Source: an uncultured Elusimicrobia bacterium
GTDB lineage: Bacteria > Elusimicrobiota > Elusimicrobia > 2-01-FULL-59-12
DNA: 64,000 nt
Assembly (NCBI GenBank): GCA_964506645.1
Contig: CAZDML010000001.1
Span: forward strand, 12,072-76,071
Direction: 5' to 3'
Below, one piece after another: positions 1 to 64,000 of the stretch. The stretch's first letter is position 1; the number at the start of each line of letters is the position of its first letter. The position numbers were made by a program, and so were the translations under genes. The notes under the pieces are model-generated. The model was not told the origin of the DNA, searched no databases, and saw only the letters and a program-made list of their open reading frames with translations.

Positions 1-567
1 GTTCCGCTCATCCATTTTGCCTATCGATTCATCGGTTCCCAAGTCGAAGCAGAGGATGTCGCACAAGACGTGTTCATGCGCATTTATCGATACAAAGATC
101 GTTATGACGCAAGGCGCCCGTTCCGCTCATGGATTTTTTCGATTACGGCACGTTTATCGGCGAACAGGGCACGCGACCGCAAGACTCACCGCGAATCATC
201 ATTAGATGGTGATGAAGATGATTTAAATGCCTCTCTTACGTTGGCTGAGCCGGCCCACAATCAGCCGGAGAAACTTTATCAATCTCAAGTTCAGGCGGCC
301 GAAATTCTCCGAGCTATTCAAGAATTACCGGAAAATCAACGAACCGCCGTTCTTCTTTGCCGCTTCGAGGAAATGTCTTATGACGAGATTTCCACGGTGA
401 TGGGAGCCTCAGTTCAGGCTGTAAAATCACTCATTTTTCGTGGCACACAAACCCTGTTCAAACGATTAGGAAAGTTAGGCCCGCAACTTTCATCAGATTC
501 TCGTGTATTGGCAAGTGAAGGCGGCGCAGAAGCCGCTTCAAGTCAACCAAAGGAGCCAATGCCATGA
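1..567 (+). CDS. ECF-family RNA polymerase sigma factor, 5' end cut by window edge
   Basis: Frame 1 is open from base 1: ...LIHFAYRFIGSQVEAEDVAQDVFMRIYRY (sigma region 2) and NQRTAVLLCRFEEMSYDEISTVMGASVQAVKSLIFRG (region 4 HTH). The TGA stop overlaps the next ATG (ATGA). Confidence 0.8.
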   Translation, partial: VPLIHFAYRFIGSQVEAEDVAQDVFMRIYRYKDRYDARRPFRSWIFSITARLSANRARDRKTHRESSLDGDEDDLNASLTLAEPAHNQPEKLYQSQVQAAEILRAIQELPENQRTAVLLCRFEEMSYDEISTVMGASVQAVKSLIFRGTQTLFKRLGKLGPQLSSDSRVLASEGGAEAASSQPKEPMP

Positions 568-902
568 AACGTACCACAGCCTTAATCGTAGGAACATTGA
601 TAGCAGGGGTCGGGCTAATCACACCCACCGGATATGCACGCGCCGATATGGACCATAAACAAATGCAGGGAATGAGCAATGAGTATTGCACCAAACATTG
701 CCGCGCGATGGATATTCGCAAACAGCTCGATGCGCTGAAAACCGAAATCGAAGCGGACAAGAAAGCCGGTAAGTTTACAGGCGGAAAAGTGATTGAGACG
801 CAAAATAGAGCCAAGGCCTTGCGCGAGCATCTGGCAAAGCATGAGAAGGAATTCACCGACCTCGAAGCAGAGCTCGGTCGAGTGGAAGCTGACTTGAAAT
901 AG
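564..902 (+). CDS. small exported coiled-coil protein (hypothetical)
   Basis: N-terminal signal peptide MKRTTALIVGTLIAGVGLITPTGYA. K/E-rich coiled-coil C-terminus. Translationally coupled to the sigma gene (ATGA overlap). Confidence 0.5.
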   Translation: MKRTTALIVGTLIAGVGLITPTGYARADMDHKQMQGMSNEYCTKHCRAMDIRKQLDALKTEIEADKKAGKFTGGKVIETQNRAKALREHLAKHEKEFTDLEAELGRVEADLK

Positions 903-980
903 TCGGTCAGGGAATTTCGGCGGCGGGTGTACGGCACCTCCTTTTCACCCGCCGCCCCCCGATTTTGAAGGACAGCGATA

Positions 981-1430
981 ATGAAAATGAACTGCAATGA
1001 CATCCGATCAGAATTGCCCGGTTATCGGAACCTCAGAAGCGAGGATCCGAAACGCACCGCTGTGCAGTCACATTTGGATGGGTGTGAAGCGTGCCGCACG
1101 GAAGCGGCACGCTTAAGGACTTTGTGGAATACTTTGGGCGCAGATCTCGGAATCACTCCTTCGGCGGACTTCCGGGCCCGGTTTTGGGTAAGGGTTCGTC
1201 AGGAAGATGAAAAAGAAAGCCCGATCTTTGGATGGTTGACGTGGAAACGCTGGACGGCTGTCACCGCAGGGGCATTGGCTGCCTGGACCATCGGGGTTTC
1301 CGGGCCTGCTCTTTGGGCCCTAAAGGATCGCGAGACTCGATTAACGCATCCCGCGGTAACGATGATCAGTTCGCCGTTTGCTTCACAGTCGCTTGCGGAT
1401 ATTTACTTCAAAGGACCTGCTCATGAATAA
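981..1430 (+). CDS. zinc-finger anti-sigma factor (ZAS/RskA-like), one TM helix
   Basis: HLDGCEACRTEAARL matches the HxxxCxxC anti-sigma zinc motif. Central TM segment WTAVTAGALAAWTIGV. Sits directly after an ECF sigma gene. Confidence 0.7.
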   Translation: MKMNCNDIRSELPGYRNLRSEDPKRTAVQSHLDGCEACRTEAARLRTLWNTLGADLGITPSADFRARFWVRVRQEDEKESPIFGWLTWKRWTAVTAGALAAWTIGVSGPALWALKDRETRLTHPAVTMISSPFASQSLADIYFKGPAHE

Positions 1431-1941
1431 ACGTCGTTGGATATTCCTGATTTCATTCGTTGCCATTTTTGCGTTGGGGGCGGCCACTTCGTTTTTATTT
1501 GTCAGAGAATGTGCGATGAAGCCTACTGCATCAAAGGATGATCTTGGTACTTTCCATTCTTGGGCACACGCGATTGGGTTAACAAAGGATCAAGAAATCA
1601 AAATCGAGCCGCTCGAGAAATCGCTTAAACAAGATGTCGCTGCTATTCAAAAACGTCTCTCGGAAGAACGCATGTCTCTTTGTCGTTTCATGCACGAGGT
1701 GCCCATCGATCGGGCCCGCCTCGACCGACAGTTGGAGACTATTTGTGAATTGGAAAAAGAACAGCAAAAACGGGTTGTCAATCATCTTCTGACGATGAAA
1801 ACGGTCCTGACGCCGGAGCAAAATGACCGCTTTTACCAACAGATGATGACTCAGCTCTGCCCTCACTGCCGGGGACAGGGCGGTAAAGATCACAAAAACT
1901 GCGAATGGTGCTCCACAAAACACGGAGCCATCAAGAAATAG
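1423..1941 (+). CDS. periplasmic LTXXQ-motif protein (Spy/CpxP/ZraP-CnrX-like heavy-metal sensor/chaperone family)
   Basis: Start ATG at 1423 (MNKRRWIFLISFVAIFALGAA signal/anchor) overlaps the previous stop. Two LTxxQ motifs (LTKDQEIK, LTPEQNDRF). C-terminal CPHCRGQGGKDHKNCEWC cysteine cluster. Confidence 0.65.
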   Translation: MNKRRWIFLISFVAIFALGAATSFLFVRECAMKPTASKDDLGTFHSWAHAIGLTKDQEIKIEPLEKSLKQDVAAIQKRLSEERMSLCRFMHEVPIDRARLDRQLETICELEKEQQKRVVNHLLTMKTVLTPEQNDRFYQQMMTQLCPHCRGQGGKDHKNCEWCSTKHGAIKK

Positions 1942-1996
1942 TTATCGTCTCCCGCAACTTTTTAAGGGCAGCCGTGTATAGGCTTTTATTGGAGGA

Positions 1997-2500
1997 TTGA
2001 AAATGATTGAAATGAAACGTTATGGATTGTTATTGCCTGTCGCTTTAATTGCTTTGTCTGCCGGCTTACCCAGCGTTGCCGGCGCCCACGAAGCGAAATG
2101 CCCTTTTTGTGAATTGGATGTTGTCCAAAATACGCCTGATCAAGATAACGAAGTGGCGCTCCGCTATGGTCGTAAGAGAATTGAGTACCGGTGCGTCATG
2201 TGCGCCATCGCCGATGCCAAAACCTATGAGGGCAATATCACGATCTTGGCCCCCACTGAAATCAAAGGCAAACCTGCGCTCATCCATCGTGAAAACGGGT
2301 CCTGGCGTTCGGAACCGGACAACTTGGTCTTTATCGGCGAACGGGTGAAACATCGTCACTGTCAGATCGGCTATCGGGCATTTACGAGTCAGCCGGCAAT
2401 GGAATCGCATGTCAAAAAGAATAAGGTCATCCTAAAAGAAGGCAAAGCAATTACCCTCCCCGAGATGGTTAAGCTGGCCGAAAGTTACGCCAAGGAATAG
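1997..2500 (+). CDS. exported Cys/His-containing protein, hypothetical metal-binding
   Basis: Signal peptide MKRYGLLLPVALIALSAGLPSVAGA. CPFC...YRCVMC...KHRHC pattern. Homologous to the C-terminal ~130 aa of the next gene. Confidence 0.55.
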   Translation: MKMIEMKRYGLLLPVALIALSAGLPSVAGAHEAKCPFCELDVVQNTPDQDNEVALRYGRKRIEYRCVMCAIADAKTYEGNITILAPTEIKGKPALIHRENGSWRSEPDNLVFIGERVKHRHCQIGYRAFTSQPAMESHVKKNKVILKEGKAITLPEMVKLAESYAKE

Positions 2501-2502
2501 AT

Positions 2503-4071
2503 ATGAAGCGGGTGGGCCGACTTGGGATGGCGTGCGCCATCGTTGTTTTATCGCTAGGGACGTTGCCTGCTGAGGAAAAAATGACTCACATGCCGCCGGG
2601 CTCCGGGGTTAGCCGAACTCTGCCGCCATTACCCGAGAATCTTCCCGCATGGCTGACCAATCGCCGAAAAAATCACATCTTTTATAAGCAGGGCCGCTAC
2701 AACTTCGATATCTACAACATCCCTCGATTGGCCTACGACTTGAACGCCGTCGCGGTAGGCCATGCGATGGCCTACGAAGATCTGGTCACAGGGAAAGCTG
2801 CTACGCTCGACACTCGAACCTTTGATCGCATCAACTGGGTGCTGAAACATCCTCCGAAACTCATGCCCGATGAGGCGGCCATTTCGCCCACGTTTGGTCG
2901 CCTCTATGGGGTCTTGGAACAAGTCTTTGATTGGACGCACGTCCTTCATGCTCAAACTGTGGATGTCTTAGCCAGTACCCAGCTTACTCCCGAAGAAAAA
3001 GACCGAGAGATCGAAGCGTTGTGGACGTACTACGTGGAAAACGTACCGTATGCCGTCACGGGGCTGCCTATGAATATGGCTTTCCTGGATGGGCAGCCCT
3101 ACAGCATGGCGTTCCGCAAAAAATACCCCAAGGTGAATGGCCTCTTCTGGGGGTATCACTGGCTCCAGGGAGCCATGTACGACATGCTTTATGGCGCAAG
3201 CCGAGCGCAGCAGGAAAACGCTTATGAGGTGATGGGTGAACGCTATCACAGCATTGAGCTTTATCGAACAAATCGGCCCTTCATGCCCATGTTCGCTGAA
3301 ACAAGCCCCCAGTTTTCCCTGAAATATCCCCAACTCGCCAACGCCTTCGATAATCTGCACATGCTCCACGACATGGTCAACGACATTTTGGCATCGGATT
3401 GGATTTCAAATGATGATAAAGAGCGGCAAATCCGTCGCGCCATCTGGATCGTATCCGCTGAAGCCCACAAGGGCGAGAAACCGGGAGATGTGAAGGAAGA
3501 AAACGGCATGCACGATCATCGCTTTATGGCCGGGATGCCGGGCATGGGGCTCATGAAGCACGGAAATGAGGAAGTGATGTGGATGGACGGCATGGGGTGG
3601 ATGAGCATGGCCGATTGCCACCACTGCTCGATGGAGCTTCCTCAAGGGAAAGACGCTTGGAAAGCACCGACGGTCAGCGCGGACGGTTGGACAATGCGAG
3701 TTCGATGCCCTCTGTGTGCCAGAGATATGTCGGCTGAGACAAAAGGTCGGTCGATCCTTCATATCCCGACCGAAGATCCGCATAAGACTCTTTTGATCAT
3801 TTCCGACAAAGCGGGCAATCTGAAAACGGATAACGCGGCGGCCGTGTTTATTGAACAGGAAGGATCGCACCGCAAATGTCACCGCTGGTCGCAGGCGTTT
3901 AGTTCACGGGCAGTTTTTGATCGGTATGTGGCCGACCATCCCGAATTCAAAAACTGGAAAATCCTTTCATTCTCAGAATGGGCGGAGCAACACGGCAAGA
4001 AGCCCGACACCTACATAAAGCCGGTAGGTCCTCATGGGGTGGACAATCCTTATCAGATGGAGGCGATGTGA
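2503..4071 (+). CDS. exported protein with Met-rich segment and C-terminal CPxC/HRxC domain (hypothetical, Cu-binding candidate)
   Basis: Signal/lipobox-like N-terminus. MHDHRFMAGMPGMGLMKHGNEEVMWMDGMGWMSMADCHHC Met/His-rich stretch. C-terminal RCPLCARD...FIEQEGSHRKCHRW aligns with ORF 1997-2500. Confidence 0.6.
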   Translation: MKRVGRLGMACAIVVLSLGTLPAEEKMTHMPPGSGVSRTLPPLPENLPAWLTNRRKNHIFYKQGRYNFDIYNIPRLAYDLNAVAVGHAMAYEDLVTGKAATLDTRTFDRINWVLKHPPKLMPDEAAISPTFGRLYGVLEQVFDWTHVLHAQTVDVLASTQLTPEEKDREIEALWTYYVENVPYAVTGLPMNMAFLDGQPYSMAFRKKYPKVNGLFWGYHWLQGAMYDMLYGASRAQQENAYEVMGERYHSIELYRTNRPFMPMFAETSPQFSLKYPQLANAFDNLHMLHDMVNDILASDWISNDDKERQIRRAIWIVSAEAHKGEKPGDVKEENGMHDHRFMAGMPGMGLMKHGNEEVMWMDGMGWMSMADCHHCSMELPQGKDAWKAPTVSADGWTMRVRCPLCARDMSAETKGRSILHIPTEDPHKTLLIISDKAGNLKTDNAAAVFIEQEGSHRKCHRWSQAFSSRAVFDRYVADHPEFKNWKILSFSEWAEQHGKKPDTYIKPVGPHGVDNPYQMEAM

Positions 4072-4859
4072 TACAGCGCCTCAGCCGCTACTTTCTCGTT
4101 GCGTTTCTCGGCTTGGCAGTTCAGGCTGCTCATGCGGTTGATCACAACAATATCGATGCAGGGCGTCCCTTGAATTTTGATGATGCAGAAGCGATTGCTT
4201 ATCAGGAGCGTGCCGTAGAGTTCGGAGGGAAGTTCATTTCGCCTCATGAAAAATCGCCCGGAGCCGAAGGTGCACTCGAATTCCTGTACGGTTTTGCCAA
4301 AGATTCTCATGCCAGTCTCGATTTGGATCCTTCTTGGGGATCAAGAGCCGGCTCAGAAGAACGGCGTTTCGATGTCGGAAACGTTGCTGTCGGGCTCTTT
4401 CACAATTTCAATCGTGAAGTGCTGAATCTTCCTGCTTTTTCATTGCGTGGGGATGTATTTCTTCCAACGGGAAGAGATTCTTCGGGAACGGATGTGCGTC
4501 TGCGCGGAATTATGAGCAAAACGGTTCAACAGTATTCCAGGCTGCACCTCAACGTCGACAGTACCTTCGTGTCTGATCCGGATCCCGGAGAACGCAACGT
4601 CATTCCGGCATTGACTCTGGGGTGGTCCCGTCCTATCGGATATCCACGCGTTTTTACGAGAACGCTCGTGGCGGAAGCCGGTGTGCGCAGCGCCGAATCA
4701 AATGGGACGGGTCCGGTCGCTACCTTAGGCCTTGGTGTGCGTCAACAGATCACCGTTCGGTCTGTTCTGGATTTTGGTGTTCGCTCAGATGTCATTGGCG
4801 GCCGCTCAGCGCCGCGCAACGACGTTGAGGTGATCGCAGGATATTCCATCGGTTTTTGA
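4068..4859 (+). CDS. outer-membrane beta-barrel-like protein (hypothetical)
   Basis: GTG start at 4068 (GTGA overlap with upstream stop) gives the signal peptide MIQRLSRYFLVAFLGLAVQAAHA. Alternating amphipathic strands. C-terminal ...GYSIGF ends in Phe. Confidence 0.5.
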   Translation: MIQRLSRYFLVAFLGLAVQAAHAVDHNNIDAGRPLNFDDAEAIAYQERAVEFGGKFISPHEKSPGAEGALEFLYGFAKDSHASLDLDPSWGSRAGSEERRFDVGNVAVGLFHNFNREVLNLPAFSLRGDVFLPTGRDSSGTDVRLRGIMSKTVQQYSRLHLNVDSTFVSDPDPGERNVIPALTLGWSRPIGYPRVFTRTLVAEAGVRSAESNGTGPVATLGLGVRQQITVRSVLDFGVRSDVIGGRSAPRNDVEVIAGYSIGF

Positions 4860-4884
4860 ATATGGGCAAAAGGAGATTCTCTAA

Positions 4885-5937
4885 ATGAAACGGTTCGCAT
4901 TAATTCTGGTGATGTCTTTGAGTCTTTGGAGTACGGTGTGGGCTCATGGGGTTAAAGATCCGGTGTGTCGGATGGAGGTCGATACACATGCAACGGCGTA
5001 TGAGGGAGAGTTTCAGGGGCAGACGTATTATTTCTGCTCCTCAGCCTGTCAAAAGCGGTTCGAAACAACGCCTCAACAGTACGTGAAAACACTGGCTGAT
5101 TTATCGAAGAGCCCGAAAGCGTACGAAGTTCAAATCAAAACATCTAAAGAGCCTCTGGCTGGAAAGCCGGCCTCAATGACATTTACGGTGGTTTCGGGTA
5201 CTGAAAAAGCGCCGGTGAAAACATTCGAAGTGGTTCACGAACAACTCATGCACCTGGTTATGGTCAGTGAGGATCTGAACTGGTTTACTCATGAACACCC
5301 AACGCCAAAACCCGATGGAACGTTCGATTTCAGTGGGACTTTTCCTAATGGTGGGCGCTACTATTTATATACCGACTTCACCCCGGCCGACGGGGATAAC
5401 CAACTGATTCAATCTATATTGGACGTAAGCGGCAAGAGGAAACAAAAAGTTGATCTTGTCTCTGACTCTTCCTTTGAAAGGGCTGTTGACGGATATCGAG
5501 TCAATCTGGCTGTAGACCCGACGCCGCTTCAAGTTGAGAAAGCAGCAACGCTGACGTACTCGATTCGTGATTCGAAAGGAAACCCCATAACGGATATGGA
5601 ACCTTATCTCGGGGCGATGGGCCACCTGTTTGCCGTTCACCAAGGAGGCGCCGAAGTTGTTCATACGCATGCAACCTCGAAAACCTCATCTGAGGAGCAC
5701 GACCACTCCACGCATACGTCTGCACAAGTGAAAGAGCGAACCGGGCCCGATTTTTCATTCAAGCTCACCTTGCCGAAAGAGGGGCTCTATAAAATCTGGG
5801 CGCAATTCAGTCGTCAAGGCAAAACCCTGACCGTGCCTTTTGTTCTGGAAGCAAAACCTCTTTGGGAAAAAGCGTCTGCCAAAACAGGGTGCAACTGTGG
5901 ATGTAAGGACTGTCAGAAAAAGCATGCCGAAAATTGA
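4885..5937 (+). CDS. exported YHS/TRASH-domain protein
   Basis: Signal peptide, then VKDPVCRMEVDTHATAYEGEFQGQTYYFCSSACQKRFETTPQQY, a YHS (CxM...YYFCS..C) metal-binding domain. C-terminal CNCGCKDCQKKH. Confidence 0.65.
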   Translation: MKRFALILVMSLSLWSTVWAHGVKDPVCRMEVDTHATAYEGEFQGQTYYFCSSACQKRFETTPQQYVKTLADLSKSPKAYEVQIKTSKEPLAGKPASMTFTVVSGTEKAPVKTFEVVHEQLMHLVMVSEDLNWFTHEHPTPKPDGTFDFSGTFPNGGRYYLYTDFTPADGDNQLIQSILDVSGKRKQKVDLVSDSSFERAVDGYRVNLAVDPTPLQVEKAATLTYSIRDSKGNPITDMEPYLGAMGHLFAVHQGGAEVVHTHATSKTSSEEHDHSTHTSAQVKERTGPDFSFKLTLPKEGLYKIWAQFSRQGKTLTVPFVLEAKPLWEKASAKTGCNCGCKDCQKKHAEN

Positions 5938-6370
5938 CCTGATCGAAATCCACATGGCCTCAGCCCATTTTCCCATCGGGCTTCTTATGTCCAGCGCGCT
6001 TTTTGACGTGTTGGGCAGGTGGCTCAAGAAACCCGAGTTACGAATTACATCCTATTGGATTCATCTATTCGGCGTCGCCGCCGGTATGGGGACGTTGCTT
6101 TTGGGACTCATCGGAAATCCGTTCTTAGAGGATACGGGGTGGATTCCGCTCTTCTGGAAAGATTATGGGAATCCCATGACAGACAAGATGGCTCGCCATG
6201 CCTGGACAGGCCTCTTGAGTCTCTTAATCTTCGCTTTGTCGGCTTTATGGAGAGTACGAAAGCATGATGAGTTCACGAACGGACAAGCCGTTGTCTATTG
6301 GGCTGTGACATTTGTCTCCGTCGGACTCCTTGGACTTGCGGGATATCTGGGCGCCCATGTGATGGATTAA
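5924..6370 (+). CDS. small integral membrane protein (4 TM, DUF2231-like), hypothetical
   Basis: Start MPKIDLIEIHMASAHFPIGLL. Four hydrophobic helices. Overlaps the upstream gene by 14 nt. Confidence 0.5.
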   Translation: MPKIDLIEIHMASAHFPIGLLMSSALFDVLGRWLKKPELRITSYWIHLFGVAAGMGTLLLGLIGNPFLEDTGWIPLFWKDYGNPMTDKMARHAWTGLLSLLIFALSALWRVRKHDEFTNGQAVVYWAVTFVSVGLLGLAGYLGAHVMD

Positions 6371-6942
6371 TGCCAAAGAATAATCTGCCCCTAAAGCCCA
6401 TAGATGATCGTGTCGCTAAAGTCTTGCTGAAAAGCCGGGATCGGTTCGAGCGGTTTCTCACTCAACGCCTGAGAGACCCGGAGATCGCTCGGGATCTGCT
6501 CCAGGAAAGCCTGGTCCGCGCGATCACGAAGTCCCGGGGTCTACGGGATTCCGACCGCCTTGTCCCTTGGTTTTTCCAGATCCTCCGAAATGCCTTGATC
6601 GACTATTACCGAAATCACGCCGCACGAGTACGACGCGATGAAGCCTTTCTTCGCAGCCTGGAGGAGACTGAAACTCGGAAGGCAGCCGGTCGTCGAATGC
6701 AAGAAGCAGTTTGTTCCTGTATGTCCGGACTGTTGCCCTCCTTGAAACCCGAGTATGGAGATCTCATCCAGAAGGTGGATCTCGAAGAACGTTCTGTAAC
6801 CGAAGTGGCCAGGGCGATGGATCTTAAGCCCAACAACGTGATGGTGAAACTTCACCGAGCGCGCCAAGCCCTCAAGAAAAGCCTTGAGCGTGCCTGTGGG
6901 TCCTGCGCGGAGCACGGTTGCCTGAATTGTTTCTGCCGCTAG
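6370..6942 (+). CDS. ECF sigma factor with C-terminal cysteine-rich extension (CorE-like metal-responsive ECF)
   Basis: Region 2 (FERFLTQRLRDPEIARDLLQESLVRA...WFFQILRNALIDYYR) and region 4 (ERSVTEVARAMDLKPNNVMVKLHRARQAL). CSC in the linker (AVCSCMSG) and the tail CGSCAEHGCLNCFCR. Confidence 0.7.
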   Translation: MPKNNLPLKPIDDRVAKVLLKSRDRFERFLTQRLRDPEIARDLLQESLVRAITKSRGLRDSDRLVPWFFQILRNALIDYYRNHAARVRRDEAFLRSLEETETRKAAGRRMQEAVCSCMSGLLPSLKPEYGDLIQKVDLEERSVTEVARAMDLKPNNVMVKLHRARQALKKSLERACGSCAEHGCLNCFCR

Positions 6943-7017
6943 TGTAAGGTTTGATCGGTCTGCTTCGTCTCCTAGGGTGTAAGGGCGATGCCCTTCCGCT
7001 ATAAAAAGGAGATATTT

Positions 7018-9411
7018 ATGAGCGAATCGTGCTGCAGTGTCAAAGAAAAAGAGCAGTCTTGCTGCAAAGGAAACCAGTCTGTTATGGATCACTCGCATCA
7101 CACTTTAGTCAAGCCGACGGTCAAGGACCCGGTTTGTGGAATGGATGTCCACCCGGATGATGCTGGCGGCGGCAGCTATTCCTATAAGAACCAGACTTTT
7201 TACTTTTGCAGCCCGAGCTGCCGTGAGAAGTTCAAGAAGCACCCGGTAAAGTACGTTGCCGAGTCAAGGCCTTCGGCACCCGCAACCTCGGATGCCGCAA
7301 TCTATACCTGTCCCATGCATCCGGAGGTCCGCCGGCAGGGCCCCGGCTCCTGTCCGATCTGTGGGATGGCGCTTGAGCCGGTAATCGTTACGGCAGAAGA
7401 GCAGCCAAACCACGAGCTCATCGATATGACACGGCGCTTTTGGACAAGCGCGGCTTTGTCAGCTCCGTTGTTTGTAATGGCCATGGCTGAGATGTTTATG
7501 GGGCAGGGTTCCAGTCATTTTTTCTCCAGTACATGGGCGAGTTGGATTCAGGTTGCCTTGGCAACGCCGGTTGTGTTGTGGGGCGGCCGGCCGTTTTTTG
7601 TTCGCGGTTGGGCTTCCATCGTGAACCGCAGCCCGAACATGTTTACCTTGATTGCGTTGGGGACCGGAGCGGCCTACCTTTATAGTCTCATAGCCATCTT
7701 GTTTCCCGGGTTGTTTCCGGAATCATTTCGAGGGCATGGCGGTCGGATCGGGCTTTATTTTGAGGCTGCTGCCGTCATCACAACCCTGGTGTTATTGGGG
7801 CAGGTGCTCGAACTGCGCGCTCGGCAACAGACTTCTGGCGCGATCAAAGCGCTTCTCGGCTTATCTCCCAAGACGGCGCGTCGCGTAAACCCCGATGGGT
7901 CGGAAGAAGAAATTTCGTTAGAACAGGTTCACGTCGGTGATATCCTGAGAATCCGTCCCGGCGAAAAGATCCCGGTCGATGGCGTCGTAACAGAAGGTTC
8001 GAGCTCCGTTGATGAATCCATGATCAGCGGCGAGCCCATCCCCGTAGAGAAGAAGGCCGGGGACCGAGTGACGGGCGCAACGATGAATGGGACGGGCAGT
8101 CTCCTGATGCGAGCCGAACGCGTAGGTCAGGAAACGCTCCTGGCACAAATCGTCCAAATGGTCAGCCAGGCGCAGCGAAGCCGCGCGCCCATCCAGAGGC
8201 TCGTCGATGTTGTTTCTTCCTATTTTGTACTGGTTGTGCTCGCGGTGGCTGTTCTTACCTTCGTTGTCTGGGCTCTATGGGGTCCTGAGCCGAGGATGGC
8301 ACACGCCCTCGTTAATGCCGTGGCAGTCCTTATCATCGCCTGTCCTTGCGCTCTGGGCCTAGCCACTCCAATGTCGATCATGGTCGGTACCGGCAAGGGT
8401 GCCACCGCCGGTGTCTTGATCAAAAACGCCGAGGCGCTCGAGATCATGGCCAAGGTCGATACACTTGTGGTGGATAAGACCGGAACACTGACCGAGGGCA
8501 AGCCTCGCCTCACCACCATCGTTCCGCTCGAACCGTGGTCAGAAACCGATTTCTTGCGACTTGCGGCCAGCGTTGAACAAGCCAGTGAGCATCCGCTAGC
8601 CGCCGCGATTGTTCAAGGAGCACAGCAGAAAGAAATTGTTCTTTCCAAAGCGAGCCGTTTTGAATCGGTGACTGGAAAAGGAGTCCGAGGTGTCGTGGAA
8701 GGCAAGGTTGTGACCATGGGGAACGCCAAATTCGTCGGCGATTGGAGCGGCTCCGCTGAAACACTCCGGAATAAAGCTGAAGAATTCAGACGCGAAGGCC
8801 AAACGGTCATATTCGTAACAGTGGACGAAAAGCCGGCAGGAATTTTAGGCGTCTCTGATCCGATCAAGACAACGACGCCGGAAGCCATTCGGCAACTTCA
8901 CGCTGAAGGAATTCGCGTTGTCATGCTGACCGGCGACAATAAGACAACAGCCGAGGCGGTCGCAAAGAAGTTATCGATTGATGAGGTGGAGGCGGACGTC
9001 CTGCCCGATCAAAAAGGCGAAAAAGTGAAGAAGTTTCAAGCCGCCGGCCACATTGTGGCGATGGCGGGAGACGGCATCAACGACGCGCCGGCACTCGCAC
9101 AGGCGCAGGTAGGAATCGCCATGGGAACCGGGACAGACGTGGCCATGGAAAGCGCAGGCGTGACGCTCGTCAAAGGCGACCTTCGCGGCATCGCGAAGGC
9201 GCTACGTCTTAGCCGCGCCACCATGCGAAACATTCGGCAAAACCTGTTCTTCGCATTCATCTACAACGTCCTTGGCATTCCCATAGCGGCGGGTGTTCTC
9301 TACCCCTTCTTTGGCTTGCTTTTGAGTCCGATGATCGCCAGCGCCGCGATGAGTTTGAGTTCCGTTTCAGTGATTGCGAATGCTCTTCGACTTCGGAAAG
9401 TAGCGCTTTGA
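7018..9411 (+). CDS. copA: copper-translocating P1B-type ATPase with N-terminal YHS/TRASH metal-binding domain
   Basis: AAGGAG RBS 7 nt before ATG 7018. YHS ([10 protein letters not shown]...[12 protein letters not shown]), [27 protein letters not shown]...GIP..AG and M..SS Cu(I) signature motifs. Confidence 0.9.
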
Positions 9412-9467
9412 CGCATGGAATCACAAAAACCTTGCAGTCACGGGGAAGCGGTGGTATAAAGGTGAAG

Positions 9468-9725
9468 ATGCGTAAGTGGATTTTCCTTGCCTTGACTGTA
9501 TTCGTGCTTTCCGATGCTTGGGCTGATGCCAAAGAAGCGGGTTGCATGGATCATGCCTGCCCTCAAGCCTGTCATAGCGTCTGCCAGACGCATCTCACAG
9601 CTGATAAAGCCCCGGCTGTAGCTGTTGTTATGCCTCCTGTACACGGAATCGTCGTGGGTGACGTGCAAATGCCGCGACAGCTTTTCGTTAAATTCCTCTT
9701 CCGGCCTCCTAAAGCTTCCGTCTAA
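9468..9725 (+). CDS. small exported Cys/His-cluster protein (hypothetical metal-binding)
   Basis: MRKWIFLALTVFVLSDAWA signal, then CMDHACPQACHSVCQTH (4 Cys and 3 His in 17 aa). Confidence 0.45.
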   Translation: MRKWIFLALTVFVLSDAWADAKEAGCMDHACPQACHSVCQTHLTADKAPAVAVVMPPVHGIVVGDVQMPRQLFVKFLFRPPKASV

Positions 9726-9807
9726 CTTCCTTCAGCATTTAATACTCGCTGTTTAGGTCTTAGATAGTTTCTTGTCCCGCGAAAAGCGTGATGAGAAAGG
9801 AGAGTCC

Positions 9808-11058
9808 ATGAATCGATTTATTGCTTTGCTATTTCTGTTCGTTTTAAGCGCTCCCACTGTTCACGCGGAAAGCGCGACATATACATTGGCCGACCTTGTG
9901 GTGCGGGCAAAACGCAACGCTCCGCTGGTCGCCGCACAACAGTCTCGTGTCGAAGAAAAACGGCTTTCCGCTATTCAGGCGCGGACCTGGCCCGGTCTGT
10001 CTATAGACGTTGCCGGTGGGCAACGCAAACAAGGTGAGGAATCGGGGCCCCGATTCGAAGCCGCCATCCGGCAACTTTTGCCGCTTTTAGGAAAAGAACG
10101 ATTAGGCGGCGCCTTGCTCGGGCTGGAATCAGAGCTCTGGCAGCGGCGCGTGTCGCTTTCCGAGGCCGCGCTTACACAGCAGGTGATCCAGTTGGCCTAC
10201 GACTATACAACCGATAAGCGTAAGGCCGATTTCACACAGGACCGCCGCAAGCGTTTTGAGTTGCTGGAAGCTTACATGGCAGGACGGGTGTTCGCTTCGC
10301 CGCAACGTAAAACAGAGATTCGTATTGTTCGCAACCGTCTAAATAATCTGAAGGCGGATGCCATACAGACCGCGGCCGATAAGAAAGCCGCCTTCGAAGC
10401 TTTGCAGGTTTTCGTGCCATTGGATGCCCCCGGTGAACCTGCTATTGAAACGCCATGGCTAAAAGGAACGTCTCCACTCCTTGCGGAACCGTTACTGGCT
10501 AAGGCCAACGAGCGAAACGCCGATCTTCTTGCTCAGAAATCCGCAGTGGAAGCGTCTCAAATCGAACAAACTCTGGCCCGGAGAAACCGGTGGCCGGATC
10601 CTTCTTTGATTGTCTCCTACGATCAGGCCAAGGCGGCCGATACGGAAAAGAATTACGGACTTGGCCTTGGGCTAGCGCTTCCAGCTTGGAACGGAAATCG
10701 CGCCGCGATCAAGAGCTTGGAGATAAGGAAAACAGCGGAAGAACGGCTTCTCGCGTACCAGAAGCAGCAGGTCTCCGCTGAGCTGGCTAGGGCGCTGAAC
10801 GCCTATGAAGCCGCCAGGCAGAAGGTCCAGACATACTCCCCGAAAACCATCGAAGAGTTATCCGCCCAACTTCAAGAGACCGAAGCAGGATTTCGCAAAG
10901 GCCAGGTGGATCTATTGACGTTCCTCGAGTTGGATGGATCGGCGGCAGATTTATTTGCGCAGGTTGTTGATGCGCAGTTGGCGCTCGTCAGCGCTTTGAA
11001 CGAAATATGGCGTTTGAGTGGTGAGCAGAATGTGCTCGATCAGCTCGGATCTTATTAG
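9808..11058 (+). CDS. outer-membrane efflux factor (TolC/CzcC family)
   Basis: Signal peptide MNRFIALLFLFVLSAPTVHA. Two coiled-coil repeats. N-terminal LADLVVRAKRNAPLVAAQQSRVEE... is typical of OMF proteins. Sits 9 nt upstream of the RND gene. Confidence 0.8.
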   Translation: MNRFIALLFLFVLSAPTVHAESATYTLADLVVRAKRNAPLVAAQQSRVEEKRLSAIQARTWPGLSIDVAGGQRKQGEESGPRFEAAIRQLLPLLGKERLGGALLGLESELWQRRVSLSEAALTQQVIQLAYDYTTDKRKADFTQDRRKRFELLEAYMAGRVFASPQRKTEIRIVRNRLNNLKADAIQTAADKKAAFEALQVFVPLDAPGEPAIETPWLKGTSPLLAEPLLAKANERNADLLAQKSAVEASQIEQTLARRNRWPDPSLIVSYDQAKAADTEKNYGLGLGLALPAWNGNRAAIKSLEIRKTAEERLLAYQKQQVSAELARALNAYEAARQKVQTYSPKTIEELSAQLQETEAGFRKGQVDLLTFLELDGSAADLFAQVVDAQLALVSALNEIWRLSGEQNVLDQLGSY

Positions 11059-11067
11059 GAGACCTTT

Positions 11068-14000
11068 ATGAACCGATTAATGCAGTGGACGCTGAAAAAC
11101 CGACTCACCGTCATTCTCTTTTTCGCACTGGCCTCAGGCCTTGGCTTTTATTCCATGGGCCATCTCGCGATTGATGCAGTTCCCGAGATCACGCCGGTGC
11201 AGGTCATGGTCAATACGAAAACAGGGGCGCTGGATCCGGAGCAGATTGAAAAGACCGTTACGTTCCCGATTGAGACGGACATGAGCGGTATTGCGCATGT
11301 CAAAGAAGTTCGGTCGCTTTCTAAATACGGATTGTCCCAGGTCATTGTCATCTTCATGGACGGCACAGATATTTACTGGGCCAGACAGCAAATCTCTGAA
11401 CGGTTGCAAGGCATCCGCGGCGAAATCCCGGACGGTCTCACGCCAACACTCGCCCCGATTTCAACGGGCTTAAGCGAAATCGTCATGTATACCCTGCTTC
11501 CTAAGAAAGGGACTGACTTAGCGGCAAAACCCGAAAAAGATCGCTTACTCTATCTTCGGACGCTGCAGGATTTTGTCGTTGCCCCCTACCTCAAACGATC
11601 CGTGAAAAATGTCGCCGAAGTCGACACCACCGGCGGATTCAAGAAAGAAATCCATATCGAAATTCACCCCGAACGACTAGACGACTACGGTCTAAGCATG
11701 GAGCAAGTCGCAGAACGACTTGAAGGGCTTGGGGAGAACGTCGGCGGAGGCTACATTCAACCCAAGGGCCGTCAAATCATTGTCCGCGCGTCGGGCCGGT
11801 TGATGAACTTAGATGAAATACGCAACCTTCCGGTGAAGCTGGATGTCGGTGGGCGAGCGGTTCCGCTATCGCGGATCGCAGATGTGCGGGACGATTATAC
11901 GCCGCGCATGGGCGGCGCGACGGTCGATGGGGAAGAAGCGGTACTTGGAACGGTCTTGATGCTATCGGGCGCCAACTCTCGGGAAGTGTCGCTGGATGCC
12001 GAGGCCGCTTTAAAAGAGGCTCCTTTGCCCGAGGATGTGGAAATCCAGCTCCTTTATACGCGAAGTTTTCTCGTCAATGCGACGCTCAAAACGGTATCTA
12101 AGAGTCTCTTGGAAGGCGCGGCGCTTGTGATCGTGGTTCTGCTCCTGATTCTAGGGAACGTCCGCGCGGCGCTCCTGGTCTCTCTGGCCATTCCGCTTTC
12201 GATGCTATTCGGAGCGATCGGAATGAAGTGGTTCGGCCTCTCCGCCAGCCTCATGAGCCTCGGAGCTATCGACTTCGGCCTCTTGGTGGATGGCGCTGTC
12301 GTCATGATTGAGAACTCGCTTCGCCGCTTGGAAGAGCATCGCGGGGCACTAACGAAAGAAGCCAAGCTTGCGTTGATTTTGGATGCCGCTCAAGAAGTGG
12401 TCAAGCCGGTGACGTTGGGCTTGGCCATCATCATGCTGGTCTATGTTCCCATTCTTTCCTTAGAAGGTATCGAAGGAAAGCTATATCACCCCATGGCGAT
12501 GACCGTCATTATGGCGCTCGGCGCATCGCTCTTGGTCGCGGTGCTCTTAATGCCCGTAGTGGCCTATCTCTACCTTAAAGCTCCGTCGTCCGGCCATGTC
12601 CAGGAGACGCGATTCTTTCTGCTCTTGAAGAAGGTGTATACCCCGGTGTTGGATTGGGGCTTGCGCCACCGGGCGTTGACCGTCACGCCGACGGTGCTTT
12701 TGTTTATCGGCGCATTATGGGTATTTCACAGGATGGGGGCCGATTTTATGCCGCCTTTGGATGAAGGCGATTTAGTCGTCAATCTGACTCGGGCCTCCGA
12801 TATCGGTGTTGACGCATCGCTTGCCATGCAGCGAACGAGCGACCGCATTTTGGCCGAATTCCCGGAAGTGGAGCGAGTGTTTTCTCGGATCGGAACACCT
12901 GAGTCGGCGACGGATCCCATGGGAGTCCATTTATCCGATACCTTCGTGATGCTGAAAAAAGATCGATCCGCTTGGCCGGTTGCACCGGACGGCAAAAAAA
13001 GAACGAAAGCCGATCTTTATGAAGCGATGAAAAAGGCTCTCGAGGAAAAGACGCCGGAACAAGAGGTCAATGAGAATCAGCCGATCGAAATGCGCTTCAG
13101 CGAAATTCTCGAAGGCAGCCGTGCCGATGTGACGCTGCGAATTTACGGCAAGGACCTGGATACGTTGATCGGTCTTTTGAACCAGTCCATCGACGTTTTG
13201 AAAGAGATTCCTGGCGTTGATGAGGTGGAAATGGATGCTCTGACGGCATTGCGGAAAAGCCCGGTTCTGACCGCGCGGCCCAATTACGCGGCCATTGCAC
13301 GATACGGCCTCGACATTCACCGCGTGACCCGGCTCTTGGAAGTCGCCATGGGCGGTAAAGAAGTTGGCAGCTTTTATGAAGAGCAATGGCGTTTTCCAAT
13401 TGTGATGCGCGTCGAAGAGGAACATCGTGAAAACATCGACACGATTAAATCGCTCCCGGTAGGATTACCTGACGGTGGAACAATTCCATTGAAGGATGTG
13501 GTGGACTTCAAGCTGCAGGATGAGGTCACTACGATCGCGCATGATTATTCTCAACGCTATGCAGCGATTGCCATATTTCTAAAAGGGCGCGATATCAGCA
13601 GTTTTGTAAAGGACGCCCGCGAAGCCATTGATGCCAAGTTGAAAGTTCCGGATGGTTACCGAATCAGTTGGGGCGGCCAATTTAAAAATCTTGAACGTGC
13701 GAAGCGTCGACTAGCACTCATTGTGCCGGTCATTCTCATTGCCATCTTCTTGATTCTATGGAAAGCCTTCGGCGTCATGCGCCAGGCAGTTCTTGTCTTC
13801 ACGACAATTCCGCTGGCGATGACGGGCGGTATTTTTGCTTTGGCGCTGCGCGACATCCCAATGAGCGTATCGGCTTCTGTCGGTTTCATTGCCCTAATGG
13901 GTATCGCGATCTTAAATGGCATGGTGCTCGTCACATTCTTCAATCAACTACGGCAAAAGGGAATGGATGCCACCCAGTCAGCTCGTGAAGGAGCGCTTGT

Positions 14001-14220
14001 TCGTTTGAGGCCTGTGGCCATGACGGCGCTTGTCGCTAGCCTGGGGTTTGTGCCGATGGCGCTGAATACAGGTATCGGCGCCGAAGTCCAGCGGCCGCTC
14101 GCAACGGTCGTGATCGGAGGATTGATCACCTCGACTTTGCTGACGCTGGTCGTCCTTCCGGTGGTTTATCCGTGGCTCGGAAAGAAGTGGAAAGAGGAAG
14201 AAGAGGAGGTCGAGTTATGA
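11068..14220 (+). CDS. heavy-metal efflux RND inner-membrane pump (CzcA/CusA family)
   Basis: 1050 aa, 12-TM RND architecture. N-terminal MNRLMQWTLKNRLTVILFFALASGLGFY...AIDAVPEITPVQVMV aligns with CusA/CzcA. Confidence 0.9.
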   Translation: MNRLMQWTLKNRLTVILFFALASGLGFYSMGHLAIDAVPEITPVQVMVNTKTGALDPEQIEKTVTFPIETDMSGIAHVKEVRSLSKYGLSQVIVIFMDGTDIYWARQQISERLQGIRGEIPDGLTPTLAPISTGLSEIVMYTLLPKKGTDLAAKPEKDRLLYLRTLQDFVVAPYLKRSVKNVAEVDTTGGFKKEIHIEIHPERLDDYGLSMEQVAERLEGLGENVGGGYIQPKGRQIIVRASGRLMNLDEIRNLPVKLDVGGRAVPLSRIADVRDDYTPRMGGATVDGEEAVLGTVLMLSGANSREVSLDAEAALKEAPLPEDVEIQLLYTRSFLVNATLKTVSKSLLEGAALVIVVLLLILGNVRAALLVSLAIPLSMLFGAIGMKWFGLSASLMSLGAIDFGLLVDGAVVMIENSLRRLEEHRGALTKEAKLALILDAAQEVVKPVTLGLAIIMLVYVPILSLEGIEGKLYHPMAMTVIMALGASLLVAVLLMPVVAYLYLKAPSSGHVQETRFFLLLKKVYTPVLDWGLRHRALTVTPTVLLFIGALWVFHRMGADFMPPLDEGDLVVNLTRASDIGVDASLAMQRTSDRILAEFPEVERVFSRIGTPESATDPMGVHLSDTFVMLKKDRSAWPVAPDGKKRTKADLYEAMKKALEEKTPEQEVNENQPIEMRFSEILEGSRADVTLRIYGKDLDTLIGLLNQSIDVLKEIPGVDEVEMDALTALRKSPVLTARPNYAAIARYGLDIHRVTRLLEVAMGGKEVGSFYEEQWRFPIVMRVEEEHRENIDTIKSLPVGLPDGGTIPLKDVVDFKLQDEVTTIAHDYSQRYAAIAIFLKGRDISSFVKDAREAIDAKLKVPDGYRISWGGQFKNLERAKRRLALIVPVILIAIFLILWKAFGVMRQAVLVFTTIPLAMTGGIFALALRDIPMSVSASVGFIALMGIAILNGMVLVTFFNQLRQKGMDATQSAREGALVRLRPVAMTALVASLGFVPMALNTGIGAEVQRPLATVVIGGLITSTLLTLVVLPVVYPWLGKKWKEEEEEVEL

Positions 14221-14546
14221 AAGAGATCAAAGCGATCATTCAGCCCCAAGTGCTGGATCAGGTATTAGAGGCCCTCCACGCCGTGCCCGGCATCCCCGGC
14301 TGCACGGTATCCCGTGTTGAAGGCTATGCGCGGAGTTCCAACAAGGAAGGAGATGGACGTATGGCCACGTCAGCCGAGCGAGTGAAACTTGAGTTGGTCG
14401 TTCCAGATAAAATGGTCGAGAAAATAGTTGGGCTGATTCATGTCAATGCCAAAACGGGACACAAAGGAGACGGCAAGATTTTCATCATCGAAACAAAAGA
14501 TGCGCTGGCCATTCGCACCGGTGAGCGAGGCGAAAAGGCACTATAG
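14217..14546 (+). CDS. PII-like protein of the PII-NG group (GlnB fold, no T-loop Tyr)
   Basis: MKEIKAIIQPQVLDQVLEAL...GDGKIFIIETKDALAIRTGERG matches the PII fold. ATGA overlap with the RND stop. Confidence 0.75.
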   Translation: MKEIKAIIQPQVLDQVLEALHAVPGIPGCTVSRVEGYARSSNKEGDGRMATSAERVKLELVVPDKMVEKIVGLIHVNAKTGHKGDGKIFIIETKDALAIRTGERGEKAL

Positions 14547-14587
14547 AGCTTCTGGAAACGTGCCTCAGAAAAGGAGAGTTCTCGTTA

Positions 14588-15016
14588 ATGATCATAATAG
14601 TCGCGGTATCCTTTATCCTAGCTATGCCTGTATTCGCTGCTCCGAACTTGGCCAACAAATCGTCAATTTCACTGGAAGGCGAAATCGTAGATATAGCCTG
14701 CTTTACGGGGCATCGAGTACCGAGTTCGAAACATCCCAAGTGCACGAAGTCCTGTTTGATGGATGGAACTCCTATCGGACTTCTGGCGGGTGATGATTTA
14801 TATCTCTTGTTAGAAGATAGCGGAAATTCGAAGGCCTATCAGACTTTAAAGCAGGCCGCCACCGAACGAGTCAAAACCAGAGGTATCGCTTCGAGACGCG
14901 GCGGCTTGCGAACGTTGACGGTGCAGGAGGTGACCATCCTAAAGGAAGCCGTTTCAGGATGCACCGAACAGGTTGATCCTGTAGCGCCTGAGGCCGGATA
15001 TTGCGGCGGTTCGTGA
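14588..15016 (+). CDS. exported hypothetical protein with Cys pairs
   Basis: Signal peptide MIIIVAVSFILAMPVFAAP. CFTGHRVPSSKHPKCTKSC and C-terminal CGGS. Confidence 0.45.
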   Translation: MIIIVAVSFILAMPVFAAPNLANKSSISLEGEIVDIACFTGHRVPSSKHPKCTKSCLMDGTPIGLLAGDDLYLLLEDSGNSKAYQTLKQAATERVKTRGIASRRGGLRTLTVQEVTILKEAVSGCTEQVDPVAPEAGYCGGS

Positions 15017-15121
15017 GACAGGGATCATTTCCGAGCGCACCAATCTCCAAGTCCCATAAATGAATTGACCGCCGGGAAAATTCTGTTTACAGATGTTTGA
15101 ACAGTAGGTAAACTTATCTTA

Positions 15122-15538
15122 ATGTTCAGGTCTTCAAAATTGATCCTCTTCGTTATGTGTGCCTGGCTTGCTGGCTGGTCCGGCATTACCATCGGAGGAA
15201 TCCATGACGAGCAGCACCGGCTGAAGCATCAGGTTACCGCGGTTACCGATCACTCACACGGTGACCATCGAGGCTCTCATTCCCATGATCAGGGAGATCC
15301 GAAACATGTCCCGCTCCCATTTGATTCATTCGTTGGTCTCACGCCGGCGGTTTCATCGGTCAGTGGAGTTGCTCAGGGAATTTCGCACCCCGTGTCGGTT
15401 GAAATCATCTACGCGGGCGCTGAACTTCTCGTGCATACTAAATCAGTTTCATCCATAAGCCCGCAGGGCCCCCCTGTCCCTGTTGATGATTCCTGCTTTC
15501 CCTCCTTTTCCAACCTCGCCCCACCTCTCCTAGCGTAA
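15122..15538 (+). CDS. small His-rich exported/membrane protein (hypothetical metal-binding)
   Basis: Hydrophobic N-terminus, then HDEQHRLKHQVTAVTDHSHGDHRGSHSHDQGDPKH. Confidence 0.45.
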   Translation: MFRSSKLILFVMCAWLAGWSGITIGGIHDEQHRLKHQVTAVTDHSHGDHRGSHSHDQGDPKHVPLPFDSFVGLTPAVSSVSGVAQGISHPVSVEIIYAGAELLVHTKSVSSISPQGPPVPVDDSCFPSFSNLAPPLLA

Positions 15539-15605
15539 TCCAGCCGTTCCGACGTTTCGTTCGTAATCATCCAATTATTTATTAAGCGGTTTTTCAGGTG
15601 CTCTC

Positions 15606-18600
15606 ATGCTGAATGCAGTTATTCGATTTTCTCTACGTTATCGCGCCGCCGTCCTGCTGGCGGCGACGGGTCTCCTCATCTATGGTTTCGCTGTTTGGCG
15701 AAATCTGCCCGTTGACGTCTTCCCAGACCTTAATCGGCCAACGGTCACCGTTTTGACGGAAGCCCACGGTCTGGCACCGGAGGAAGTTGAGACTCTGGTC
15801 ACGCTACCGATTGAATCGGTCTTAAACGGCACGCCTGGCGTCATCCGCGTCCGTTCCTCGAGCGGAATCGGCATCTCGATCCTTTATGTCGAGTTTGAGT
15901 GGGGGACCGACATCTTTCGCAACCGCCAACTCGTGTCGGAACGTTTGCAGCTGGCCAAGGAGCGCCTGCCGGATGAAATGACGCCTGTAATGGGGCCGAT
16001 CACCTCTATCATGGGTGAAATCCAGTTTGTCGGCATGACCTCGCCCGAAGGAACCATCTCCCGCATGGATTTGCGTACGATCGCCGATTGGCAGCTGCGC
16101 CCACGACTGATGTCTATTCCCGGCATCAGCCAAGTCGTTGTCATGGGCGGAGAAGTGAAGCAATACCAAATTCTGATCAATAGCGACGCTTTGCAGCGGC
16201 GCGGGATTTCCCTGGACAACTTAAAGCACGCACTCTCGCACTTGAGCGAGAACACCACGGGCGGCTTTATCGATGTCGACGACAAAGAGCTGCTGATTCG
16301 GCCGCTCGGACGACTTGAGTCCGTGGAGGACATACGTAACGCTTCGGTGGGCATGCATCTTGGAAAACCTGTCCTCGTTAAGGAGGTTGCCGAAGTGCGG
16401 ATCAGCGCCAAAACCAAGCGCGGAGAGGCCAGCGTGAACGCGCGTCACGCGGTGGTGATGACGATTCAGAAACAACCGAACGCCGACACCATCAATCTGA
16501 CCCGGCGGATTGATGAGACGTTGGCAGAGATGCAGAAAACTCTGCCGGCAGGCGTCGAGATCCTGAGCGATCTCTTCAAACAATCTCGCTTCATCGAGGC
16601 CGCTAATCACAACGTGATCGCGGCGTTGCGGGACGGCGCGATTATCGTCAGCATTATCCTTTTCCTGTTTTTAGCGAACGTCCGAACCACCGCCATCACA
16701 CTGATTACGATTCCCTTGTCGCTCATGGTCACGGCGATCGTTTTTCACGCGATGGGATTAGGCATCAACACGATGACCCTCGGAGGGCTGGCGGTGGCCA
16801 TCGGCGAACTGGTGGACGATGCCATTGTGGATGTCGAGAATGTATTCCGCCGTCTGCGTGAGAACCGCCTCGCCGGATCGCCGAAAGGGATCTTGCGCGT
16901 GGTCTTTGAGGCATCCTCCGAAGTACGCAACTCCATCATTATTTCGACGCTCATCGTAGTCCTGGTATTTATTCCGCTCTTTTTCCTGAGCGGTATCGAA
17001 GGACGTCTTTTTGCTCCGCTGGGGGTCGCCTATCTGGTTGCGCTTAGCGCCTCACTCGTCATATCCCTGACTGTTACGCCGGCTCTATGCTCTCTGCTCC
17101 TCGGCAAATCGAAAACGATTGAACGAGAAGAAGAAAGCTGGCTTGTCCGCCGACTCAAAGTGCTCCACCGCCGAGGTCTGGCGATCACGCTGGACCATCC
17201 TTACTTTATTCTCGGTGGCTCTTTTGCACTCCTTGTAGGTTCGCTTTGCCTTTTGCCTCTCATGGGAAAGACCTTCCTGCCTCCCTTTAATGAAGGCACC
17301 GCGACTATTGGGATAGCAGCGCCTCCCGGGATTTCATTAGCCGCCTCCGATGAGCTGGGTCGGAAGGCCGAAGAGGCGATGCTGTCCATCCCAGAGGTGA
17401 AGTCCACCATTCGCCGCACGGGGCGAGCGGAGATGGACGAGCATGCCGAAGGGGTTCACTGGAGCGAAGTCGATGTGGACTTCAAACCTTCAGGACGCCC
17501 CCGCCGGGTTGTGCTTCAGGAACTGCGCGAGAAAATTGAAAAGGTCGGCGACGTATATGTGAACGTGGGGCAACCGATCAGCCATCGGTTGGACCATATG
17601 CTCTCGGGTGTTCGCGCTCAAGTGGCGATTAAAATCTTCGGTCCGGACCTCTCCGAGCTTCGTCGATTGGCCACCCAGACGGAAACGATTCTGAAAGGTA
17701 TTCGGGGCGTCGTTGATCTTGCAGTCGAACCGCTCGTTCTCATCCCACAGCTCAAAATCGCCATGGACCATGAAGCGGCGGCGCGGGTGGGCCTGCGTTC
17801 CGGTGCGCTGGCGGAAGACCTTGAGATGGCCCTCAACGGCGAGGCCGTCTCCCAGATTCTCGAAAAGCAACGAATCTTCGATTTGTTCATGCGCCTGGAT
17901 GATCGTTCCAGGCAATCGCCGGAAGCCATCGAGAAGGTCCTGGTTAAAACACTACCGAACGGGCAAGGCGTGCGAGTGGAAGATGTGGCCAACGTCTACC
18001 AAGGCACAGGACCCAACATGGTCAATCGCGAGGATCTGCAGCGCCGAATCGTCGTATCCGCCAACGCGCATGGCCGCGACCTTGGAAGCCTCGTGGATGA
18101 GATTCGATCCAAGCTGGATGCCGGTGTAAAGTTCCCCACGGGATATTTTGTGAACCTGGGGGGACAGTTTGAGAGTCGGCGGGAAGCATCCAGAAAATTG
18201 TTGCTCTTCGGATTTTTGTCGCTTGCGGCAATCGTACTGGTGCTATACATGCATTTCCGGTCACTCGTCCTCGTGCTCCAAATCATGTTGAACGTGCCGC
18301 TGGCTTTAATAGGCAGCATCGTGGCCATTTATCTCACTGAGCGTGAGCTCTCAGTCGCCACATTGATCGCTTTCATAACGCTATGCGGCATCAGCAGCCG
18401 CAACGGCATCATGATGATCAGCCATTACATCCATCTCATGGTAGAGGAAGACGAGTCTTTCAGCCGCGACATGGTGATACGCGGCTCGCTTGAACGTTTA
18501 GTGCCGGTTCTCATGACGGCGCTCACCGCTGCTTTGGCGCTGGTACCGCTCGTTCTATCCAAGGGGGAGCCGGGCAAAGAAATCCTCTATCCGGTGGCGG

Positions 18601-18746
18601 TCGTCATTATCGGCGGTTTATTTTCTTCGACGCTGCTCGATATCGCCGTGACGCCGGCGATCTTTTACCTTTTCGGACGCAAACCCGCAGAGCGCCTGGT
18701 CGCTTTGCGGAAAGAATCCAAAACAACACAAGGAGAATGGAAATGA
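15606..18746 (+). CDS. heavy-metal efflux RND inner-membrane pump, second copy (CusA/CzcA family)
   Basis: 1046 aa. MLNAVIRFSLRYRAAVLLAATGLLIYGFAVWRNLPVDVFPDLNRPTVTV... has the CusA-like signature. Confidence 0.9.
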   Translation: MLNAVIRFSLRYRAAVLLAATGLLIYGFAVWRNLPVDVFPDLNRPTVTVLTEAHGLAPEEVETLVTLPIESVLNGTPGVIRVRSSSGIGISILYVEFEWGTDIFRNRQLVSERLQLAKERLPDEMTPVMGPITSIMGEIQFVGMTSPEGTISRMDLRTIADWQLRPRLMSIPGISQVVVMGGEVKQYQILINSDALQRRGISLDNLKHALSHLSENTTGGFIDVDDKELLIRPLGRLESVEDIRNASVGMHLGKPVLVKEVAEVRISAKTKRGEASVNARHAVVMTIQKQPNADTINLTRRIDETLAEMQKTLPAGVEILSDLFKQSRFIEAANHNVIAALRDGAIIVSIILFLFLANVRTTAITLITIPLSLMVTAIVFHAMGLGINTMTLGGLAVAIGELVDDAIVDVENVFRRLRENRLAGSPKGILRVVFEASSEVRNSIIISTLIVVLVFIPLFFLSGIEGRLFAPLGVAYLVALSASLVISLTVTPALCSLLLGKSKTIEREEESWLVRRLKVLHRRGLAITLDHPYFILGGSFALLVGSLCLLPLMGKTFLPPFNEGTATIGIAAPPGISLAASDELGRKAEEAMLSIPEVKSTIRRTGRAEMDEHAEGVHWSEVDVDFKPSGRPRRVVLQELREKIEKVGDVYVNVGQPISHRLDHMLSGVRAQVAIKIFGPDLSELRRLATQTETILKGIRGVVDLAVEPLVLIPQLKIAMDHEAAARVGLRSGALAEDLEMALNGEAVSQILEKQRIFDLFMRLDDRSRQSPEAIEKVLVKTLPNGQGVRVEDVANVYQGTGPNMVNREDLQRRIVVSANAHGRDLGSLVDEIRSKLDAGVKFPTGYFVNLGGQFESRREASRKLLLFGFLSLAAIVLVLYMHFRSLVLVLQIMLNVPLALIGSIVAIYLTERELSVATLIAFITLCGISSRNGIMMISHYIHLMVEEDESFSRDMVIRGSLERLVPVLMTALTAALALVPLVLSKGEPGKEILYPVAVVIIGGLFSSTLLDIAVTPAIFYLFGRKPAERLVALRKESKTTQGEWK

Positions 18747-19189
18747 AACAGCTAATACTCATAGGAAGTCTCTTGCTGGCGACGCTCAGCTTTGCCCATG
18801 ACGAAGGGCACGGTCCAAAACTGACGGATTCGCCGAAGCAGGGCGGCGTCGTTGCGCCGGTCATCGACGCGAAAGAAGCGAAGCTCGGGGCTAAAGCCAC
18901 GTTGCTTTACAAAGCCGAACTCGTGCGTCTGGATGACGGCACCGTCCGGGTTTATCTCTACGATCAAGCGATGAATCCGTTGTCGCTTGAGGCCTTGAAT
19001 CCGACTGCTCAGGGAGTTCTTGAAACGTGGAAAAAGAAGACAGCCACGCGAAAACCATTTGAGCTCAAGAAGGAATCGGACGCATTTGTAGGACAAGCAC
19101 CGAAGGCGACCGCCAAACCCTTCAACATCGACGTCACGTTCCAGGAAAAGGGCCGAAAATTGTTGGCGGCTTTCGACAACCTTGACTAA
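18743..19189 (+). CDS. small periplasmic protein in the 'adaptor' position between RND and OMF (hypothetical)
   Basis: AAGGAG plus 7 nt to ATG 18743. Signal peptide MKQLILIGSLLLATLSFA. Starts HDEGHGPK. 148 aa, too short for a canonical membrane-fusion protein. Confidence 0.5.
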   Translation: MKQLILIGSLLLATLSFAHDEGHGPKLTDSPKQGGVVAPVIDAKEAKLGAKATLLYKAELVRLDDGTVRVYLYDQAMNPLSLEALNPTAQGVLETWKKKTATRKPFELKKESDAFVGQAPKATAKPFNIDVTFQEKGRKLLAAFDNLD

Positions 19190-20435
19190 ACAGCCCCTCA
19201 GCATCGTAGTCGCTCTGTTCTTAGGCGTCAGTACGGCGCTTCGGGCGGATGAGCTCAGGCTCACCGCTGAAAATCTGCCGCAGATGGTGAGGGAGCGACA
19301 TCCGGCGCTGAAAGCTTCAGAGCGCTTGGTGCAGGCCGCAAAAATGCGGACCGGCTTCTGGCGACGATCCATGAATCCGCATTTGAACGTGACGTTGGGC
19401 GGCGAACGCTATGAAACCGGTCCGTATGCCGCGGAGACGCAGCCCTATGCGTTGGGCGAGGCAGCCATCAACGTGTTTCGAGGCGGCAAGGATCGTCTGG
19501 AAGATGTCCAGCGGCAAGCCTACGTGAAAATCGCCGAAGCCGAACATGAAACGCTTTTCCGTGAAGAGCTGGAGAAGGTTCGCCGCTTCTACTGGCAGTT
19601 CGTCGCCGAGCAAGAGCGGATGGTCCACATTGATGCGCTGTTGGAACAGGGAAAGCGCATTCGCCAGGCCGCGGAGCGGCGTGTCGCCAAAGGACTGACA
19701 ACCGATACGGACGTCCTGGCGGTTGATCTCTACAACCAGCAACTGGAGGAAGAAAAGAAGAGCTCCCTCAATGAAATGAGACTGAGTCATATTGCGCTTC
19801 AAGCCCCATTGAACATCTCTTCGGGAACCGTGATAACAACAGAAGGTCGCATCCCACATGAGCGTGTTGAAAATGCCCAACGGAACAATGCGGATATCCC
19901 GTCGGTGGTTCGCCTTCAGGCGCAGCGGGAAATCAATGAAAGCCAGCGGGCCCAATGGTCGCGCTGGTGGGCTCCGGAACTTGATTTCTATGGTCAGTAC
20001 GGGCTTTACACAAGACGTGACCGAGATTTTTCGCAGCGGAGTGATCGGGTCGATTGGGCGGCGGGCTTGCGCGCCCGGTTTTCTCTCTTCGATGGAGGAA
20101 ATTCCCTACAGGAAGCCAAATCCTCCAAGCAGCAGGCGGCGGCGTACGGCGAACTCGCCGCTTATCGTGAACGCGCATTCGACGCGGATGTGGAAACAGC
20201 TCTTCAGAAGATGCGGAATCTGGACGATCTCATTCATGGATCTGAGATATTCCTCGAGCGCGGGGAAAAGCTCCTACGGCAAACCTTAAGCGAATACGAC
20301 CGCGGTGTGCGGGACTCCCAAGAGGTTCTGGCCGCCTTAGATCGGCTGGCCGTTTTCCAACGCCGGCATCTCGAACGCCGGTTGGAGTATCAGAACACCA
20401 AAACTCACTGGCAGGCACTTACAGGAGGGCAATAA
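19182..20435 (+). CDS. outer-membrane efflux factor (TolC family), second copy
   Basis: Signal peptide. Two-repeat coiled-coil organisation typical of OMF. Overlaps the upstream stop. Confidence 0.75.
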   Translation: MTKQPLSIVVALFLGVSTALRADELRLTAENLPQMVRERHPALKASERLVQAAKMRTGFWRRSMNPHLNVTLGGERYETGPYAAETQPYALGEAAINVFRGGKDRLEDVQRQAYVKIAEAEHETLFREELEKVRRFYWQFVAEQERMVHIDALLEQGKRIRQAAERRVAKGLTTDTDVLAVDLYNQQLEEEKKSSLNEMRLSHIALQAPLNISSGTVITTEGRIPHERVENAQRNNADIPSVVRLQAQREINESQRAQWSRWWAPELDFYGQYGLYTRRDRDFSQRSDRVDWAAGLRARFSLFDGGNSLQEAKSSKQQAAAYGELAAYRERAFDADVETALQKMRNLDDLIHGSEIFLERGEKLLRQTLSEYDRGVRDSQEVLAALDRLAVFQRRHLERRLEYQNTKTHWQALTGGQ

Positions 20436-20481
20436 TCATGTTGATGGTCATTAAAGTTGAAAGCGGGTGGGCGTGGCGAGC

Positions 20482-21843
20482 ATGAAGGCGATTATCCTCG
20501 CAGCAGGGAACGGAGAACGCTTTCGAAAAGTCGGCATACAGACGCCGAAACCCCTCCTGCGCCTCGGGGGATTGAGTCTGCTGGAACGGACCGTACGAAC
20601 GGCTGTGAAGGCCGGCGCGAGCGAGGTATTGATCGTCGTGGGATCCGAAGCGGAGACCATTCAATCTGCTCTAGCCCCGAGGCTCTCCGGACTCAATATC
20701 CGCTGGATCATTAACGACCAGTGGCGATCCGGCAACGGGACGTCGGTTCTGGCAGCGGCCCCCTTCCTGAATAGGGAACCCGCCCTCATCCTCATGGCGG
20801 ATCATCTTGTGTTCGCTCCGACGTTGCGCCGCTTATGGGAAGCGGCAGCCCGGATAGACACTTCCGTCATGGCAGTCGACTTCAAACTTTCGTTGTTGTC
20901 TGATCCGGACGATGCCACAAAGGTTCAGGTCGACCTTGATCACATCACAGCCGTCGACAAGGCACTCTCTCATTTCAACGCTTATGACACCGGGATGTCC
21001 GTCTGTACGGCAGTCTATTTCGACCGGCTGGCGGAAATCGCGCGACGACAGAAAGGCATTTGTTCGCACAGCGACGGGATGCGAAGCCTGGCGGCGTCTC
21101 GACTTTTAATGGCCTGGGATATTGGCTCGGACCGCTGGGAGGATGTCGATACTCCCGCTGCATACAAGGCTGCGGAAACGATTCTCATGAACTCCCTTAG
21201 AAAATCTACGGACGGGTTTATGTCGAAGCATCTCGAGCGTCGGCTCTCGGGATGGGTCACGCAGCGCTTGATTCATACGCCCGTGACGCCGAATCAAATG
21301 ACGCTGCTTGTCGTTGCCATCGGCTTGGGGGCGGCATGTCTTTTTTCACAGCCCGGGTATTGGGCGAAGGTCGCCGGAGCGCTTGTTTTCTGGTGTGCCT
21401 CCTTTCTAGACGGCTGTGATGGTGAGATTGCACGACTCAAATTCATGGAATCCCGCCTTGGAGGGTGGTTGGACCTCTGGGCCGACAACGTGGTCCATAT
21501 GGCGGTCTTTGCAGGTCTAGGTATCGGGCTTTGGCGCGACACCCAAAGCGTTCACTGGCTTTGGCTCGGGTTTATAGCGGCGCTGGGTGTACTGATGTCT
21601 GTCGGCTTTGTTTCCTGGAACACGCTACGAAAGAAAAAGGAGGGCGGACCTCTTTTTACCTCAGTCTCTAATAGGACGGATCGCCTAAGTCGGCTGGCGG
21701 ACGCGCTAAGTCGTCGTGATTTTATTTTCGGAACCATATTTCTTGCTTTCCTTGAATGGCTGCCCGAATTCCTATGGGCCGCAGCGATCGGCTCCCATGC
21801 CTACTGGATCGTCCTGATTGCTGTTGCGATGAGACCTCGATGA
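20482..21843 (+). CDS. bifunctional nucleotidyltransferase / CDP-alcohol phosphatidyltransferase (IPCT/DIPPS-like)
   Basis: N-terminal MKAIILAAGNGERF NTP-transferase fold. C-terminal multi-TM domain with DGCDGEIARLKFMESRLGGWLDLWAD, i.e. D-x2-D-G-x2-A-R-x8-G-x3-D-x3-D. Confidence 0.7.
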   Translation: MKAIILAAGNGERFRKVGIQTPKPLLRLGGLSLLERTVRTAVKAGASEVLIVVGSEAETIQSALAPRLSGLNIRWIINDQWRSGNGTSVLAAAPFLNREPALILMADHLVFAPTLRRLWEAAARIDTSVMAVDFKLSLLSDPDDATKVQVDLDHITAVDKALSHFNAYDTGMSVCTAVYFDRLAEIARRQKGICSHSDGMRSLAASRLLMAWDIGSDRWEDVDTPAAYKAAETILMNSLRKSTDGFMSKHLERRLSGWVTQRLIHTPVTPNQMTLLVVAIGLGAACLFSQPGYWAKVAGALVFWCASFLDGCDGEIARLKFMESRLGGWLDLWADNVVHMAVFAGLGIGLWRDTQSVHWLWLGFIAALGVLMSVGFVSWNTLRKKKEGGPLFTSVSNRTDRLSRLADALSRRDFIFGTIFLAFLEWLPEFLWAAAIGSHAYWIVLIAVAMRPR

Positions 21844-21859
21844 ATTTAATCCTAATCGC

Positions 21860-22789
21860 ATGGTCGAACCCGTTATGAGCGGGCACGGTTCCCATTCCGT
21901 TCTTTTAACCAGGGCCACTGCCAAGCGCAGCATTTCCATTGCCCTCGGGATTACGGTTGCATTCATGGGGGTCGAAATTGTCGCCGGGATTTGGACGGGA
22001 AGTCTAGCGCTCCTGGCGGATGCCGCACATATGGCGACGGATGCTGCGGCGTTAGCCTTTAGTTTGTTCGCGTTCTGGATCGGGGATCGTCCACCGACGC
22101 TCAAAAGCACTTTTGGGTACCGACGATTGGAAATCCTTGCGGCACTTATGAACGGATTAGTGTTGTGGGTTACCGTCGGTTTCATCGCCCATGAAGCGTA
22201 TGCACGATTCCGGAATCCAACGACTATTCTTGCCGGACCGATGTTTTGGGTAGCCCTCGCCGGACTTGCGGCGAACATCGGCAGTGCTCTCGTGCTTCGG
22301 TCTTCCCAACGGATGAACTTGAATACGCGAGGGGCGTACTTGAACGTCATGGGAGATATGTGGGGATCCATCGGCGTCATTGTCGCCGCGGTCATGATTT
22401 ACAAAACGGGTTGGCGATGGGTGGACCCCGTGGCCTCCGTACTGGTATGCCTGGTTGTGCTCCATGGCTCTTGGATATTGATTAAAGACTCGATGACGAT
22501 TCTGATGGAAGCGGTGCCTGCGCATCTGGATACGAGCCAAATTCGCAAAGCATTGGAATCTTTGGATGACGTCAAAGGAGTCCACGATCTGCATATCTGG
22601 ACCGTGACGTCCGGTTATGACGTTCTAAGCGGGCATTTGATGGTAAATCAGATTGAAAGAAGCCCGGATATCTTAAAGCAGGCGCAAGATCTTCTACACG
22701 ACCGATTCGCGCTTCATCATGTCACACTGCAAATAGAAAAGTCGGATGGTCGCGTAAAGATTCCCGACGAAGGGGGCTGTCATGGGTGA
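21860..22789 (+). CDS. cation diffusion facilitator (CDF) metal exporter, CzcD-like
   Basis: Six-TM domain (SLALLADAAHMATD..., HxxxD metal sites) plus a C-terminal cytoplasmic domain (HDLHIWTVTSGYDVLSGHLMV). Confidence 0.85.
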   Translation: MVEPVMSGHGSHSVLLTRATAKRSISIALGITVAFMGVEIVAGIWTGSLALLADAAHMATDAAALAFSLFAFWIGDRPPTLKSTFGYRRLEILAALMNGLVLWVTVGFIAHEAYARFRNPTTILAGPMFWVALAGLAANIGSALVLRSSQRMNLNTRGAYLNVMGDMWGSIGVIVAAVMIYKTGWRWVDPVASVLVCLVVLHGSWILIKDSMTILMEAVPAHLDTSQIRKALESLDDVKGVHDLHIWTVTSGYDVLSGHLMVNQIERSPDILKQAQDLLHDRFALHHVTLQIEKSDGRVKIPDEGGCHG

Positions 22790-23396
22790 TTCAGCTCATT
22801 GGGACAACATTTATCGGGAAAGGTCTCCTCAAGGCGTGAGCTGGTACCAGGATCACCCCACGCTGTCCCTGCGACTCATTCAGGAGTCCGCGTCGGATCG
22901 AGCCGCCAACATTATTGATATCGGTGGCGGAGCATCGACCCTTATTGACCATCTTGTAACCACCTATGCCCATGTTGCTGTGGTCGATATTTCCGCACAG
23001 GCTTTAGAAGCAAGCAGAAAGCGGTTAGGTCCGAAAGCGGATCACGTGACCTGGTTTTGCGGTGATTTATTCGAAGTCATTCTGCCGGTAGGCCTTTATG
23101 ACGTCTGGCATGACCGCGCATTGTTTCATTTCTTGACGAGCCCCGAGGATCGTCGGAAGTACGTGAACGTAATGACCGAGGCTCTTAAGCCAGGCGGCAC
23201 TGTGATCATTGCCACGTTTGCTTTGGACGGTCCTTCGAAATGCAGCGGTTTGGACGTTATTCGTTATTCTCCCGAAACGCTTGCAAAGGAATTGGGACTC
23301 GGCTTCAGGCTTGCACAAACGCTTGATGAAGATCACAATACTCCAGCGGGCGCATGCCAACACTTTGTTTATTGCAGATTTCAGAAGAATCGGTAA
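22782..23396 (+). CDS. class I SAM-dependent methyltransferase (TehB/TPMT-like candidate)
   Basis: IIDIGGGASTLIDHLV glycine-rich SAM motif I. About 200 aa. Overlaps the CDF stop. Confidence 0.55.
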   Translation: MGDSAHWDNIYRERSPQGVSWYQDHPTLSLRLIQESASDRAANIIDIGGGASTLIDHLVTTYAHVAVVDISAQALEASRKRLGPKADHVTWFCGDLFEVILPVGLYDVWHDRALFHFLTSPEDRRKYVNVMTEALKPGGTVIIATFALDGPSKCSGLDVIRYSPETLAKELGLGFRLAQTLDEDHNTPAGACQHFVYCRFQKNR

Positions 23397-23414
23397 GGGG
23401 GCCGGGAAAGTATT

Positions 23415-24089
23415 ATGCGTATTCTTATCGTAGAGGATGATAAAAAGATCGCTTCGTTCGTCATGAAGGGACTGAAGCAGGCCGGATGTGTAGTCGACGT
23501 CGCCCCTGACGGCGATACGGGGCTCGATCTTGCCACAGCAGAGACCTATGACGCGGCTGTCTTGGATGTCATGCTTCCTAAACGTGATGGACTTTCAGTT
23601 TTGGAAGACATGCGAAAACAAAACGTGAAAACACCGGTCATCATTCTTAGCGCAAAACGCTCTGTGGATGATCGTATTAAAGGATTGCAGGCAGGAGGCG
23701 ACGACTACCTCACGAAGCCATTCTCGTTTTCAGAGCTTTTAGCACGCATTCAGGCTCTCGTGCGGCGAGCCAACCGGACGAGCGAGTCCACGATGTTGCA
23801 GCTCGCTGATTTGAAAATGGATCTTGTCAAACACCAAGCAGAGCGCGGTGGAAAATCGATTGAACTGCACAATCGAGAGTGGTCACTTTTGGAGCTCTTT
23901 ATGCGTCACCCGGGGCGGATGATGTCAAAAACGATGATCCTTGAAAATGTTTGGGATTACGATTTCGATCCTCAAACGAACGTGGTGGATGTGTTGGTAT
24001 GTCGGCTGCGTAATAAGATCGACAAAAACTACGCAAAAAAGCTTTTGCACACGACACGAGGAATGGGCTATGCCCTTAAAGACGTTTAA
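23415..24089 (+). CDS. OmpR-family response regulator of the heavy-metal (CusR/CopR/CzcR) subfamily
   Basis: MRILIVEDD...[10 protein letters not shown]...[19 protein letters not shown]...TTRGMGYAL closely parallels CusR. Confidence 0.85.
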
Positions 24090-25458
24090 ACAAGCGTTTC
24101 AAAAACTAAGCGTTCGATTGACGTTATGGTATTCCTCCATCTTCATCATTTCCTCCATCGGCCTTGTCGGCCTCGTCTACATTCTCTTTTCATCTTCGCT
24201 GCTGTCCCAGGATAAGAGTTTCATTGAAGAAGAGTTCCAAGAATACCTTGTGGGATATCAGAATAGCGGCCTGGAAGGCGTCAAGCATGTTTTGGCCGAA
24301 GATAGGGCGTATGAACAAAATTCATTTCTTGTGCGCGTGGCTGATTCCGACAACCGAACCCTTTTTGTTTCGCTCCCTGAAACTCGCGATACCATCGATC
24401 TGGCGCCTCTACAAAAAGCCATGTCGACCGAGCGTGCTTGGATCAAACTGCATGGCGAGGAAGACACCCCGCTTTTTCTTGTGGCCTCCAAGCGTTTACC
24501 GGACGGCCATATCCTGCAGGTGGGGCGGAGCATTCGAACACAGGAACATTTGCTGGACCGTTTTCAGGACATATTGGCTGGAGTTTTGGGGCCGCTGATT
24601 GTTGTCGGCCTGGGCGTGGGGTTTTTTCTGACCCGGCGATCCCTCGTTCCTTTACGGCATTTGGGTGAAACGGTTCGTTCGATCCTGGCGACAGGGCATT
24701 CCGGACAACGGGTTCCGATGGCCGCCACTCAGGACGAGTTGAACGAGATCAATCGATTGTTCAATCAGATGTTGGATCGAAATGAATTCCTGATTCGTGC
24801 CATGAAAGAGTCTCTCGATAATGTGGCGCACGACCTGCGTACGCCGCTCACGGGTTTGCGCGGCGCGGCCGAAGTAGCCCTGATCGATACCCCCCAAGAC
24901 ACTCCTGCACAAGAAGCGCTGAGCGAATGTATTGATCAATCCGACCAAGTCTTAAAACTCTTGAATACGTTGATGGATATTTCGGAGGCGGAAAGCGGCT
25001 CCATGAAGTTGAACAAAGAGCCTGTTCGCATCCTGGATCTCTTTGAAAACGTGGTCGCGCTTTACGACATCGTGGCGGAGGAGAAAGGCGTCCAACTCAA
25101 CATCACTGCCGCCCATGATCTATTCATCCAGGCCGACCCCCAGCGTCTAAGACAGACACTTGGCAATTTAGTGGACAACGCCGTTAAATATACCTCGCGG
25201 GGCGGTGCCGTAAAGTTAACAGCAACTTTCGAATCTTCTGAAACCACGATTACCGTTTCAGACAACGGCATCGGAATTGCCCCTGAACATTTACCGCGCA
25301 TTTGGGACCGCCTCTATCGGGCGGACACTAGTCGTTCTGAAAAAGGGCTTGGACTCGGCTTGTCCATGGTCAAAGCCATCGTCGAAGCCCACGGAGGGCG
25401 GGTTCAGGTCGTCAGCACGCCCGGTCAAGGCTCTCGTTTCTCTGTCCATCTTCCCTAG
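24070..25458 (+). CDS. sensor histidine kinase (CusS-like, two TM helices and a periplasmic domain)
   Basis: Start ATG 24070 overlaps the RR stop. H-box [12 protein letters not shown]1 and G2 boxes (DNGIGI, GLGLGLS). Confidence 0.85.
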
Positions 25459-25518
25459 ATTACACAGCCGTAATCTTTATGAAAGGTTCGTGAAAGCCGA
25501 TCCCGGTAGTCTTATGCC

Positions 25519-26631
25519 GTGGATGCTTTGCGAATTTTACTAACCACGGAAAGTTCCGGTTGGAGCGGGGGCGCAGCCCAAACCGTCCTCCTGGCACAAG
25601 AACTCATCAAACGCGGTCACTCTATATGGATTGGATGCCGATCTTCGAGCGACGTCTATAAACGTGCTCAACAGTTGCAGATCCCCTTATTCCCCATTCG
25701 CATTCGCGGTGATGCAGACCTGATCGCTGTTGCACGCTTGGTTCGATTTATCGTTTCCAATAAAATCAATGTGCTTCATGCACAACATCCCAAAGCCCAT
25801 GCGACAGGGCTCTTGGCCGCCCTGTTAACCCCCAGGCGTCTTGCGTTTTTCGTGACACGACGCGTTTCCTTTCCGATGAAGGATAATCCGTTTAGTCATT
25901 GGAAGTACACCTCCTCTCGAATCGATGCATTAATCGCCGTATCGGAAGGAATAAAAGACGTCCTCGTCCAAGAGGGTGTTGATCTCCATAAAATTCGGGT
26001 CATTTATAGCGCCGTCGACCCGACCTCGTTTCGTCCCTCGGCAATGCCGCAGCTTGTTGCGTTGAGAAAAATGCTGGGAATCAAAGCGGATGTTCCTGTT
26101 CTTATCAAAATCGCAAATTATTCGGACTGGAAAGGCCAGGCGGTGTTTTTAGAAGCTGCCGCCATCTTGCTGGCAAACGGCTGTAAAGTTCACTTTATTC
26201 TGGCGGGAAGAGGCAATGACGGTCCTGAAATCGCTCAACAGTTGAATAGACTGGGAATCAAAAACGACGTCATCGCCATGGGATTTAGAACAGACGTCCC
26301 CAATCTGTTGTCGCTGGCCGACGCGAGCATCAATTCAGCCGTTGAAGGGGAAGGGCTGTCGGGCGCCTTGCGGGAATCTCTTTTCTTGGGTGTGCCGGTA
26401 ATTGCAGCGGATGTCTCCGGAAATCGAGAATTGGTGGAGGACGGCATCACCGGACGGCTCGTGCCCCCAAAAAATCCTAAAGCCTTGGCTCGCGCGATGC
26501 GCTGGGTTATCGAAAACAAGTCTGAGGCTAAACTGCTGGCCGAACAAGGACGAACCAAAGTACGGGCTCAGATGCTCATTGAGAATACGACCACCCAGAT
26601 CGAATCGTTGTACCGGCAGTTCCTTCCTTAA
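25519..26631 (+). CDS. glycosyltransferase family 4 (GT-B)
   Basis: GTG start. C-terminal GT1 domain motifs (EGEGLSGALRESLFLGVPVIAADVSGNRELVEDGITGRLV). Confidence 0.7.
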   Translation: MDALRILLTTESSGWSGGAAQTVLLAQELIKRGHSIWIGCRSSSDVYKRAQQLQIPLFPIRIRGDADLIAVARLVRFIVSNKINVLHAQHPKAHATGLLAALLTPRRLAFFVTRRVSFPMKDNPFSHWKYTSSRIDALIAVSEGIKDVLVQEGVDLHKIRVIYSAVDPTSFRPSAMPQLVALRKMLGIKADVPVLIKIANYSDWKGQAVFLEAAAILLANGCKVHFILAGRGNDGPEIAQQLNRLGIKNDVIAMGFRTDVPNLLSLADASINSAVEGEGLSGALRESLFLGVPVIAADVSGNRELVEDGITGRLVPPKNPKALARAMRWVIENKSEAKLLAEQGRTKVRAQMLIENTTTQIESLYRQFLP

Positions 26632-26721
26632 GCTGTTCTTCTCTTCCTTTCCATTCTGTAATTTTCACGAAAGATTCCTGCAAGCCACCGGCGCTACCGT
26701 ATAGGAGTCACAAAAAAATAA

Positions 26722-27123
26722 ATGAAAAGGAGCTCGATCATGGAAAGAAAACAAATGCGTTACGTCATTGGGTTGCCGGTGTTTTTGGGGGCGACGTTGG
26801 CCTGGACGGGCCCGCTCTTTGCTGAACGTGAACAAAAGGAGCCGGAAATTCGAGGGTCGATCTCGGTCGGCAAAGCCAAAGAGCGGGACTATCCACAACT
26901 GGCCAAGATCACACAGGAACAGGCCTCCCGAATTGCCCTTGAGCGGCATCCCGGCCAACTCCTGAAGACAGAGCTGGAAAACGAAGACGGAACATTGGTT
27001 TACAACGTGGAAGTGGTAGCGCCGGACAAAAAAATGTCCGAAATCAAGGTCGATGCAGGCAATGGGCGAGTTTTAGCCCAGCGCATCGACGATGAAGAGG
27101 AAGACGAAGAGAAGGATGACTGA
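26722..27123 (+). CDS. exported PepSY-domain protein
   Basis: Signal peptide. ...TQEQASRIALERHPGQLLKTELENEDGTLVYNVEVVAPDKKMSEIKVDAGNGRVL matches the PepSY fold. Acidic tail. Confidence 0.6.
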   Translation: MKRSSIMERKQMRYVIGLPVFLGATLAWTGPLFAEREQKEPEIRGSISVGKAKERDYPQLAKITQEQASRIALERHPGQLLKTELENEDGTLVYNVEVVAPDKKMSEIKVDAGNGRVLAQRIDDEEEDEEKDD

Positions 27124-27254
27124 ATCCGCAAAAGGGACGTGCGACCCATGCGGAGGGACGACCCGAGGTGTCCCTCCGCTGGATTACTGTCTGGATTACA
27201 CGCGTGTAATGTTCACGCAAGCCTGGCGTAAGACCATCCCGTTATCCTTACCTC

Positions 27255-29186
27255 ATGAGAAATTCACATCGCTTGCGTATTGCATTGGGGGTCGCCGTCT
27301 TTATGCTTGCCGTATTTACAGCGCAGCGGTTTGCTCTCTTGATCGGCAATTGGTCGGGCCTGCCTCATTCGTGGAACAGTATTTTAAGCACTCTTCAAAC
27401 CGGCTTTCATATGGACCTGGCGGTGGTCAGTGTCCTGACCCTTCCGTGGCTTGTGTTCTTGAGCCTCCCCGTCAAATCTCACGGTCGCTCGGTGGGACTC
27501 ACAATCGCACTCTTCGTGTGGATGTTTGGATTTGTCTTCCTCAATATATGCGATGCCTTCTTTTTCGAAGAATTTAATTCCCGCTTCAACTACATTGCGA
27601 TCGACTACCTATTTTTAAATACCGCCGAAGTCCTGAACAACATTTATCAAAGTTATCCAGTGGTCCCGATTCTGCTTGGCGTCGGCGTCGCCATCGGCGG
27701 TGCCCTCTGGTTGATCCGTCGCAAGATCCAACCCACGGCATCCACCATGCCGAGTGTAAAAAAACGCCTGGCATGGCTTTTGGCGGGCGGCATGGTAAAC
27801 CTCTTTCTTGTATCGGGCGTTGATATCCGTACCGTCAACGCCAATCCGAATCGGATGCTGGGGGAAATAGGCGCAAACGGGTTTTACACGCTTTTCTACG
27901 CCCTTAAAACGAATCATCTCGTTTATGACCGGTATTACCTCACCATGCCGGACCAGGAAGCCTTTGAGCGTTCTAAACGTTTGGTCTATCAACCGGGGGA
28001 TCAAGCGTTCGGATCCCACGGGAATCCGCTTTTGCGACACGTATCTCCCCGAAATGGACTCGGGCGCAAAAACGTCATCGTTGTTCTTGAAGAGAGTTTT
28101 GGATCGGCATTCGTGGGAACATTGCGGCATCCCCATGAAGCTGTGACCCCTGCGTTTGATCGCATAAGCCAACGTGGGCTGCTGTTTACACGCATCTATG
28201 CGACCGGAACACGCACAGTCAGAGGGCTTGAGGCGGTGCTTGCCTCTTTCCCTCCTATTCCTGGAGCATCGATCATTAAGCGGGAGGGCTTCGGACATGT
28301 TTCAACGCTGGCCGGAACGTTAAAGGGGCGCGGATATAACACCACCTTCATTTATGGAGGGCGGGGCCTTTTCGACAACATGAAAGAGTTCATGGTGGCC
28401 AACGGCTTTGACCGTTTTGTTGAACAGAAAGATTATTCCCATCCCGCCTTTACGACTGCCTGGGGTGTTAGTGACGAAGATATTTTCAACAAAGTTCTCG
28501 AAGAATCAGACGGCCTCTCGGCGCAAGGAAAACCATTCTTTCTCACGGTCTTGACCGTATCCAATCACAAACCCTACACCTATCCCAAAGGCCGTATTGA
28601 TTTAGACCCTGATAGGCGCCGACGTCCCCATGCCGTCAAATACGCCGATTGGGCCCTGGGGAATTTCCTGGAACAGGCGAAATCGCATCCGTTTTTCAAG
28701 GATACGGTTTTCGTCGTCTTGGGTGATCATGGGGCGCGAGTGTACGGCGCCGATTTCATCCCGCTTCCCTCTTATGAAATTCCTCTTCTCATATACGCCC
28801 CGCATTTGCTGCCGAAGCCCCAACGGATCGATGTGTTGGGTTCATCCATGGACGTCGCGCCGACGATCTTGGGTTTGCTCGGTTTGGGTTATGACTCCAC
28901 GTTTTTCGGGCGTGATTTATTGCATTCGAATACGCGACCCGCTTTCGCGCTATTGCAGCATGACCGTGATATCGCGCGTCTGCAAGGCGACAGACTCATT
29001 CTCTTGTCGACCGGGGATCAATTGCATGCATTCCGACATGAACCCGATACGTCCAGTTTCACTCGCATGCCTTTAGCGGCGAAAGAAGACGGTGCACGGG
29101 ACACTATTGCGCTCTACCAAACGGCTTATCGTCTTTTTGAAAGGGGCTTGTACCGTACTCCGGATCAAAAGGGAACGATCCGGTGA
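27255..29186 (+). CDS. LTA-synthase/phosphoethanolamine-transferase family protein (sulfatase/alkaline-phosphatase superfamily, 5 TM plus periplasmic domain)
   Basis: N-terminal five TM helices, then VVLEESFGSAFVG...VLGDHGAR sulfatase core. Confidence 0.75.
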   Translation: MRNSHRLRIALGVAVFMLAVFTAQRFALLIGNWSGLPHSWNSILSTLQTGFHMDLAVVSVLTLPWLVFLSLPVKSHGRSVGLTIALFVWMFGFVFLNICDAFFFEEFNSRFNYIAIDYLFLNTAEVLNNIYQSYPVVPILLGVGVAIGGALWLIRRKIQPTASTMPSVKKRLAWLLAGGMVNLFLVSGVDIRTVNANPNRMLGEIGANGFYTLFYALKTNHLVYDRYYLTMPDQEAFERSKRLVYQPGDQAFGSHGNPLLRHVSPRNGLGRKNVIVVLEESFGSAFVGTLRHPHEAVTPAFDRISQRGLLFTRIYATGTRTVRGLEAVLASFPPIPGASIIKREGFGHVSTLAGTLKGRGYNTTFIYGGRGLFDNMKEFMVANGFDRFVEQKDYSHPAFTTAWGVSDEDIFNKVLEESDGLSAQGKPFFLTVLTVSNHKPYTYPKGRIDLDPDRRRRPHAVKYADWALGNFLEQAKSHPFFKDTVFVVLGDHGARVYGADFIPLPSYEIPLLIYAPHLLPKPQRIDVLGSSMDVAPTILGLLGLGYDSTFFGRDLLHSNTRPAFALLQHDRDIARLQGDRLILLSTGDQLHAFRHEPDTSSFTRMPLAAKEDGARDTIALYQTAYRLFERGLYRTPDQKGTIR

Positions 29187-30016
29187 AGCGTGCCCTTCTA
29201 TGGATCGGCGGCGTGTTCATGCTAAGCGGGGTGGCCATCGCCTCCGAGGATGCGCCCAGCGTCAAAGAGATTGTTTCCAATGTCTGGCACGACCAAAGGG
29301 CGATTGTGACCTCCCCGTTACGCATGGATACAAAAGACAAATGGCTATGGGGAGCAACGGGCGCATCCCTCTTGGCATTGATGCCGACCTATAACAGCCA
29401 GCAATCCTTGGATGAGCGCTTGCTTCAAGGGATCGAACGAGAAAATCAAATGTATGGGACTTTTTTTAAACGATTGACGTATTTAGGGGATGGGAGGGTT
29501 TTGTTCGGCGCGTCATTAACAACCTACGGAATCAGCGCATTGGGCGATTACGAGGGGGCACAGCGTTTTTCGGCTCATTGGACAGAAGCATTAATAGACA
29601 CGGCTCTTTGGGCGACGGTCATCAAAATATTGACAGGCCGTAATCGTCCACAAGACGGAGAACCGGACAGCGAATTTCATGGACCTGTAGGCTATTTCCG
29701 GAACCAAGGGGTTAACTCCTCCTTCCCCTCGGGCCACACCGCCATGGCATTTGCCACGGCGGCCGTTTTCACGCGCGAATCAGATAATAACCCCTGGGTA
29801 GGCGTACCGGCGTATCTTGTCGCCGGTGGCGTCGGGTTTTCCCGAATGTACGTTGAAAAACATTGGCTCAGCGACGTAATATTCGGCGCAGCTCTGGGTC
29901 ACAGCATCGGCATGTTGGTGGAAAATCGCAGGCATCGCTCCCGCGAAACGGCCCTCCATCTGGAGCCCGTCCTGGATCCAGAGCAACCGGGACTGGTCCT
30001 TGTTTATCGATGGTAA
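29183..30016 (+). CDS. PAP2-family phosphatase (lipid phosphatase)
   Basis: KILTGRNRP (KxxxxxxRP), PSGH, SRMYVEKHWLSD (SRxxxxxHxxxD). Confidence 0.8.
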   Translation: MKRALLWIGGVFMLSGVAIASEDAPSVKEIVSNVWHDQRAIVTSPLRMDTKDKWLWGATGASLLALMPTYNSQQSLDERLLQGIERENQMYGTFFKRLTYLGDGRVLFGASLTTYGISALGDYEGAQRFSAHWTEALIDTALWATVIKILTGRNRPQDGEPDSEFHGPVGYFRNQGVNSSFPSGHTAMAFATAAVFTRESDNNPWVGVPAYLVAGGVGFSRMYVEKHWLSDVIFGAALGHSIGMLVENRRHRSRETALHLEPVLDPEQPGLVLVYRW

Positions 30017-31013
30017 AGTGGCAACCGTTTTTGACCGACACGGGCGATCCTATCTACTCTTGCTCCCGATTCTCTTAAGCCTCTATGGGCGTTCTTTTGC
30101 GGAGCCGCCCGCAAAAGAGACTCCACCGCAAAAGCCTCTCGATCTGCAAACACGGGGAGGCTATCTCTATGGACGACCTGGTCCCATTGATTTCATCACA
30201 CACATCCCCTCCAATCAGGTGCTTTTTTTCAAAGACACTTTCCGCAGGCAAAACACAGTACCGATTCTCATAGTTGTCGGCAGTACGGCTCTATTGATCT
30301 GGAAAGACCAGGAAATTGTTGATGAAGCTCAACGGTTTGGAAGCCGAAACGGGATTTCGCAGAACTCCGATCAATCCAGTCGTCACGGCATCCAGATCGG
30401 ATCTCAGAAACTGGAGATCGGCCTGCCGTCGAATACGGGCGAGGCGATGTACTTTCTAGGAGACGGCTGGCTGCACTTTGGAATAGCGGCGGGATTTCTC
30501 GGAACCGGACTGATCGCCAGGGACAACCGCGCTCTCCAAACGTCCAGTCAGATCGTCGAAGCGATTTTTTCCAGCGGATTAATAGTTCAAGTCGTCAAAC
30601 ATGTAACGGGTCGAGAGAGCCCCTTTACAACCGATACCCCGGGCGGCGTATGGCGATTTTTTCCCAATCAGTTTGATTACCACCAAAATGTGGCGCGATA
30701 TGACGCGATGCCGTCGGGGCATTTGGCGGCCGCCACGGCGACGAGCACCGTCATCATTTTGAATTATCCGGAATACCCCGTTTTAAAACCCATCTGTTAT
30801 GGTCTTCTCGGCGCACTGAGTTATCAAATGTTGAACAACGGCGTGCACTGGGCCGGCGACTATCCGCTCGCGATTGCCCTGGGGTATTCTTTCGGAAAGA
30901 TCGCTGTGAATCGCGGCCGGACCAAAAAACAAAATGAAGATGAAGTAGCCGTCTACTGGGAGCCTCGAATTATTGCCGGTGGAGGGGGTTTGCAACTTAC
31001 TTATCGGTTTTAG
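30000..31013 (+). CDS. PAP2-family phosphatase, second paralog
   Basis: VKHVTGRESP, MPSGH, HWAGD motifs. Alternative GTG start at 30021 gives a cleaner signal peptide. Confidence 0.7.
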   Translation: MFIDGKVATVFDRHGRSYLLLLPILLSLYGRSFAEPPAKETPPQKPLDLQTRGGYLYGRPGPIDFITHIPSNQVLFFKDTFRRQNTVPILIVVGSTALLIWKDQEIVDEAQRFGSRNGISQNSDQSSRHGIQIGSQKLEIGLPSNTGEAMYFLGDGWLHFGIAAGFLGTGLIARDNRALQTSSQIVEAIFSSGLIVQVVKHVTGRESPFTTDTPGGVWRFFPNQFDYHQNVARYDAMPSGHLAAATATSTVIILNYPEYPVLKPICYGLLGALSYQMLNNGVHWAGDYPLAIALGYSFGKIAVNRGRTKKQNEDEVAVYWEPRIIAGGGGLQLTYRF

Positions 31014-31101
31014 CACTGAATCTAATGCAATTAAGAGATTGACCACCAGGCAATAAGGTTTAAGTAATCGCCTGAAACTGAGATAAAAGGAATTTTTCTA
31101 T

Positions 31102-31842
31102 ATGAATAAAGTCGCAGCCATCACGATTTACTTTTGGATTATGAAGGTATGTGCCACGACTTTAGGGGAAACCGCAGGAGACCTCCTATCGATGACCCTC
31201 CATATCGGGTACGCCTACAGTTCCCTCATTTTGATTGGAGTATTCTTGGTTGCGCTCTGCCTTCAACTCTATTCGAAGAAATATCATCCTGCTTTGTATT
31301 GGACAGTGATTCTTGCGACCAGTACAGCGGGTACGACCATGTCTGATTTGATGGACCGCACTTTAGGACTTGGTTATGCCAAAGGGGCACTCATACTAGT
31401 TGGCACCCTGGTAGTCATTCTCGGGCTATGGCGCATCAGCGAAAAAACCTTATCTGTCAGCAATATTACGACCCGTAAATCGGAACTCTTCTATTGGACC
31501 GCGATCCTCTTCTCAAACACATTGGGGACCGCTGTTGGAGACTTTTTGGCTGATAGCTCTGGCCTTGGATTTCTGGGCGGTGCCGCCCTCATCGCCAGTC
31601 TGCTGCTATTGGTCATAGGAGCTTATTATTTCAGCCGGTTGGACCGCGTTTTGTTATTTTGGGTCGCTTTTGTACTGACGCGTCCTTTTGGTGCAACTTT
31701 CGGCGATCTATTAACCAAACCAACTCAACAAGGCGGTCTCAACTTCGGGACTATAGGATCGTCGGCGATTCTGGCCGGGCTACTCGTTATGTTAGTAATA
31801 CACACGAGTTTTAAAGAAAAAAACAAACAGATCGGGATATGA
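31102..31842 (+). CDS. integral membrane protein with four internal repeats (COG4705-like), hypothetical
   Basis: Repeated TM-pair units containing GETAGDLLSM / GTTMSDLMDR / GTAVGDFLAD / GATFGDLLTK. Confidence 0.5.
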   Translation: MNKVAAITIYFWIMKVCATTLGETAGDLLSMTLHIGYAYSSLILIGVFLVALCLQLYSKKYHPALYWTVILATSTAGTTMSDLMDRTLGLGYAKGALILVGTLVVILGLWRISEKTLSVSNITTRKSELFYWTAILFSNTLGTAVGDFLADSSGLGFLGGAALIASLLLLVIGAYYFSRLDRVLLFWVAFVLTRPFGATFGDLLTKPTQQGGLNFGTIGSSAILAGLLVMLVIHTSFKEKNKQIGI

Positions 31843-31899
31843 CAAATTAATCGCTTGCGGTTGGTGAAAGAGCGTCGATATGGTTAAATTCTGCTATTG

Positions 31900-31958
31900 A
31901 TGGCGATGGGGTTCGCCGAAACCGCCGGGAAGCCCTTTCCGGCTGATAACTCCTACCA
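31900..31958 (+). ncRNA. fluoride riboswitch (crcB RNA motif), cis-regulatory leader of crcB
   Basis: tGGCGATGGGGTTCGCCgaaACCGCCgggaagccctttccGGCTGATAACTCCTAC matches the conserved fluoride aptamer (GGCGAUGG.GUUCGCC...ACCGCC...CUGAUGAnUCCUAC). Downstream GGTAGGAG (the SD) can pair with CTCCTACC. Confidence 0.85.
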
Positions 31959-31979
31959 ATCCACCATGGTAGGAGACTT

Positions 31980-32354
31980 ATGTCCAATTACATGCATCTT
32001 GCAGTCGGAACTCTCGCCGGCGGATTTTGCCGCTACTGGTTGGCGGGAGCTGTCTACAGCCTTTTTGGAGTCCAGTTTCCTCACGGAACGCTGGCCGTGA
32101 ACCTGTCCGGCTGTTTTGCTGTCGGACTATTGAACGCTTTAGCTGAGGCAAAGTTGCTTCTTGGTCCGGAAGCCCGCATTCTTCTTATGACCGGCTTCTG
32201 CGGGGCCTTCACGACGTTCTCCGCGTTTATGCTCGAGACCTCGAATCTCATCAAAGACGGAGAAGCGATCCGGGCATCGGTGAACGTCGCTGGAAGTTTG
32301 ATCGGCGGTTTTATCCTCTTCCGGCTCGGCGAGTGGTTGGCAGGTTCAATTTAG
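31980..32354 (+). CDS. crcB: fluoride ion channel CrcB/Fluc
   Basis: 124 aa, four TM helices. GFCGAFTTFSAF and N-terminal GGFCRYW motifs. Directly downstream of the fluoride riboswitch. Confidence 0.9.
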   Translation: MSNYMHLAVGTLAGGFCRYWLAGAVYSLFGVQFPHGTLAVNLSGCFAVGLLNALAEAKLLLGPEARILLMTGFCGAFTTFSAFMLETSNLIKDGEAIRASVNVAGSLIGGFILFRLGEWLAGSI

Positions 32355-32362
32355 AGCGAGGC

Positions 32363-32965
32363 ATGACTATGCGAAATCCAATGGAAAAATCAGACCCACA
32401 TCGAACTATTCAGGTCGTAGCTCTCCTGAACTTAGCCTACTTCGGTGTCGAGTTTGCAGTCGCAAAGGCTATCGGGTCGGTTTCTCTTTTTGCCGACAGC
32501 ATTGATTTTTTGGAAGACGCCTCGGTGAACTTCCTCATTCTGCTGGCTTTGGGGTGGAGCGTGAGTCGGCGGGCGAAAGTCGGCATGCTCTTGGCGGGCA
32601 TTCTTCTGGTTCCAGGTCTATCCGCTTTATGGACTGCATGGCAGAAATTCAATAATCCTATGGCGCCAGAGGCGATCAGTCTTTCGGTAACGGGCATGGG
32701 AGCTCTGCTCGTAAACTTCACCTGTGCACTCCTGCTTTCCCGGCACAGGCATCACGGCGGAAGCCTGATGCGCGCCGCGTTTCTTTCGGCCCGAAACGAC
32801 GTCTGGGCGAATGTTGCCATCATTGGGGCGGGACTCGTAACGGCAGCGACCTTATCCGCCTGGCCGGACCTGCTTGTGGGACTTGGGATCGCGATCATGA
32901 ATGCGGGCGCCGCAAAGGAAGTATGGCAGGCCGCTCGTGATGAGCATCGCGCAGCTGCTGTTTAA
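32363..32965 (+). CDS. cation-efflux (CDF-type) transmembrane-domain-only protein
   Basis: Six-TM cation_efflux-like domain (FADSIDFLEDASVNFLILLA...) with no C-terminal cytoplasmic domain. Starts 9 nt after crcB. Confidence 0.55.
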   Translation: MTMRNPMEKSDPHRTIQVVALLNLAYFGVEFAVAKAIGSVSLFADSIDFLEDASVNFLILLALGWSVSRRAKVGMLLAGILLVPGLSALWTAWQKFNNPMAPEAISLSVTGMGALLVNFTCALLLSRHRHHGGSLMRAAFLSARNDVWANVAIIGAGLVTAATLSAWPDLLVGLGIAIMNAGAAKEVWQAARDEHRAAAV

Positions 32966-32999
32966 TCTGAGTCCCAGAATCGGAGAAAGGAAACACTCT

Positions 33000-33227
33000 A
33001 TGACGCCAACCGACGAGATGGCAAGGCTAAGAACCGAGCTTGCCAATGAAAGGACATTGTTAGCCTATGTTCGCACGGGGCTGGCTGTCGTTGCGGCGGG
33101 GGTATCATTAATCGCCTTTTTTGATTTGCTCGCACCACGAATTGTTGGATGGGCGCTCTCCACTGCGGGTATAGCGACGTTCCTCATTGGCGTGGTGCGA
33201 TTCAAAAGTATACGCCGACGCCTGTAA
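33000..33227 (+). CDS. DUF202/YidH-like small membrane protein
   Basis: ELANERTLLAYVRTGLAVVAAGVSL motif characteristic of DUF202. Two TM helices. Confidence 0.55.
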   Translation: MTPTDEMARLRTELANERTLLAYVRTGLAVVAAGVSLIAFFDLLAPRIVGWALSTAGIATFLIGVVRFKSIRRRL

Positions 33228-33228
33228 C

Positions 33229-34113
33229 TTAAAAATTAGGATGCGCGGATTGAAGTGCCTCTCGGATTTCTTCGGGTGCGATGCGCGTATAAATTTGTGT
33301 GGTGGCAATCTGGCGATGCCCTAAATTCTCCTGAATGGTGCGGAGACCTACTCCTCGGGCGGTCAGAATCGCGCCAAAAGCGTGACGAATACCGTGTGGA
33401 TGGACCCTTCCTACAATCCCGGCTTCTTTCGCCAGCTTTCTCAATTGCCACCAAAACGCGCCGCGACTCCAAGGACAACCGTTTGAAGTGAGGAAAATAT
33501 GGTGCGCATTGTTAGGGAATCTCTGATTGCGCACTTTAAGGTAAGAAGCAAGAGCCGTCTTGGTCTTTTCCCCAACGGGCACAATCCTATCGCGATCGTT
33601 CTTTGGGCGTCGGACACGAATCCATCCCTCTGTGAAGTTAATGTCGTCCAATTGTAAGCCGGTCAGCTCGCTGGCACGTAAGCCGGTGGCGAACGCGAGC
33701 TGGAGTGCAGCAACAAGGCGAATTCGGTGGAATTTGCAGCCGGTTGGGATGCTAAGTAAGTGCTCGATCTCTTCGAGGTTTAAAGGCTGTGGTAGACGAT
33801 GACTAAATTTTGGGAGTTTGAGATCGACAGGCCCTCCCACCGCACGGCCGCTGGCCACCAAGAACCGATGGAAAAGACGAATGGATACCGACGCTAGAAA
33901 GAGGGTGCTGGCCTTCAGTCCAGCCCGTTTCTTTTCTTCAAGGTAGGCAACGACGTCGTCACGCGTGGCGTTGAGAAGGTCGACGCTTCGCGTGTCCAGA
34001 AATCGCATATACCCCTGCAGCTGGTAGCGATATGTCGGCCAACACGCCAGTCCCCGCTCGATTTCAATGTGCTTGCGAAAGGCTTCGAGATGATCAGCGG
34101 GTGCGCTTGGCAT
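33229..34113 (-). CDS. tyrosine site-specific recombinase, XerC/XerD-like integrase
   Basis: 294 aa. Catalytic residues in the R...HxxR...Y arrangement (GLRASEL, HPHGIRHAFG, GHRQIATTQIYTRI). Confidence 0.85.
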   Translation of the reverse strand: MPSAPADHLEAFRKHIEIERGLACWPTYRYQLQGYMRFLDTRSVDLLNATRDDVVAYLEEKKRAGLKASTLFLASVSIRLFHRFLVASGRAVGGPVDLKLPKFSHRLPQPLNLEEIEHLLSIPTGCKFHRIRLVAALQLAFATGLRASELTGLQLDDINFTEGWIRVRRPKNDRDRIVPVGEKTKTALASYLKVRNQRFPNNAHHIFLTSNGCPWSRGAFWWQLRKLAKEAGIVGRVHPHGIRHAFGAILTARGVGLRTIQENLGHRQIATTQIYTRIAPEEIREALQSAHPNF

Positions 34114-34582
34114 GCTCGATCACGCGGATTCGCTTTTGAGTGTCCCGTTCCACGGAATATCCTTTTCGTTTGAATGACCATAGCCGTGCTCGGCAGTTGG
34201 CCTCGAGATCTTTGCCGTTAGCCTGGGGCCCAGCCTTCTTTTTGAGTTCGGCGGCGATCTCCTTGATCGTGTGGCCACCGGCGACCAAGAAAGGGTCAAT
34301 AATGGCGGCCAATGAACCGTCGCGGACTTTCTTCCCACTCTTGCCGTCCTTTTTGGCCTTGCCATTTGCTTTGAGCAGCAGTTTTGCGTCCCGATTGACT
34401 TTTTCTTCGGTATACGCCTGGAGCGGATAAGTCCGCTCAACCGTGTTTTCATTTCCGGTCGTTTCGGCGCGGAGAACTACTTTGTCACCATCGCGCCGCA
34501 CTACGACAACCGGAATTCCGGATTTCGTCAGGTATTTTTCGTTCAGCTTGGCTTCACTTGCGTTCATTCTTGCCCCTTTCAT
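34094..34582 (-). CDS. basic hypothetical protein co-oriented with and overlapping the integrase gene
   Basis: Lys-rich. No recognisable motif. 20-nt overlap with the integrase start. Start could be the ATG at 34582 or 34567. Confidence 0.4.
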   Translation of the reverse strand: MKGARMNASEAKLNEKYLTKSGIPVVVVRRDGDKVVLRAETTGNENTVERTYPLQAYTEEKVNRDAKLLLKANGKAKKDGKSGKKVRDGSLAAIIDPFLVAGGHTIKEIAAELKKKAGPQANGKDLEANCRARLWSFKRKGYSVERDTQKRIRVIEHAKRTR

Positions 34583-34840
34583 GATGTTTTGATCCCCTTG
34601 ATATTCGCCACGCCATATCACAGCCCCCGCAATCTTCAATCGGAAATAGCGCCACGTTGCACCGTTCGGCCTAATTCGGCCAACTCAGGCCAAGCGGCAG
34701 GACACAGGACTACCTTCTGAAGGGCGTTGCCAGCAAGCGATTTCTGACGAGCATGGGGAGGTGAAATGCGTCGTGAGGGACTTCGAAAATGGGAATTGCT
34801 AAAATGACTTCTGTTGCCGGCAAGCCTTTAGGAGTCGCTT

Positions 34841-35539
34841 ATCTGCGGACGTTATTCCATCGCGCTCGAACCTGTGGAGTTAGCCGAAGTCTTGGAATGT
34901 GCCCCTCCTGACTTCGCTTTCTCGCCACGCTTTAATGTCGCGCCATCACAAGCCGTTCCTGTCGTCATTAACGAAAACAATAAGCGACGTCTGTGTTTAA
35001 TGCACTGGGGTCTCGTGCCCAGTTGGGCCAAGGATCCATCCATCGGGAACAAGATGATCAACGCCCGCGCTGAGACGATAACGCAAAAGCCGAGTTTCCG
35101 TAGACCGTTTGAGCGCCAGCGTTGCCTTGTCCCTGTGGACGGTTTCTATGAATGGCAGAAAGTCGCGGGCGCGCGAGTCAAAATCCCCACGCGCATCGTA
35201 ATGAAGGATAGGTGCTTATTCGCACTTGCAGGGATCTGGGATATATGGAAAAAGCCAGATGGCGGTGAACTTCGTTCATTCGCGATCATCACGACCGCCG
35301 CCAACGATTTGATGAAGGCGATCCACGACCGAATGCCCGTGATTCTGGCGAAACAGGATTGGGATACATGGTTGGACCCGAAATGTATAGATATCCCCAA
35401 GCTAACGGGGCTTCTCAGGTCATACCCTTCCGATGAGATGGAAACCTATGAAGTCTCGACTGCCGTCAATTCGCCTCGCAATGATGTGCGGGAATGTTTT
35501 GTCTTGTTGACAAGTGGACGTCGCGAAATTTCAACTTAA
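34841..35539 (+). CDS. SOS-response-associated peptidase (SRAP/YedK, DUF159) whose conserved Cys2 codon is preceded by ATC rather than ATG
   Basis: In frame, GGAG plus 6 nt, then ATC-TGC-GGA-CGT (I-C-G-R), followed by YSIALEPVELAE...RFNVAPSQAVPVV. This is the SRAP N-terminus MCGRF...YN(V/I)APTQ. The only canonical start (GTG 34874) lies after the catalytic Cys. Confidence 0.6.
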   Translation: MCGRYSIALEPVELAEVLECAPPDFAFSPRFNVAPSQAVPVVINENNKRRLCLMHWGLVPSWAKDPSIGNKMINARAETITQKPSFRRPFERQRCLVPVDGFYEWQKVAGARVKIPTRIVMKDRCLFALAGIWDIWKKPDGGELRSFAIITTAANDLMKAIHDRMPVILAKQDWDTWLDPKCIDIPKLTGLLRSYPSDEMETYEVSTAVNSPRNDVRECFVLLTSGRREIST

Positions 35540-35596
35540 TTCACGATTGAGCAGAAAAGCCTTTATGAACAAATCAAAAAGCGGTATCGTTTCTCT

Positions 35597-36559
35597 ATGG
35601 CAACTTCGGAACAAATTAAATCGCTGATCCGCTCTCACTGGAGCGAGGATCAAGAGCAATTTTTCACAACCGCGTTACAGGTTGCTGCTCACGAAGCTGA
35701 GCGGGGACACGGGGCCTTGGCTCTCGAAATTAGGGGCATCATCGACCAAGCCCGTAATACAAAAGCTCCTCGCATGCTCACAGATGTTCTTCCAGAGCTC
35801 CAGGGCTTGGTCAACACAGAGGAATCCAAGACGCCGATTTCTGCTCTCGTTCTTCCCGATGCGCTTCTTAAGCGTATTCGCCGGATACTCCATGAGTATG
35901 TGCAGAGCCACAAACTGAAGCAGCATGCTTTAGCTCCTCGCAGCAAAATCTTGCTGACAGGCCCTCCGGGCACTGGGAAAACAATGACTGCTCGTGTTTT
36001 TGCGCACGAGTTGCACTTACCTTTGCATACCGTCCAGGTGGACCGGTTGGTGACGAAATACATGGGCGAAACAAGCGCCAAACTCCGACAGATATTCGAT
36101 CTCATTGGCCGCCAGAAGGGGGTTTATCTGTTTGATGAGTTCGATGCGATCGGCGGCGGCCGGTCACTGGATAACGACGTGGGGGAGATGCGCAGGGTGC
36201 TCAACGCTTTGCTGCAATTTATCGAACGAGACACTTTCGATAGCATGGTGGTGGCTGCTACCAATAGCCCAGAGCTTCTTGATCGCGCCTTGTTCCGGCG
36301 TTTTGACGACGTCTTGATTTATGCACTTCCTGAACAAAATGACCGTAGACGATTAATCGAAAACGCATTGACCAGCTTCCTGCCCGAAACCTTTGATTGG
36401 AAGGGCATAGTTTCAGCAAGCAAGGCGTTGAGTAGTGGAGAGATATACCAAGCATGCTGCGATTCACTGAAAGACGCTATTCTGCGCGATCAAACGTATG
36501 TTTCGTCGGAAAGCCTGAAGCTATCAATTAGCGAACGTCAGAATACCCATAGTCGTTAA
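35597..36559 (+). CDS. AAA+ ATPase (IetA-like)
   Basis: Walker A LLTGPPGTGKT. Walker B VYLFDEFD. Sensor and arginine finger region. 320 aa. Confidence 0.8.
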   Translation: MATSEQIKSLIRSHWSEDQEQFFTTALQVAAHEAERGHGALALEIRGIIDQARNTKAPRMLTDVLPELQGLVNTEESKTPISALVLPDALLKRIRRILHEYVQSHKLKQHALAPRSKILLTGPPGTGKTMTARVFAHELHLPLHTVQVDRLVTKYMGETSAKLRQIFDLIGRQKGVYLFDEFDAIGGGRSLDNDVGEMRRVLNALLQFIERDTFDSMVVAATNSPELLDRALFRRFDDVLIYALPEQNDRRRLIENALTSFLPETFDWKGIVSASKALSSGEIYQACCDSLKDAILRDQTYVSSESLKLSISERQNTHSR

Positions 36560-36565
36560 TCAGGT

Positions 36566-39055
36566 ATGGCTAGCGACCATTTCCGAAACATTTTTCTCAA
36601 GGAAAAGCACGAGTCTCAAAGATTTAAAAGTAATCGGTCCTTCAGCAAACCTCCACCACTTTCCCCCGTTGAGCGAATAAGCCATGCGAGAAAATTGATC
36701 GCTCAATTTGACGCCATCTGGGAGCAATCAAAAGCGAAGAAGGCTGTTTCGATAACGGGTCGTGACGGCATATACATCGAATTCATCAGTTTCCCCGGGT
36801 ACGAATTGAAAATTCAGAGCCTGGAAAATATTAAGAGTCGAATACGTCTGCTAAACGTCCGCACCATCGATAAAGACGGTAAGTCACAAACATTGGCTAC
36901 CGTATTCGTCCCTGCAGGCAAAGAGAAGCTTTTTCTAAAGACATTCCAAGACTATGCTACTAAAGAAAATTCGAAAACCGGTACTCCCAGACACAAATCT
37001 CTTGTTGAGAGTATTAATGATTTTCACATTGCTGCCCTCTCTGGCCTTTGGACTGACAAGAAGGTTTCTCCTCCAGGAGAGCATCCTGCTTGGGTAGAGG
37101 CCTGGTTGGCCACTGACAGTAAAAAACTTGTCGATGAATTTCGGGAAACGCTTAAAGAATTAAAAATTGTTGAACACGAAGATCGACCGGAGATTCACTT
37201 CCCTGAACGGACAGTGGTCTTAATTTTTGCCGACCAGAAACAATTATTGTTGCTGATCGAATCGACCGGTTTGTTGGCTGAACTGAGACCTGCCCAGGCA
37301 ACGGCAGCATTTGTGCTTAAACTCTCGAACCAAGTTCAGGCGACAGTTGCTCAATCGATTCTCAAGAGGGCCACTATTGCCAAGAATTCAAACGTTTCAG
37401 TGTGCATCCTTGATCATGGAGTCAATCGGGGACATCCGATGTTGTCTCCCGTTCTGCCGGACGATGATTTGCTTACAGTCAATGAGAAATGGGGAAGCAA
37501 TGACACCGACGGCCATGGAACCTTGATGGCTGGCACTGCCGCCTATGGCGATATCCTTAAGATTATGAATACCAGCGAGCCGATTCAGATTCCTCATGGG
37601 ATTGAATCAGCCAAGATTCTGCCGCCTGGGAAATCCCAAAACGAGAGAAATCTTTGGGGTCATATGACAAAGCAAGGAATTTCGAGGGCCGAGATTCATG
37701 CCCCTCTTAGGCAACGCATTGTTTGCATGGCGGTTACAGCAACTGAGACAAGCGATCGTGGGACTCCGTCATCCTGGTCCGGCGCCATCGATCAACTTGC
37801 AGCGGGTGTAGATGATGAAACGAAAAAGCGGCTTTTGCTAATCAGCGCGGGCAACGCAAGTGACAAGGAGTACGCAAACTATCCGGAGAGCAATAAAACC
37901 AGCGATGTCGAAGACCCGGGCCAAGCATGGAATGCGCTGACGGTTGGTGCCTACACAGAAAAGACGAAAATTGCTCAGTCTGACTGGAAGGATTATGCCC
38001 CATTGGCAAGTGCAGGTCAGCTATCGCCTTTCAGCACAACCTCTGTTGCTTGGGATCCGTCGAGGTGGCCGATTAAGCCAGAAATTGTATGTGAGGGCGG
38101 GAATGTTGCCCGAGGTCCAAATGGAGGGACGATCGAGGCCGATGAGCTCCAATTGATCTCCACATCTCACGATACAACCATTTCGCACTTTGCAAAGTTT
38201 AACGCGACAAGTGCCGCCACTGCGCTGGCGGCTCGAATGGCGGCAATCATACAAGCCGAATATCAGGAAGCCTGGCCGGAAACGATCCGTGGGCTGATGG
38301 TGCATTCTTCGCAGTGGACCGAGGCCATGGAAAAACAATTTAAGGGGGCCGACAATAAAACCTCGTACAAAACGCTCCTTAGAGCGTGCGGGTACGGAGT
38401 TCCTAACTTAGAACGAGCGATTTATTGTTTAAAAAACAGACTGACCCTTGTTAGTCAGGCTCAAATTCAACCATTCATTAAAGAAGGCAATGACTATCGC
38501 AGCAATGAGATGCACTTATATCCGCTGCCTTGGCCGAAAGATGTGCTCCGTTCACTTGGTGAAACCAAGGTGGAGATGCGAATTACGCTTTCATATTTTG
38601 TCGAGCCAGGCCCTGGGGAGATCGGATGGGAAAATCGATACAGATACGCTTCACACGGCCTTCGTTTTAAAATAAACGCTCCAGAAGAAAATAGACAGCA
38701 ATTTGTAGCGCGAATTAACCGTGAAGCACGCGAATCTGATGACGGACATCCGGGAACGGCATCGCCCAACGAGCATTGGGTTCTTGGGCAACAACAGCGT
38801 GATATAGGGTCTATACATTCAGATATTTGGAAAGGAAATGCGGTACAGCTGTCCGCATCAAATTTTATTGCAGTCCACCCAAGCATCGGATGGTGGCGCG
38901 AGCGTCGTAATTTGGAGTGTTGGAACAAGAAAAGCCGTTATTCTTTGATCGTGTCTATTCATTCGCCTCGAGAAGACGTTGATATCTATACGCCCGTGGC
39001 AACCCAAGTTGGGATCAAGACCCCCGTACCTGTTCCTGTGCTAATCGGGTGGTAG
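36566..39055 (+). CDS. S8-family subtilisin-like serine peptidase (IetS-like)
   Basis: D (VCILDHGV), H (DGHGTLMAGTAAYG) and S (NATSAATALAA) triad in S8 order. 829 aa with long N- and C-terminal extensions. No signal peptide. Confidence 0.8.
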   Translation: MASDHFRNIFLKEKHESQRFKSNRSFSKPPPLSPVERISHARKLIAQFDAIWEQSKAKKAVSITGRDGIYIEFISFPGYELKIQSLENIKSRIRLLNVRTIDKDGKSQTLATVFVPAGKEKLFLKTFQDYATKENSKTGTPRHKSLVESINDFHIAALSGLWTDKKVSPPGEHPAWVEAWLATDSKKLVDEFRETLKELKIVEHEDRPEIHFPERTVVLIFADQKQLLLLIESTGLLAELRPAQATAAFVLKLSNQVQATVAQSILKRATIAKNSNVSVCILDHGVNRGHPMLSPVLPDDDLLTVNEKWGSNDTDGHGTLMAGTAAYGDILKIMNTSEPIQIPHGIESAKILPPGKSQNERNLWGHMTKQGISRAEIHAPLRQRIVCMAVTATETSDRGTPSSWSGAIDQLAAGVDDETKKRLLLISAGNASDKEYANYPESNKTSDVEDPGQAWNALTVGAYTEKTKIAQSDWKDYAPLASAGQLSPFSTTSVAWDPSRWPIKPEIVCEGGNVARGPNGGTIEADELQLISTSHDTTISHFAKFNATSAATALAARMAAIIQAEYQEAWPETIRGLMVHSSQWTEAMEKQFKGADNKTSYKTLLRACGYGVPNLERAIYCLKNRLTLVSQAQIQPFIKEGNDYRSNEMHLYPLPWPKDVLRSLGETKVEMRITLSYFVEPGPGEIGWENRYRYASHGLRFKINAPEENRQQFVARINREARESDDGHPGTASPNEHWVLGQQQRDIGSIHSDIWKGNAVQLSASNFIAVHPSIGWWRERRNLECWNKKSRYSLIVSIHSPREDVDIYTPVATQVGIKTPVPVPVLIGW

Positions 39056-39079
39056 ATGCCCGAGTTAGATGGACACCTG

Positions 39080-39586
39080 TTAACGGTGCCGCGAAATGAC
39101 TGCTTTGGGACCACACATGAGCCCTTCAAACGCTTTAATCTGGTCGAAGGGATCACGTAGTCGGGATAGCCGGTTCCAATCACGGTCACTGATGACCGGG
39201 TTGTGGACAGTAGGTTCCAGGGCTCGGATGTAGGCTTGGATGCGGGGTGCGAGGTTCAGAAGGTTTAGAATCTGGCTGACGCGCGTGGGGTCGACCCTCA
39301 TGTGCTTGGCCAGGGCAAACCGGGTAAGGCCGGGCGTCGTGGCCAAGGTTTTTTGAAGGTCGTAAGCTTTGGCGAGAAGCGTTTGGATCGCTGGTGGCTT
39401 GGGAATCGGCTCTTTGGAGGCGCGGATGGTTTGGTGCAATTCAAAGGCTTTTCGGCGCACCAAGCGTACGCGGCCGCGGGATTCGAAAATTGGGCCGAAA
39501 TCAAATTTGTCCCATAAACACAACGCGTTCCGGGCATTCGGGGTACTTTGACGAGAGTCGGACGCGGGGAGTTCTTTCCTCACCAC
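39080..39586 (-). CDS. ParB-like HTH protein fragment (possible remnant/pseudogene)
   Basis: LTRFALAKHMRVDPTRVSQILNLLNLAPRIQAYI resembles the ParB HTH (..VANLLRLLKLPEEVQ). Lacks the N-terminal ParB/Srx domain. Only a GTG start, which abuts the divergent downstream gene. Confidence 0.3.
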   Translation of the reverse strand: MVRKELPASDSRQSTPNARNALCLWDKFDFGPIFESRGRVRLVRRKAFELHQTIRASKEPIPKPPAIQTLLAKAYDLQKTLATTPGLTRFALAKHMRVDPTRVSQILNLLNLAPRIQAYIRALEPTVHNPVISDRDWNRLSRLRDPFDQIKAFEGLMCGPKAVISRHR

Positions 39587-41419
39587 ATGATGAATCGCTC
39601 TCCTCTGGTAAAGAAACTGTCATTCCAATGGGGCTTACTCTTGTGTGTAGCGGCGGTGCTTTGGGCTGTGGTTTCTCCTCGTTTCCCAGTTGGACATTTT
39701 GAGGACGACGCCCGAGATATTCTGGCTGCGCAATCTCTCCTTCAGGGTCGTTACGCGAATCTGCAAAATCCCGCTCAACCCCTTTTAAACTTTCCTTTGC
39801 CTGGCTTTCCGCTCTTTTTATCCCCCTTTGTCTTCCTGGTTCAAGGGCGTTGGGAGTGGCTTAAAATTCTTCCCGGGGCACTCTCCCTCCTCATGCTTGT
39901 GATGATGTATCGTTTGGCACGTTCCGTGCTGACGCCAGAGCAAGCGATGCTCGCAACCGGTCTTATGGCCATCAATCCCTTGACGGTGTATCTTGCTTCA
40001 TGTGTTATTGTCTATTCGCTTTTTGGTGTTGTCCTCTTTGCCAGTTTTCTCAGGCTGCAACACTATTTGCGATCCCCAACTCAGAAGGCGCAGTGGCTCC
40101 TGGGATTCTGGCTGGCCATCGCCTGTTTAATTCGCCCCGAGGGAAAGATTCTTGGATTGGCGATTGGAGTGGCAGTGGCACGCGAGCGGCCTAAGAAAGA
40201 GCTTTGGCGCATACTGACACCGGCCATGGTGATTTTATTGGGATGGGGCGCTCGGAATTATTTTTTGACACAGGAAATATCTGGATATAGTGCGTATTGG
40301 ATTGAAAATGCACACACGCTTATCCGGGACCCTTTTTTTATGGTTTTAAATTTGGGCCGCGAAGCCCACACGTTTATGATGGAAACGTTTTGTGCGTTAT
40401 TGCCATCCTCTAGATTAGAAAAGATGGTCGGATGGATTCTCGCGCTGAGTGCGCTGGGTTTTGTGATGAAAGGTATACGTGAGTATCTTCCGGGGTGGAA
40501 GAAGGGACTGCCGCTGGCTGTGCTCATTTTTTGTGGGGTGTTTTATGGGATGCACGGTGTTTGGTTGGCACTGAGCCCGCATTATTTTTACTGGTTGTTG
40601 CCCTGGCTCTATCTGGCCTTGGTCAAGGGGATGGATCCCCGTTACACTTCGTTAAAAGCCCGCTGGTACGGACGGGGGGTCATCGTTTTTCTTTTGATGA
40701 TCTATGGCATTCAATATGGGCGTGCTATCCAGCAGACCTATGGGACCCCGCACCGGACATGGCTTACAGATGCTTTCCAAACGACCTTGCGGAAAGAAAG
40801 AACAGTCGGTTCCGTGTATGTGTTAGCTCCTTCGGCCGCCAATCTGACGCTTCAGACGGGAATGCCTTCACTTTCACGGATTCCTGCTCGTGATGTGGAC
40901 TTCTTTCGGTATCGATTGCATCGTGAGGGAATCACACATGTGATGATCGCGCCGGCTGAATATATGTATTTGCGGTCACGGCGTGGGGATGATCCGGAAG
41001 TGCTGTGGTCGCAAATCGCTGCTTGGATCCAGGAATTACCGTCGGATTTCATACCGATTTATGCCGATCCCAATGCCCCTGTTAAGCTCTATCGGGTTCG
41101 CGTCCCCCCCGTTTTTGTGAGGGCGTATGAAACGTATGAAAAAGCATTGGAAGCGCCACAGCTGGAGACAGTTTTGGACGGTTTAGAGGCGGCGCTCGCC
41201 ATCGATGATCAATTTCCTGAAGCGCTGAACGCCTACGGCGCCACCTGTTATTTATTAAATAGAAAGAATGCCCAAGCCGAAGCGCGACTGCGAGAGGCCG
41301 TTCGCCTGCGTCCAGGATACCGTTTGGCCTGGTTAAATCTCTCGCGCATTTTAGAGCGCAAAGGCGATAAACAAGGTGCGTCACATGCGCGTGCGCAGGC
41401 GCTCTCGAATCCCAAGTAG
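39587..41419 (+). CDS. GT-C fold membrane glycosyltransferase (PMT/ArnT-like, GT39/83) with C-terminal TPR repeats
   Basis: About 11 TM helices. First-loop acidic motif HFEDDARD. C-terminal TPR-like segment (ALNAYGATCYLLNRKNAQAEARLREAVRLRPGYRLAWLNLSRIL). Confidence 0.65.
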   Translation: MMNRSPLVKKLSFQWGLLLCVAAVLWAVVSPRFPVGHFEDDARDILAAQSLLQGRYANLQNPAQPLLNFPLPGFPLFLSPFVFLVQGRWEWLKILPGALSLLMLVMMYRLARSVLTPEQAMLATGLMAINPLTVYLASCVIVYSLFGVVLFASFLRLQHYLRSPTQKAQWLLGFWLAIACLIRPEGKILGLAIGVAVARERPKKELWRILTPAMVILLGWGARNYFLTQEISGYSAYWIENAHTLIRDPFFMVLNLGREAHTFMMETFCALLPSSRLEKMVGWILALSALGFVMKGIREYLPGWKKGLPLAVLIFCGVFYGMHGVWLALSPHYFYWLLPWLYLALVKGMDPRYTSLKARWYGRGVIVFLLMIYGIQYGRAIQQTYGTPHRTWLTDAFQTTLRKERTVGSVYVLAPSAANLTLQTGMPSLSRIPARDVDFFRYRLHREGITHVMIAPAEYMYLRSRRGDDPEVLWSQIAAWIQELPSDFIPIYADPNAPVKLYRVRVPPVFVRAYETYEKALEAPQLETVLDGLEAALAIDDQFPEALNAYGATCYLLNRKNAQAEARLREAVRLRPGYRLAWLNLSRILERKGDKQGASHARAQALSNPK

Positions 41420-41438
41420 AGTAAAATGAGTAAACTCC

Positions 41439-42164
41439 ATGATCTTCATTATCCTCCCCGCCTTTAATGAAGCCAAAGCACTGCAAGCACTGATCCCTGC
41501 CATCGGACAGGAACTGGCCGCGCAGCCGTACAAAATCGTCCTTGTGGATGACGGGTCGTCCGATGCCACACCTCAGGTCGCAGCCGAACTTTCAAAAAAA
41601 CAACCCATCGAAGTCCTGCGTCACCAACCGAACCAGGGATACGGCGCAGCCATCCGCACAGGAGCGCTCTGGGTGATCAAAAATGGCAAGCCGGAAGACG
41701 TTGCGCTGACCCTTGATGCCGACAATACGCATCTGCCAACCTTCTTTCCGGTGCTTACCCGGAAGTTGGGAGAGGGATTTGATGTGGTTACCGCTTCTGT
41801 GTCGCTCCCAGGTGGCCGACTGGAAGGGGTCCCTCCTCTACGGCGACTGATGAGCGCCGTGGTGAACCGGTTGTTCGGTTCAGTCTGTGCGATCCCCGGC
41901 ATCAGCACGTACACCAACGGCTTCCGTGCCTTCCGCGTACGCGCTTTACAGCGTGCTCATGCCAAATATGGCGATCGTTTGATGGAAGATACGGGTTTTC
42001 CAGGAGGGGTCGAGCTCTTTTTGAAGGTGATCAAAGCTGGGGGGCGTCCCGCCGAGGCCCCTTTTACGCTTTATTACCAGAACCGGGGGGGGGATAGTAA
42101 GATTCGCTTCATCCAAACCATCCGGCGCTACCTCCTCCTCCTCTCCCGTTTTCGCCAATTTTAG
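41439..42164 (+). CDS. GT2 polyprenyl-phosphate glycosyltransferase (Dpm1/Ppm1-like)
   Basis: MIFIILPAFNE...VLVDDGSSD...D.D GT-A motifs. 241 aa. Confidence 0.7.
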   Translation: MIFIILPAFNEAKALQALIPAIGQELAAQPYKIVLVDDGSSDATPQVAAELSKKQPIEVLRHQPNQGYGAAIRTGALWVIKNGKPEDVALTLDADNTHLPTFFPVLTRKLGEGFDVVTASVSLPGGRLEGVPPLRRLMSAVVNRLFGSVCAIPGISTYTNGFRAFRVRALQRAHAKYGDRLMEDTGFPGGVELFLKVIKAGGRPAEAPFTLYYQNRGGDSKIRFIQTIRRYLLLLSRFRQF

Positions 42165-42243
42165 GGTTGCGGATCCCCCCTCCGATCGAATACAATAGTG
42201 GCCTAGATTTCGACCTGAACCTGCCTTTTCCATTCAAATACTC

Positions 42244-42885
42244 ATGAAGCGGTTTGGTCTCACAGTCGAGGTGTTAGGGTTGTTCGGCACCTTGATTTTT
42301 TATGTATCGCCGGCGATGGCGGAAATGCCTGAGATCTCAGGCAGCAGCGCCTCGTCCGCCGTCTCGGCCGTTGCCTCCGATAGCGCAACGGTCGTTGAAC
42401 CTTTTCTGTGGCCATTGTCCCCGATGATTGGGGGAAAAAAGACGATGGTGTTGTCCGGTTTTGGAAAGCGCCAAGTGCCACAAAACCTCTGGCCACTACC
42501 GACAGCCAAAGGCCCCGTCTTTACCGGGGTGGAAGATCATAAAGCAGTCGATTTTATCGCCGCCGAAAGCGCAGTCGTACGGGCGTCCCGGGCAGGAAAA
42601 GTTCTTTTTATTGGGTTTTCCAAAGAGTACGTGAGTCGTAAGGATAAAAATGATAAGTGGCGGGCGGTGATTATCCGTCACGCCGATGGCATGAGCACGC
42701 GGTACGTGCACTTAAATGCGGTGCACGTAGCGCCCGGTCAACAGGTCACTGCAGGGCAGGTGATTGGACGTGTGGCATCGTCCGATGAATGGACCGACCC
42801 GGTGTTTCATTTTGAGATTCGAGATGCAAAGGGAGTGGCGCTAAATCCTATGGATCTTTTACAAGTCGAAGGAGCACATCCGTAA
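42244..42885 (+). CDS. M23-family peptidase domain protein, possibly degenerate active site
   Basis: HKAVDF (HxxxD) is present, but the HxH motif reads FHFE. Signal peptide. Confidence 0.65.
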   Translation: MKRFGLTVEVLGLFGTLIFYVSPAMAEMPEISGSSASSAVSAVASDSATVVEPFLWPLSPMIGGKKTMVLSGFGKRQVPQNLWPLPTAKGPVFTGVEDHKAVDFIAAESAVVRASRAGKVLFIGFSKEYVSRKDKNDKWRAVIIRHADGMSTRYVHLNAVHVAPGQQVTAGQVIGRVASSDEWTDPVFHFEIRDAKGVALNPMDLLQVEGAHP

Positions 42886-44238
42886 ATGGCCAAGCGTCCC
42901 ATTTCGGTTTTGATTTTAGCGGCAGGCGCAGGAACGCGCATGAAGTCGGCCACGCCGAAAGTGCTGCACAAGGTGGTTGGCCGTCGTTTAATTGAACATG
43001 TCATTGCGGCTGTTCAAGCGCTTAAGCCCGCCCGCACTGGGGTCGTGATTGGCGTGGAGCGCGAAAAAGTAAAAGCCGCGCTCATCGCTTCCGGTCTTAA
43101 ACTTGATTTTATTGTGCAGGATCAGCCCAAAGGCAGCGGTCATGCCGTGATCAAAGCCAAAAGCTGGTTGACGCGAAAGAAAGGCACGCTACTGGTTGTC
43201 TACGGAGATACACCGCTGCTGACCGCGGCCACGCTGCAGAACTTGATCCGGGCGCATCAGAGCGCGGGACATGCAGCGACGTTTCTGGCGATGGATGTGG
43301 CCAACCCGTCCGGGTATGGCCGGATGGTGGTGGACGGCCAAGGGCTTCTGGAGAGGATCGTCGAGCATCGCGATGCCAGTCCTGAAGAGCTGAACATTTC
43401 GCTGGTCAATTCCGGAGTGGCCTGCTGGGACATTGCGTCGCTTCTGCACGTGCTGCCAAAGTTGAAACCCAACAATGCGAAGCACGAATACTATTTGACG
43501 GATTGTGTCGCGCTTCTGCGCGCACGCGGACAACAGGTCGGCGTCATGACGGTGGCCGACGAGTCAGAAACCTGGGGCGTTAACAACCGCATCGATCTGG
43601 CGCAAGCCGAAGCCGTATGGCGCAAACGGATCCTGGAGCATTGGATGCGTGAAGGTGTGACGATGGCCGACCCGGCTACGACCTATATCGATTTGAATTC
43701 CCGGTTGGCGCCGGATGTCCGGCTGGGCCCGGGCGTGATCATTGAAAAATCCATTTTGGAACCCGGCTGTGATATTTTCGCCTATTCGATTTTAGAAGGG
43801 GCGGTCGTGAAAACGGGCGCCAAGATCGGTCCCTGCGCGCGGCTGCGGCCGGGAGCGGTGATCGAGACGGATGCGCACATCGGTAATTTTGTCGAAGTGA
43901 AGAAAAGCCGGATCGGCCGCGGCAGCAAAGCCAACCACCTGACGTATATTGGGGATTCGGTGATCGGTCAGGGCGTGAACGTCGGTGCCGGAACCATTAC
44001 CTGCAACTACGACGGCTATACCAAGTCGCAAACGATTATTGAGGACGGTGTATTTGTCGGTTCCAATACGAATTTAGTCGCACCGGTGCGCGTGAAGAAG
44101 CGCGCCATTATCGGTGCCGGGTCGACCATCACGAAAGATGTGGAAGCGGGATCGCTGGCGGTGGCGCGGTCTCCGCAAGTGCTGCGCAAGGGCTGGGCCG
44201 ATGCGTGGCGCAAGAACAAAAGCCGCCGGAAGAACTAA
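42886..44238 (+). CDS. glmU: bifunctional UDP-N-acetylglucosamine pyrophosphorylase / glucosamine-1-phosphate N-acetyltransferase
   Basis: N-terminal [12 protein letters not shown]-terminal left-handed beta-helix hexapeptide repeats. 450 aa. Confidence 0.9.
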
Positions 44239-44249
44239 GAGGAACGTTC

Positions 44250-45182
44250 ATGACTGCGTTAAAAGTATTTTCGGGCAATGCCAACCGCGGACTTGCGGAA
44301 GAAATTTGCCAGGCGCTGAATGTGCCGCTGGGAAAAGCCGATGTGGGCCACTTCTCGGACGGTGAGCTTCAAGTTCGAATTTTAGAAAACGTCCGCGGCC
44401 ATGATACGTTTATCGTGCAGCCGACATGTCCGCCGGTCAACGACCATTTGATGGAATTGCTCATCATGGTTGATGCGCTGGCACGTGCTTCCGCCCGGCG
44501 TATTACCGCTGTAATCCCGTATTATGGCTACGGCCGCCAGGATCGCAAAGCGGAGCCACGTGTACCCATCTCGGCCAAACTGGTTGCCAATTTGGTGACA
44601 GCCGCCGGCTGCGACCGCGTGCTCGCGATGGATTTGCATGTCGGACAGATTCAGGGTTTCTTTGATATTCCAGTGGACCACTTGTATGCGATGCCGGTGT
44701 TCCTCGAATACATACGGCAGAAGAATTTGAAAGACGTGGTCATTGTTTCACCGGATGCCGGCGGCGTGGAGCGCGCCCGCGCCTTTGCCAAACGGCTCGA
44801 TGCGGATCTGGCGATTGTCGACAAACGCCGCCCGCGCGCCAACGTGGCGGACGTGATGAACGTGATTGGTGAAGTCGAAGGCAAAACAGCTATTTTGTTG
44901 GATGACATGGTAGATACGGCAGGCACACTCTGCAAGGATGCGGAAGCGCTCAAGAGGTTCGGCGCCAAACGGATTTTTGCAGCCACATCTCACGGTGTGC
45001 TGTCCGGCCCGGCCATGGAACGGCTCGAGCAGTCGCCGATTGAAGAGCTGATGATCAGCAATTCCATCCCGCTCAACGGGAAGAAGTCGTCAAAGGTTAG
45101 GGTCTTATCGGTGGCGCCGCTGCTCGCGGAAGCGATCAAGCGAATCCACGAAGACCAGTCGGTCAGTCAATTGTTCGTTTAA
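44250..45182 (+). CDS. prs: ribose-phosphate pyrophosphokinase
   Basis: [20 protein letters not shown]..., PRPP-binding loop DDMVDTAGT. Confidence 0.9.
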
Positions 45183-45197
45183 ACTCAGGAGGCAGTT

Positions 45198-45947
45198 ATG
45201 GCTACAAAGGAAATCGTACTCGAAGCAGAAAAAAGAGAAATCGGCACTCGCGGCGCAATCAACATACTGCGTCAACAGGGGCGCGTTCCCGCCGTGGCAT
45301 ACGGTGATAAAGAAGGTCCCCAGCCGGTGACCTTGGATGGCAAGCGCCTTCAGACCCTGATCCAGGTGGAACATGGCCGCAACGCCCTGATCACCTTGAA
45401 AGTGGGCGGCACCAGCCACCCCGTGCTGATCAAAGAACTTCAACGCGACATGATTACCCGTCAGATCATTCACGTCGACCTGCAGCGCGTGTCGCTCAAA
45501 CAGAAGATCGAAGCGCTCGTCCCCGTTCACGTCAAAGGCGAAGCGCCGGGCGTCAAATTGGGCGGTGGTATTATGGAACACATCACCCGCGAAATTCGCG
45601 TGCGATGTCTCCCAACGGCCATTCCGGAGTCAATCGATGTCGACGTCACCAACCTGCAGATCAATCAATCGATCAAAGCCAAAGACCTGTCCATTCCTGA
45701 GGGTGTGGAACTTCACCACATGGATCCAAACAGCGTGATCGTCAACATCGTCACGCCGAAAGAAGAAGAAGTGGCAACCCCCGCAGCCGGAGTTGCGGCT
45801 GCTGCTACGACGGCGGAGCCCGAAGTCATTAAGAAGGGCAAAGTCGAAGAAGGTGAAGAAGGGGCTGCTGCTGGAGCCAAACCCGCTGCGGGCGCGAAGC
45901 CAGCTGCTGGCGCTGCTCCTGCCGCCAAAGCCGAAGGCAAGAAGTAA
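45198..45947 (+). CDS. rplY: 50S ribosomal protein L25 / general stress protein Ctc, with Ala/Pro/Lys-rich C-terminal tail
   Basis: L25/Ctc beta-barrel N-terminal domain. Follows prs as in the conserved glmU-prs-ctc-pth arrangement. Confidence 0.85.
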   Translation: MATKEIVLEAEKREIGTRGAINILRQQGRVPAVAYGDKEGPQPVTLDGKRLQTLIQVEHGRNALITLKVGGTSHPVLIKELQRDMITRQIIHVDLQRVSLKQKIEALVPVHVKGEAPGVKLGGGIMEHITREIRVRCLPTAIPESIDVDVTNLQINQSIKAKDLSIPEGVELHHMDPNSVIVNIVTPKEEEVATPAAGVAAAATTAEPEVIKKGKVEEGEEGAAAGAKPAAGAKPAAGAAPAAKAEGKK

Positions 45948-45964
45948 GTCTCTCGCATTCCCGA

Positions 45965-46015
45965 GCCGATGTGGTTTTTCCGACGACGGAATACCACATC
46001 GGCTTTTTATTTTAT
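45965..46015 (+). terminator. rho-independent terminator after rplY
   Basis: Perfect 11-bp stem GCCGATGTGGT...ACCACATCGGC followed by TTTTTATTTT. Confidence 0.8.
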
Positions 46016-46026
46016 AGGGTATCCGC

Positions 46027-46548
46027 ATGATTAAGCTGGTGGTCGGTTTAGGCAATCCTGGAAAAAATTACACGCACACGCGCCATAACGTCGGGTTTCT
46101 CGTGCTGAACCGGCTGGAACAAGGGGAGGCGCCTGACGTCGTGCTGTTTCGACCGGATAGTTTTATGAACCAATCGGGCGGGCCTGTCAGCCAGATCGCC
46201 CGCAAGAAAGGCATCCAGCCGTCTGAAATCCTTGTCGTATGTGATGATTTTTCGATTCCCCTGGGAACCCTGCGCCTACGCTTTAAAGGGTCATCCGGCG
46301 GGCATAATGGGCTGGACTCCATTTTGAATGCCTTTGGAACGCAGGACATTCCGCGCTTACGCGTGGGCATTGGACCGGTTCCCGAGGGCCAGGATCCCGC
46401 TAATTTCGTTTTGGCTTCCTTTGCCTCCCGAGAAAAACCTATACTCGATGACGCTGTGGCGCTTGCGGCTGATGCGGTACGCACCACGGTCACGCAAGGA
46501 TTTGAAACAGCCATGAATAAGTTCAACAAGAAAGGGGAAAGCGCGTGA
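46027..46548 (+). CDS. pth: peptidyl-tRNA hydrolase
   Basis: MIKLVVGLGNPGKNYTHTRHNVGF is the canonical Pth N-terminus. Confidence 0.9.
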   Translation: MIKLVVGLGNPGKNYTHTRHNVGFLVLNRLEQGEAPDVVLFRPDSFMNQSGGPVSQIARKKGIQPSEILVVCDDFSIPLGTLRLRFKGSSGGHNGLDSILNAFGTQDIPRLRVGIGPVPEGQDPANFVLASFASREKPILDDAVALAADAVRTTVTQGFETAMNKFNKKGESA

Positions 46549-47042
46549 AAGTTCGCGATGTCATGAGAACGCAGGTTGTTTCTATCGCTCAAAACAATAC
46601 GTTGAGCGATGTCGTCCGGACGTTTGTCGATAATCATGTGCAGATGGCGCCGGTCGTGGACGCCGCCATGCGCGTGGTCGGGCTGATTACTGTGCAGGAT
46701 TTGGCCGATATTTTTCTGCCGCGCTATTTCGATTTGCTGCGCGATTTTGCCGCCCTGCAGGACAAGGGACAGCTGGCCTCTCTTTTTGATACAGCGTTTA
46801 TGAACTTCGACCGTTCTCAGGACAATCTCATTCTGGCTGCGGACATCATGAAAACCCACATCGATTGGGTGCACGATGAAGATTCCCTACTGCAAGCCGC
46901 TTCCCGGCTGCAGACGCAGCGCCAGTCGCGGCTGCCTGTGATCGATCGGGATAAAAAATTGGTGGGATTGCTCTCGGATTATGAAGTGATTCTCTCTCTC
47001 TTAAGTGGTAAACCGGCCGGCCGCGTGGCCGCACGGTCTTAG
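46545..47042 (+). CDS. CBS-domain pair protein
   Basis: Two CBS motifs (VRDVMRTQVVSIAQ..., LAADIMKTHIDWV...). Confidence 0.7.
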   Translation: MKVRDVMRTQVVSIAQNNTLSDVVRTFVDNHVQMAPVVDAAMRVVGLITVQDLADIFLPRYFDLLRDFAALQDKGQLASLFDTAFMNFDRSQDNLILAADIMKTHIDWVHDEDSLLQAASRLQTQRQSRLPVIDRDKKLVGLLSDYEVILSLLSGKPAGRVAARS

Positions 47043-47054
47043 GCGCCCTTCCCG

Positions 47055-47339
47055 TTAGTCTCGAATCGAAAACCCCTCACAAGCCTTGTCCGGAACGTCC
47101 CAATCACTGCGAAGATCGTCCACACGCGAGAGCGGCGGGCCTTTTTTAAGCTCCTCCAGCCACGAGAGCAGGGTTTCTTTTCCTCCCGATGCCCAGGTTT
47201 CTACCGTTCCATCCTGCCGATTGCGGACCCATCCGGAGAGTCCCAGCGTCTGAGCGCGCGCGAGCACAAAATAGCGGAAACCGACCCCTTGAACCCGGCC
47301 CGAAACGATTACATGCACAGCGGTTCTCTTTTTAGACAT
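47055..47339 (-). CDS. acyP: acylphosphatase
   Basis: VSGRVQGVGFR and GWVRNRQDGTVE signature motifs. 94 aa. Confidence 0.85.
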   Translation of the reverse strand: MSKKRTAVHVIVSGRVQGVGFRYFVLARAQTLGLSGWVRNRQDGTVETWASGGKETLLSWLEELKKGPPLSRVDDLRSDWDVPDKACEGFSIRD

Positions 47340-47383
47340 ATCGATATTTTAACCGTTTCTTATCAGAGAGAGAGGTTTATACA

Positions 47384-48076
47384 ATGAGCCCAATGGCAAA
47401 ATTGCGTGTCTTAGTCGTGGATGATGAGAAAGACATTGTCCGTCTGGTTCGCTATAACCTTGAAAAGGAAGGTTATGAGGTGCTCTCGGCTACAGATGGC
47501 GAAGCGGGGCTGGCGAGCGCCCGTCGTGAAAAACCAGACTTGATCATTCTCGATCTCATGCTTCCGAAAATGGATGGATTCCATGTTTGCCGTACTCTGC
47601 GTGAGGAATCGTCAGTGCCAATTCTCATGCTCACGGCCCGCAAGGAAGAAGTGGATCGGGTGTTGGGTCTCGAGCTGGGCGCCGACGATTATCTCATTAA
47701 ACCGTTTAGTGTCCGTGAACTGGCAGCACGCGTGAAGACGATTCTTCGGCGGGCGCATGCGGCACCAGATACGTCCGGAGAACGACGCTACGGAGATCTC
47801 CAGATCGACCTTGACCGGTACACGGTAACTTTAAAAGAAAAACCGATCACACTGGGATCCAAAGAATTTGAATTCTTGAAAGCCCTTTTGCAGGCCAAGG
47901 GCAAGGCGCTGACGCGTGATCAGCTCTTGGAGCGGGTCTGGGGTCTGGACCAATCCATGAACATTGACACGCGCACCATCGATCAGCATATTGCTCGTTT
48001 GCGGGAAAAACTGGGAACGGAAGCCAAGCGTATTGTCACTGTGAAAAATGTGGGATACCGGTTTGACACAAAGTAA
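47384..48076 (+). CDS. phoB: phosphate regulon response regulator (PhoB/OmpR family)
   Basis: Receiver plus winged helix. Adjacent to a PAS-HK and upstream of Pho boxes and pstSCAB-phoU. Confidence 0.8.
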   Translation: MSPMAKLRVLVVDDEKDIVRLVRYNLEKEGYEVLSATDGEAGLASARREKPDLIILDLMLPKMDGFHVCRTLREESSVPILMLTARKEEVDRVLGLELGADDYLIKPFSVRELAARVKTILRRAHAAPDTSGERRYGDLQIDLDRYTVTLKEKPITLGSKEFEFLKALLQAKGKALTRDQLLERVWGLDQSMNIDTRTIDQHIARLREKLGTEAKRIVTVKNVGYRFDTK

Positions 48077-48082
48077 TCGACT

Positions 48083-49264
48083 ATGACTGTTTGGCTCTTC
48101 AGTGCAGGGGCCGGCCTCATTGCCCTTTTTTTAATCTACCGCGAATTTCGAAAATATCTTTCCCGCACGGCACAAATGAAACATGCGTTGTCAGATATTT
48201 CCATGCGCATGGAACTTCAAATCCAGGAACTTTCGCGGGAACGCGCGCAATTATCGGCGATTCTGACGGCTTTGGTAGAAAGTGTTGTTGCCCTCGATCA
48301 TGAAGGAAAAATTCTCTTTGTCAATCCTGCCGCGGAAAAGCTATTCGGAGTCGTTGGGCCCAAAACGAAGGGCCGCCCGTTCCTCGAAGTGCTTCGCCAG
48401 TCACCACTCGGACAGCTCTTACAGAAAACATTAACGGAACAAACAGCGAATGCTCAGGAAATTACACTTTTTTCACCGGAGGAGCGAACACTGGTGGTCC
48501 AGGCGCTACCGGTGTCGTATGGAGAAGGACAAACCGGCGTCTTAGCTGCACTGCATGACATTACTGAGCTGCGGCGTCTAGAGAAGATACGTCAAGAATT
48601 TGTTGCCAATGTATCGCATGAATTGCGCACACCGCTCACATCCATTCAAGGTTTTGTGGAAACCTTGCTCGGGGGTGCGTTGGAAGATCCGAAGCATAAT
48701 CGTGAGTTTCTCGAGACCATCAGTGAACATACGGCACGTCTGACACATCTCATTGAGGATATCTTGGACTTGTCTGCTATCGAAGCCAAGCGGGTGGAGT
48801 ATCATCTGGAGCCCGTCAGCACAAAAGAGGTCGTGGATCGCCTGATGAAGGGCCTGGCACCCACGGCGAAGAGCAGAGGGGTATTTCTAGTCAATGAGAT
48901 TAAGGAGAATACGCCCAAGGTACGTGCCGATAAGGAAAAGCTGGCTCAAATCTTTATGAATTTATTGGATAACGGAATTAAATTTAATAAACCTCAGGGT
49001 CGGGTTGAAGTCTCGGCTGAAGCCCTTGGTGCGATGCTCCAAATCACGGTCAGAGATACGGGTCTTGGGGTTCCGGAGGCCGATTTACCGCGCGTGTTCG
49101 AGCGGTTTTATCGCGTTGATAAGGCGCGTTCGCGCGAAATGGGTGGTACGGGCCTTGGCCTGTCCATCGTGAAGCATTTGGTAGAAGCTCACCAAGGTAC
49201 CGTTCGTGTTGAAAGCCAGGTCGATACCGGATCGGCCTTCATCCTCACTCTTCCTCTCGCTTAA
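48083..49264 (+). CDS. phoR: phosphate regulon sensor histidine kinase (PhoR-like, TM-PAS-HisKA-HATPase)
   Basis: H-box VSHELRTPLTSI. PAS domain. DNGIKF and GGTGLGLSI motifs. Confidence 0.8.
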   Translation: MTVWLFSAGAGLIALFLIYREFRKYLSRTAQMKHALSDISMRMELQIQELSRERAQLSAILTALVESVVALDHEGKILFVNPAAEKLFGVVGPKTKGRPFLEVLRQSPLGQLLQKTLTEQTANAQEITLFSPEERTLVVQALPVSYGEGQTGVLAALHDITELRRLEKIRQEFVANVSHELRTPLTSIQGFVETLLGGALEDPKHNREFLETISEHTARLTHLIEDILDLSAIEAKRVEYHLEPVSTKEVVDRLMKGLAPTAKSRGVFLVNEIKENTPKVRADKEKLAQIFMNLLDNGIKFNKPQGRVEVSAEALGAMLQITVRDTGLGVPEADLPRVFERFYRVDKARSREMGGTGLGLSIVKHLVEAHQGTVRVESQVDTGSAFILTLPLA

Positions 49265-49285
49265 GCGGTTTCTCTCTCTTCCACA

Positions 49286-49303
49286 CTGTCATTTCATTGT
49301 CAT
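49286..49303 (+). promoter_or_regulatory. Pho box (PhoB binding site) upstream of the small ORF and porin gene
   Basis: CTGTCAT-ttca-TTGTCAT: two 7-nt direct repeats at 11-bp spacing, matching the Pho-box consensus CTGTCAT-A(A/T)A(T/A)-CTGTCA(C/T). Confidence 0.7.
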
Positions 49304-49392
49304 ACAGGATTTACCCAGCCGATATGGGCATTCTGCGCCCACTCCTCTACAATTCAGTCAATTAAAACGACAACACAGAGGAGGTCACTGGT

Positions 49393-49563
49393 ATGGTGAT
49401 CAAAATGAAAGAAGAGTATGTGGCCGCAGGATTAAGGCAGCAAATCGAAAGCATGAAGCATCTGATGCAGGAACTTGAGAAAGAAACACTCACGCCGGAT
49501 GCCTTAGGATGGCGAATTCGTGCTATTGAGCTGCAGCTGCGAAACTTACGGGAAGCCGCTTAA
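49393..49563 (+). CDS. unlisted 56-aa coiled-coil small protein (hypothetical), probably Pho-regulated
   Basis: GAGGAGG plus 7 nt to ATG. MVIKMKEEYVAAGLRQQIESMKHLMQELEKETLTPDALGWRIRAIELQLRNLREAA. Shorter than the ORF-track cutoff. Confidence 0.45.
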   Translation: MVIKMKEEYVAAGLRQQIESMKHLMQELEKETLTPDALGWRIRAIELQLRNLREAA

Positions 49564-49699
49564 CCCGGCAACCCCACTCACTTTTAAAATGCAAAAAACA
49601 AAGGGGAAACAGATGGAAGACTGGTTTTGCGGGCGGTGCCCTTTCCCCCTTTTCGTGGGTGCTGTCCCGCATTCTTATAAACAAAAGGAGGAAGTGGAT

Positions 49700-50917
49700 A
49701 TGAAGTGGATGATGCAAGGGATGAAAAGAATGAAAACGATGTTGGTTCTGGCCGTGTTGACCGTGTCGTTCCTGTCTGTGGCTCGCGCCGCAGAAACCGA
49801 TGTACAGACGTCCAAGACGACCGATAAGTTGGTGTTCAATGGGGATATGCGCGTGCGTCACGAGTCTTTTTTCAACAAGACCCGTGGCTCCGTCGATCGT
49901 CATCGTGAACGCTATCGTCTTCGTTTTGGTGCGACCGCCAATATCCAGGATTTCCTGGTCGGATTGAAGCTGGCCACCGGTACGGGCGAGCAAGTTTCAA
50001 CCAACCAGACGTTCGGAAATGCGTTTGGCGAAAAAGGTATTTATGTGGATCAGGCGTATATTCAGTGGAAAGCGCACGAGTATGCCAAATTGACCGGCGG
50101 CCGTATGCCGAATCCATTCTGGAGGACCTATGCCTCGGACATCGTCTGGGACAATGACATTAATCCAGAAGGGTATGCGCAGCAAGTCGAAGTGCCGGTA
50201 GGGGACACACTCTCCTTCTTTGGTAACTTCGCTCAGTTGCCCATTAATGAAATCAGCGGTTCCTCCAAAGATCCCTGGGTTTTCGGGAATCAAATCGGAG
50301 GCAGTGTTCGTTTGGGTGAAGATGCCAAAATCAAAATGGGCATCAGCTATTACGGCTTTATTAATGAACGCGCGAACGTCCTGCATTCTACGGCAGCGGC
50401 GGATTCCACGGTCATCCAGGAAGCCAATACCCGTGTGGCGGGCAGCGCCCAACTAGCGTCAGCCTTTAAGATCTTGCACTACACTATGGAAGCGACTTTC
50501 CATGCGCTGAGTGTGCCAGTGTCCCTGCAGGGTGACTACGTGAAGAACGCGGCGAAATCGAGCGGCTTGGAAGCGGTGCGCAATCAGCGCAGCGGGTACC
50601 AGGTCGGTGCCGTTCTCGGCAAAGCAAAAGCCGCGGGAACCTGGGAATTTGCCTACTTCAAAAAGTATTTGGAAGCCAATGCAACCATTTCCGATTGGGC
50701 CGATTCTGACTTTGGAAACGGCGGAACCAACCGGGAAGGACACATCCTGTGGCTTGCTTATGCACCGCGGGATTACGTGACGATCTCTGCGAAGTACTTC
50801 CTGACCAAAAAGCTGAACGAATTCATTAGCAGCTCCGCGCCGTACTCGGCAAGCGCGACGACCCCGGCTTACAGCGACATCAATCGCTTCCAGCTGGATC
50901 TTGTCGTGAAGTTCTAA
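49700..50917 (+). CDS. outer-membrane porin (phosphate-selective OprO/P-like candidate)
   Basis: AAAGGAGG RBS before ATG 49700. Signal peptide MKWMMQGMKRMKTMLVLAVLTVSFLSVARA. Beta-strand periodicity. C-terminal ...LVVKF. Sits between two Pho boxes. Confidence 0.6.
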   Translation: MKWMMQGMKRMKTMLVLAVLTVSFLSVARAAETDVQTSKTTDKLVFNGDMRVRHESFFNKTRGSVDRHRERYRLRFGATANIQDFLVGLKLATGTGEQVSTNQTFGNAFGEKGIYVDQAYIQWKAHEYAKLTGGRMPNPFWRTYASDIVWDNDINPEGYAQQVEVPVGDTLSFFGNFAQLPINEISGSSKDPWVFGNQIGGSVRLGEDAKIKMGISYYGFINERANVLHSTAAADSTVIQEANTRVAGSAQLASAFKILHYTMEATFHALSVPVSLQGDYVKNAAKSSGLEAVRNQRSGYQVGAVLGKAKAAGTWEFAYFKKYLEANATISDWADSDFGNGGTNREGHILWLAYAPRDYVTISAKYFLTKKLNEFISSSAPYSASATTPAYSDINRFQLDLVVKF

Positions 50918-50920
50918 TAC

Positions 50921-50949
50921 ATGTCACACAGATGTCATATGGATGTCAC
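50921..50949 (+). promoter_or_regulatory. Pho box (three tandem half-sites) upstream of pstS
   Basis: ATGTCAC-acag-ATGTCAT-atgg-ATGTCAC: three 7-nt repeats with an 11-bp period. Confidence 0.8.
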
Positions 50950-50998
50950 ACGAAAAGTAATCACAGGCAGTATAATTCAATCAATACGAGGAGGATAT

Positions 50999-51838
50999 AT
51001 GAAAAAATTTTTAGCGGGTTTCTTTTTCATCGCGTTAATGGTTTTAGGGTCTTCGGTGTGGGCTGCGAATAAAGTCCTGACCATTAAGGGATCTGACACC
51101 ATGGTGATTTTGGGCCAACGGTGGGCAGAAGAATACATGAAAACGCACCCCGGCACAGTGATTCAGGTCACCGGTGGAGGATCGGGCACAGGGATTGCGG
51201 CCCTCATTAATGGCGCGACAGATATCGCTGCCGCATCACGTCCGATGCAGCCTAAAGAAAAGGCGGCCGTACAAACAAAACAAGGGAAGTCCGTAGAAGA
51301 AATTCCTGTCGCGTTGGATGGATTGGCCATTTACGTCGATCAAGCCAATCCGTTAAATACGATCAGCCTGGATCAGGTGAAAAAGATTTATCTCGGTCAG
51401 GTGACTCGCTGGGAAGATCTGGGCGTCCCGCTGGGGCCGATTATTGCCTATGGGCGCGAAAACAATTCTGGTACGTACGCCTACTTCAAAGAACACGTAT
51501 TGGGCAATGAAGATTTTGCTCCTCAAGTATTAAGCCTTCCCGGGACCGCAGCTGTCATTAATGCTGTGAGTAAGGATCGTAAAGCCATTGGATACGGTGG
51601 CATTGCGTATGTTAAAGGCGCTAAAACGCTCAAAGTGAAAAAGGACGAGAAAGGTCTTGGGTATGAACCTTCATTGGCCCATGTCGAAAGTGGAAAATAT
51701 CCCATTTCTCGGTCTCTGTATTTTTATACGGCAGGGAAACCCCAGGGGGATGTGAAAGCATTTCTGGAGTGGACCTTAGGCAAAGAAGGCCAAAAAATCT
51801 GTCAGCAGGTAGGCTATTACCCGCTGCGAAAAAAATAA
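50999..51838 (+). CDS. pstS: phosphate ABC transporter substrate-binding protein
   Basis: Signal peptide. PstS-family fold motifs (GSDTMV..., TGGGSGTG, SRPM). Confidence 0.85.
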   Translation: MKKFLAGFFFIALMVLGSSVWAANKVLTIKGSDTMVILGQRWAEEYMKTHPGTVIQVTGGGSGTGIAALINGATDIAAASRPMQPKEKAAVQTKQGKSVEEIPVALDGLAIYVDQANPLNTISLDQVKKIYLGQVTRWEDLGVPLGPIIAYGRENNSGTYAYFKEHVLGNEDFAPQVLSLPGTAAVINAVSKDRKAIGYGGIAYVKGAKTLKVKKDEKGLGYEPSLAHVESGKYPISRSLYFYTAGKPQGDVKAFLEWTLGKEGQKICQQVGYYPLRKK

Positions 51839-51842
51839 CGTT

Positions 51843-52772
51843 TTGAAAAAACGCTTTCAAACATCGACGGTCGAATCGTTCGTAGAAGCGCTCATTTATG
51901 TGAGCGCTTTTACGGCTATTATTAGCCTTTTTCTGATCTTTGTTTTTATAGGTAAGGAAGCATTGCCTATTTTTACATCAGCGGAAGTTCAGACAGAAGC
52001 CAACCTCTCCAATCTGTTTTTTCCACAGGAGGGAAAGTTTTCCTGGCAGCCCATATCGTCTATTCCAAAGTATTCCCTGTTTCCTTTGCTCGTGGGGACT
52101 CTGAAGGTGACGTTTGTTGCGCTTCTCTTTGCCATTCCTTTGGCATTAGGCGCTGCTTTGTTTACGTCCGAATTCGCGCCCAATTGGTTAAAGGAAGTGG
52201 TGAAGCCCGTCATTGAGCTTCTGGCTGGAATCCCTTCTGTGGTCCTTGGGTTTTTCGCGCTTATGGTGATGGCCAGCTATGTTCAGGAATTATTTGGCGT
52301 AGTTTACCGTTTAAACGCCATTAACGCAGGTATTGCATTGGGCCTGGCAGTCATACCCATCGTGTATACCGTGGCCGATGATGCGTTGAATGCTGTCCCT
52401 CGAAGCTATCGCGAAGCGTCCATCGCAATGGGCGCGTCCGGTTGGCAAACAGCCTGGCGAGTGGTTGTGCCCGCGGCACTTCCAGGAATATTGGCAGCCT
52501 GTATTCTGGGCTTTGGTCGTGCCATCGGCGAAACGATGATTATTCTCATGTCTTCTGGGAATGCGCCTATTTATGACTGGGCGTTGGATAAGCCGGTCCG
52601 TAGTCTCTCGGCCACTGTCGCAGCGGAGCTGGGGGAAGTGGTCGTTGGGAGTCCTCACTACCATGTCCTCTTTTTCATTGGGACAGCGCTTTTTATTCTT
52701 ACCTTTGTTCTGAATATGTTGGGCCATTGGTTTGTGAACCGGCTGCAGCGAAAATCCATGGGGACGGTATGA
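51843..52772 (+). CDS. pstC: phosphate ABC transporter permease
   Basis: Six-TM ABC permease. Second in the pst operon order. Confidence 0.85.
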   Translation: MKKRFQTSTVESFVEALIYVSAFTAIISLFLIFVFIGKEALPIFTSAEVQTEANLSNLFFPQEGKFSWQPISSIPKYSLFPLLVGTLKVTFVALLFAIPLALGAALFTSEFAPNWLKEVVKPVIELLAGIPSVVLGFFALMVMASYVQELFGVVYRLNAINAGIALGLAVIPIVYTVADDALNAVPRSYREASIAMGASGWQTAWRVVVPAALPGILAACILGFGRAIGETMIILMSSGNAPIYDWALDKPVRSLSATVAAELGEVVVGSPHYHVLFFIGTALFILTFVLNMLGHWFVNRLQRKSMGTV

Positions 52773-53659
52773 TCGGGGCCTTTTTCATCGGACTGACCGG
52801 ACTCTGTTGTATGACCATCATTCTGATCGTCGGGGCCATCCTCGGCGACATTATTTACCACGGCTGGGGGGCGCTGAGTCTTCAGTTCCTGTTGGCGGCT
52901 CCTTCACAAGGCATGACGGAGGGAGGCATTTTCCCCGCAATTTTCGGCACCTTCTTTCTCGTTATTCTCATGACGGTTGTGGTTATCCCCTTGGGCGTCA
53001 TGACCGCTATCTACCTGCATGAGTATGCACCTAAGAAATCGCGGATGGTTCAGGCTGTTCGCTTGGCTATTCAAAATCTTGCCGGCGTCCCAGCGATCGT
53101 TTTTGGATTATTTGGATTGGGATTCTTTATTCATTTTGTCGGACGAGGCATTGATCAGTTTTTTTATGGGGGGCTTCTGGTCATGGGCCAACCGGCCATT
53201 CTCTGGGCCGCGTTGACGATGGCGCTCTTGACGTTACCCACCGTGGTTGTGGCGACGGAGGAGGCTTTGCGCGCGATTCCTCATTCGTATCGTGAAGTAG
53301 CCTATTCCTTAGGTGCGACACGGTTGCAGATGATCCGTACCATTGTGCTTCCGCAAGCGGTGGGAGGCATTCTTACAGGAGGGATTCTCGCGATTAGCCG
53401 CGGAGCGGGAGAAGTGGCACCCATTCTCTTTACGGGAGCGGCCTATTACCTTCCCTATTTGCCAAAGAAACTCAACGATCAATTTATGGAAATGGGGTAT
53501 CACATTTATGTGATGGCCACCCAATCTCCAGATGTCGAAGCAACCAAGCCTATCCTGTATGCCACAGTTTTTGTTCTCTTGGCGTTGACCTTTACCTTGA
53601 ATTTTACGGCGGTTTGGATTCGCTCAAAGATTCGTCGAAAATTGAGAAAAGCACGATGA
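52769..53659 (+). CDS. pstA: phosphate ABC transporter permease
   Basis: Six-TM ABC permease with EAA-like loop. ATGA overlap with pstC. Confidence 0.85.
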   Translation: MIGAFFIGLTGLCCMTIILIVGAILGDIIYHGWGALSLQFLLAAPSQGMTEGGIFPAIFGTFFLVILMTVVVIPLGVMTAIYLHEYAPKKSRMVQAVRLAIQNLAGVPAIVFGLFGLGFFIHFVGRGIDQFFYGGLLVMGQPAILWAALTMALLTLPTVVVATEEALRAIPHSYREVAYSLGATRLQMIRTIVLPQAVGGILTGGILAISRGAGEVAPILFTGAAYYLPYLPKKLNDQFMEMGYHIYVMATQSPDVEATKPILYATVFVLLALTFTLNFTAVWIRSKIRRKLRKAR

Positions 53660-54414
53660 CCACAAAGTGTCTCGACATCCAAAATTTAGAGATTCGTGCC
53701 GGAGCTCAGCAGATTCTGGAGCCGATCACCTTGCAGATCCGTCCTGGAGAAATTCTTTCGGTGATTGGGCCCGCAGGCAGTGGTAAAACAACTTTTTTAC
53801 GTGCGCTCAATCGTCTTTTGGATTTTGACAAGGAGCTCACCGTCAGCGGAACAGTATCGTTGGCGGGACAGCCTATTATGGGGCTGGATGTGGATGTGCC
53901 CGCCGTTCGCCGACGCGTGGGGATTGTTTTTTCAACCCCGACACCGCTTCCCATGTCTATCTACGAAAACCTCACGTTTGGCCCTCGACTGTCCGGTATT
54001 TCAGATACGGCCACTTTAAAGGCCCTCGCGGAAAAGTGTTTAAGGGCAGCAGACCTTTGGGTGGAAGTCAAAGACCGTCTTGAAATGGCCGCCACGAATC
54101 TATCCGGTGGGCAGCAACAACGTTTGTGTCTGGCGCGAACGTTGATGATGGGTCCCGATGTCTTGCTTTTGGATGAACCGTGCTCCGGTCTCGATCCCAT
54201 TTCTACCGCAAAGATAGAAGAAGCCTTATCTGAATTAAAAAAAGAGATGGCGATCGTTTTGGTGACCAATAATGTAAAGCAGGCGGCTCGGGTATCTGAT
54301 AAGACCGCATTTTTGTATTTGGGACATCTCGTGGAATACGGACCTACACAGCAATTATTTACGAATCCAAAAGAAAAACGGACGGAAGAATACATTACTG
54401 GGAGATTTGGATAA
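53656..54414 (+). CDS. pstB: phosphate ABC transporter ATP-binding protein (copy 1)
   Basis: Walker [18 protein letters not shown] signature. Walker B LLLDEP. Confidence 0.9.
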
Positions 54415-55220
54415 TGGTTGAAGTGCTAGAGCCATCCATCGCCATCGCAAAACCCGTTAATGCGGTTCCTACTAAACTGGAATCGCAAAATCTGAATCTC
54501 TATTACGGGTCTTTTCAGGCATTAAAAAGTGTGTCTATGCGTGTGCCCTCCAATGCGATCACGGCGATGATTGGCCCTTCAGGATGCGGAAAATCGACAC
54601 TGCTCCGTGTTTTTAATCGAATGAACGATTTAGTTGCAGGGGTTCGCATTGAAGGAGAAGTGCGCTTAGATGGGAAGAGTATCTATAACACAAGCATTTC
54701 GCTGACGTCGCTTCGTAAGCGGGTGGGGATGGTCTTTCAACGGCCCAATCCTTTTCCCTTGCCGATTTTTGAAAATGTCGCTTATGGTCCGCGGATTCAT
54801 CGATTGGTCTCTTCGAAAGATCTTCCCGATCTTGTTAAAACCAGCCTTGTCCAAACGGGATTATGGGATCAAGTCAAAGACCGATTGCAGGAATCCGCCA
54901 TGACCTTATCTCCGGAGCAGCAGCAACGGCTTTGTATTTCCCGTCTTTTAGCGACACATCCGGAAGTGTTGTTAATGGATGAACCCTGCTCGGCTCTAGA
55001 TCCGATAGCGACTGCCAAAATCGAAGAGTTAATGCTTTCTCTAAAAGAGCATTACACGATCGCCATCGTAACACACAATATGCAACAAGCGGCCAGAATT
55101 TCTGATTACACAGGGTTCATGTTACTGGGTGATTTGGTGGAGTTTGGAACGACGCAAAACATTTTTACAACACCAAAAGACAAACGAACAGAAGATTACA
55201 TCACCGGCCGTTTCGGATAG
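54414..55220 (+). CDS. pstB: phosphate ABC transporter ATP-binding protein (copy 2)
   Basis: Walker [24 protein letters not shown]. Tandem paralog of the preceding gene. Confidence 0.9.
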
Positions 55221-55228
55221 GAGACGCT

Positions 55229-55909
55229 ATGGAACGACACTTTGACCAAGATTTACAGCAACTCAAAGAGAGACTACTTTATATGGGGAGTCTTACGGAA
55301 ACGATGATTCATGTCGCCGTTAAGGCGCTTGTGGACCGCAATGTGTCGATTCTTCAGGAAGTGTTTCGTCATGAAAAAGAAGTCAATCAACTCCAGATTG
55401 AAATTGATGATCGTTGTATCAAAATGATCGCCCTACACCAGCCGACGGCCGGTGATCTTCGGTTTATTACAGCCGCAATGAAGATTAACTCCGACTTAGA
55501 ACGCATTGGTGATCAAACAGTCAATATCTCTGAAACCACTGAATATTTACTCAAAGAGCCACAGCTCAAGCCCCTGATTGATGTGCCACGCATGGCCCAG
55601 ATTGGAACAAAGATGCTTAAAGACGCGCTTGATTCTTTTGTAAACCGCGATGAAAACTTGGCGCGATCGGTCCTCGTTCGTGATGACCAGGTCGATGAGC
55701 TAAAAAGCCAGGTGTTTCGCGAACTTCTCACCTATATGATTTCTGATCCTTCCACCATTAAACGAGGGCTCGACATTATTCTCATCTCTCGCAATCTGGA
55801 GCGGATTGCGGATCACGCGACGAATATCGCCGAAGATGTGATTTATATGATCCTAGGTAAAGATATCCGCCATCATGCCGAGGAGCAGCAGCAAGAATCT
55901 CCCCGCTGA
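55229..55909 (+). CDS. phoU: phosphate signalling complex protein PhoU
   Basis: Two PhoU repeats (ERIGDQTVNI / ERIADHATNIAED). Confidence 0.85.
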   Translation: MERHFDQDLQQLKERLLYMGSLTETMIHVAVKALVDRNVSILQEVFRHEKEVNQLQIEIDDRCIKMIALHQPTAGDLRFITAAMKINSDLERIGDQTVNISETTEYLLKEPQLKPLIDVPRMAQIGTKMLKDALDSFVNRDENLARSVLVRDDQVDELKSQVFRELLTYMISDPSTIKRGLDIILISRNLERIADHATNIAEDVIYMILGKDIRHHAEEQQQESPR

Positions 55910-55958
55910 CTACGAGGGGATTGTGTCTCGGATAGGGAGTATCTAGAATTCTATCGAG

Positions 55959-56000
55959 CTGGGCGGCGTCCAAGAAAAGGGGAGCCGCTCAGTTTTTTTA
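55959..56000 (+). terminator. rho-independent terminator after phoU
   Basis: CTGGGCGGC...GCCGCTCAG (9-bp stem, one mismatch) followed by TTTTTTTA. Confidence 0.6.
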
Positions 56001-56120
56001 TTGCAAGCTCCAATCACCAAGCACCAAATTCCAAATAATCCCCAATAACCACTATTCAAAACATGTTTGAAGCGTTGGATGTTTTGTGATTATTTGGAGC
56101 TTGAAATTTGGTTATTGGTG
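56000..56120. repeat. imperfect palindromic repeat region between convergent phoU and sixA, with a related copy at 63940-63980
   Basis: The central palindrome TTCAAAACATGTTTGAA is flanked by arms sharing CAAGCTCCAA / AAGCACCAA / CCAAATAATC / CCAATAACCA words in inverted orientation. The window end has CAAGCTCCAAATTCCAATATCAAAAC. Confidence 0.45.
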
Positions 56121-56121
56121 C

Positions 56122-56622
56122 TTATTGCAGCAGGACTTTTGGAGGAACAAGCCATTCGAGTGTCGCGCAGCGTCCCGCTTGAGGTTTGCGAACCGAGAGC
56201 TTGCACAGCCCGCCTTTCTTCAGCGTCACCGAAATCGCATCGGTATTTCCTGCCACCCACAAGCTAATCAGCTGGCTTAGAAACGGCTCATGTCCGACCA
56301 CAAGAACTGAGCGCCAGTAACAACCCTGGCGCCCCAGTGCGTGAGCAAACGATTTCGGAGACGCCTCAGAAGCCAGTGTCTGTCTTAAGGAGAGTTTCTT
56401 TTCGAGCTTCAGGGACTTGGCGACGATTTCTGCTGTTTGCTTGGCGCGAAGGTAGGGGCTTGTGAGGATGCGGTCGAAGTCGACGTCAGCTCGCTTCAAA
56501 AATTTGGCTATTTTTTTAATTTTCTTCCGGCCTTCTTCGGTTAACGGACGCTGCCAATCGGGTTTGGGTGCCCATTCCGAGGCTTCCCCAGCCAAACCAT
56601 GCCGCAAAATATAAATTTCCAT
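56122..56622 (-). CDS. sixA: phosphohistidine phosphatase SixA (histidine phosphatase superfamily)
   Basis: MEIYILRHG (RHG catalytic motif) and VGHEP. About 166 aa. Confidence 0.75.
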   Translation of the reverse strand: MEIYILRHGLAGEASEWAPKPDWQRPLTEEGRKKIKKIAKFLKRADVDFDRILTSPYLRAKQTAEIVAKSLKLEKKLSLRQTLASEASPKSFAHALGRQGCYWRSVLVVGHEPFLSQLISLWVAGNTDAISVTLKKGGLCKLSVRKPQAGRCATLEWLVPPKVLLQ

Positions 56623-57542
56623 CAGTCCTCCTTCCACCAGTGCAGGCCCTTTGCCCGGTAGGCCTGCAACATCCCTTCGCGAATCCCAGCCCGTGTGACT
56701 TTCATGCGGGAAAGTCCGTAAAAGTGAAGAATCTGGCTCATAATCAATAAGCCTGCCGGCATCACGCTCACCCGTTCAGGACGCATGCCCCGTTTCTTGG
56801 CAATTTTTTTGGAGGAATGATGAAGTAGGATCGCCGCTGCATCATCGAGATCCGCATCTGTAAGGATGCCATCACGTTTCCCATGGACGAGCTTGGCCAG
56901 GAAGTGAGCGCTGCCGCCCACGGCCATTGCAGCGCGCGGCTGCGGTACGCGCGGGGCTTTCCAGAGCGCCTTTTGAATGGGAACGACCAATTGAAACCAT
57001 TCCAGAGGTTGCGGGGGATCGTGGCGAAGTCGTGCGGAGAGAATCCCGCTGCCGATGGGGAGGGACGCCCAGGAGACGGGCCGTCGGTGAGTGGCCAGAG
57101 TAATTTCGGTCGATCCGCCGCCGCAATCAATGAGGAGTTCGGAATGCGTGGGGTGCAGGTACGGCCACGCGCCCAGAAATCCCAGTTGGGCCTCCCGTTT
57201 GGGTGTTAAGAGGTAGATCGGATGGCCAAGGCCTCGGGCTAAATCGGCAAGAATCTTTTTTCCCCCGGGTGCCCGGCGCATCACTTCGGTGGCCCCAATA
57301 AGAATTTTTTGCGCACCGGCCTCGCGTGCTATTTTGATTTGGCGGCACAGTGTTTTTCGAAGGTGATGGATGACGTGCGACGAAAGTCGGCCTTGACGTG
57401 CCAGATGTTTCCCTAAAGACGCAAAATCGGTGTGGTGATCGATAAACTGACAGCGGCCGTTGGCCAAAGGCCGGGCAACCAACAAGTGAATGGTGTTAGA
57501 GCCGATATCGATAGCGGCGAGCGGCGATGAACGTGAGGTCAT
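56622..57542 (-). CDS. Ppx/GppA-family phosphatase (short form, no HD domain)
   Basis: LAAIDIGSNTIHLLVA, the ASKHA fold N-terminus of exopolyphosphatase/pppGpp phosphohydrolase. 306 aa. Confidence 0.8.
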   Translation of the reverse strand: MTSRSSPLAAIDIGSNTIHLLVARPLANGRCQFIDHHTDFASLGKHLARQGRLSSHVIHHLRKTLCRQIKIAREAGAQKILIGATEVMRRAPGGKKILADLARGLGHPIYLLTPKREAQLGFLGAWPYLHPTHSELLIDCGGGSTEITLATHRRPVSWASLPIGSGILSARLRHDPPQPLEWFQLVVPIQKALWKAPRVPQPRAAMAVGGSAHFLAKLVHGKRDGILTDADLDDAAAILLHHSSKKIAKKRGMRPERVSVMPAGLLIMSQILHFYGLSRMKVTRAGIREGMLQAYRAKGLHWWKED

Positions 57543-59593
57543 TCGGTGGGAACTTTTGGTTTTTGTGGCGTCAGCTCTTTTGGAACGATCTTACGGATGG
57601 TGGCAGCGTCTGCCTGTGCACGTTCGCAGAGTGCTTCTTGCACGCGGAACTTGCGGCGGCCTTCAGCCTCCACGCGTTTATAGCTTCCGTCTGGCTGCAG
57701 GCGCCAGGCTTTGACATTGTCTCGGAAATAGAAGTGCAACACATCGATCAGTTCTTTCTTGTTCTTCACATCCTCAATAGGAAAAAGAAGCTCAACGCGG
57801 CGGTCCAGGTTGCGCGGCATACAATCGGCGCTAGACAGATAAACTTCTGGTTCCCCGCCGTTGGCAAAGTAGAAAATACGGCTGTGCTCGAGAAATTGGT
57901 CGACAATACTGATGACTTCGATGGTCTCACTCATGTTTTTCAAACCCGGCCGTAGGCCGCAGATTCCGCGGACGTTCAGTTTAATGTGAACCCCAGCCTG
58001 GGACGCCGCATACAGTGCTTCGATCATTTCCGAATCAATGAGCGAATTCATTTTCATCAGAATCTGGCCGGGATGTTCGGGGGTGCTGCGCAGGGTTTCG
58101 CGGCGGATCAGCCGAAGAAGTTTCTGGCGCAGCCCGAAGGGCGCTACTTCGATTTTAGACCAGGCCGCGGGCTGCGAATACCCCGTGATCATGTTAAAGA
58201 AGGCGGCTAAGTCATTGGCATAGTCTTCTTCACTGGTAAAAAATCCGACGTCCGAATAAATACGCGAAGTCTTTTCGTTGTAATTGCCGGTAGCCAGATG
58301 TACGTAACGTTTCATGCCTTCGGCTTCGCGGCGGATGACGAGACAGGCCTTGGCGTGTGTCTTTAGGCCCGCGACGCCGTACAGGACGGTCGCCCCCGCC
58401 ATGGAGAGACGTTTGGCCCAACCGATATTGTTTTCTTCATCGAAGCGGGCTTTCAGTTCTACCAGCACGGTGACACGCTTGCCTTTTTCAGCCGCCCGTT
58501 CCAGTGCCCGCACGATGGGCGAGTCCTTATCGGTCCGGTAGAGCGTTTGCTTGATCACCACCACATCGGGGTCGTCCGCTGCGGCGTTCAGAAAGCGGAC
58601 AACGGCATCAAACGACTGGTAGGGGGTGAACATCAACACGTTTTTGCTCTTGAGAACGGTCCAGATGTCTTCCTGCCGCTCAAATTCTGGAACCGGCAGC
58701 GAATCCCAGGCCGGCCGTTTTAATTCTTCAAAGCCAGGCTGGAATGCAATCTGTGAGATGCCCTTCAGATCAAAGAAACCGTCCTGACGGTAGAGGTCGG
58801 CATCGATGACGTTCAGATGTTTCTGGAGGAAGCGCATCATGTCAGGGCTGGCGACAATTTCCATGCGCATTACGTCGCCTTCGCGGCGTTGTCGCAGAGC
58901 CTCGCTCATGATTTTCATGAAATCTTCGTCTTTCTCTTCATCCAGCGTCATTTCGGCGCCGCGCGTCAGGCGGAAAAAGCCCTTTTCCAGAATTTCATAT
59001 CCCGTAAACAGCTCCTGCGCATAGGTCGCAATCACATCCTCGAGTAGGACAAAGGGGTGGCCCTTCTCTGTAGGAAGAAAAATGATGCGTGAGAGATTGG
59101 AGGGAATTTCCACTACCGCCGTCTTCTTGAGCGCACGTTGAAAGGGCGGCGCAATCATCACAGACATAAACAGCCGTAATCCTGCGAGCATCGGAGCGGG
59201 GCGGTCTTCTTCCAGGGCGATTGGAGTCAGCAGCGGCAGAATATCTTTTTGAAAGAGAGTGCGCAGAAAATCCATTTGCGCGGGTGAACAGGTCTCCATG
59301 GGCATGCGTCCGATACCGGCGGCCGCCATTTCGGGGGCGAGGACTTCGCGGAAGTGGCGGTTTTGCTCGTCCATGAGCCGGAAGGCGCGCTGCCGGATGG
59401 TGTCGAGCATGGGGTCTTCATCGGCAAGACTGGCGATGCGGACCATGAAGAACTCATCCATGTTGGAACTGACAATGCCAGTGAACTTCAGACGCTCCAA
59501 CAGCGGATTGGTTGGATCCATCGCCTCCGCTAGAACGCGGGTATTGAATTCGAGAATAGAGAGTTCGCGGTTGAGGAACAGGTCTTTGCTCAT
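57539..59593 (-). CDS. ppk1: polyphosphate kinase 1
   Basis: 684 aa. N-terminal LFLNRELSILEFNTRVLAEA. Two PLD-like HKD regions. Confidence 0.9.
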   Translation of the reverse strand: MSKDLFLNRELSILEFNTRVLAEAMDPTNPLLERLKFTGIVSSNMDEFFMVRIASLADEDPMLDTIRQRAFRLMDEQNRHFREVLAPEMAAAGIGRMPMETCSPAQMDFLRTLFQKDILPLLTPIALEEDRPAPMLAGLRLFMSVMIAPPFQRALKKTAVVEIPSNLSRIIFLPTEKGHPFVLLEDVIATYAQELFTGYEILEKGFFRLTRGAEMTLDEEKDEDFMKIMSEALRQRREGDVMRMEIVASPDMMRFLQKHLNVIDADLYRQDGFFDLKGISQIAFQPGFEELKRPAWDSLPVPEFERQEDIWTVLKSKNVLMFTPYQSFDAVVRFLNAAADDPDVVVIKQTLYRTDKDSPIVRALERAAEKGKRVTVLVELKARFDEENNIGWAKRLSMAGATVLYGVAGLKTHAKACLVIRREAEGMKRYVHLATGNYNEKTSRIYSDVGFFTSEEDYANDLAAFFNMITGYSQPAAWSKIEVAPFGLRQKLLRLIRRETLRSTPEHPGQILMKMNSLIDSEMIEALYAASQAGVHIKLNVRGICGLRPGLKNMSETIEVISIVDQFLEHSRIFYFANGGEPEVYLSSADCMPRNLDRRVELLFPIEDVKNKKELIDVLHFYFRDNVKAWRLQPDGSYKRVEAEGRRKFRVQEALCERAQADAATIRKIVPKELTPQKPKVPTE

Positions 59594-59594
59594 A

Positions 59595-61169
59595 TCAGTT
59601 CTTCGGGGCAGTCCCTTGTTTCAGCGCGAGGGTGGCGCCCAGTACATCGACAAACATATCGGTCTTCTTCGCCAGCGCTTCACGTTCGATCGAAATATCT
59701 TCGAGGGCCTCCGGCACCCAGAGCGTGTAGGCGCTGCCGTTTTTGGTCAAGGTGAAGTCGCGCATGCGCTGCTGGTGGCTCTTCTCCAGGGCCTCGGCCA
59801 CGCGCAGAATCGCCGCTAGCTTCGAGACAATCGCCCGGTCGGTGCGTGGCAGCGACATGTAGGGCACGTGCGTCGGCTTGGGCGCCGAGCGGCGGTGGTA
59901 ACGCACGACGTTGGAGACAATATCTTTCTCGGCTTTGCGGAGTCCAAAAATTTCAGCGGCGTTCACGAGATAGCTGGAATGTTTGTGATGGCTGGCCGGT
60001 GAAATAAACATTCCGATGTCATGCAGGAGGCCAGATACTTCCAGAAGCATGCGTTCGCGCGGTCCCAGGCCGTGGTCGTCCTTCAAAAGATCAAAGAGTT
60101 TCGTGCAGATGTGCGCCACCGCCAGCGCGTGGGTCTCGTCATAGTGGTATTTCTTGCCGAGATTCTTGGATGAATTAATGATCTGGCGTGAAAGATCAGT
60201 GCGTTTATAGCCGGACACGAGCTGGCCGACTTCCAGGAGCAGTGCATCTCGAATGCTGACCATCGGCACAACGACCTGTTCAGCGCGAATTTCAGAAAGA
60301 AAATTGGTGTAGATGAGTAAAGACGGGTAGACCGTCTCCGCATCCGTATAAGTCAGGCCGTATTGGTCAGCGATTTGTTCCACGGTCATCTTGGCCAGCG
60401 ATTTGGTGAACTCCTGCAGGTCCTTCGCAGGCAGCATATCGACATGAGGATCCCGCTTGTCGCTGAGCTGCTTGGAGACGAAGCGGACATGCGCGCCCAG
60501 GGCAATAAAGGTATCGATATTTTCCAGAGGGAATTCGCGACTGAATTCGGCCGCGACCATGTGAATGTGGCGTTTCAAAATGCGCTGCAGGGAAGCGGCA
60601 TCGGTTTTGCCGGCCACGGCCTGGTCGGGCAGGCGGATGGGGCCGACCGGGAGGGTCCGCGTCAGGGCGACCTGGCCTTTGGACGTGACAATCACTTCGG
60701 TACTGCCCGTGCCGACTTCCATGATGAGGCAGTTCTTCTGGTTAAAATCGAGTTTGTCTTTGAGCGCTTCTTCCACGGCAATGAGTTCGAGGCGGTTTTC
60801 TTCGGCGCCTTCTAAAACTTCTACATCGATGCCGGTGCGTACAAACACCTGATCAATAAAGTTGTCGCGGTTGGCTGCTTCGCGGATGGCGCTGGTGGCG
60901 ATGGCGTGGATTTTCTTCACACCGTAGCTGTCCAGAATAGTTCGGTAATTGCTCAGGATTTCAATACCGTCCCGGATGGCGGCGGGGCTTAAGCGGCCGT
61001 TGGTAAAGACGTCTTTGCCGAAGCGGACCGACTTCTGCAACGTCTCCAGCGGACGAATGGAGAGTTTCGCGCCAATCTCAGCGACCACCATACGGATGGC
61101 ACTGGATCCGATGTCGATCACGGCGACGATCTCTTTGGTGTCTTTGGCGGTGGCGGTTTCAGGCGACAC
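59595..61169 (-). CDS. ppx: exopolyphosphatase (Ppx/GppA N-terminal domains plus C-terminal HD domain)
   Basis: IVAVIDIGSSAIRMVVAEI at the N-terminus. C-terminal HD motif (LLHDIG). 524 aa. Confidence 0.85.
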   Translation of the reverse strand: MSPETATAKDTKEIVAVIDIGSSAIRMVVAEIGAKLSIRPLETLQKSVRFGKDVFTNGRLSPAAIRDGIEILSNYRTILDSYGVKKIHAIATSAIREAANRDNFIDQVFVRTGIDVEVLEGAEENRLELIAVEEALKDKLDFNQKNCLIMEVGTGSTEVIVTSKGQVALTRTLPVGPIRLPDQAVAGKTDAASLQRILKRHIHMVAAEFSREFPLENIDTFIALGAHVRFVSKQLSDKRDPHVDMLPAKDLQEFTKSLAKMTVEQIADQYGLTYTDAETVYPSLLIYTNFLSEIRAEQVVVPMVSIRDALLLEVGQLVSGYKRTDLSRQIINSSKNLGKKYHYDETHALAVAHICTKLFDLLKDDHGLGPRERMLLEVSGLLHDIGMFISPASHHKHSSYLVNAAEIFGLRKAEKDIVSNVVRYHRRSAPKPTHVPYMSLPRTDRAIVSKLAAILRVAEALEKSHQQRMRDFTLTKNGSAYTLWVPEALEDISIEREALAKKTDMFVDVLGATLALKQGTAPKN

Positions 61170-61171
61170 GA

Positions 61172-62158
61172 TCAGCTCCCATGCCCAAAGCGGTCGGCGG
61201 CGCGTTTGGCGGATCCCATAGCGACCGAGTAGTCGCCGAGTTTGGCCGGTACGATCTTCACACGGGCCGCCAAGGGACCCATCGCGCGCTCACGCATGGA
61301 TCGTTCGGCTTCTTTCACAATCAGCGTCGGCAGAGCTTCCACCACGCCGCCGCCCAGAACGATCATTTCTGGATTTAAGAGGTTTACCATGTTGGCGCAG
61401 ACCAGGCCCACGAGCTGCGCTTTGCGGCGGATGAGCTCAGCAATCGCTCGGTCGCCGCCGCGGATAGCTTTGGCCAGCGCGCCACTTTTAATATTGGCGA
61501 TATCGGTGCCGGACTCCTGGAAAAGATGAACGGCTTTCTGCCGGGAGGCCAAAAGGGCCGCTTCGGCCGCAATCGCGGGTCGCCCGACCAGCGCTTCAAA
61601 GCATCCGCGCTGACCGCAGCCGCATATCGGGCCGTAGGGGTCGAGCAACAAATGACCGATTTCGCCGGCGCCGCCGCTCGTGCCAACATACAGCTTGCCG
61701 TCTAAGATCATGGCGCCGCCAATGCCCGTGCCGATGAAAATGCCTAAAACGTTTTGGGATCCCTTGGCGGCACCAAACTGCTGTTCGCCGTAGAGTCCCA
61801 TTTTCACATCATTGCCCAAGACGACCGGGATATGAGTGCGAGTGCTTAAATTGCGGGCGAGCGGGAGGGCTTTTAAAAAGGGTATATTCGGCGAGGTGAT
61901 GACGACCCCCCGCTTCTCGTCCACGATGCCTGGGCAGCCCAGGCCGATGCCGATCACTTCCGAGCGCGAGGCTTTGGCTTCATCGAGAACGTATTCAATG
62001 GAGTCGCGCAGGGTTTCAAAAAAGTGGCCCGCGCCTTTCTGGGGACGGGTTTTGGTTTTGACTTCGGCTAACCGTTGGAAACGGCGGTTCAGAAGCGTGA
62101 CCAAGAGCTTGGTGCCGCCTAGATCAATACCAATAACATACTTCTTCTCTTTAGACAT
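61172..62158 (-). CDS. ROK-family sugar kinase (glucokinase; polyphosphate-glucokinase candidate from context)
   Basis: IGIDLGGTKLLV ATP motif. ROK signature and Cys cluster CGCGQRGCFE. Confidence 0.75.
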   Translation of the reverse strand: MSKEKKYVIGIDLGGTKLLVTLLNRRFQRLAEVKTKTRPQKGAGHFFETLRDSIEYVLDEAKASRSEVIGIGLGCPGIVDEKRGVVITSPNIPFLKALPLARNLSTRTHIPVVLGNDVKMGLYGEQQFGAAKGSQNVLGIFIGTGIGGAMILDGKLYVGTSGGAGEIGHLLLDPYGPICGCGQRGCFEALVGRPAIAAEAALLASRQKAVHLFQESGTDIANIKSGALAKAIRGGDRAIAELIRRKAQLVGLVCANMVNLLNPEMIVLGGGVVEALPTLIVKEAERSMRERAMGPLAARVKIVPAKLGDYSVAMGSAKRAADRFGHGS

Positions 62159-62268
62159 ATTGTTTTAAGGGAGCTTTTCAGAGTTGTCGCCCCGGCGGAT
62201 TGTAAGCCGGGGCCCACGAGGCTGGATTGATTTATGGATTCCGGCTTACTACGTGCCGGAATGACAGA

Positions 62269-62538
62269 CTATTCGTCATCCTCGTCGTCATCGTCCTCGT
62301 CATCGTCCTCATCGTCGTCTTCATCTTCTTCGGGGTCGTAGTCCGCCATTTCGCAGGCAAACTCCTTCGCATCGGGTCCCCAGTATAAGCAGGTGGTGGG
62401 TTTACCGGGTTCATCGAGGAAGGCTTTGACACCCCAGACTTTGCCGTCGGCTGAGGAACGAATTTCAAAATCGTCTTCCGATCCTTTACGGACCAGTTTC
62501 AGGGTGTCGTAAAAAGAGGCCAGTTCTTTTGCGTCCAT
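62269..62538 (-). CDS. small protein with poly-acidic C-terminal tail (hypothetical)
   Basis: 89 aa, ending EEDEDDDEDDDEDDDDEDDE, encoded by a GAT/GAC/GAG codon repeat. Confidence 0.45.
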   Translation of the reverse strand: MDAKELASFYDTLKLVRKGSEDDFEIRSSADGKVWGVKAFLDEPGKPTTCLYWGPDAKEFACEMADYDPEEDEDDDEDDDEDDDDEDDE

Positions 62539-62571
62539 GGGTACTATTTTACGAAATAAACAGGGGGGTAT

Positions 62572-63888
62572 TTAGGCGGCTAAGCGAGCTGTTTTGGGAC
62601 TCTTTTGGGTGTCCGGGTGATGGACGGTCAGGGTCGGTTTCTGCACGGTGGTTGTCGTGGTCCGCATCTGCATGATCATTCGGGCGATGGAGTTCACAAA
62701 CAGGCTGATAAAGACAATAAATGCGGCATGGATCGAAGCCTGCCCCCACCCGATACTGCCTTCCAGGCCTCGAGACCAGTAAATCGCTAAGAGAGCTCCC
62801 GCCGACACGGCGCTCGTAACCATGGTTTTTTTCCAATCGGCATACAACGCGGTTGCCACGGGGGTCAGAACGAAGAGCAACCACATCGGGCCCCAGAAGG
62901 TTCCTAAAAGGTAGACCAAATAGACATTAGCCGCAAAGTTGATGGCAATCCGTGATGCCCCGATCTTGTTGGCCCAGTCTTGATGGTTCTTCGAAAGGTA
63001 GGCCGAGACTTCGTTGAAAATGCCCAACCCGATCACAAGGCCGATGGCCATCTTCTTGGCCCAAGCTTCGGCATATCCCAAATAGAGAGCGGCGACCACC
63101 AGCGACAACGCAAACGGCGTGAAGAAGAGGTCGACCACGCGGATGAACTCGGCCTTTAAAGGAAGTGGAATATAGCGGGTGATATCCTGGAACGTCATGC
63201 CGATCCCGATGGGAACCCCCTGCGGATTTTTGATGACGAGCGTGCCGTAACCGAGAGTCAATTTTTCGCCGTCGCCGCGCCGGGTTTGTAGTTCTTGGCG
63301 GTTCACGACCTGCAGGCTCTGTGTCGTCGACAAAAGCACTTTGACCAGCGGTGCATAGCCTGCGAAGGCTTCGTCACAGGGGGTGCCGGTTTCGACAGGA
63401 CCTTTCAAACCTAAAATGCGTTCGGCCGTTTGGTTCACGGCGCGGATCTTTCCTTTTAGATCGATAAAGATCAGTCCGCCCGGCAGGTTCTTCATTGCCA
63501 CATCCAAAAATTCGTGCGCGTCCATGAGTGGGATAAAACGGGTGATGTCCTGGAAGGTGAAACCAACACCGATCGGCGTCCCACGGTCGTCTTTAAGGAT
63601 GAGCGTCCCGTAGCCCAGGACGATAGTTTCACCAGTGGGTTTCTGTGTGACCAGTTCCTCACGGTTGACGGGATGGAGTTCCTTACAGGTGTGCATCAAA
63701 ATTTGAGCAATGCGGGAATGCTGAGTCAGCGCTTTTTGACAGTCGTCGCCTGTTTCCCAGGGCACGGAAAGACCGAGCAGGGTCTCTGCTGTTTTGTTGA
63801 TGGCCTGGATTTTGCCTTTGAGGTCGACCAATATGAGGCCGCCGGGCAGGTTTTTAACGGCCACATCGAGAAAGGAACGGGTTTCCAT
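62572..63888 (-). CDS. tandem PAS-like domains fused to a C-terminal multi-TM domain (sensor-like, no recognisable output domain)
   Basis: Two about 120-aa repeats (FLDVAVKNLPGGLILVDLKGKIQAINKTAETLLGL / FLDVAMKNLPGGLIFIDLKGKIRAVNQTAERILGL) followed by at least five hydrophobic helices. Confidence 0.6.
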   Translation of the reverse strand: METRSFLDVAVKNLPGGLILVDLKGKIQAINKTAETLLGLSVPWETGDDCQKALTQHSRIAQILMHTCKELHPVNREELVTQKPTGETIVLGYGTLILKDDRGTPIGVGFTFQDITRFIPLMDAHEFLDVAMKNLPGGLIFIDLKGKIRAVNQTAERILGLKGPVETGTPCDEAFAGYAPLVKVLLSTTQSLQVVNRQELQTRRGDGEKLTLGYGTLVIKNPQGVPIGIGMTFQDITRYIPLPLKAEFIRVVDLFFTPFALSLVVAALYLGYAEAWAKKMAIGLVIGLGIFNEVSAYLSKNHQDWANKIGASRIAINFAANVYLVYLLGTFWGPMWLLFVLTPVATALYADWKKTMVTSAVSAGALLAIYWSRGLEGSIGWGQASIHAAFIVFISLFVNSIARMIMQMRTTTTTVQKPTLTVHHPDTQKSPKTARLAA

Positions 63889-64000
63889 GACCGGGCGAGT
63901 CTACCCCTTAAAAATGGGGTTTTCAAGACCCAACTTAAAAGCAAACGACAAGCTCCAAATTCCAATATCAAAACTAAACAAAACAGATCTATTTTTAGAT

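What the first reader, a model, noticed from the sequence alone, without database searches (positions are those of the whole stretch)
33229..39586. Integrase-associated islet carrying an AAA-ATPase plus S8-subtilase pair resembling the IetAS anti-phage system
Between a XerC/D-like tyrosine recombinase and a truncated ParB-like HTH lie, co-oriented, an SRAP gene, a 320-aa AAA+ ATPase and an 829-aa cytoplasmic S8 protease (no signal peptide, long extensions). The last two are separated by 6 nt. ATPase plus subtilase two-gene cassettes of this kind have been reported as the IetAS defence family. Here it is embedded between a metal island and housekeeping genes, consistent with a small defence or mobile insertion.
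Basis: partly seen in the sequence, partly recalled or inferred. Interest (0 to 1): 0.7.

Follow-up and report, generated by a model that had tools for sequence, protein, structure and literature searches.

The report
IetAS toxin–antitoxin/defence pair at recombination hotspot
The two genes are a genuine, intact member of the known IetA/IetS family (an ATPase that restrains a toxic intracellular protease, used for phage defence and for stabilising mobile DNA), so the finding is real but is a new member of a known kind.

Summary
All the ORFs exist as described, and the AAA+ gene (35597-36559) and S8 gene (36566-39055) are 6 nt apart. The pair belongs to the IetAS family. PADLOC gives IetA 1.5e-69 and IetS 1.1e-32. 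Against the founding pTiC58 pair, IetA is 48% and IetS 38% identical, end to end. All catalytic motifs are invariant and dN/dS is 0.02 and 0.08. IetA lies directly upstream of IetS in 76 of 76 genomic loci from many phyla. In 13-14 of 80 loci the pair sits inside a type I R-M operon, and homologs also occur on viral contigs and plasmids. It is not an equivalog of the anti-phage pair modelled by NCBIfam, because both scores fall far below the cut-offs.

The "integrase-bounded islet" is only partly right. I found no border repeats and no tRNA. SRAP and the tyrosine recombinase are only local neighbours. The "ParB-like" ORF is the C-terminal tail of a large serine recombinase that is intact in one relative. 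All three close relatives lose homology at the same nucleotide (39571). A more distant relative has a tail at the same chromosomal site but no IetAS.

Verdict: new member of a known kind, in accessory cargo. The recombinase-tail junction is an unexplained side lead.

The parts
35597..36559 (+). ietA: 320-aa single-cassette classical AAA+ ATPase, the predicted antitoxin or regulator
   Evidence: PADLOC IetA 1.5e-69 over residues 1-317. Pfam AAA 4.4e-30. 48% identical over the full length to pTiC58 IetA. dN/dS 0.023. phrog_3757 7e-87.
35960..35983 (+). IetA Walker A, GPPGTGKT (aa 122-129)
   Evidence: G122, P124, G125, G127, K128 and T129 are at least 97% conserved in 74 IetA sequences.
36053..36073 (+). 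IetA pore-loop-1-like motif, T-K-Y-M-G-E-T (aa 153-159)
   Evidence: T153, K154, M156, G157, E158 and T159 are at least 97% conserved. The resemblance to the aromatic-hydrophobic-Gly pore loops of classical AAA+ unfoldases is from general knowledge of that clade.
36128..36145 (+). IetA Walker B, LFDEFD (aa 178-183). Sensor-1 N223 and arginines R234/R235 lie further on.
   Evidence: F179, D180, E181, F182, D183, N223, R234 and R235 are at least 97% conserved.
36566..39055 (+). ietS: 829-aa cytoplasmic S8 subtilase, the predicted toxin or effector
   Evidence: PADLOC IetS 1.1e-32 over residues 187-815. Pfam Peptidase_S8 8e-62. 38% identical over 811 aa to pTiC58 IetS. D283, H317, N430 and S549 are invariant in 121 sequences. 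dN/dS 0.08. No signal peptide or membrane segment.
36566..36661 (+). IetS N-terminal tail (aa 1-32), predicted disordered
   Evidence: pLDDT below 50 for residues 1-32 in the 121-sequence AlphaFold model.
37088..37291 (+). IetS prodomain-like beta-alpha-beta-beta-alpha-beta module (aa 175-242), directly before the catalytic domain
37388..38398 (+). IetS S8 catalytic domain (aa 275-611)
38447..38965 (+). IetS conserved C-terminal beta-rich domain (aa 628-800)
   Evidence: Many invariant residues, including R672, S676-F678, W688, R691, Y692, H751, S752, D753, W776 and W777. Conserved in pTiC58 IetS. Beta strands in the model.
34841..35539 (+). SRAP (SOS-response-associated peptidase) gene. It is a co-oriented neighbour and not part of the IetAS system. 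Probable ATC start.
   Evidence: Pfam SRAP 3.7e-73. The sequence reads stop 34829-31, AGGAG, 6 nt, ATC-TGC-GGA-CGT, and this is conserved in L001 and L005. SRAP is found next to IetS in only 1 of 80 genomic and 1 of 52 viral loci.
33229..34113 (-). XerC/D-like tyrosine recombinase, a variable neighbour
   Evidence: Phage_integrase plus SAM_1. XerD equivalog score 219.5 against a cut-off of 329.6. phrog_1 integrase 3e-41. 70% aa identity to L001's copy and 38% to L005's.
34094..34567 (-). Gene of unknown function, probably 157 aa (the ORF extends to 34639). It overlaps the recombinase start by 20 nt.
   Evidence: No Pfam, NCBIfam, PADLOC or PHROG hit. Called as 157 aa in L001. 90% aa identity to L001 and dN/dS 0.07.
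39080..39586 (-). C-terminal tail (ParB-HTH-like) of a large serine recombinase, without the catalytic core
   Evidence: 81-84% identical to aa 533-702 of L001's intact 702-aa LSR. P0129 shows that an LSR with this tail is a real architecture. There is no LSR core anywhere in the window. dN/dS 0.16-0.31.
39557..39573 (-). Junction motif AACTCCCCGCGTCCGAC at the tail start. This is the point where the window, L001 and L005 all lose homology.
   Evidence: Searches show the same-nucleotide break. The motif is shared by five tail starts. There is a single copy in the window.

Best explanation
Window 35597-39055 encodes an intact two-gene IetAS module.

IetS is a cytoplasmic subtilase. From N to C terminus it has a disordered tail, an extra N-domain, an uncleaved prodomain-like module, the S8 catalytic domain and a conserved C-terminal beta domain. 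IetA is a single-ring classical AAA+ ATPase, probably translationally coupled to IetS through the 6-nt gap.

By homology with pTiC58 IetAS and SGI1 SgiAT, IetS is a toxin whose proteolysis arrests or kills the cell, and IetA neutralises it in an ATP-dependent manner. When a phage product or loss of the module removes IetA's hold, IetS is unleashed. The result is abortive infection, or post-segregational killing.

My mechanistic inference, which is not shown: IetA has a conserved pore-loop-like motif, and IetS has a disordered N-terminus plus a prodomain-like module. This suggests IetA holds IetS off by engaging or threading it, in effect keeping a zymogen inactive.

The module is accessory cargo in a mosaic, recombinase-rich region next to a recurrent recombination junction (39571). 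It is not a core gene.
For: Shown here:
- IetA and IetS profile matches.
- Full-length homology to the founding pair, 48% and 38%, with the same lengths (328 and 836 aa) and a 3-nt gap there. This is the same divergence range as the validated SgiAT, 50% and 36% (PMC5006074).
- Catalytic residues D283, H317, N430 and S549, and the Walker A/B, sensor-1 and Arg motifs, are invariant.
- Strong purifying selection.
- IetA lies directly upstream, on the same strand, in 76 of 76 genomic loci and about 47 of 48 viral loci.
- In 13-14 of 80 loci the pair lies between hsdM-hsdS and hsdR.
- Homologs occur on 489 plasmids, 52 IMG/VR contigs and in PHROG families.
- About 50% identity is spread across many phyla.
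- Only three close copies exist, each in a different context. L144 lacks the pair at the same chromosomal site.
- The structure model and fold matches point to pro-subtilases.

From the literature:
- Protease as toxin and ATPase as antitoxin; the protease is needed for defence; ietA mutants cannot be constructed; the anti-phage mechanism remains unknown (PMC13069673).
- Abortive infection triggered by an SPbeta protein (bioRxiv 10.1101/2022.08.27.505566).
Against: - No experiment exists on this pair or on any close relative.
- NCBIfam IteA and IteS equivalog cut-offs are missed by a wide margin (204 against 510, and 68 against 900 bits). The anti-phage evidence therefore comes from a different subfamily.
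- No PADLOC IetS model covers residues 1-186.
- No promoter or terminator could be assigned.
- No other defence gene was identified next to the pair in this window. Only the six islet ORFs were scanned against PADLOC.
Confidence: 0.78

Rival explanations
1. The pair acts mainly as an addiction (post-segregational killing) module that stabilises the surrounding mosaic island, rather than as a phage defence. This does not exclude the best explanation.
For: The two closest experimentally studied relatives were characterised in exactly this role: pTiC58 IetAS and SGI1 SgiAT. The window pair is 48% and 38% identical to the former. It lies among recombinase genes and remnants in a region that is rearranged between relatives. 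Of the 489 plasmid hits, 341 are on conjugative plasmids.
Against: The subfamily is embedded in type I R-M operons in 13-14 of 80 loci, and homologs are carried on viral contigs. Both point to defence. Family members do protect against phage. There is no evidence that the island here can still excise: no att repeats and no recombinase core.
Confidence: 0.3
2. The pair is a housekeeping regulated-proteolysis machine, an AAA+ unfoldase feeding a partner protease, inherited vertically.
For: IetA resembles Cdc48, PAN and FtsH ATPase cassettes and has a conserved pore-loop-like motif. Both genes are under strong purifying selection.
Against: Only three close copies exist among 15 billion proteins, and each sits in a different neighbourhood. 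L144 lacks the pair at the syntenic site. Identity of about 50% scattered over unrelated phyla, plasmids and viral contigs indicates horizontal spread. Characterised homologs are toxic when unbalanced.
Confidence: 0.03
3. The cassette is a decaying, non-functional remnant of a dead mobile element.
For: The adjacent serine recombinase has lost its catalytic core. There are no att repeats. No promoter was recognised.
Against: Both ORFs are full length with every catalytic residue intact. dN/dS is 0.02 and 0.08, against 0.16-0.31 for the recombinase tail. The 6-nt spacing is preserved in L001 and L005.
Confidence: 0.04

Closest known systems
IetA/IetS of Agrobacterium plasmid pTiC58 (Yamamoto et al. 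2009, J Bacteriol 191:4656, cited in PMC5006074 and PMC13069673); locus NC_003065.3 97873-101373
   Same: Same gene order (ATPase then protease), near-zero spacing and similar sizes (328 and 836 aa against 320 and 829 aa). Homology runs end to end, including the IetS N- and C-terminal extensions (48% and 38% identity). The same catalytic motifs are present.
   Different: The pTiC58 pair is plasmid-borne in an alphaproteobacterium and was characterised as a plasmid stability/incompatibility toxin-antitoxin. The window pair is chromosomal (on an 80-kb contig) in a probable Elusimicrobia MAG and is untested.
SgiAT (S026/S025) of Salmonella Genomic Island 1 (PMC5006074)
   Same: An ATPase antitoxin and subtilase toxin pair carried on an integrative island. 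Its divergence from pTiC58 IetAS (50% and 36%) is like that of the window pair.
   Different: I made no direct sequence comparison, because SGI1 is not in the searched collections. SGI1 is a defined, mobilisable element with known att sites, unlike the region here.
Anti-phage IetAS of Gao et al. 2020 and the B. cereus m1293 homolog (NCBIfam NF042959/NF042956; PADLOC IetA/IetS models)
   Same: The same two-gene architecture and domain families. PADLOC models hit both proteins.
   Different: The window proteins score far below the NCBIfam equivalog cut-offs. The roughly 747-749-position IteS/IetS models align only to residues 184-677, so the N- and C-terminal parts of the window protein are not covered. 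This is a different subfamily.
ietHAS (Liu-DS4), IetAS with an SNF2 helicase (PMC13069673)
   Same: An IetA plus IetS core, with the protease required for defence.
   Different: There is no helicase gene next to the window pair. In the loci with a type I R-M system, the SWI2/SNF2-type HsdR lies downstream, but as part of the R-M operon.
Unprocessed pro-subtilases (ProN-Tk-SP 3afg, pro-subtilisin E 3whi, CspB 4i0w)
   Same: These are the best structural matches to the IetS model. Each has a prodomain followed by an S8 domain, with or without a C-terminal beta domain.
   Different: Identity is at most 22%. These are secreted or germination proteases with no AAA+ partner. IetS has about 170 additional N-terminal residues of unknown fold.

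Membership tests
IetAS (toxin-antitoxin / Gao_Iet defence family) | Two adjacent, co-oriented genes, the AAA+ ATPase first and the S8 protease second | tested here: met
   35597-36559(+) and 36566-39055(+), with a 6-nt gap. The same order holds in 76 of 76 homologous genomic loci.
IetAS (toxin-antitoxin / Gao_Iet defence family) | IetA: a single-cassette AAA+ homologous to pTiC58 IetA, with intact Walker A and B | tested here: met
   48% identity over the full length, E 2e-103. PADLOC IetA 1.5e-69. Motifs at least 97% conserved.
IetAS (toxin-antitoxin / Gao_Iet defence family) | IetS: a roughly 750-850-aa intracellular subtilase homologous to pTiC58 IetS, with an Asp/His/Ser triad | tested here: met
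   38% identity over 811 aa, E 2e-163. PADLOC IetS 1.1e-32. D283, H317 and S549 invariant. No signal peptide.
IetAS (toxin-antitoxin / Gao_Iet defence family) | Equivalog of the anti-phage pair modelled by NCBIfam (IteA NF042959, IteS NF042956) | tested here: not met
   204.4 bits against a cut-off of 510, and 68 bits against 900. The pair is homologous but belongs to a different subfamily.
IetAS (toxin-antitoxin / Gao_Iet defence family) | IetS is toxic and IetA neutralises it | not testable with these tools
   Known for pTiC58 IetAS, SgiAT and ietHAS. It needs expression experiments for this pair.
IetAS (toxin-antitoxin / Gao_Iet defence family) | Protection against phage (abortive infection) | not testable with these tools
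   Shown for other members. Here there is only contextual support: R-M embedding and viral contigs.
Integrase-bounded genomic islet | Direct repeats (att) at the borders, or insertion next to a tRNA/tmRNA gene | tested here: not met
   No tRNA in the window. Only chance-level short repeats in 32000-41000. A single copy of the junction motif.
Integrase-bounded genomic islet | A recombinase that travels with the cargo | tested here: inconclusive
   A tyrosine recombinase occupies the same position in L001 (70% aa) and L005 (38% aa, separated from SRAP by an ars cassette). It is found near IetS in only 4 of 80 genomic loci.
Integrase-bounded genomic islet | Presence or absence polymorphism among related genomes | tested here: inconclusive
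   No empty site was found. Searches with the flanking gene returned nothing close. The block sits in three different contexts. L144 shares Prs, GlmU and M23 synteny and has a recombinase tail, but no IetAS.
Large serine recombinase (for ORF 39080-39586) | N-terminal resolvase catalytic domain, recombinase domain and zinc ribbon | tested here: not met
   Only aa 533-702 of the L001 protein are represented. There is no core anywhere in the window. The ORF is a tail, not a recombinase.
ParB (for ORF 39080-39586) | ParB N-terminal (CTPase) domain and an HTH above the Pfam threshold | tested here: not met
   HTH_ParB scores 16.8 bits against a cut-off of 22.6, and there is no ParB N-domain.

The most novel reading that the evidence does not exclude
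The right border of the IetAS block may be a site-specific junction that lies inside a large-serine-recombinase gene, at the linker codons K-x-L-P-x-S-D/N between the recombinase core and a ParB-HTH-like tail. Conflict-system cargo (IetAS here; Fic, a TOTE primase-helicase and RhuM elsewhere) would then be stacked in same-strand [tail-cargo] modules at a chromosomal hotspot. That would be a serine-recombinase analogue of cassette accretion, in which recombination swaps or removes the recombinase's own C-terminal domain.
Probability: 0.2. Interest if true: 0.7.

Novelty: new member of a known kind. Interest (0 to 1): 0.35.

Why it matters
- It places a bona fide pTiC58-type IetAS module in a barely studied lineage, probably Elusimicrobia.
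- It shows that this subfamily of roughly 825-aa IetS proteins with an obligate IetA partner is very widespread in environmental bacteria, plasmids and prophages, and is often nested inside type I R-M operons.
[quoted passage not shown] Three features seen here give concrete hypotheses for how an AAA+ ATPase restrains a protease toxin: the conserved pore-loop-like motif in IetA, the disordered N-terminus of IetS, and its prodomain-like module.
- The recurrent breakpoint in the neighbouring serine-recombinase gene is a separate lead on how such cargo is shuffled.

Tried and rejected
- Border repeats and tRNA targets: none found.
- Empty-site test using the right-flank glycosyltransferase: nothing in genome contigs or metagenome contigs. 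In the protein database there was only the window's own sequence plus homologs of at most 32% identity. The exact-match contig look-ups failed.
- Promoter and terminator scan: fewer promoter hits than in shuffled sequence, and terminator hits at chance level, so it was uninformative.
- First IetS structure model (25 sequences): pLDDT 61.5, so I discarded it in favour of the 121-sequence model.
- I first read the 168-aa ORF as a simple deletion remnant of an LSR. The representative search then showed mostly short homologs, which suggested a standalone gene family. Inspecting those sequences showed that many are themselves tails starting at the same LPxS(D/N) point. The question is left open.
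- SRAP as a third component of the system: rejected. It is linked to IetS only in the three close relatives.
- A conserved third gene next to the pair: clustering of neighbours found only type I R-M genes.
- A second junction motif that would delimit an element in the window: none found.
- Sequence search of the PDB with IetS: no hit at E of 0.001 or better.
Full report
**1. What is in the sequence**

The ORF list confirms, between 33229 and 39586:
- a 294-aa tyrosine recombinase (minus strand);
- an overlapping upstream ORF on the same strand (181 aa as listed, 157 aa as called in relative L001);
- an SRAP gene, a 320-aa AAA+ gene and an 829-aa S8 gene, all on the plus strand;
- a convergent 168-aa ORF on the minus strand.

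Pfam supports each identification: Phage_integrase 4e-38, SRAP 3.7e-73, AAA 4.4e-30, Peptidase_S8 8e-62, and only a sub-threshold HTH_ParB hit for the last ORF. The IetA stop and the IetS start are 6 nt apart. IetS has no hydrophobic N-terminus or membrane segment.

The window's left part encodes a heavy-metal P-type ATPase, two RND/OEP efflux sets, a histidine kinase, envelope enzymes, CrcB and a CDF. The right part encodes GT, GT2, M23, GlmU and Prs.

**2. Family assignment**

The ATPase matches PADLOC IetA models over its full length (1.5e-69). The protease matches five IetS models, the best at 1.1e-32 over residues 187-815. None of the other four ORFs matches any defence model.

A stronger test is direct comparison with the founding locus. 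A protein search of the plasmid collection found pTiC58 (NC_003065.3). There a 328-aa ATP-binding protein is followed 3 nt later by an 836-aa S8 peptidase. The window IetA is 48% identical to that ATPase over its whole length. The window IetS is 38% identical over 811 residues, including both the N-terminal and C-terminal extensions.

That divergence is the same as for SgiAT of Salmonella Genomic Island 1 (50% and 36% to pTiC58 IetA and IetS), which is a functional toxin-antitoxin pair (PMC5006074).

The NCBIfam equivalog models for the anti-phage pair (IteA, IteS) are hit, but far below their cut-offs: 204 against 510 bits and 68 against 900 bits. The window pair therefore belongs to the pTiC58-like subfamily, not to the one modelled from the anti-phage pair.

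**3. Is it functional?**

In 121 IetS homologs, D283, H317, the oxyanion residue N430 and S549 are invariant. So are dozens of residues in the non-catalytic N- and C-terminal regions.

In 74 IetA sequences the following are at least 97% conserved:
- Walker A (G122-T129);
- Walker B (F179-D183);
- sensor-1 N223;
- R234 and R235;
- a T-K-x-M-G-E-T motif at 153-159, which resembles pore loop 1 of classical AAA+ unfoldases.

Against the two close relatives, dN/dS is 0.023 for IetA and about 0.08 for IetS. The genes are under strong purifying selection.

**4. Distribution and linkage**

More than 4,800 homologs of IetS were found. The top 120 are all about 820-840 aa long and about 50% identical, from unrelated phyla.

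In a sample of 80 genomic loci, from taxa as different as Elusimicrobia, Desulfobacterales, Verrucomicrobiota, Synechococcus, Sorangium and Clostridia, IetA lies immediately upstream on the same strand in all 76 loci that include upstream sequence.

Clustering of the neighbouring ORFs found no conserved third gene. It did show that in 13-14 loci the pair lies between hsdM-hsdS and hsdR of a type I restriction-modification system. That position is typical of defence genes.

Homologs also occur on 489 plasmids, mostly conjugative, and on 52 IMG/VR viral contigs. In about 47 of the 48 viral loci with enough upstream sequence, IetA is adjacent. Both proteins also match full-length PHROG families.

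This patchy spread across mobile elements rules out a housekeeping role.

**5. Structure**

With a 121-sequence alignment, AlphaFold gives a usable IetS model (pLDDT 78.4, pTM 0.73). It has:
- a disordered tail (residues 1-32);
- an alpha/beta N-domain;
- a beta-alpha-beta-beta-alpha-beta unit at about 175-242;
- the S8 domain;
- a beta-rich C-terminal domain.

No IetS-like structure exists in the PDB, either by sequence or by fold (at most 22% identity). IetA resembles Cdc48, AFG2, NVL and PAN cassettes.

**6. Mechanism**

Established for relatives:
- The protease is the toxin and the ATPase is the antitoxin.
- Protease activity is needed for defence.
- ietA mutants cannot be constructed.
- The anti-phage mechanism remains unknown (PMC13069673).
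- The B. cereus system acts by abortive infection and is triggered by a phage SPbeta protein.

For the window pair I infer the same logic. The motifs and the model suggest one further step, which is not shown: IetA keeps IetS inactive by engaging or threading it. The candidate handles are the disordered N-terminus and the prodomain-like module. Loss or inhibition of IetA would then release an active protease.

**7. The 'islet'**

Only three copies of this IetS exist at 90% identity or more among about 15 billion proteins: the window's own 80-kb NCBI contig, L001 (a Logan contig) and L005 (a MAG labelled uncultured Elusimicrobia).

DNA comparison shows that the shared block is SRAP-IetA-IetS-168-aa ORF (34830-39571), at 84-86% identity. 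The neighbours differ:
- The tyrosine recombinase is 70% identical in L001 and 38% in L005 (amino acids).
- L005 has an ars cassette between the recombinase and SRAP.
- The left flanks differ: CrcB-CDF in the window and L005, and a different CDF plus a methyltransferase in L001.
- The right flanks differ in all three.

There is no tRNA and there are no att-like repeats. The region is a mosaic, not a discrete integrase-bounded insertion.

**8. The 168-aa ORF and the right border**

In L001 the homologous sequence forms residues 533-702 of an intact 702-aa large serine recombinase, with resolvase, recombinase and zinc-ribbon domains. P0129 (743 aa) is a 47% full-length homolog that includes this tail, so the architecture is real. 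The window has no recombinase core anywhere.

All three relatives lose homology at the same nucleotide (39571 = L001 13006 = L005 11006).

L005 carries three same-strand tails, each starting at recombinase residue 527-530, with cargo genes between them. The five tail starts share the motif AAACGCTCCCCGGGTC.

A search of 1.8 billion representative proteins found 216 homologs, nearly all short. On inspection, several are tails that begin exactly at the same LPxS(D/N) point. P0131 relative to P0129 is one example.

In JGI metagenomes, four of nine tail-bearing loci have two same-strand tails, and none has a nearby core. The adjacent cargo includes Fic, a TOTE primase-helicase and RhuM.

L144 shares the window's Prs-GlmU-M23 synteny (85%, 61% and 42% aa identity). 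At the same place it has a 5'-shortened tail followed by RhuM, and no IetAS. This is the nearest I could get to the presence/absence test, and it supports IetAS being accessory cargo at a hotspot.

I cannot decide whether the junction is a true recombination site. The window holds only one copy of the motif.

**9. Side observation**

The SRAP reading frame has a stop at 34829-31, then AGGAG, then 6 nt, then ATC-TGC-GGA-CGT. The canonical (M)CGRY N-terminus with the catalytic Cys2 is obtained only if ATC 34841 is the start codon. L001 and L005 have the same arrangement.

**10. Verdict**

The pair is a new, intact member of a known family, of the pTiC58/SgiAT-like subfamily, carried as accessory cargo. 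Its specific function here (defence or addiction) and the ATPase-protease mechanism remain untested. The recombinase-tail junction is the most unusual feature, and it is only partly explored.

Noticed in passing
window 34829-34874: The SRAP gene appears to use a non-canonical ATC start codon (34841). The sequence reads TAG stop, AGGAG, 6 nt, ATC-TGC-GGA-CGT, which gives the canonical (M)CGRY N-terminus with the catalytic Cys2. No ATG, GTG or TTG is available between the stop and the Cys codon. The same arrangement is found in L001 and L005.
   Followed up: partly
window 39557-39573; L001 ~13006; L005 ~11006, ~12981, ~14553: Three relatives lose homology at the same nucleotide, inside a large-serine-recombinase gene, at the linker before its ParB-HTH-like tail. 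Five tail starts share the motif AAACGCTCCCCGGGTC, encoding K-x-L-P-G-S-D. Many short metagenomic homologs start at the same LPxS(D/N) point.
   Followed up: partly
L005 10503-14562; L138, L139, L140, L141: Same-strand tandem copies of the recombinase tail, 0.7-3.6 kb apart, with cargo genes between them and no recombinase core nearby. The cargo includes Fic/DOC, a TOTE-system primase-helicase, RhuM and unknown genes. This looks like stacked [tail-cargo] modules.
   Followed up: partly
L144 5101-11337 compared with window 39080-45182: A more distant relative (Prs 85%, GlmU 61% and M23 42% aa identity) has, at the same chromosomal place, a 5'-shortened recombinase tail followed by a RhuM gene and no IetAS. 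This suggests a conserved insertion hotspot upstream of the membrane glycosyltransferase-like gene.
   Followed up: partly
L006 3622-13907 and about 13 other loci among L005-L084: The IetA-IetS pair is inserted between hsdM-hsdS and hsdR of type I restriction-modification operons in 13-14 of 80 sampled genomes.
   Followed up: yes
window 34094-34639 (-): A small gene of unknown function (probably 157 aa) overlaps the tyrosine recombinase start. It has no hit in Pfam, NCBIfam, PADLOC or PHROGs, yet it is 90% identical in L001 with dN/dS 0.07. It may be an accessory DNA-binding factor of the recombinase.
   Followed up: no
window 10867-14553 compared with L001 3-3689; window 31859-32953 compared with L005 1133-2232; L005 3829-6215: Metal and ion resistance genes are shuffled between relatives. 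The RND/P-II block lies 19 kb from the IetAS block in the window but only 3 kb away in L001. L005 carries an extra ArsR-ArsC-DUF6428-CDF cassette between the recombinase and SRAP.
   Followed up: partly
window 33229-39571 compared with L001 and L005: Divergence is mosaic within the shared block. Against L005, IetA has dS 0.49 (98% aa identity) while the adjacent SRAP has dS 1.5 (69% aa). Against L001, IetS has dS 0.34 and IetA 0.72. This suggests recent recombinational exchange of parts of the cassette.
   Followed up: no
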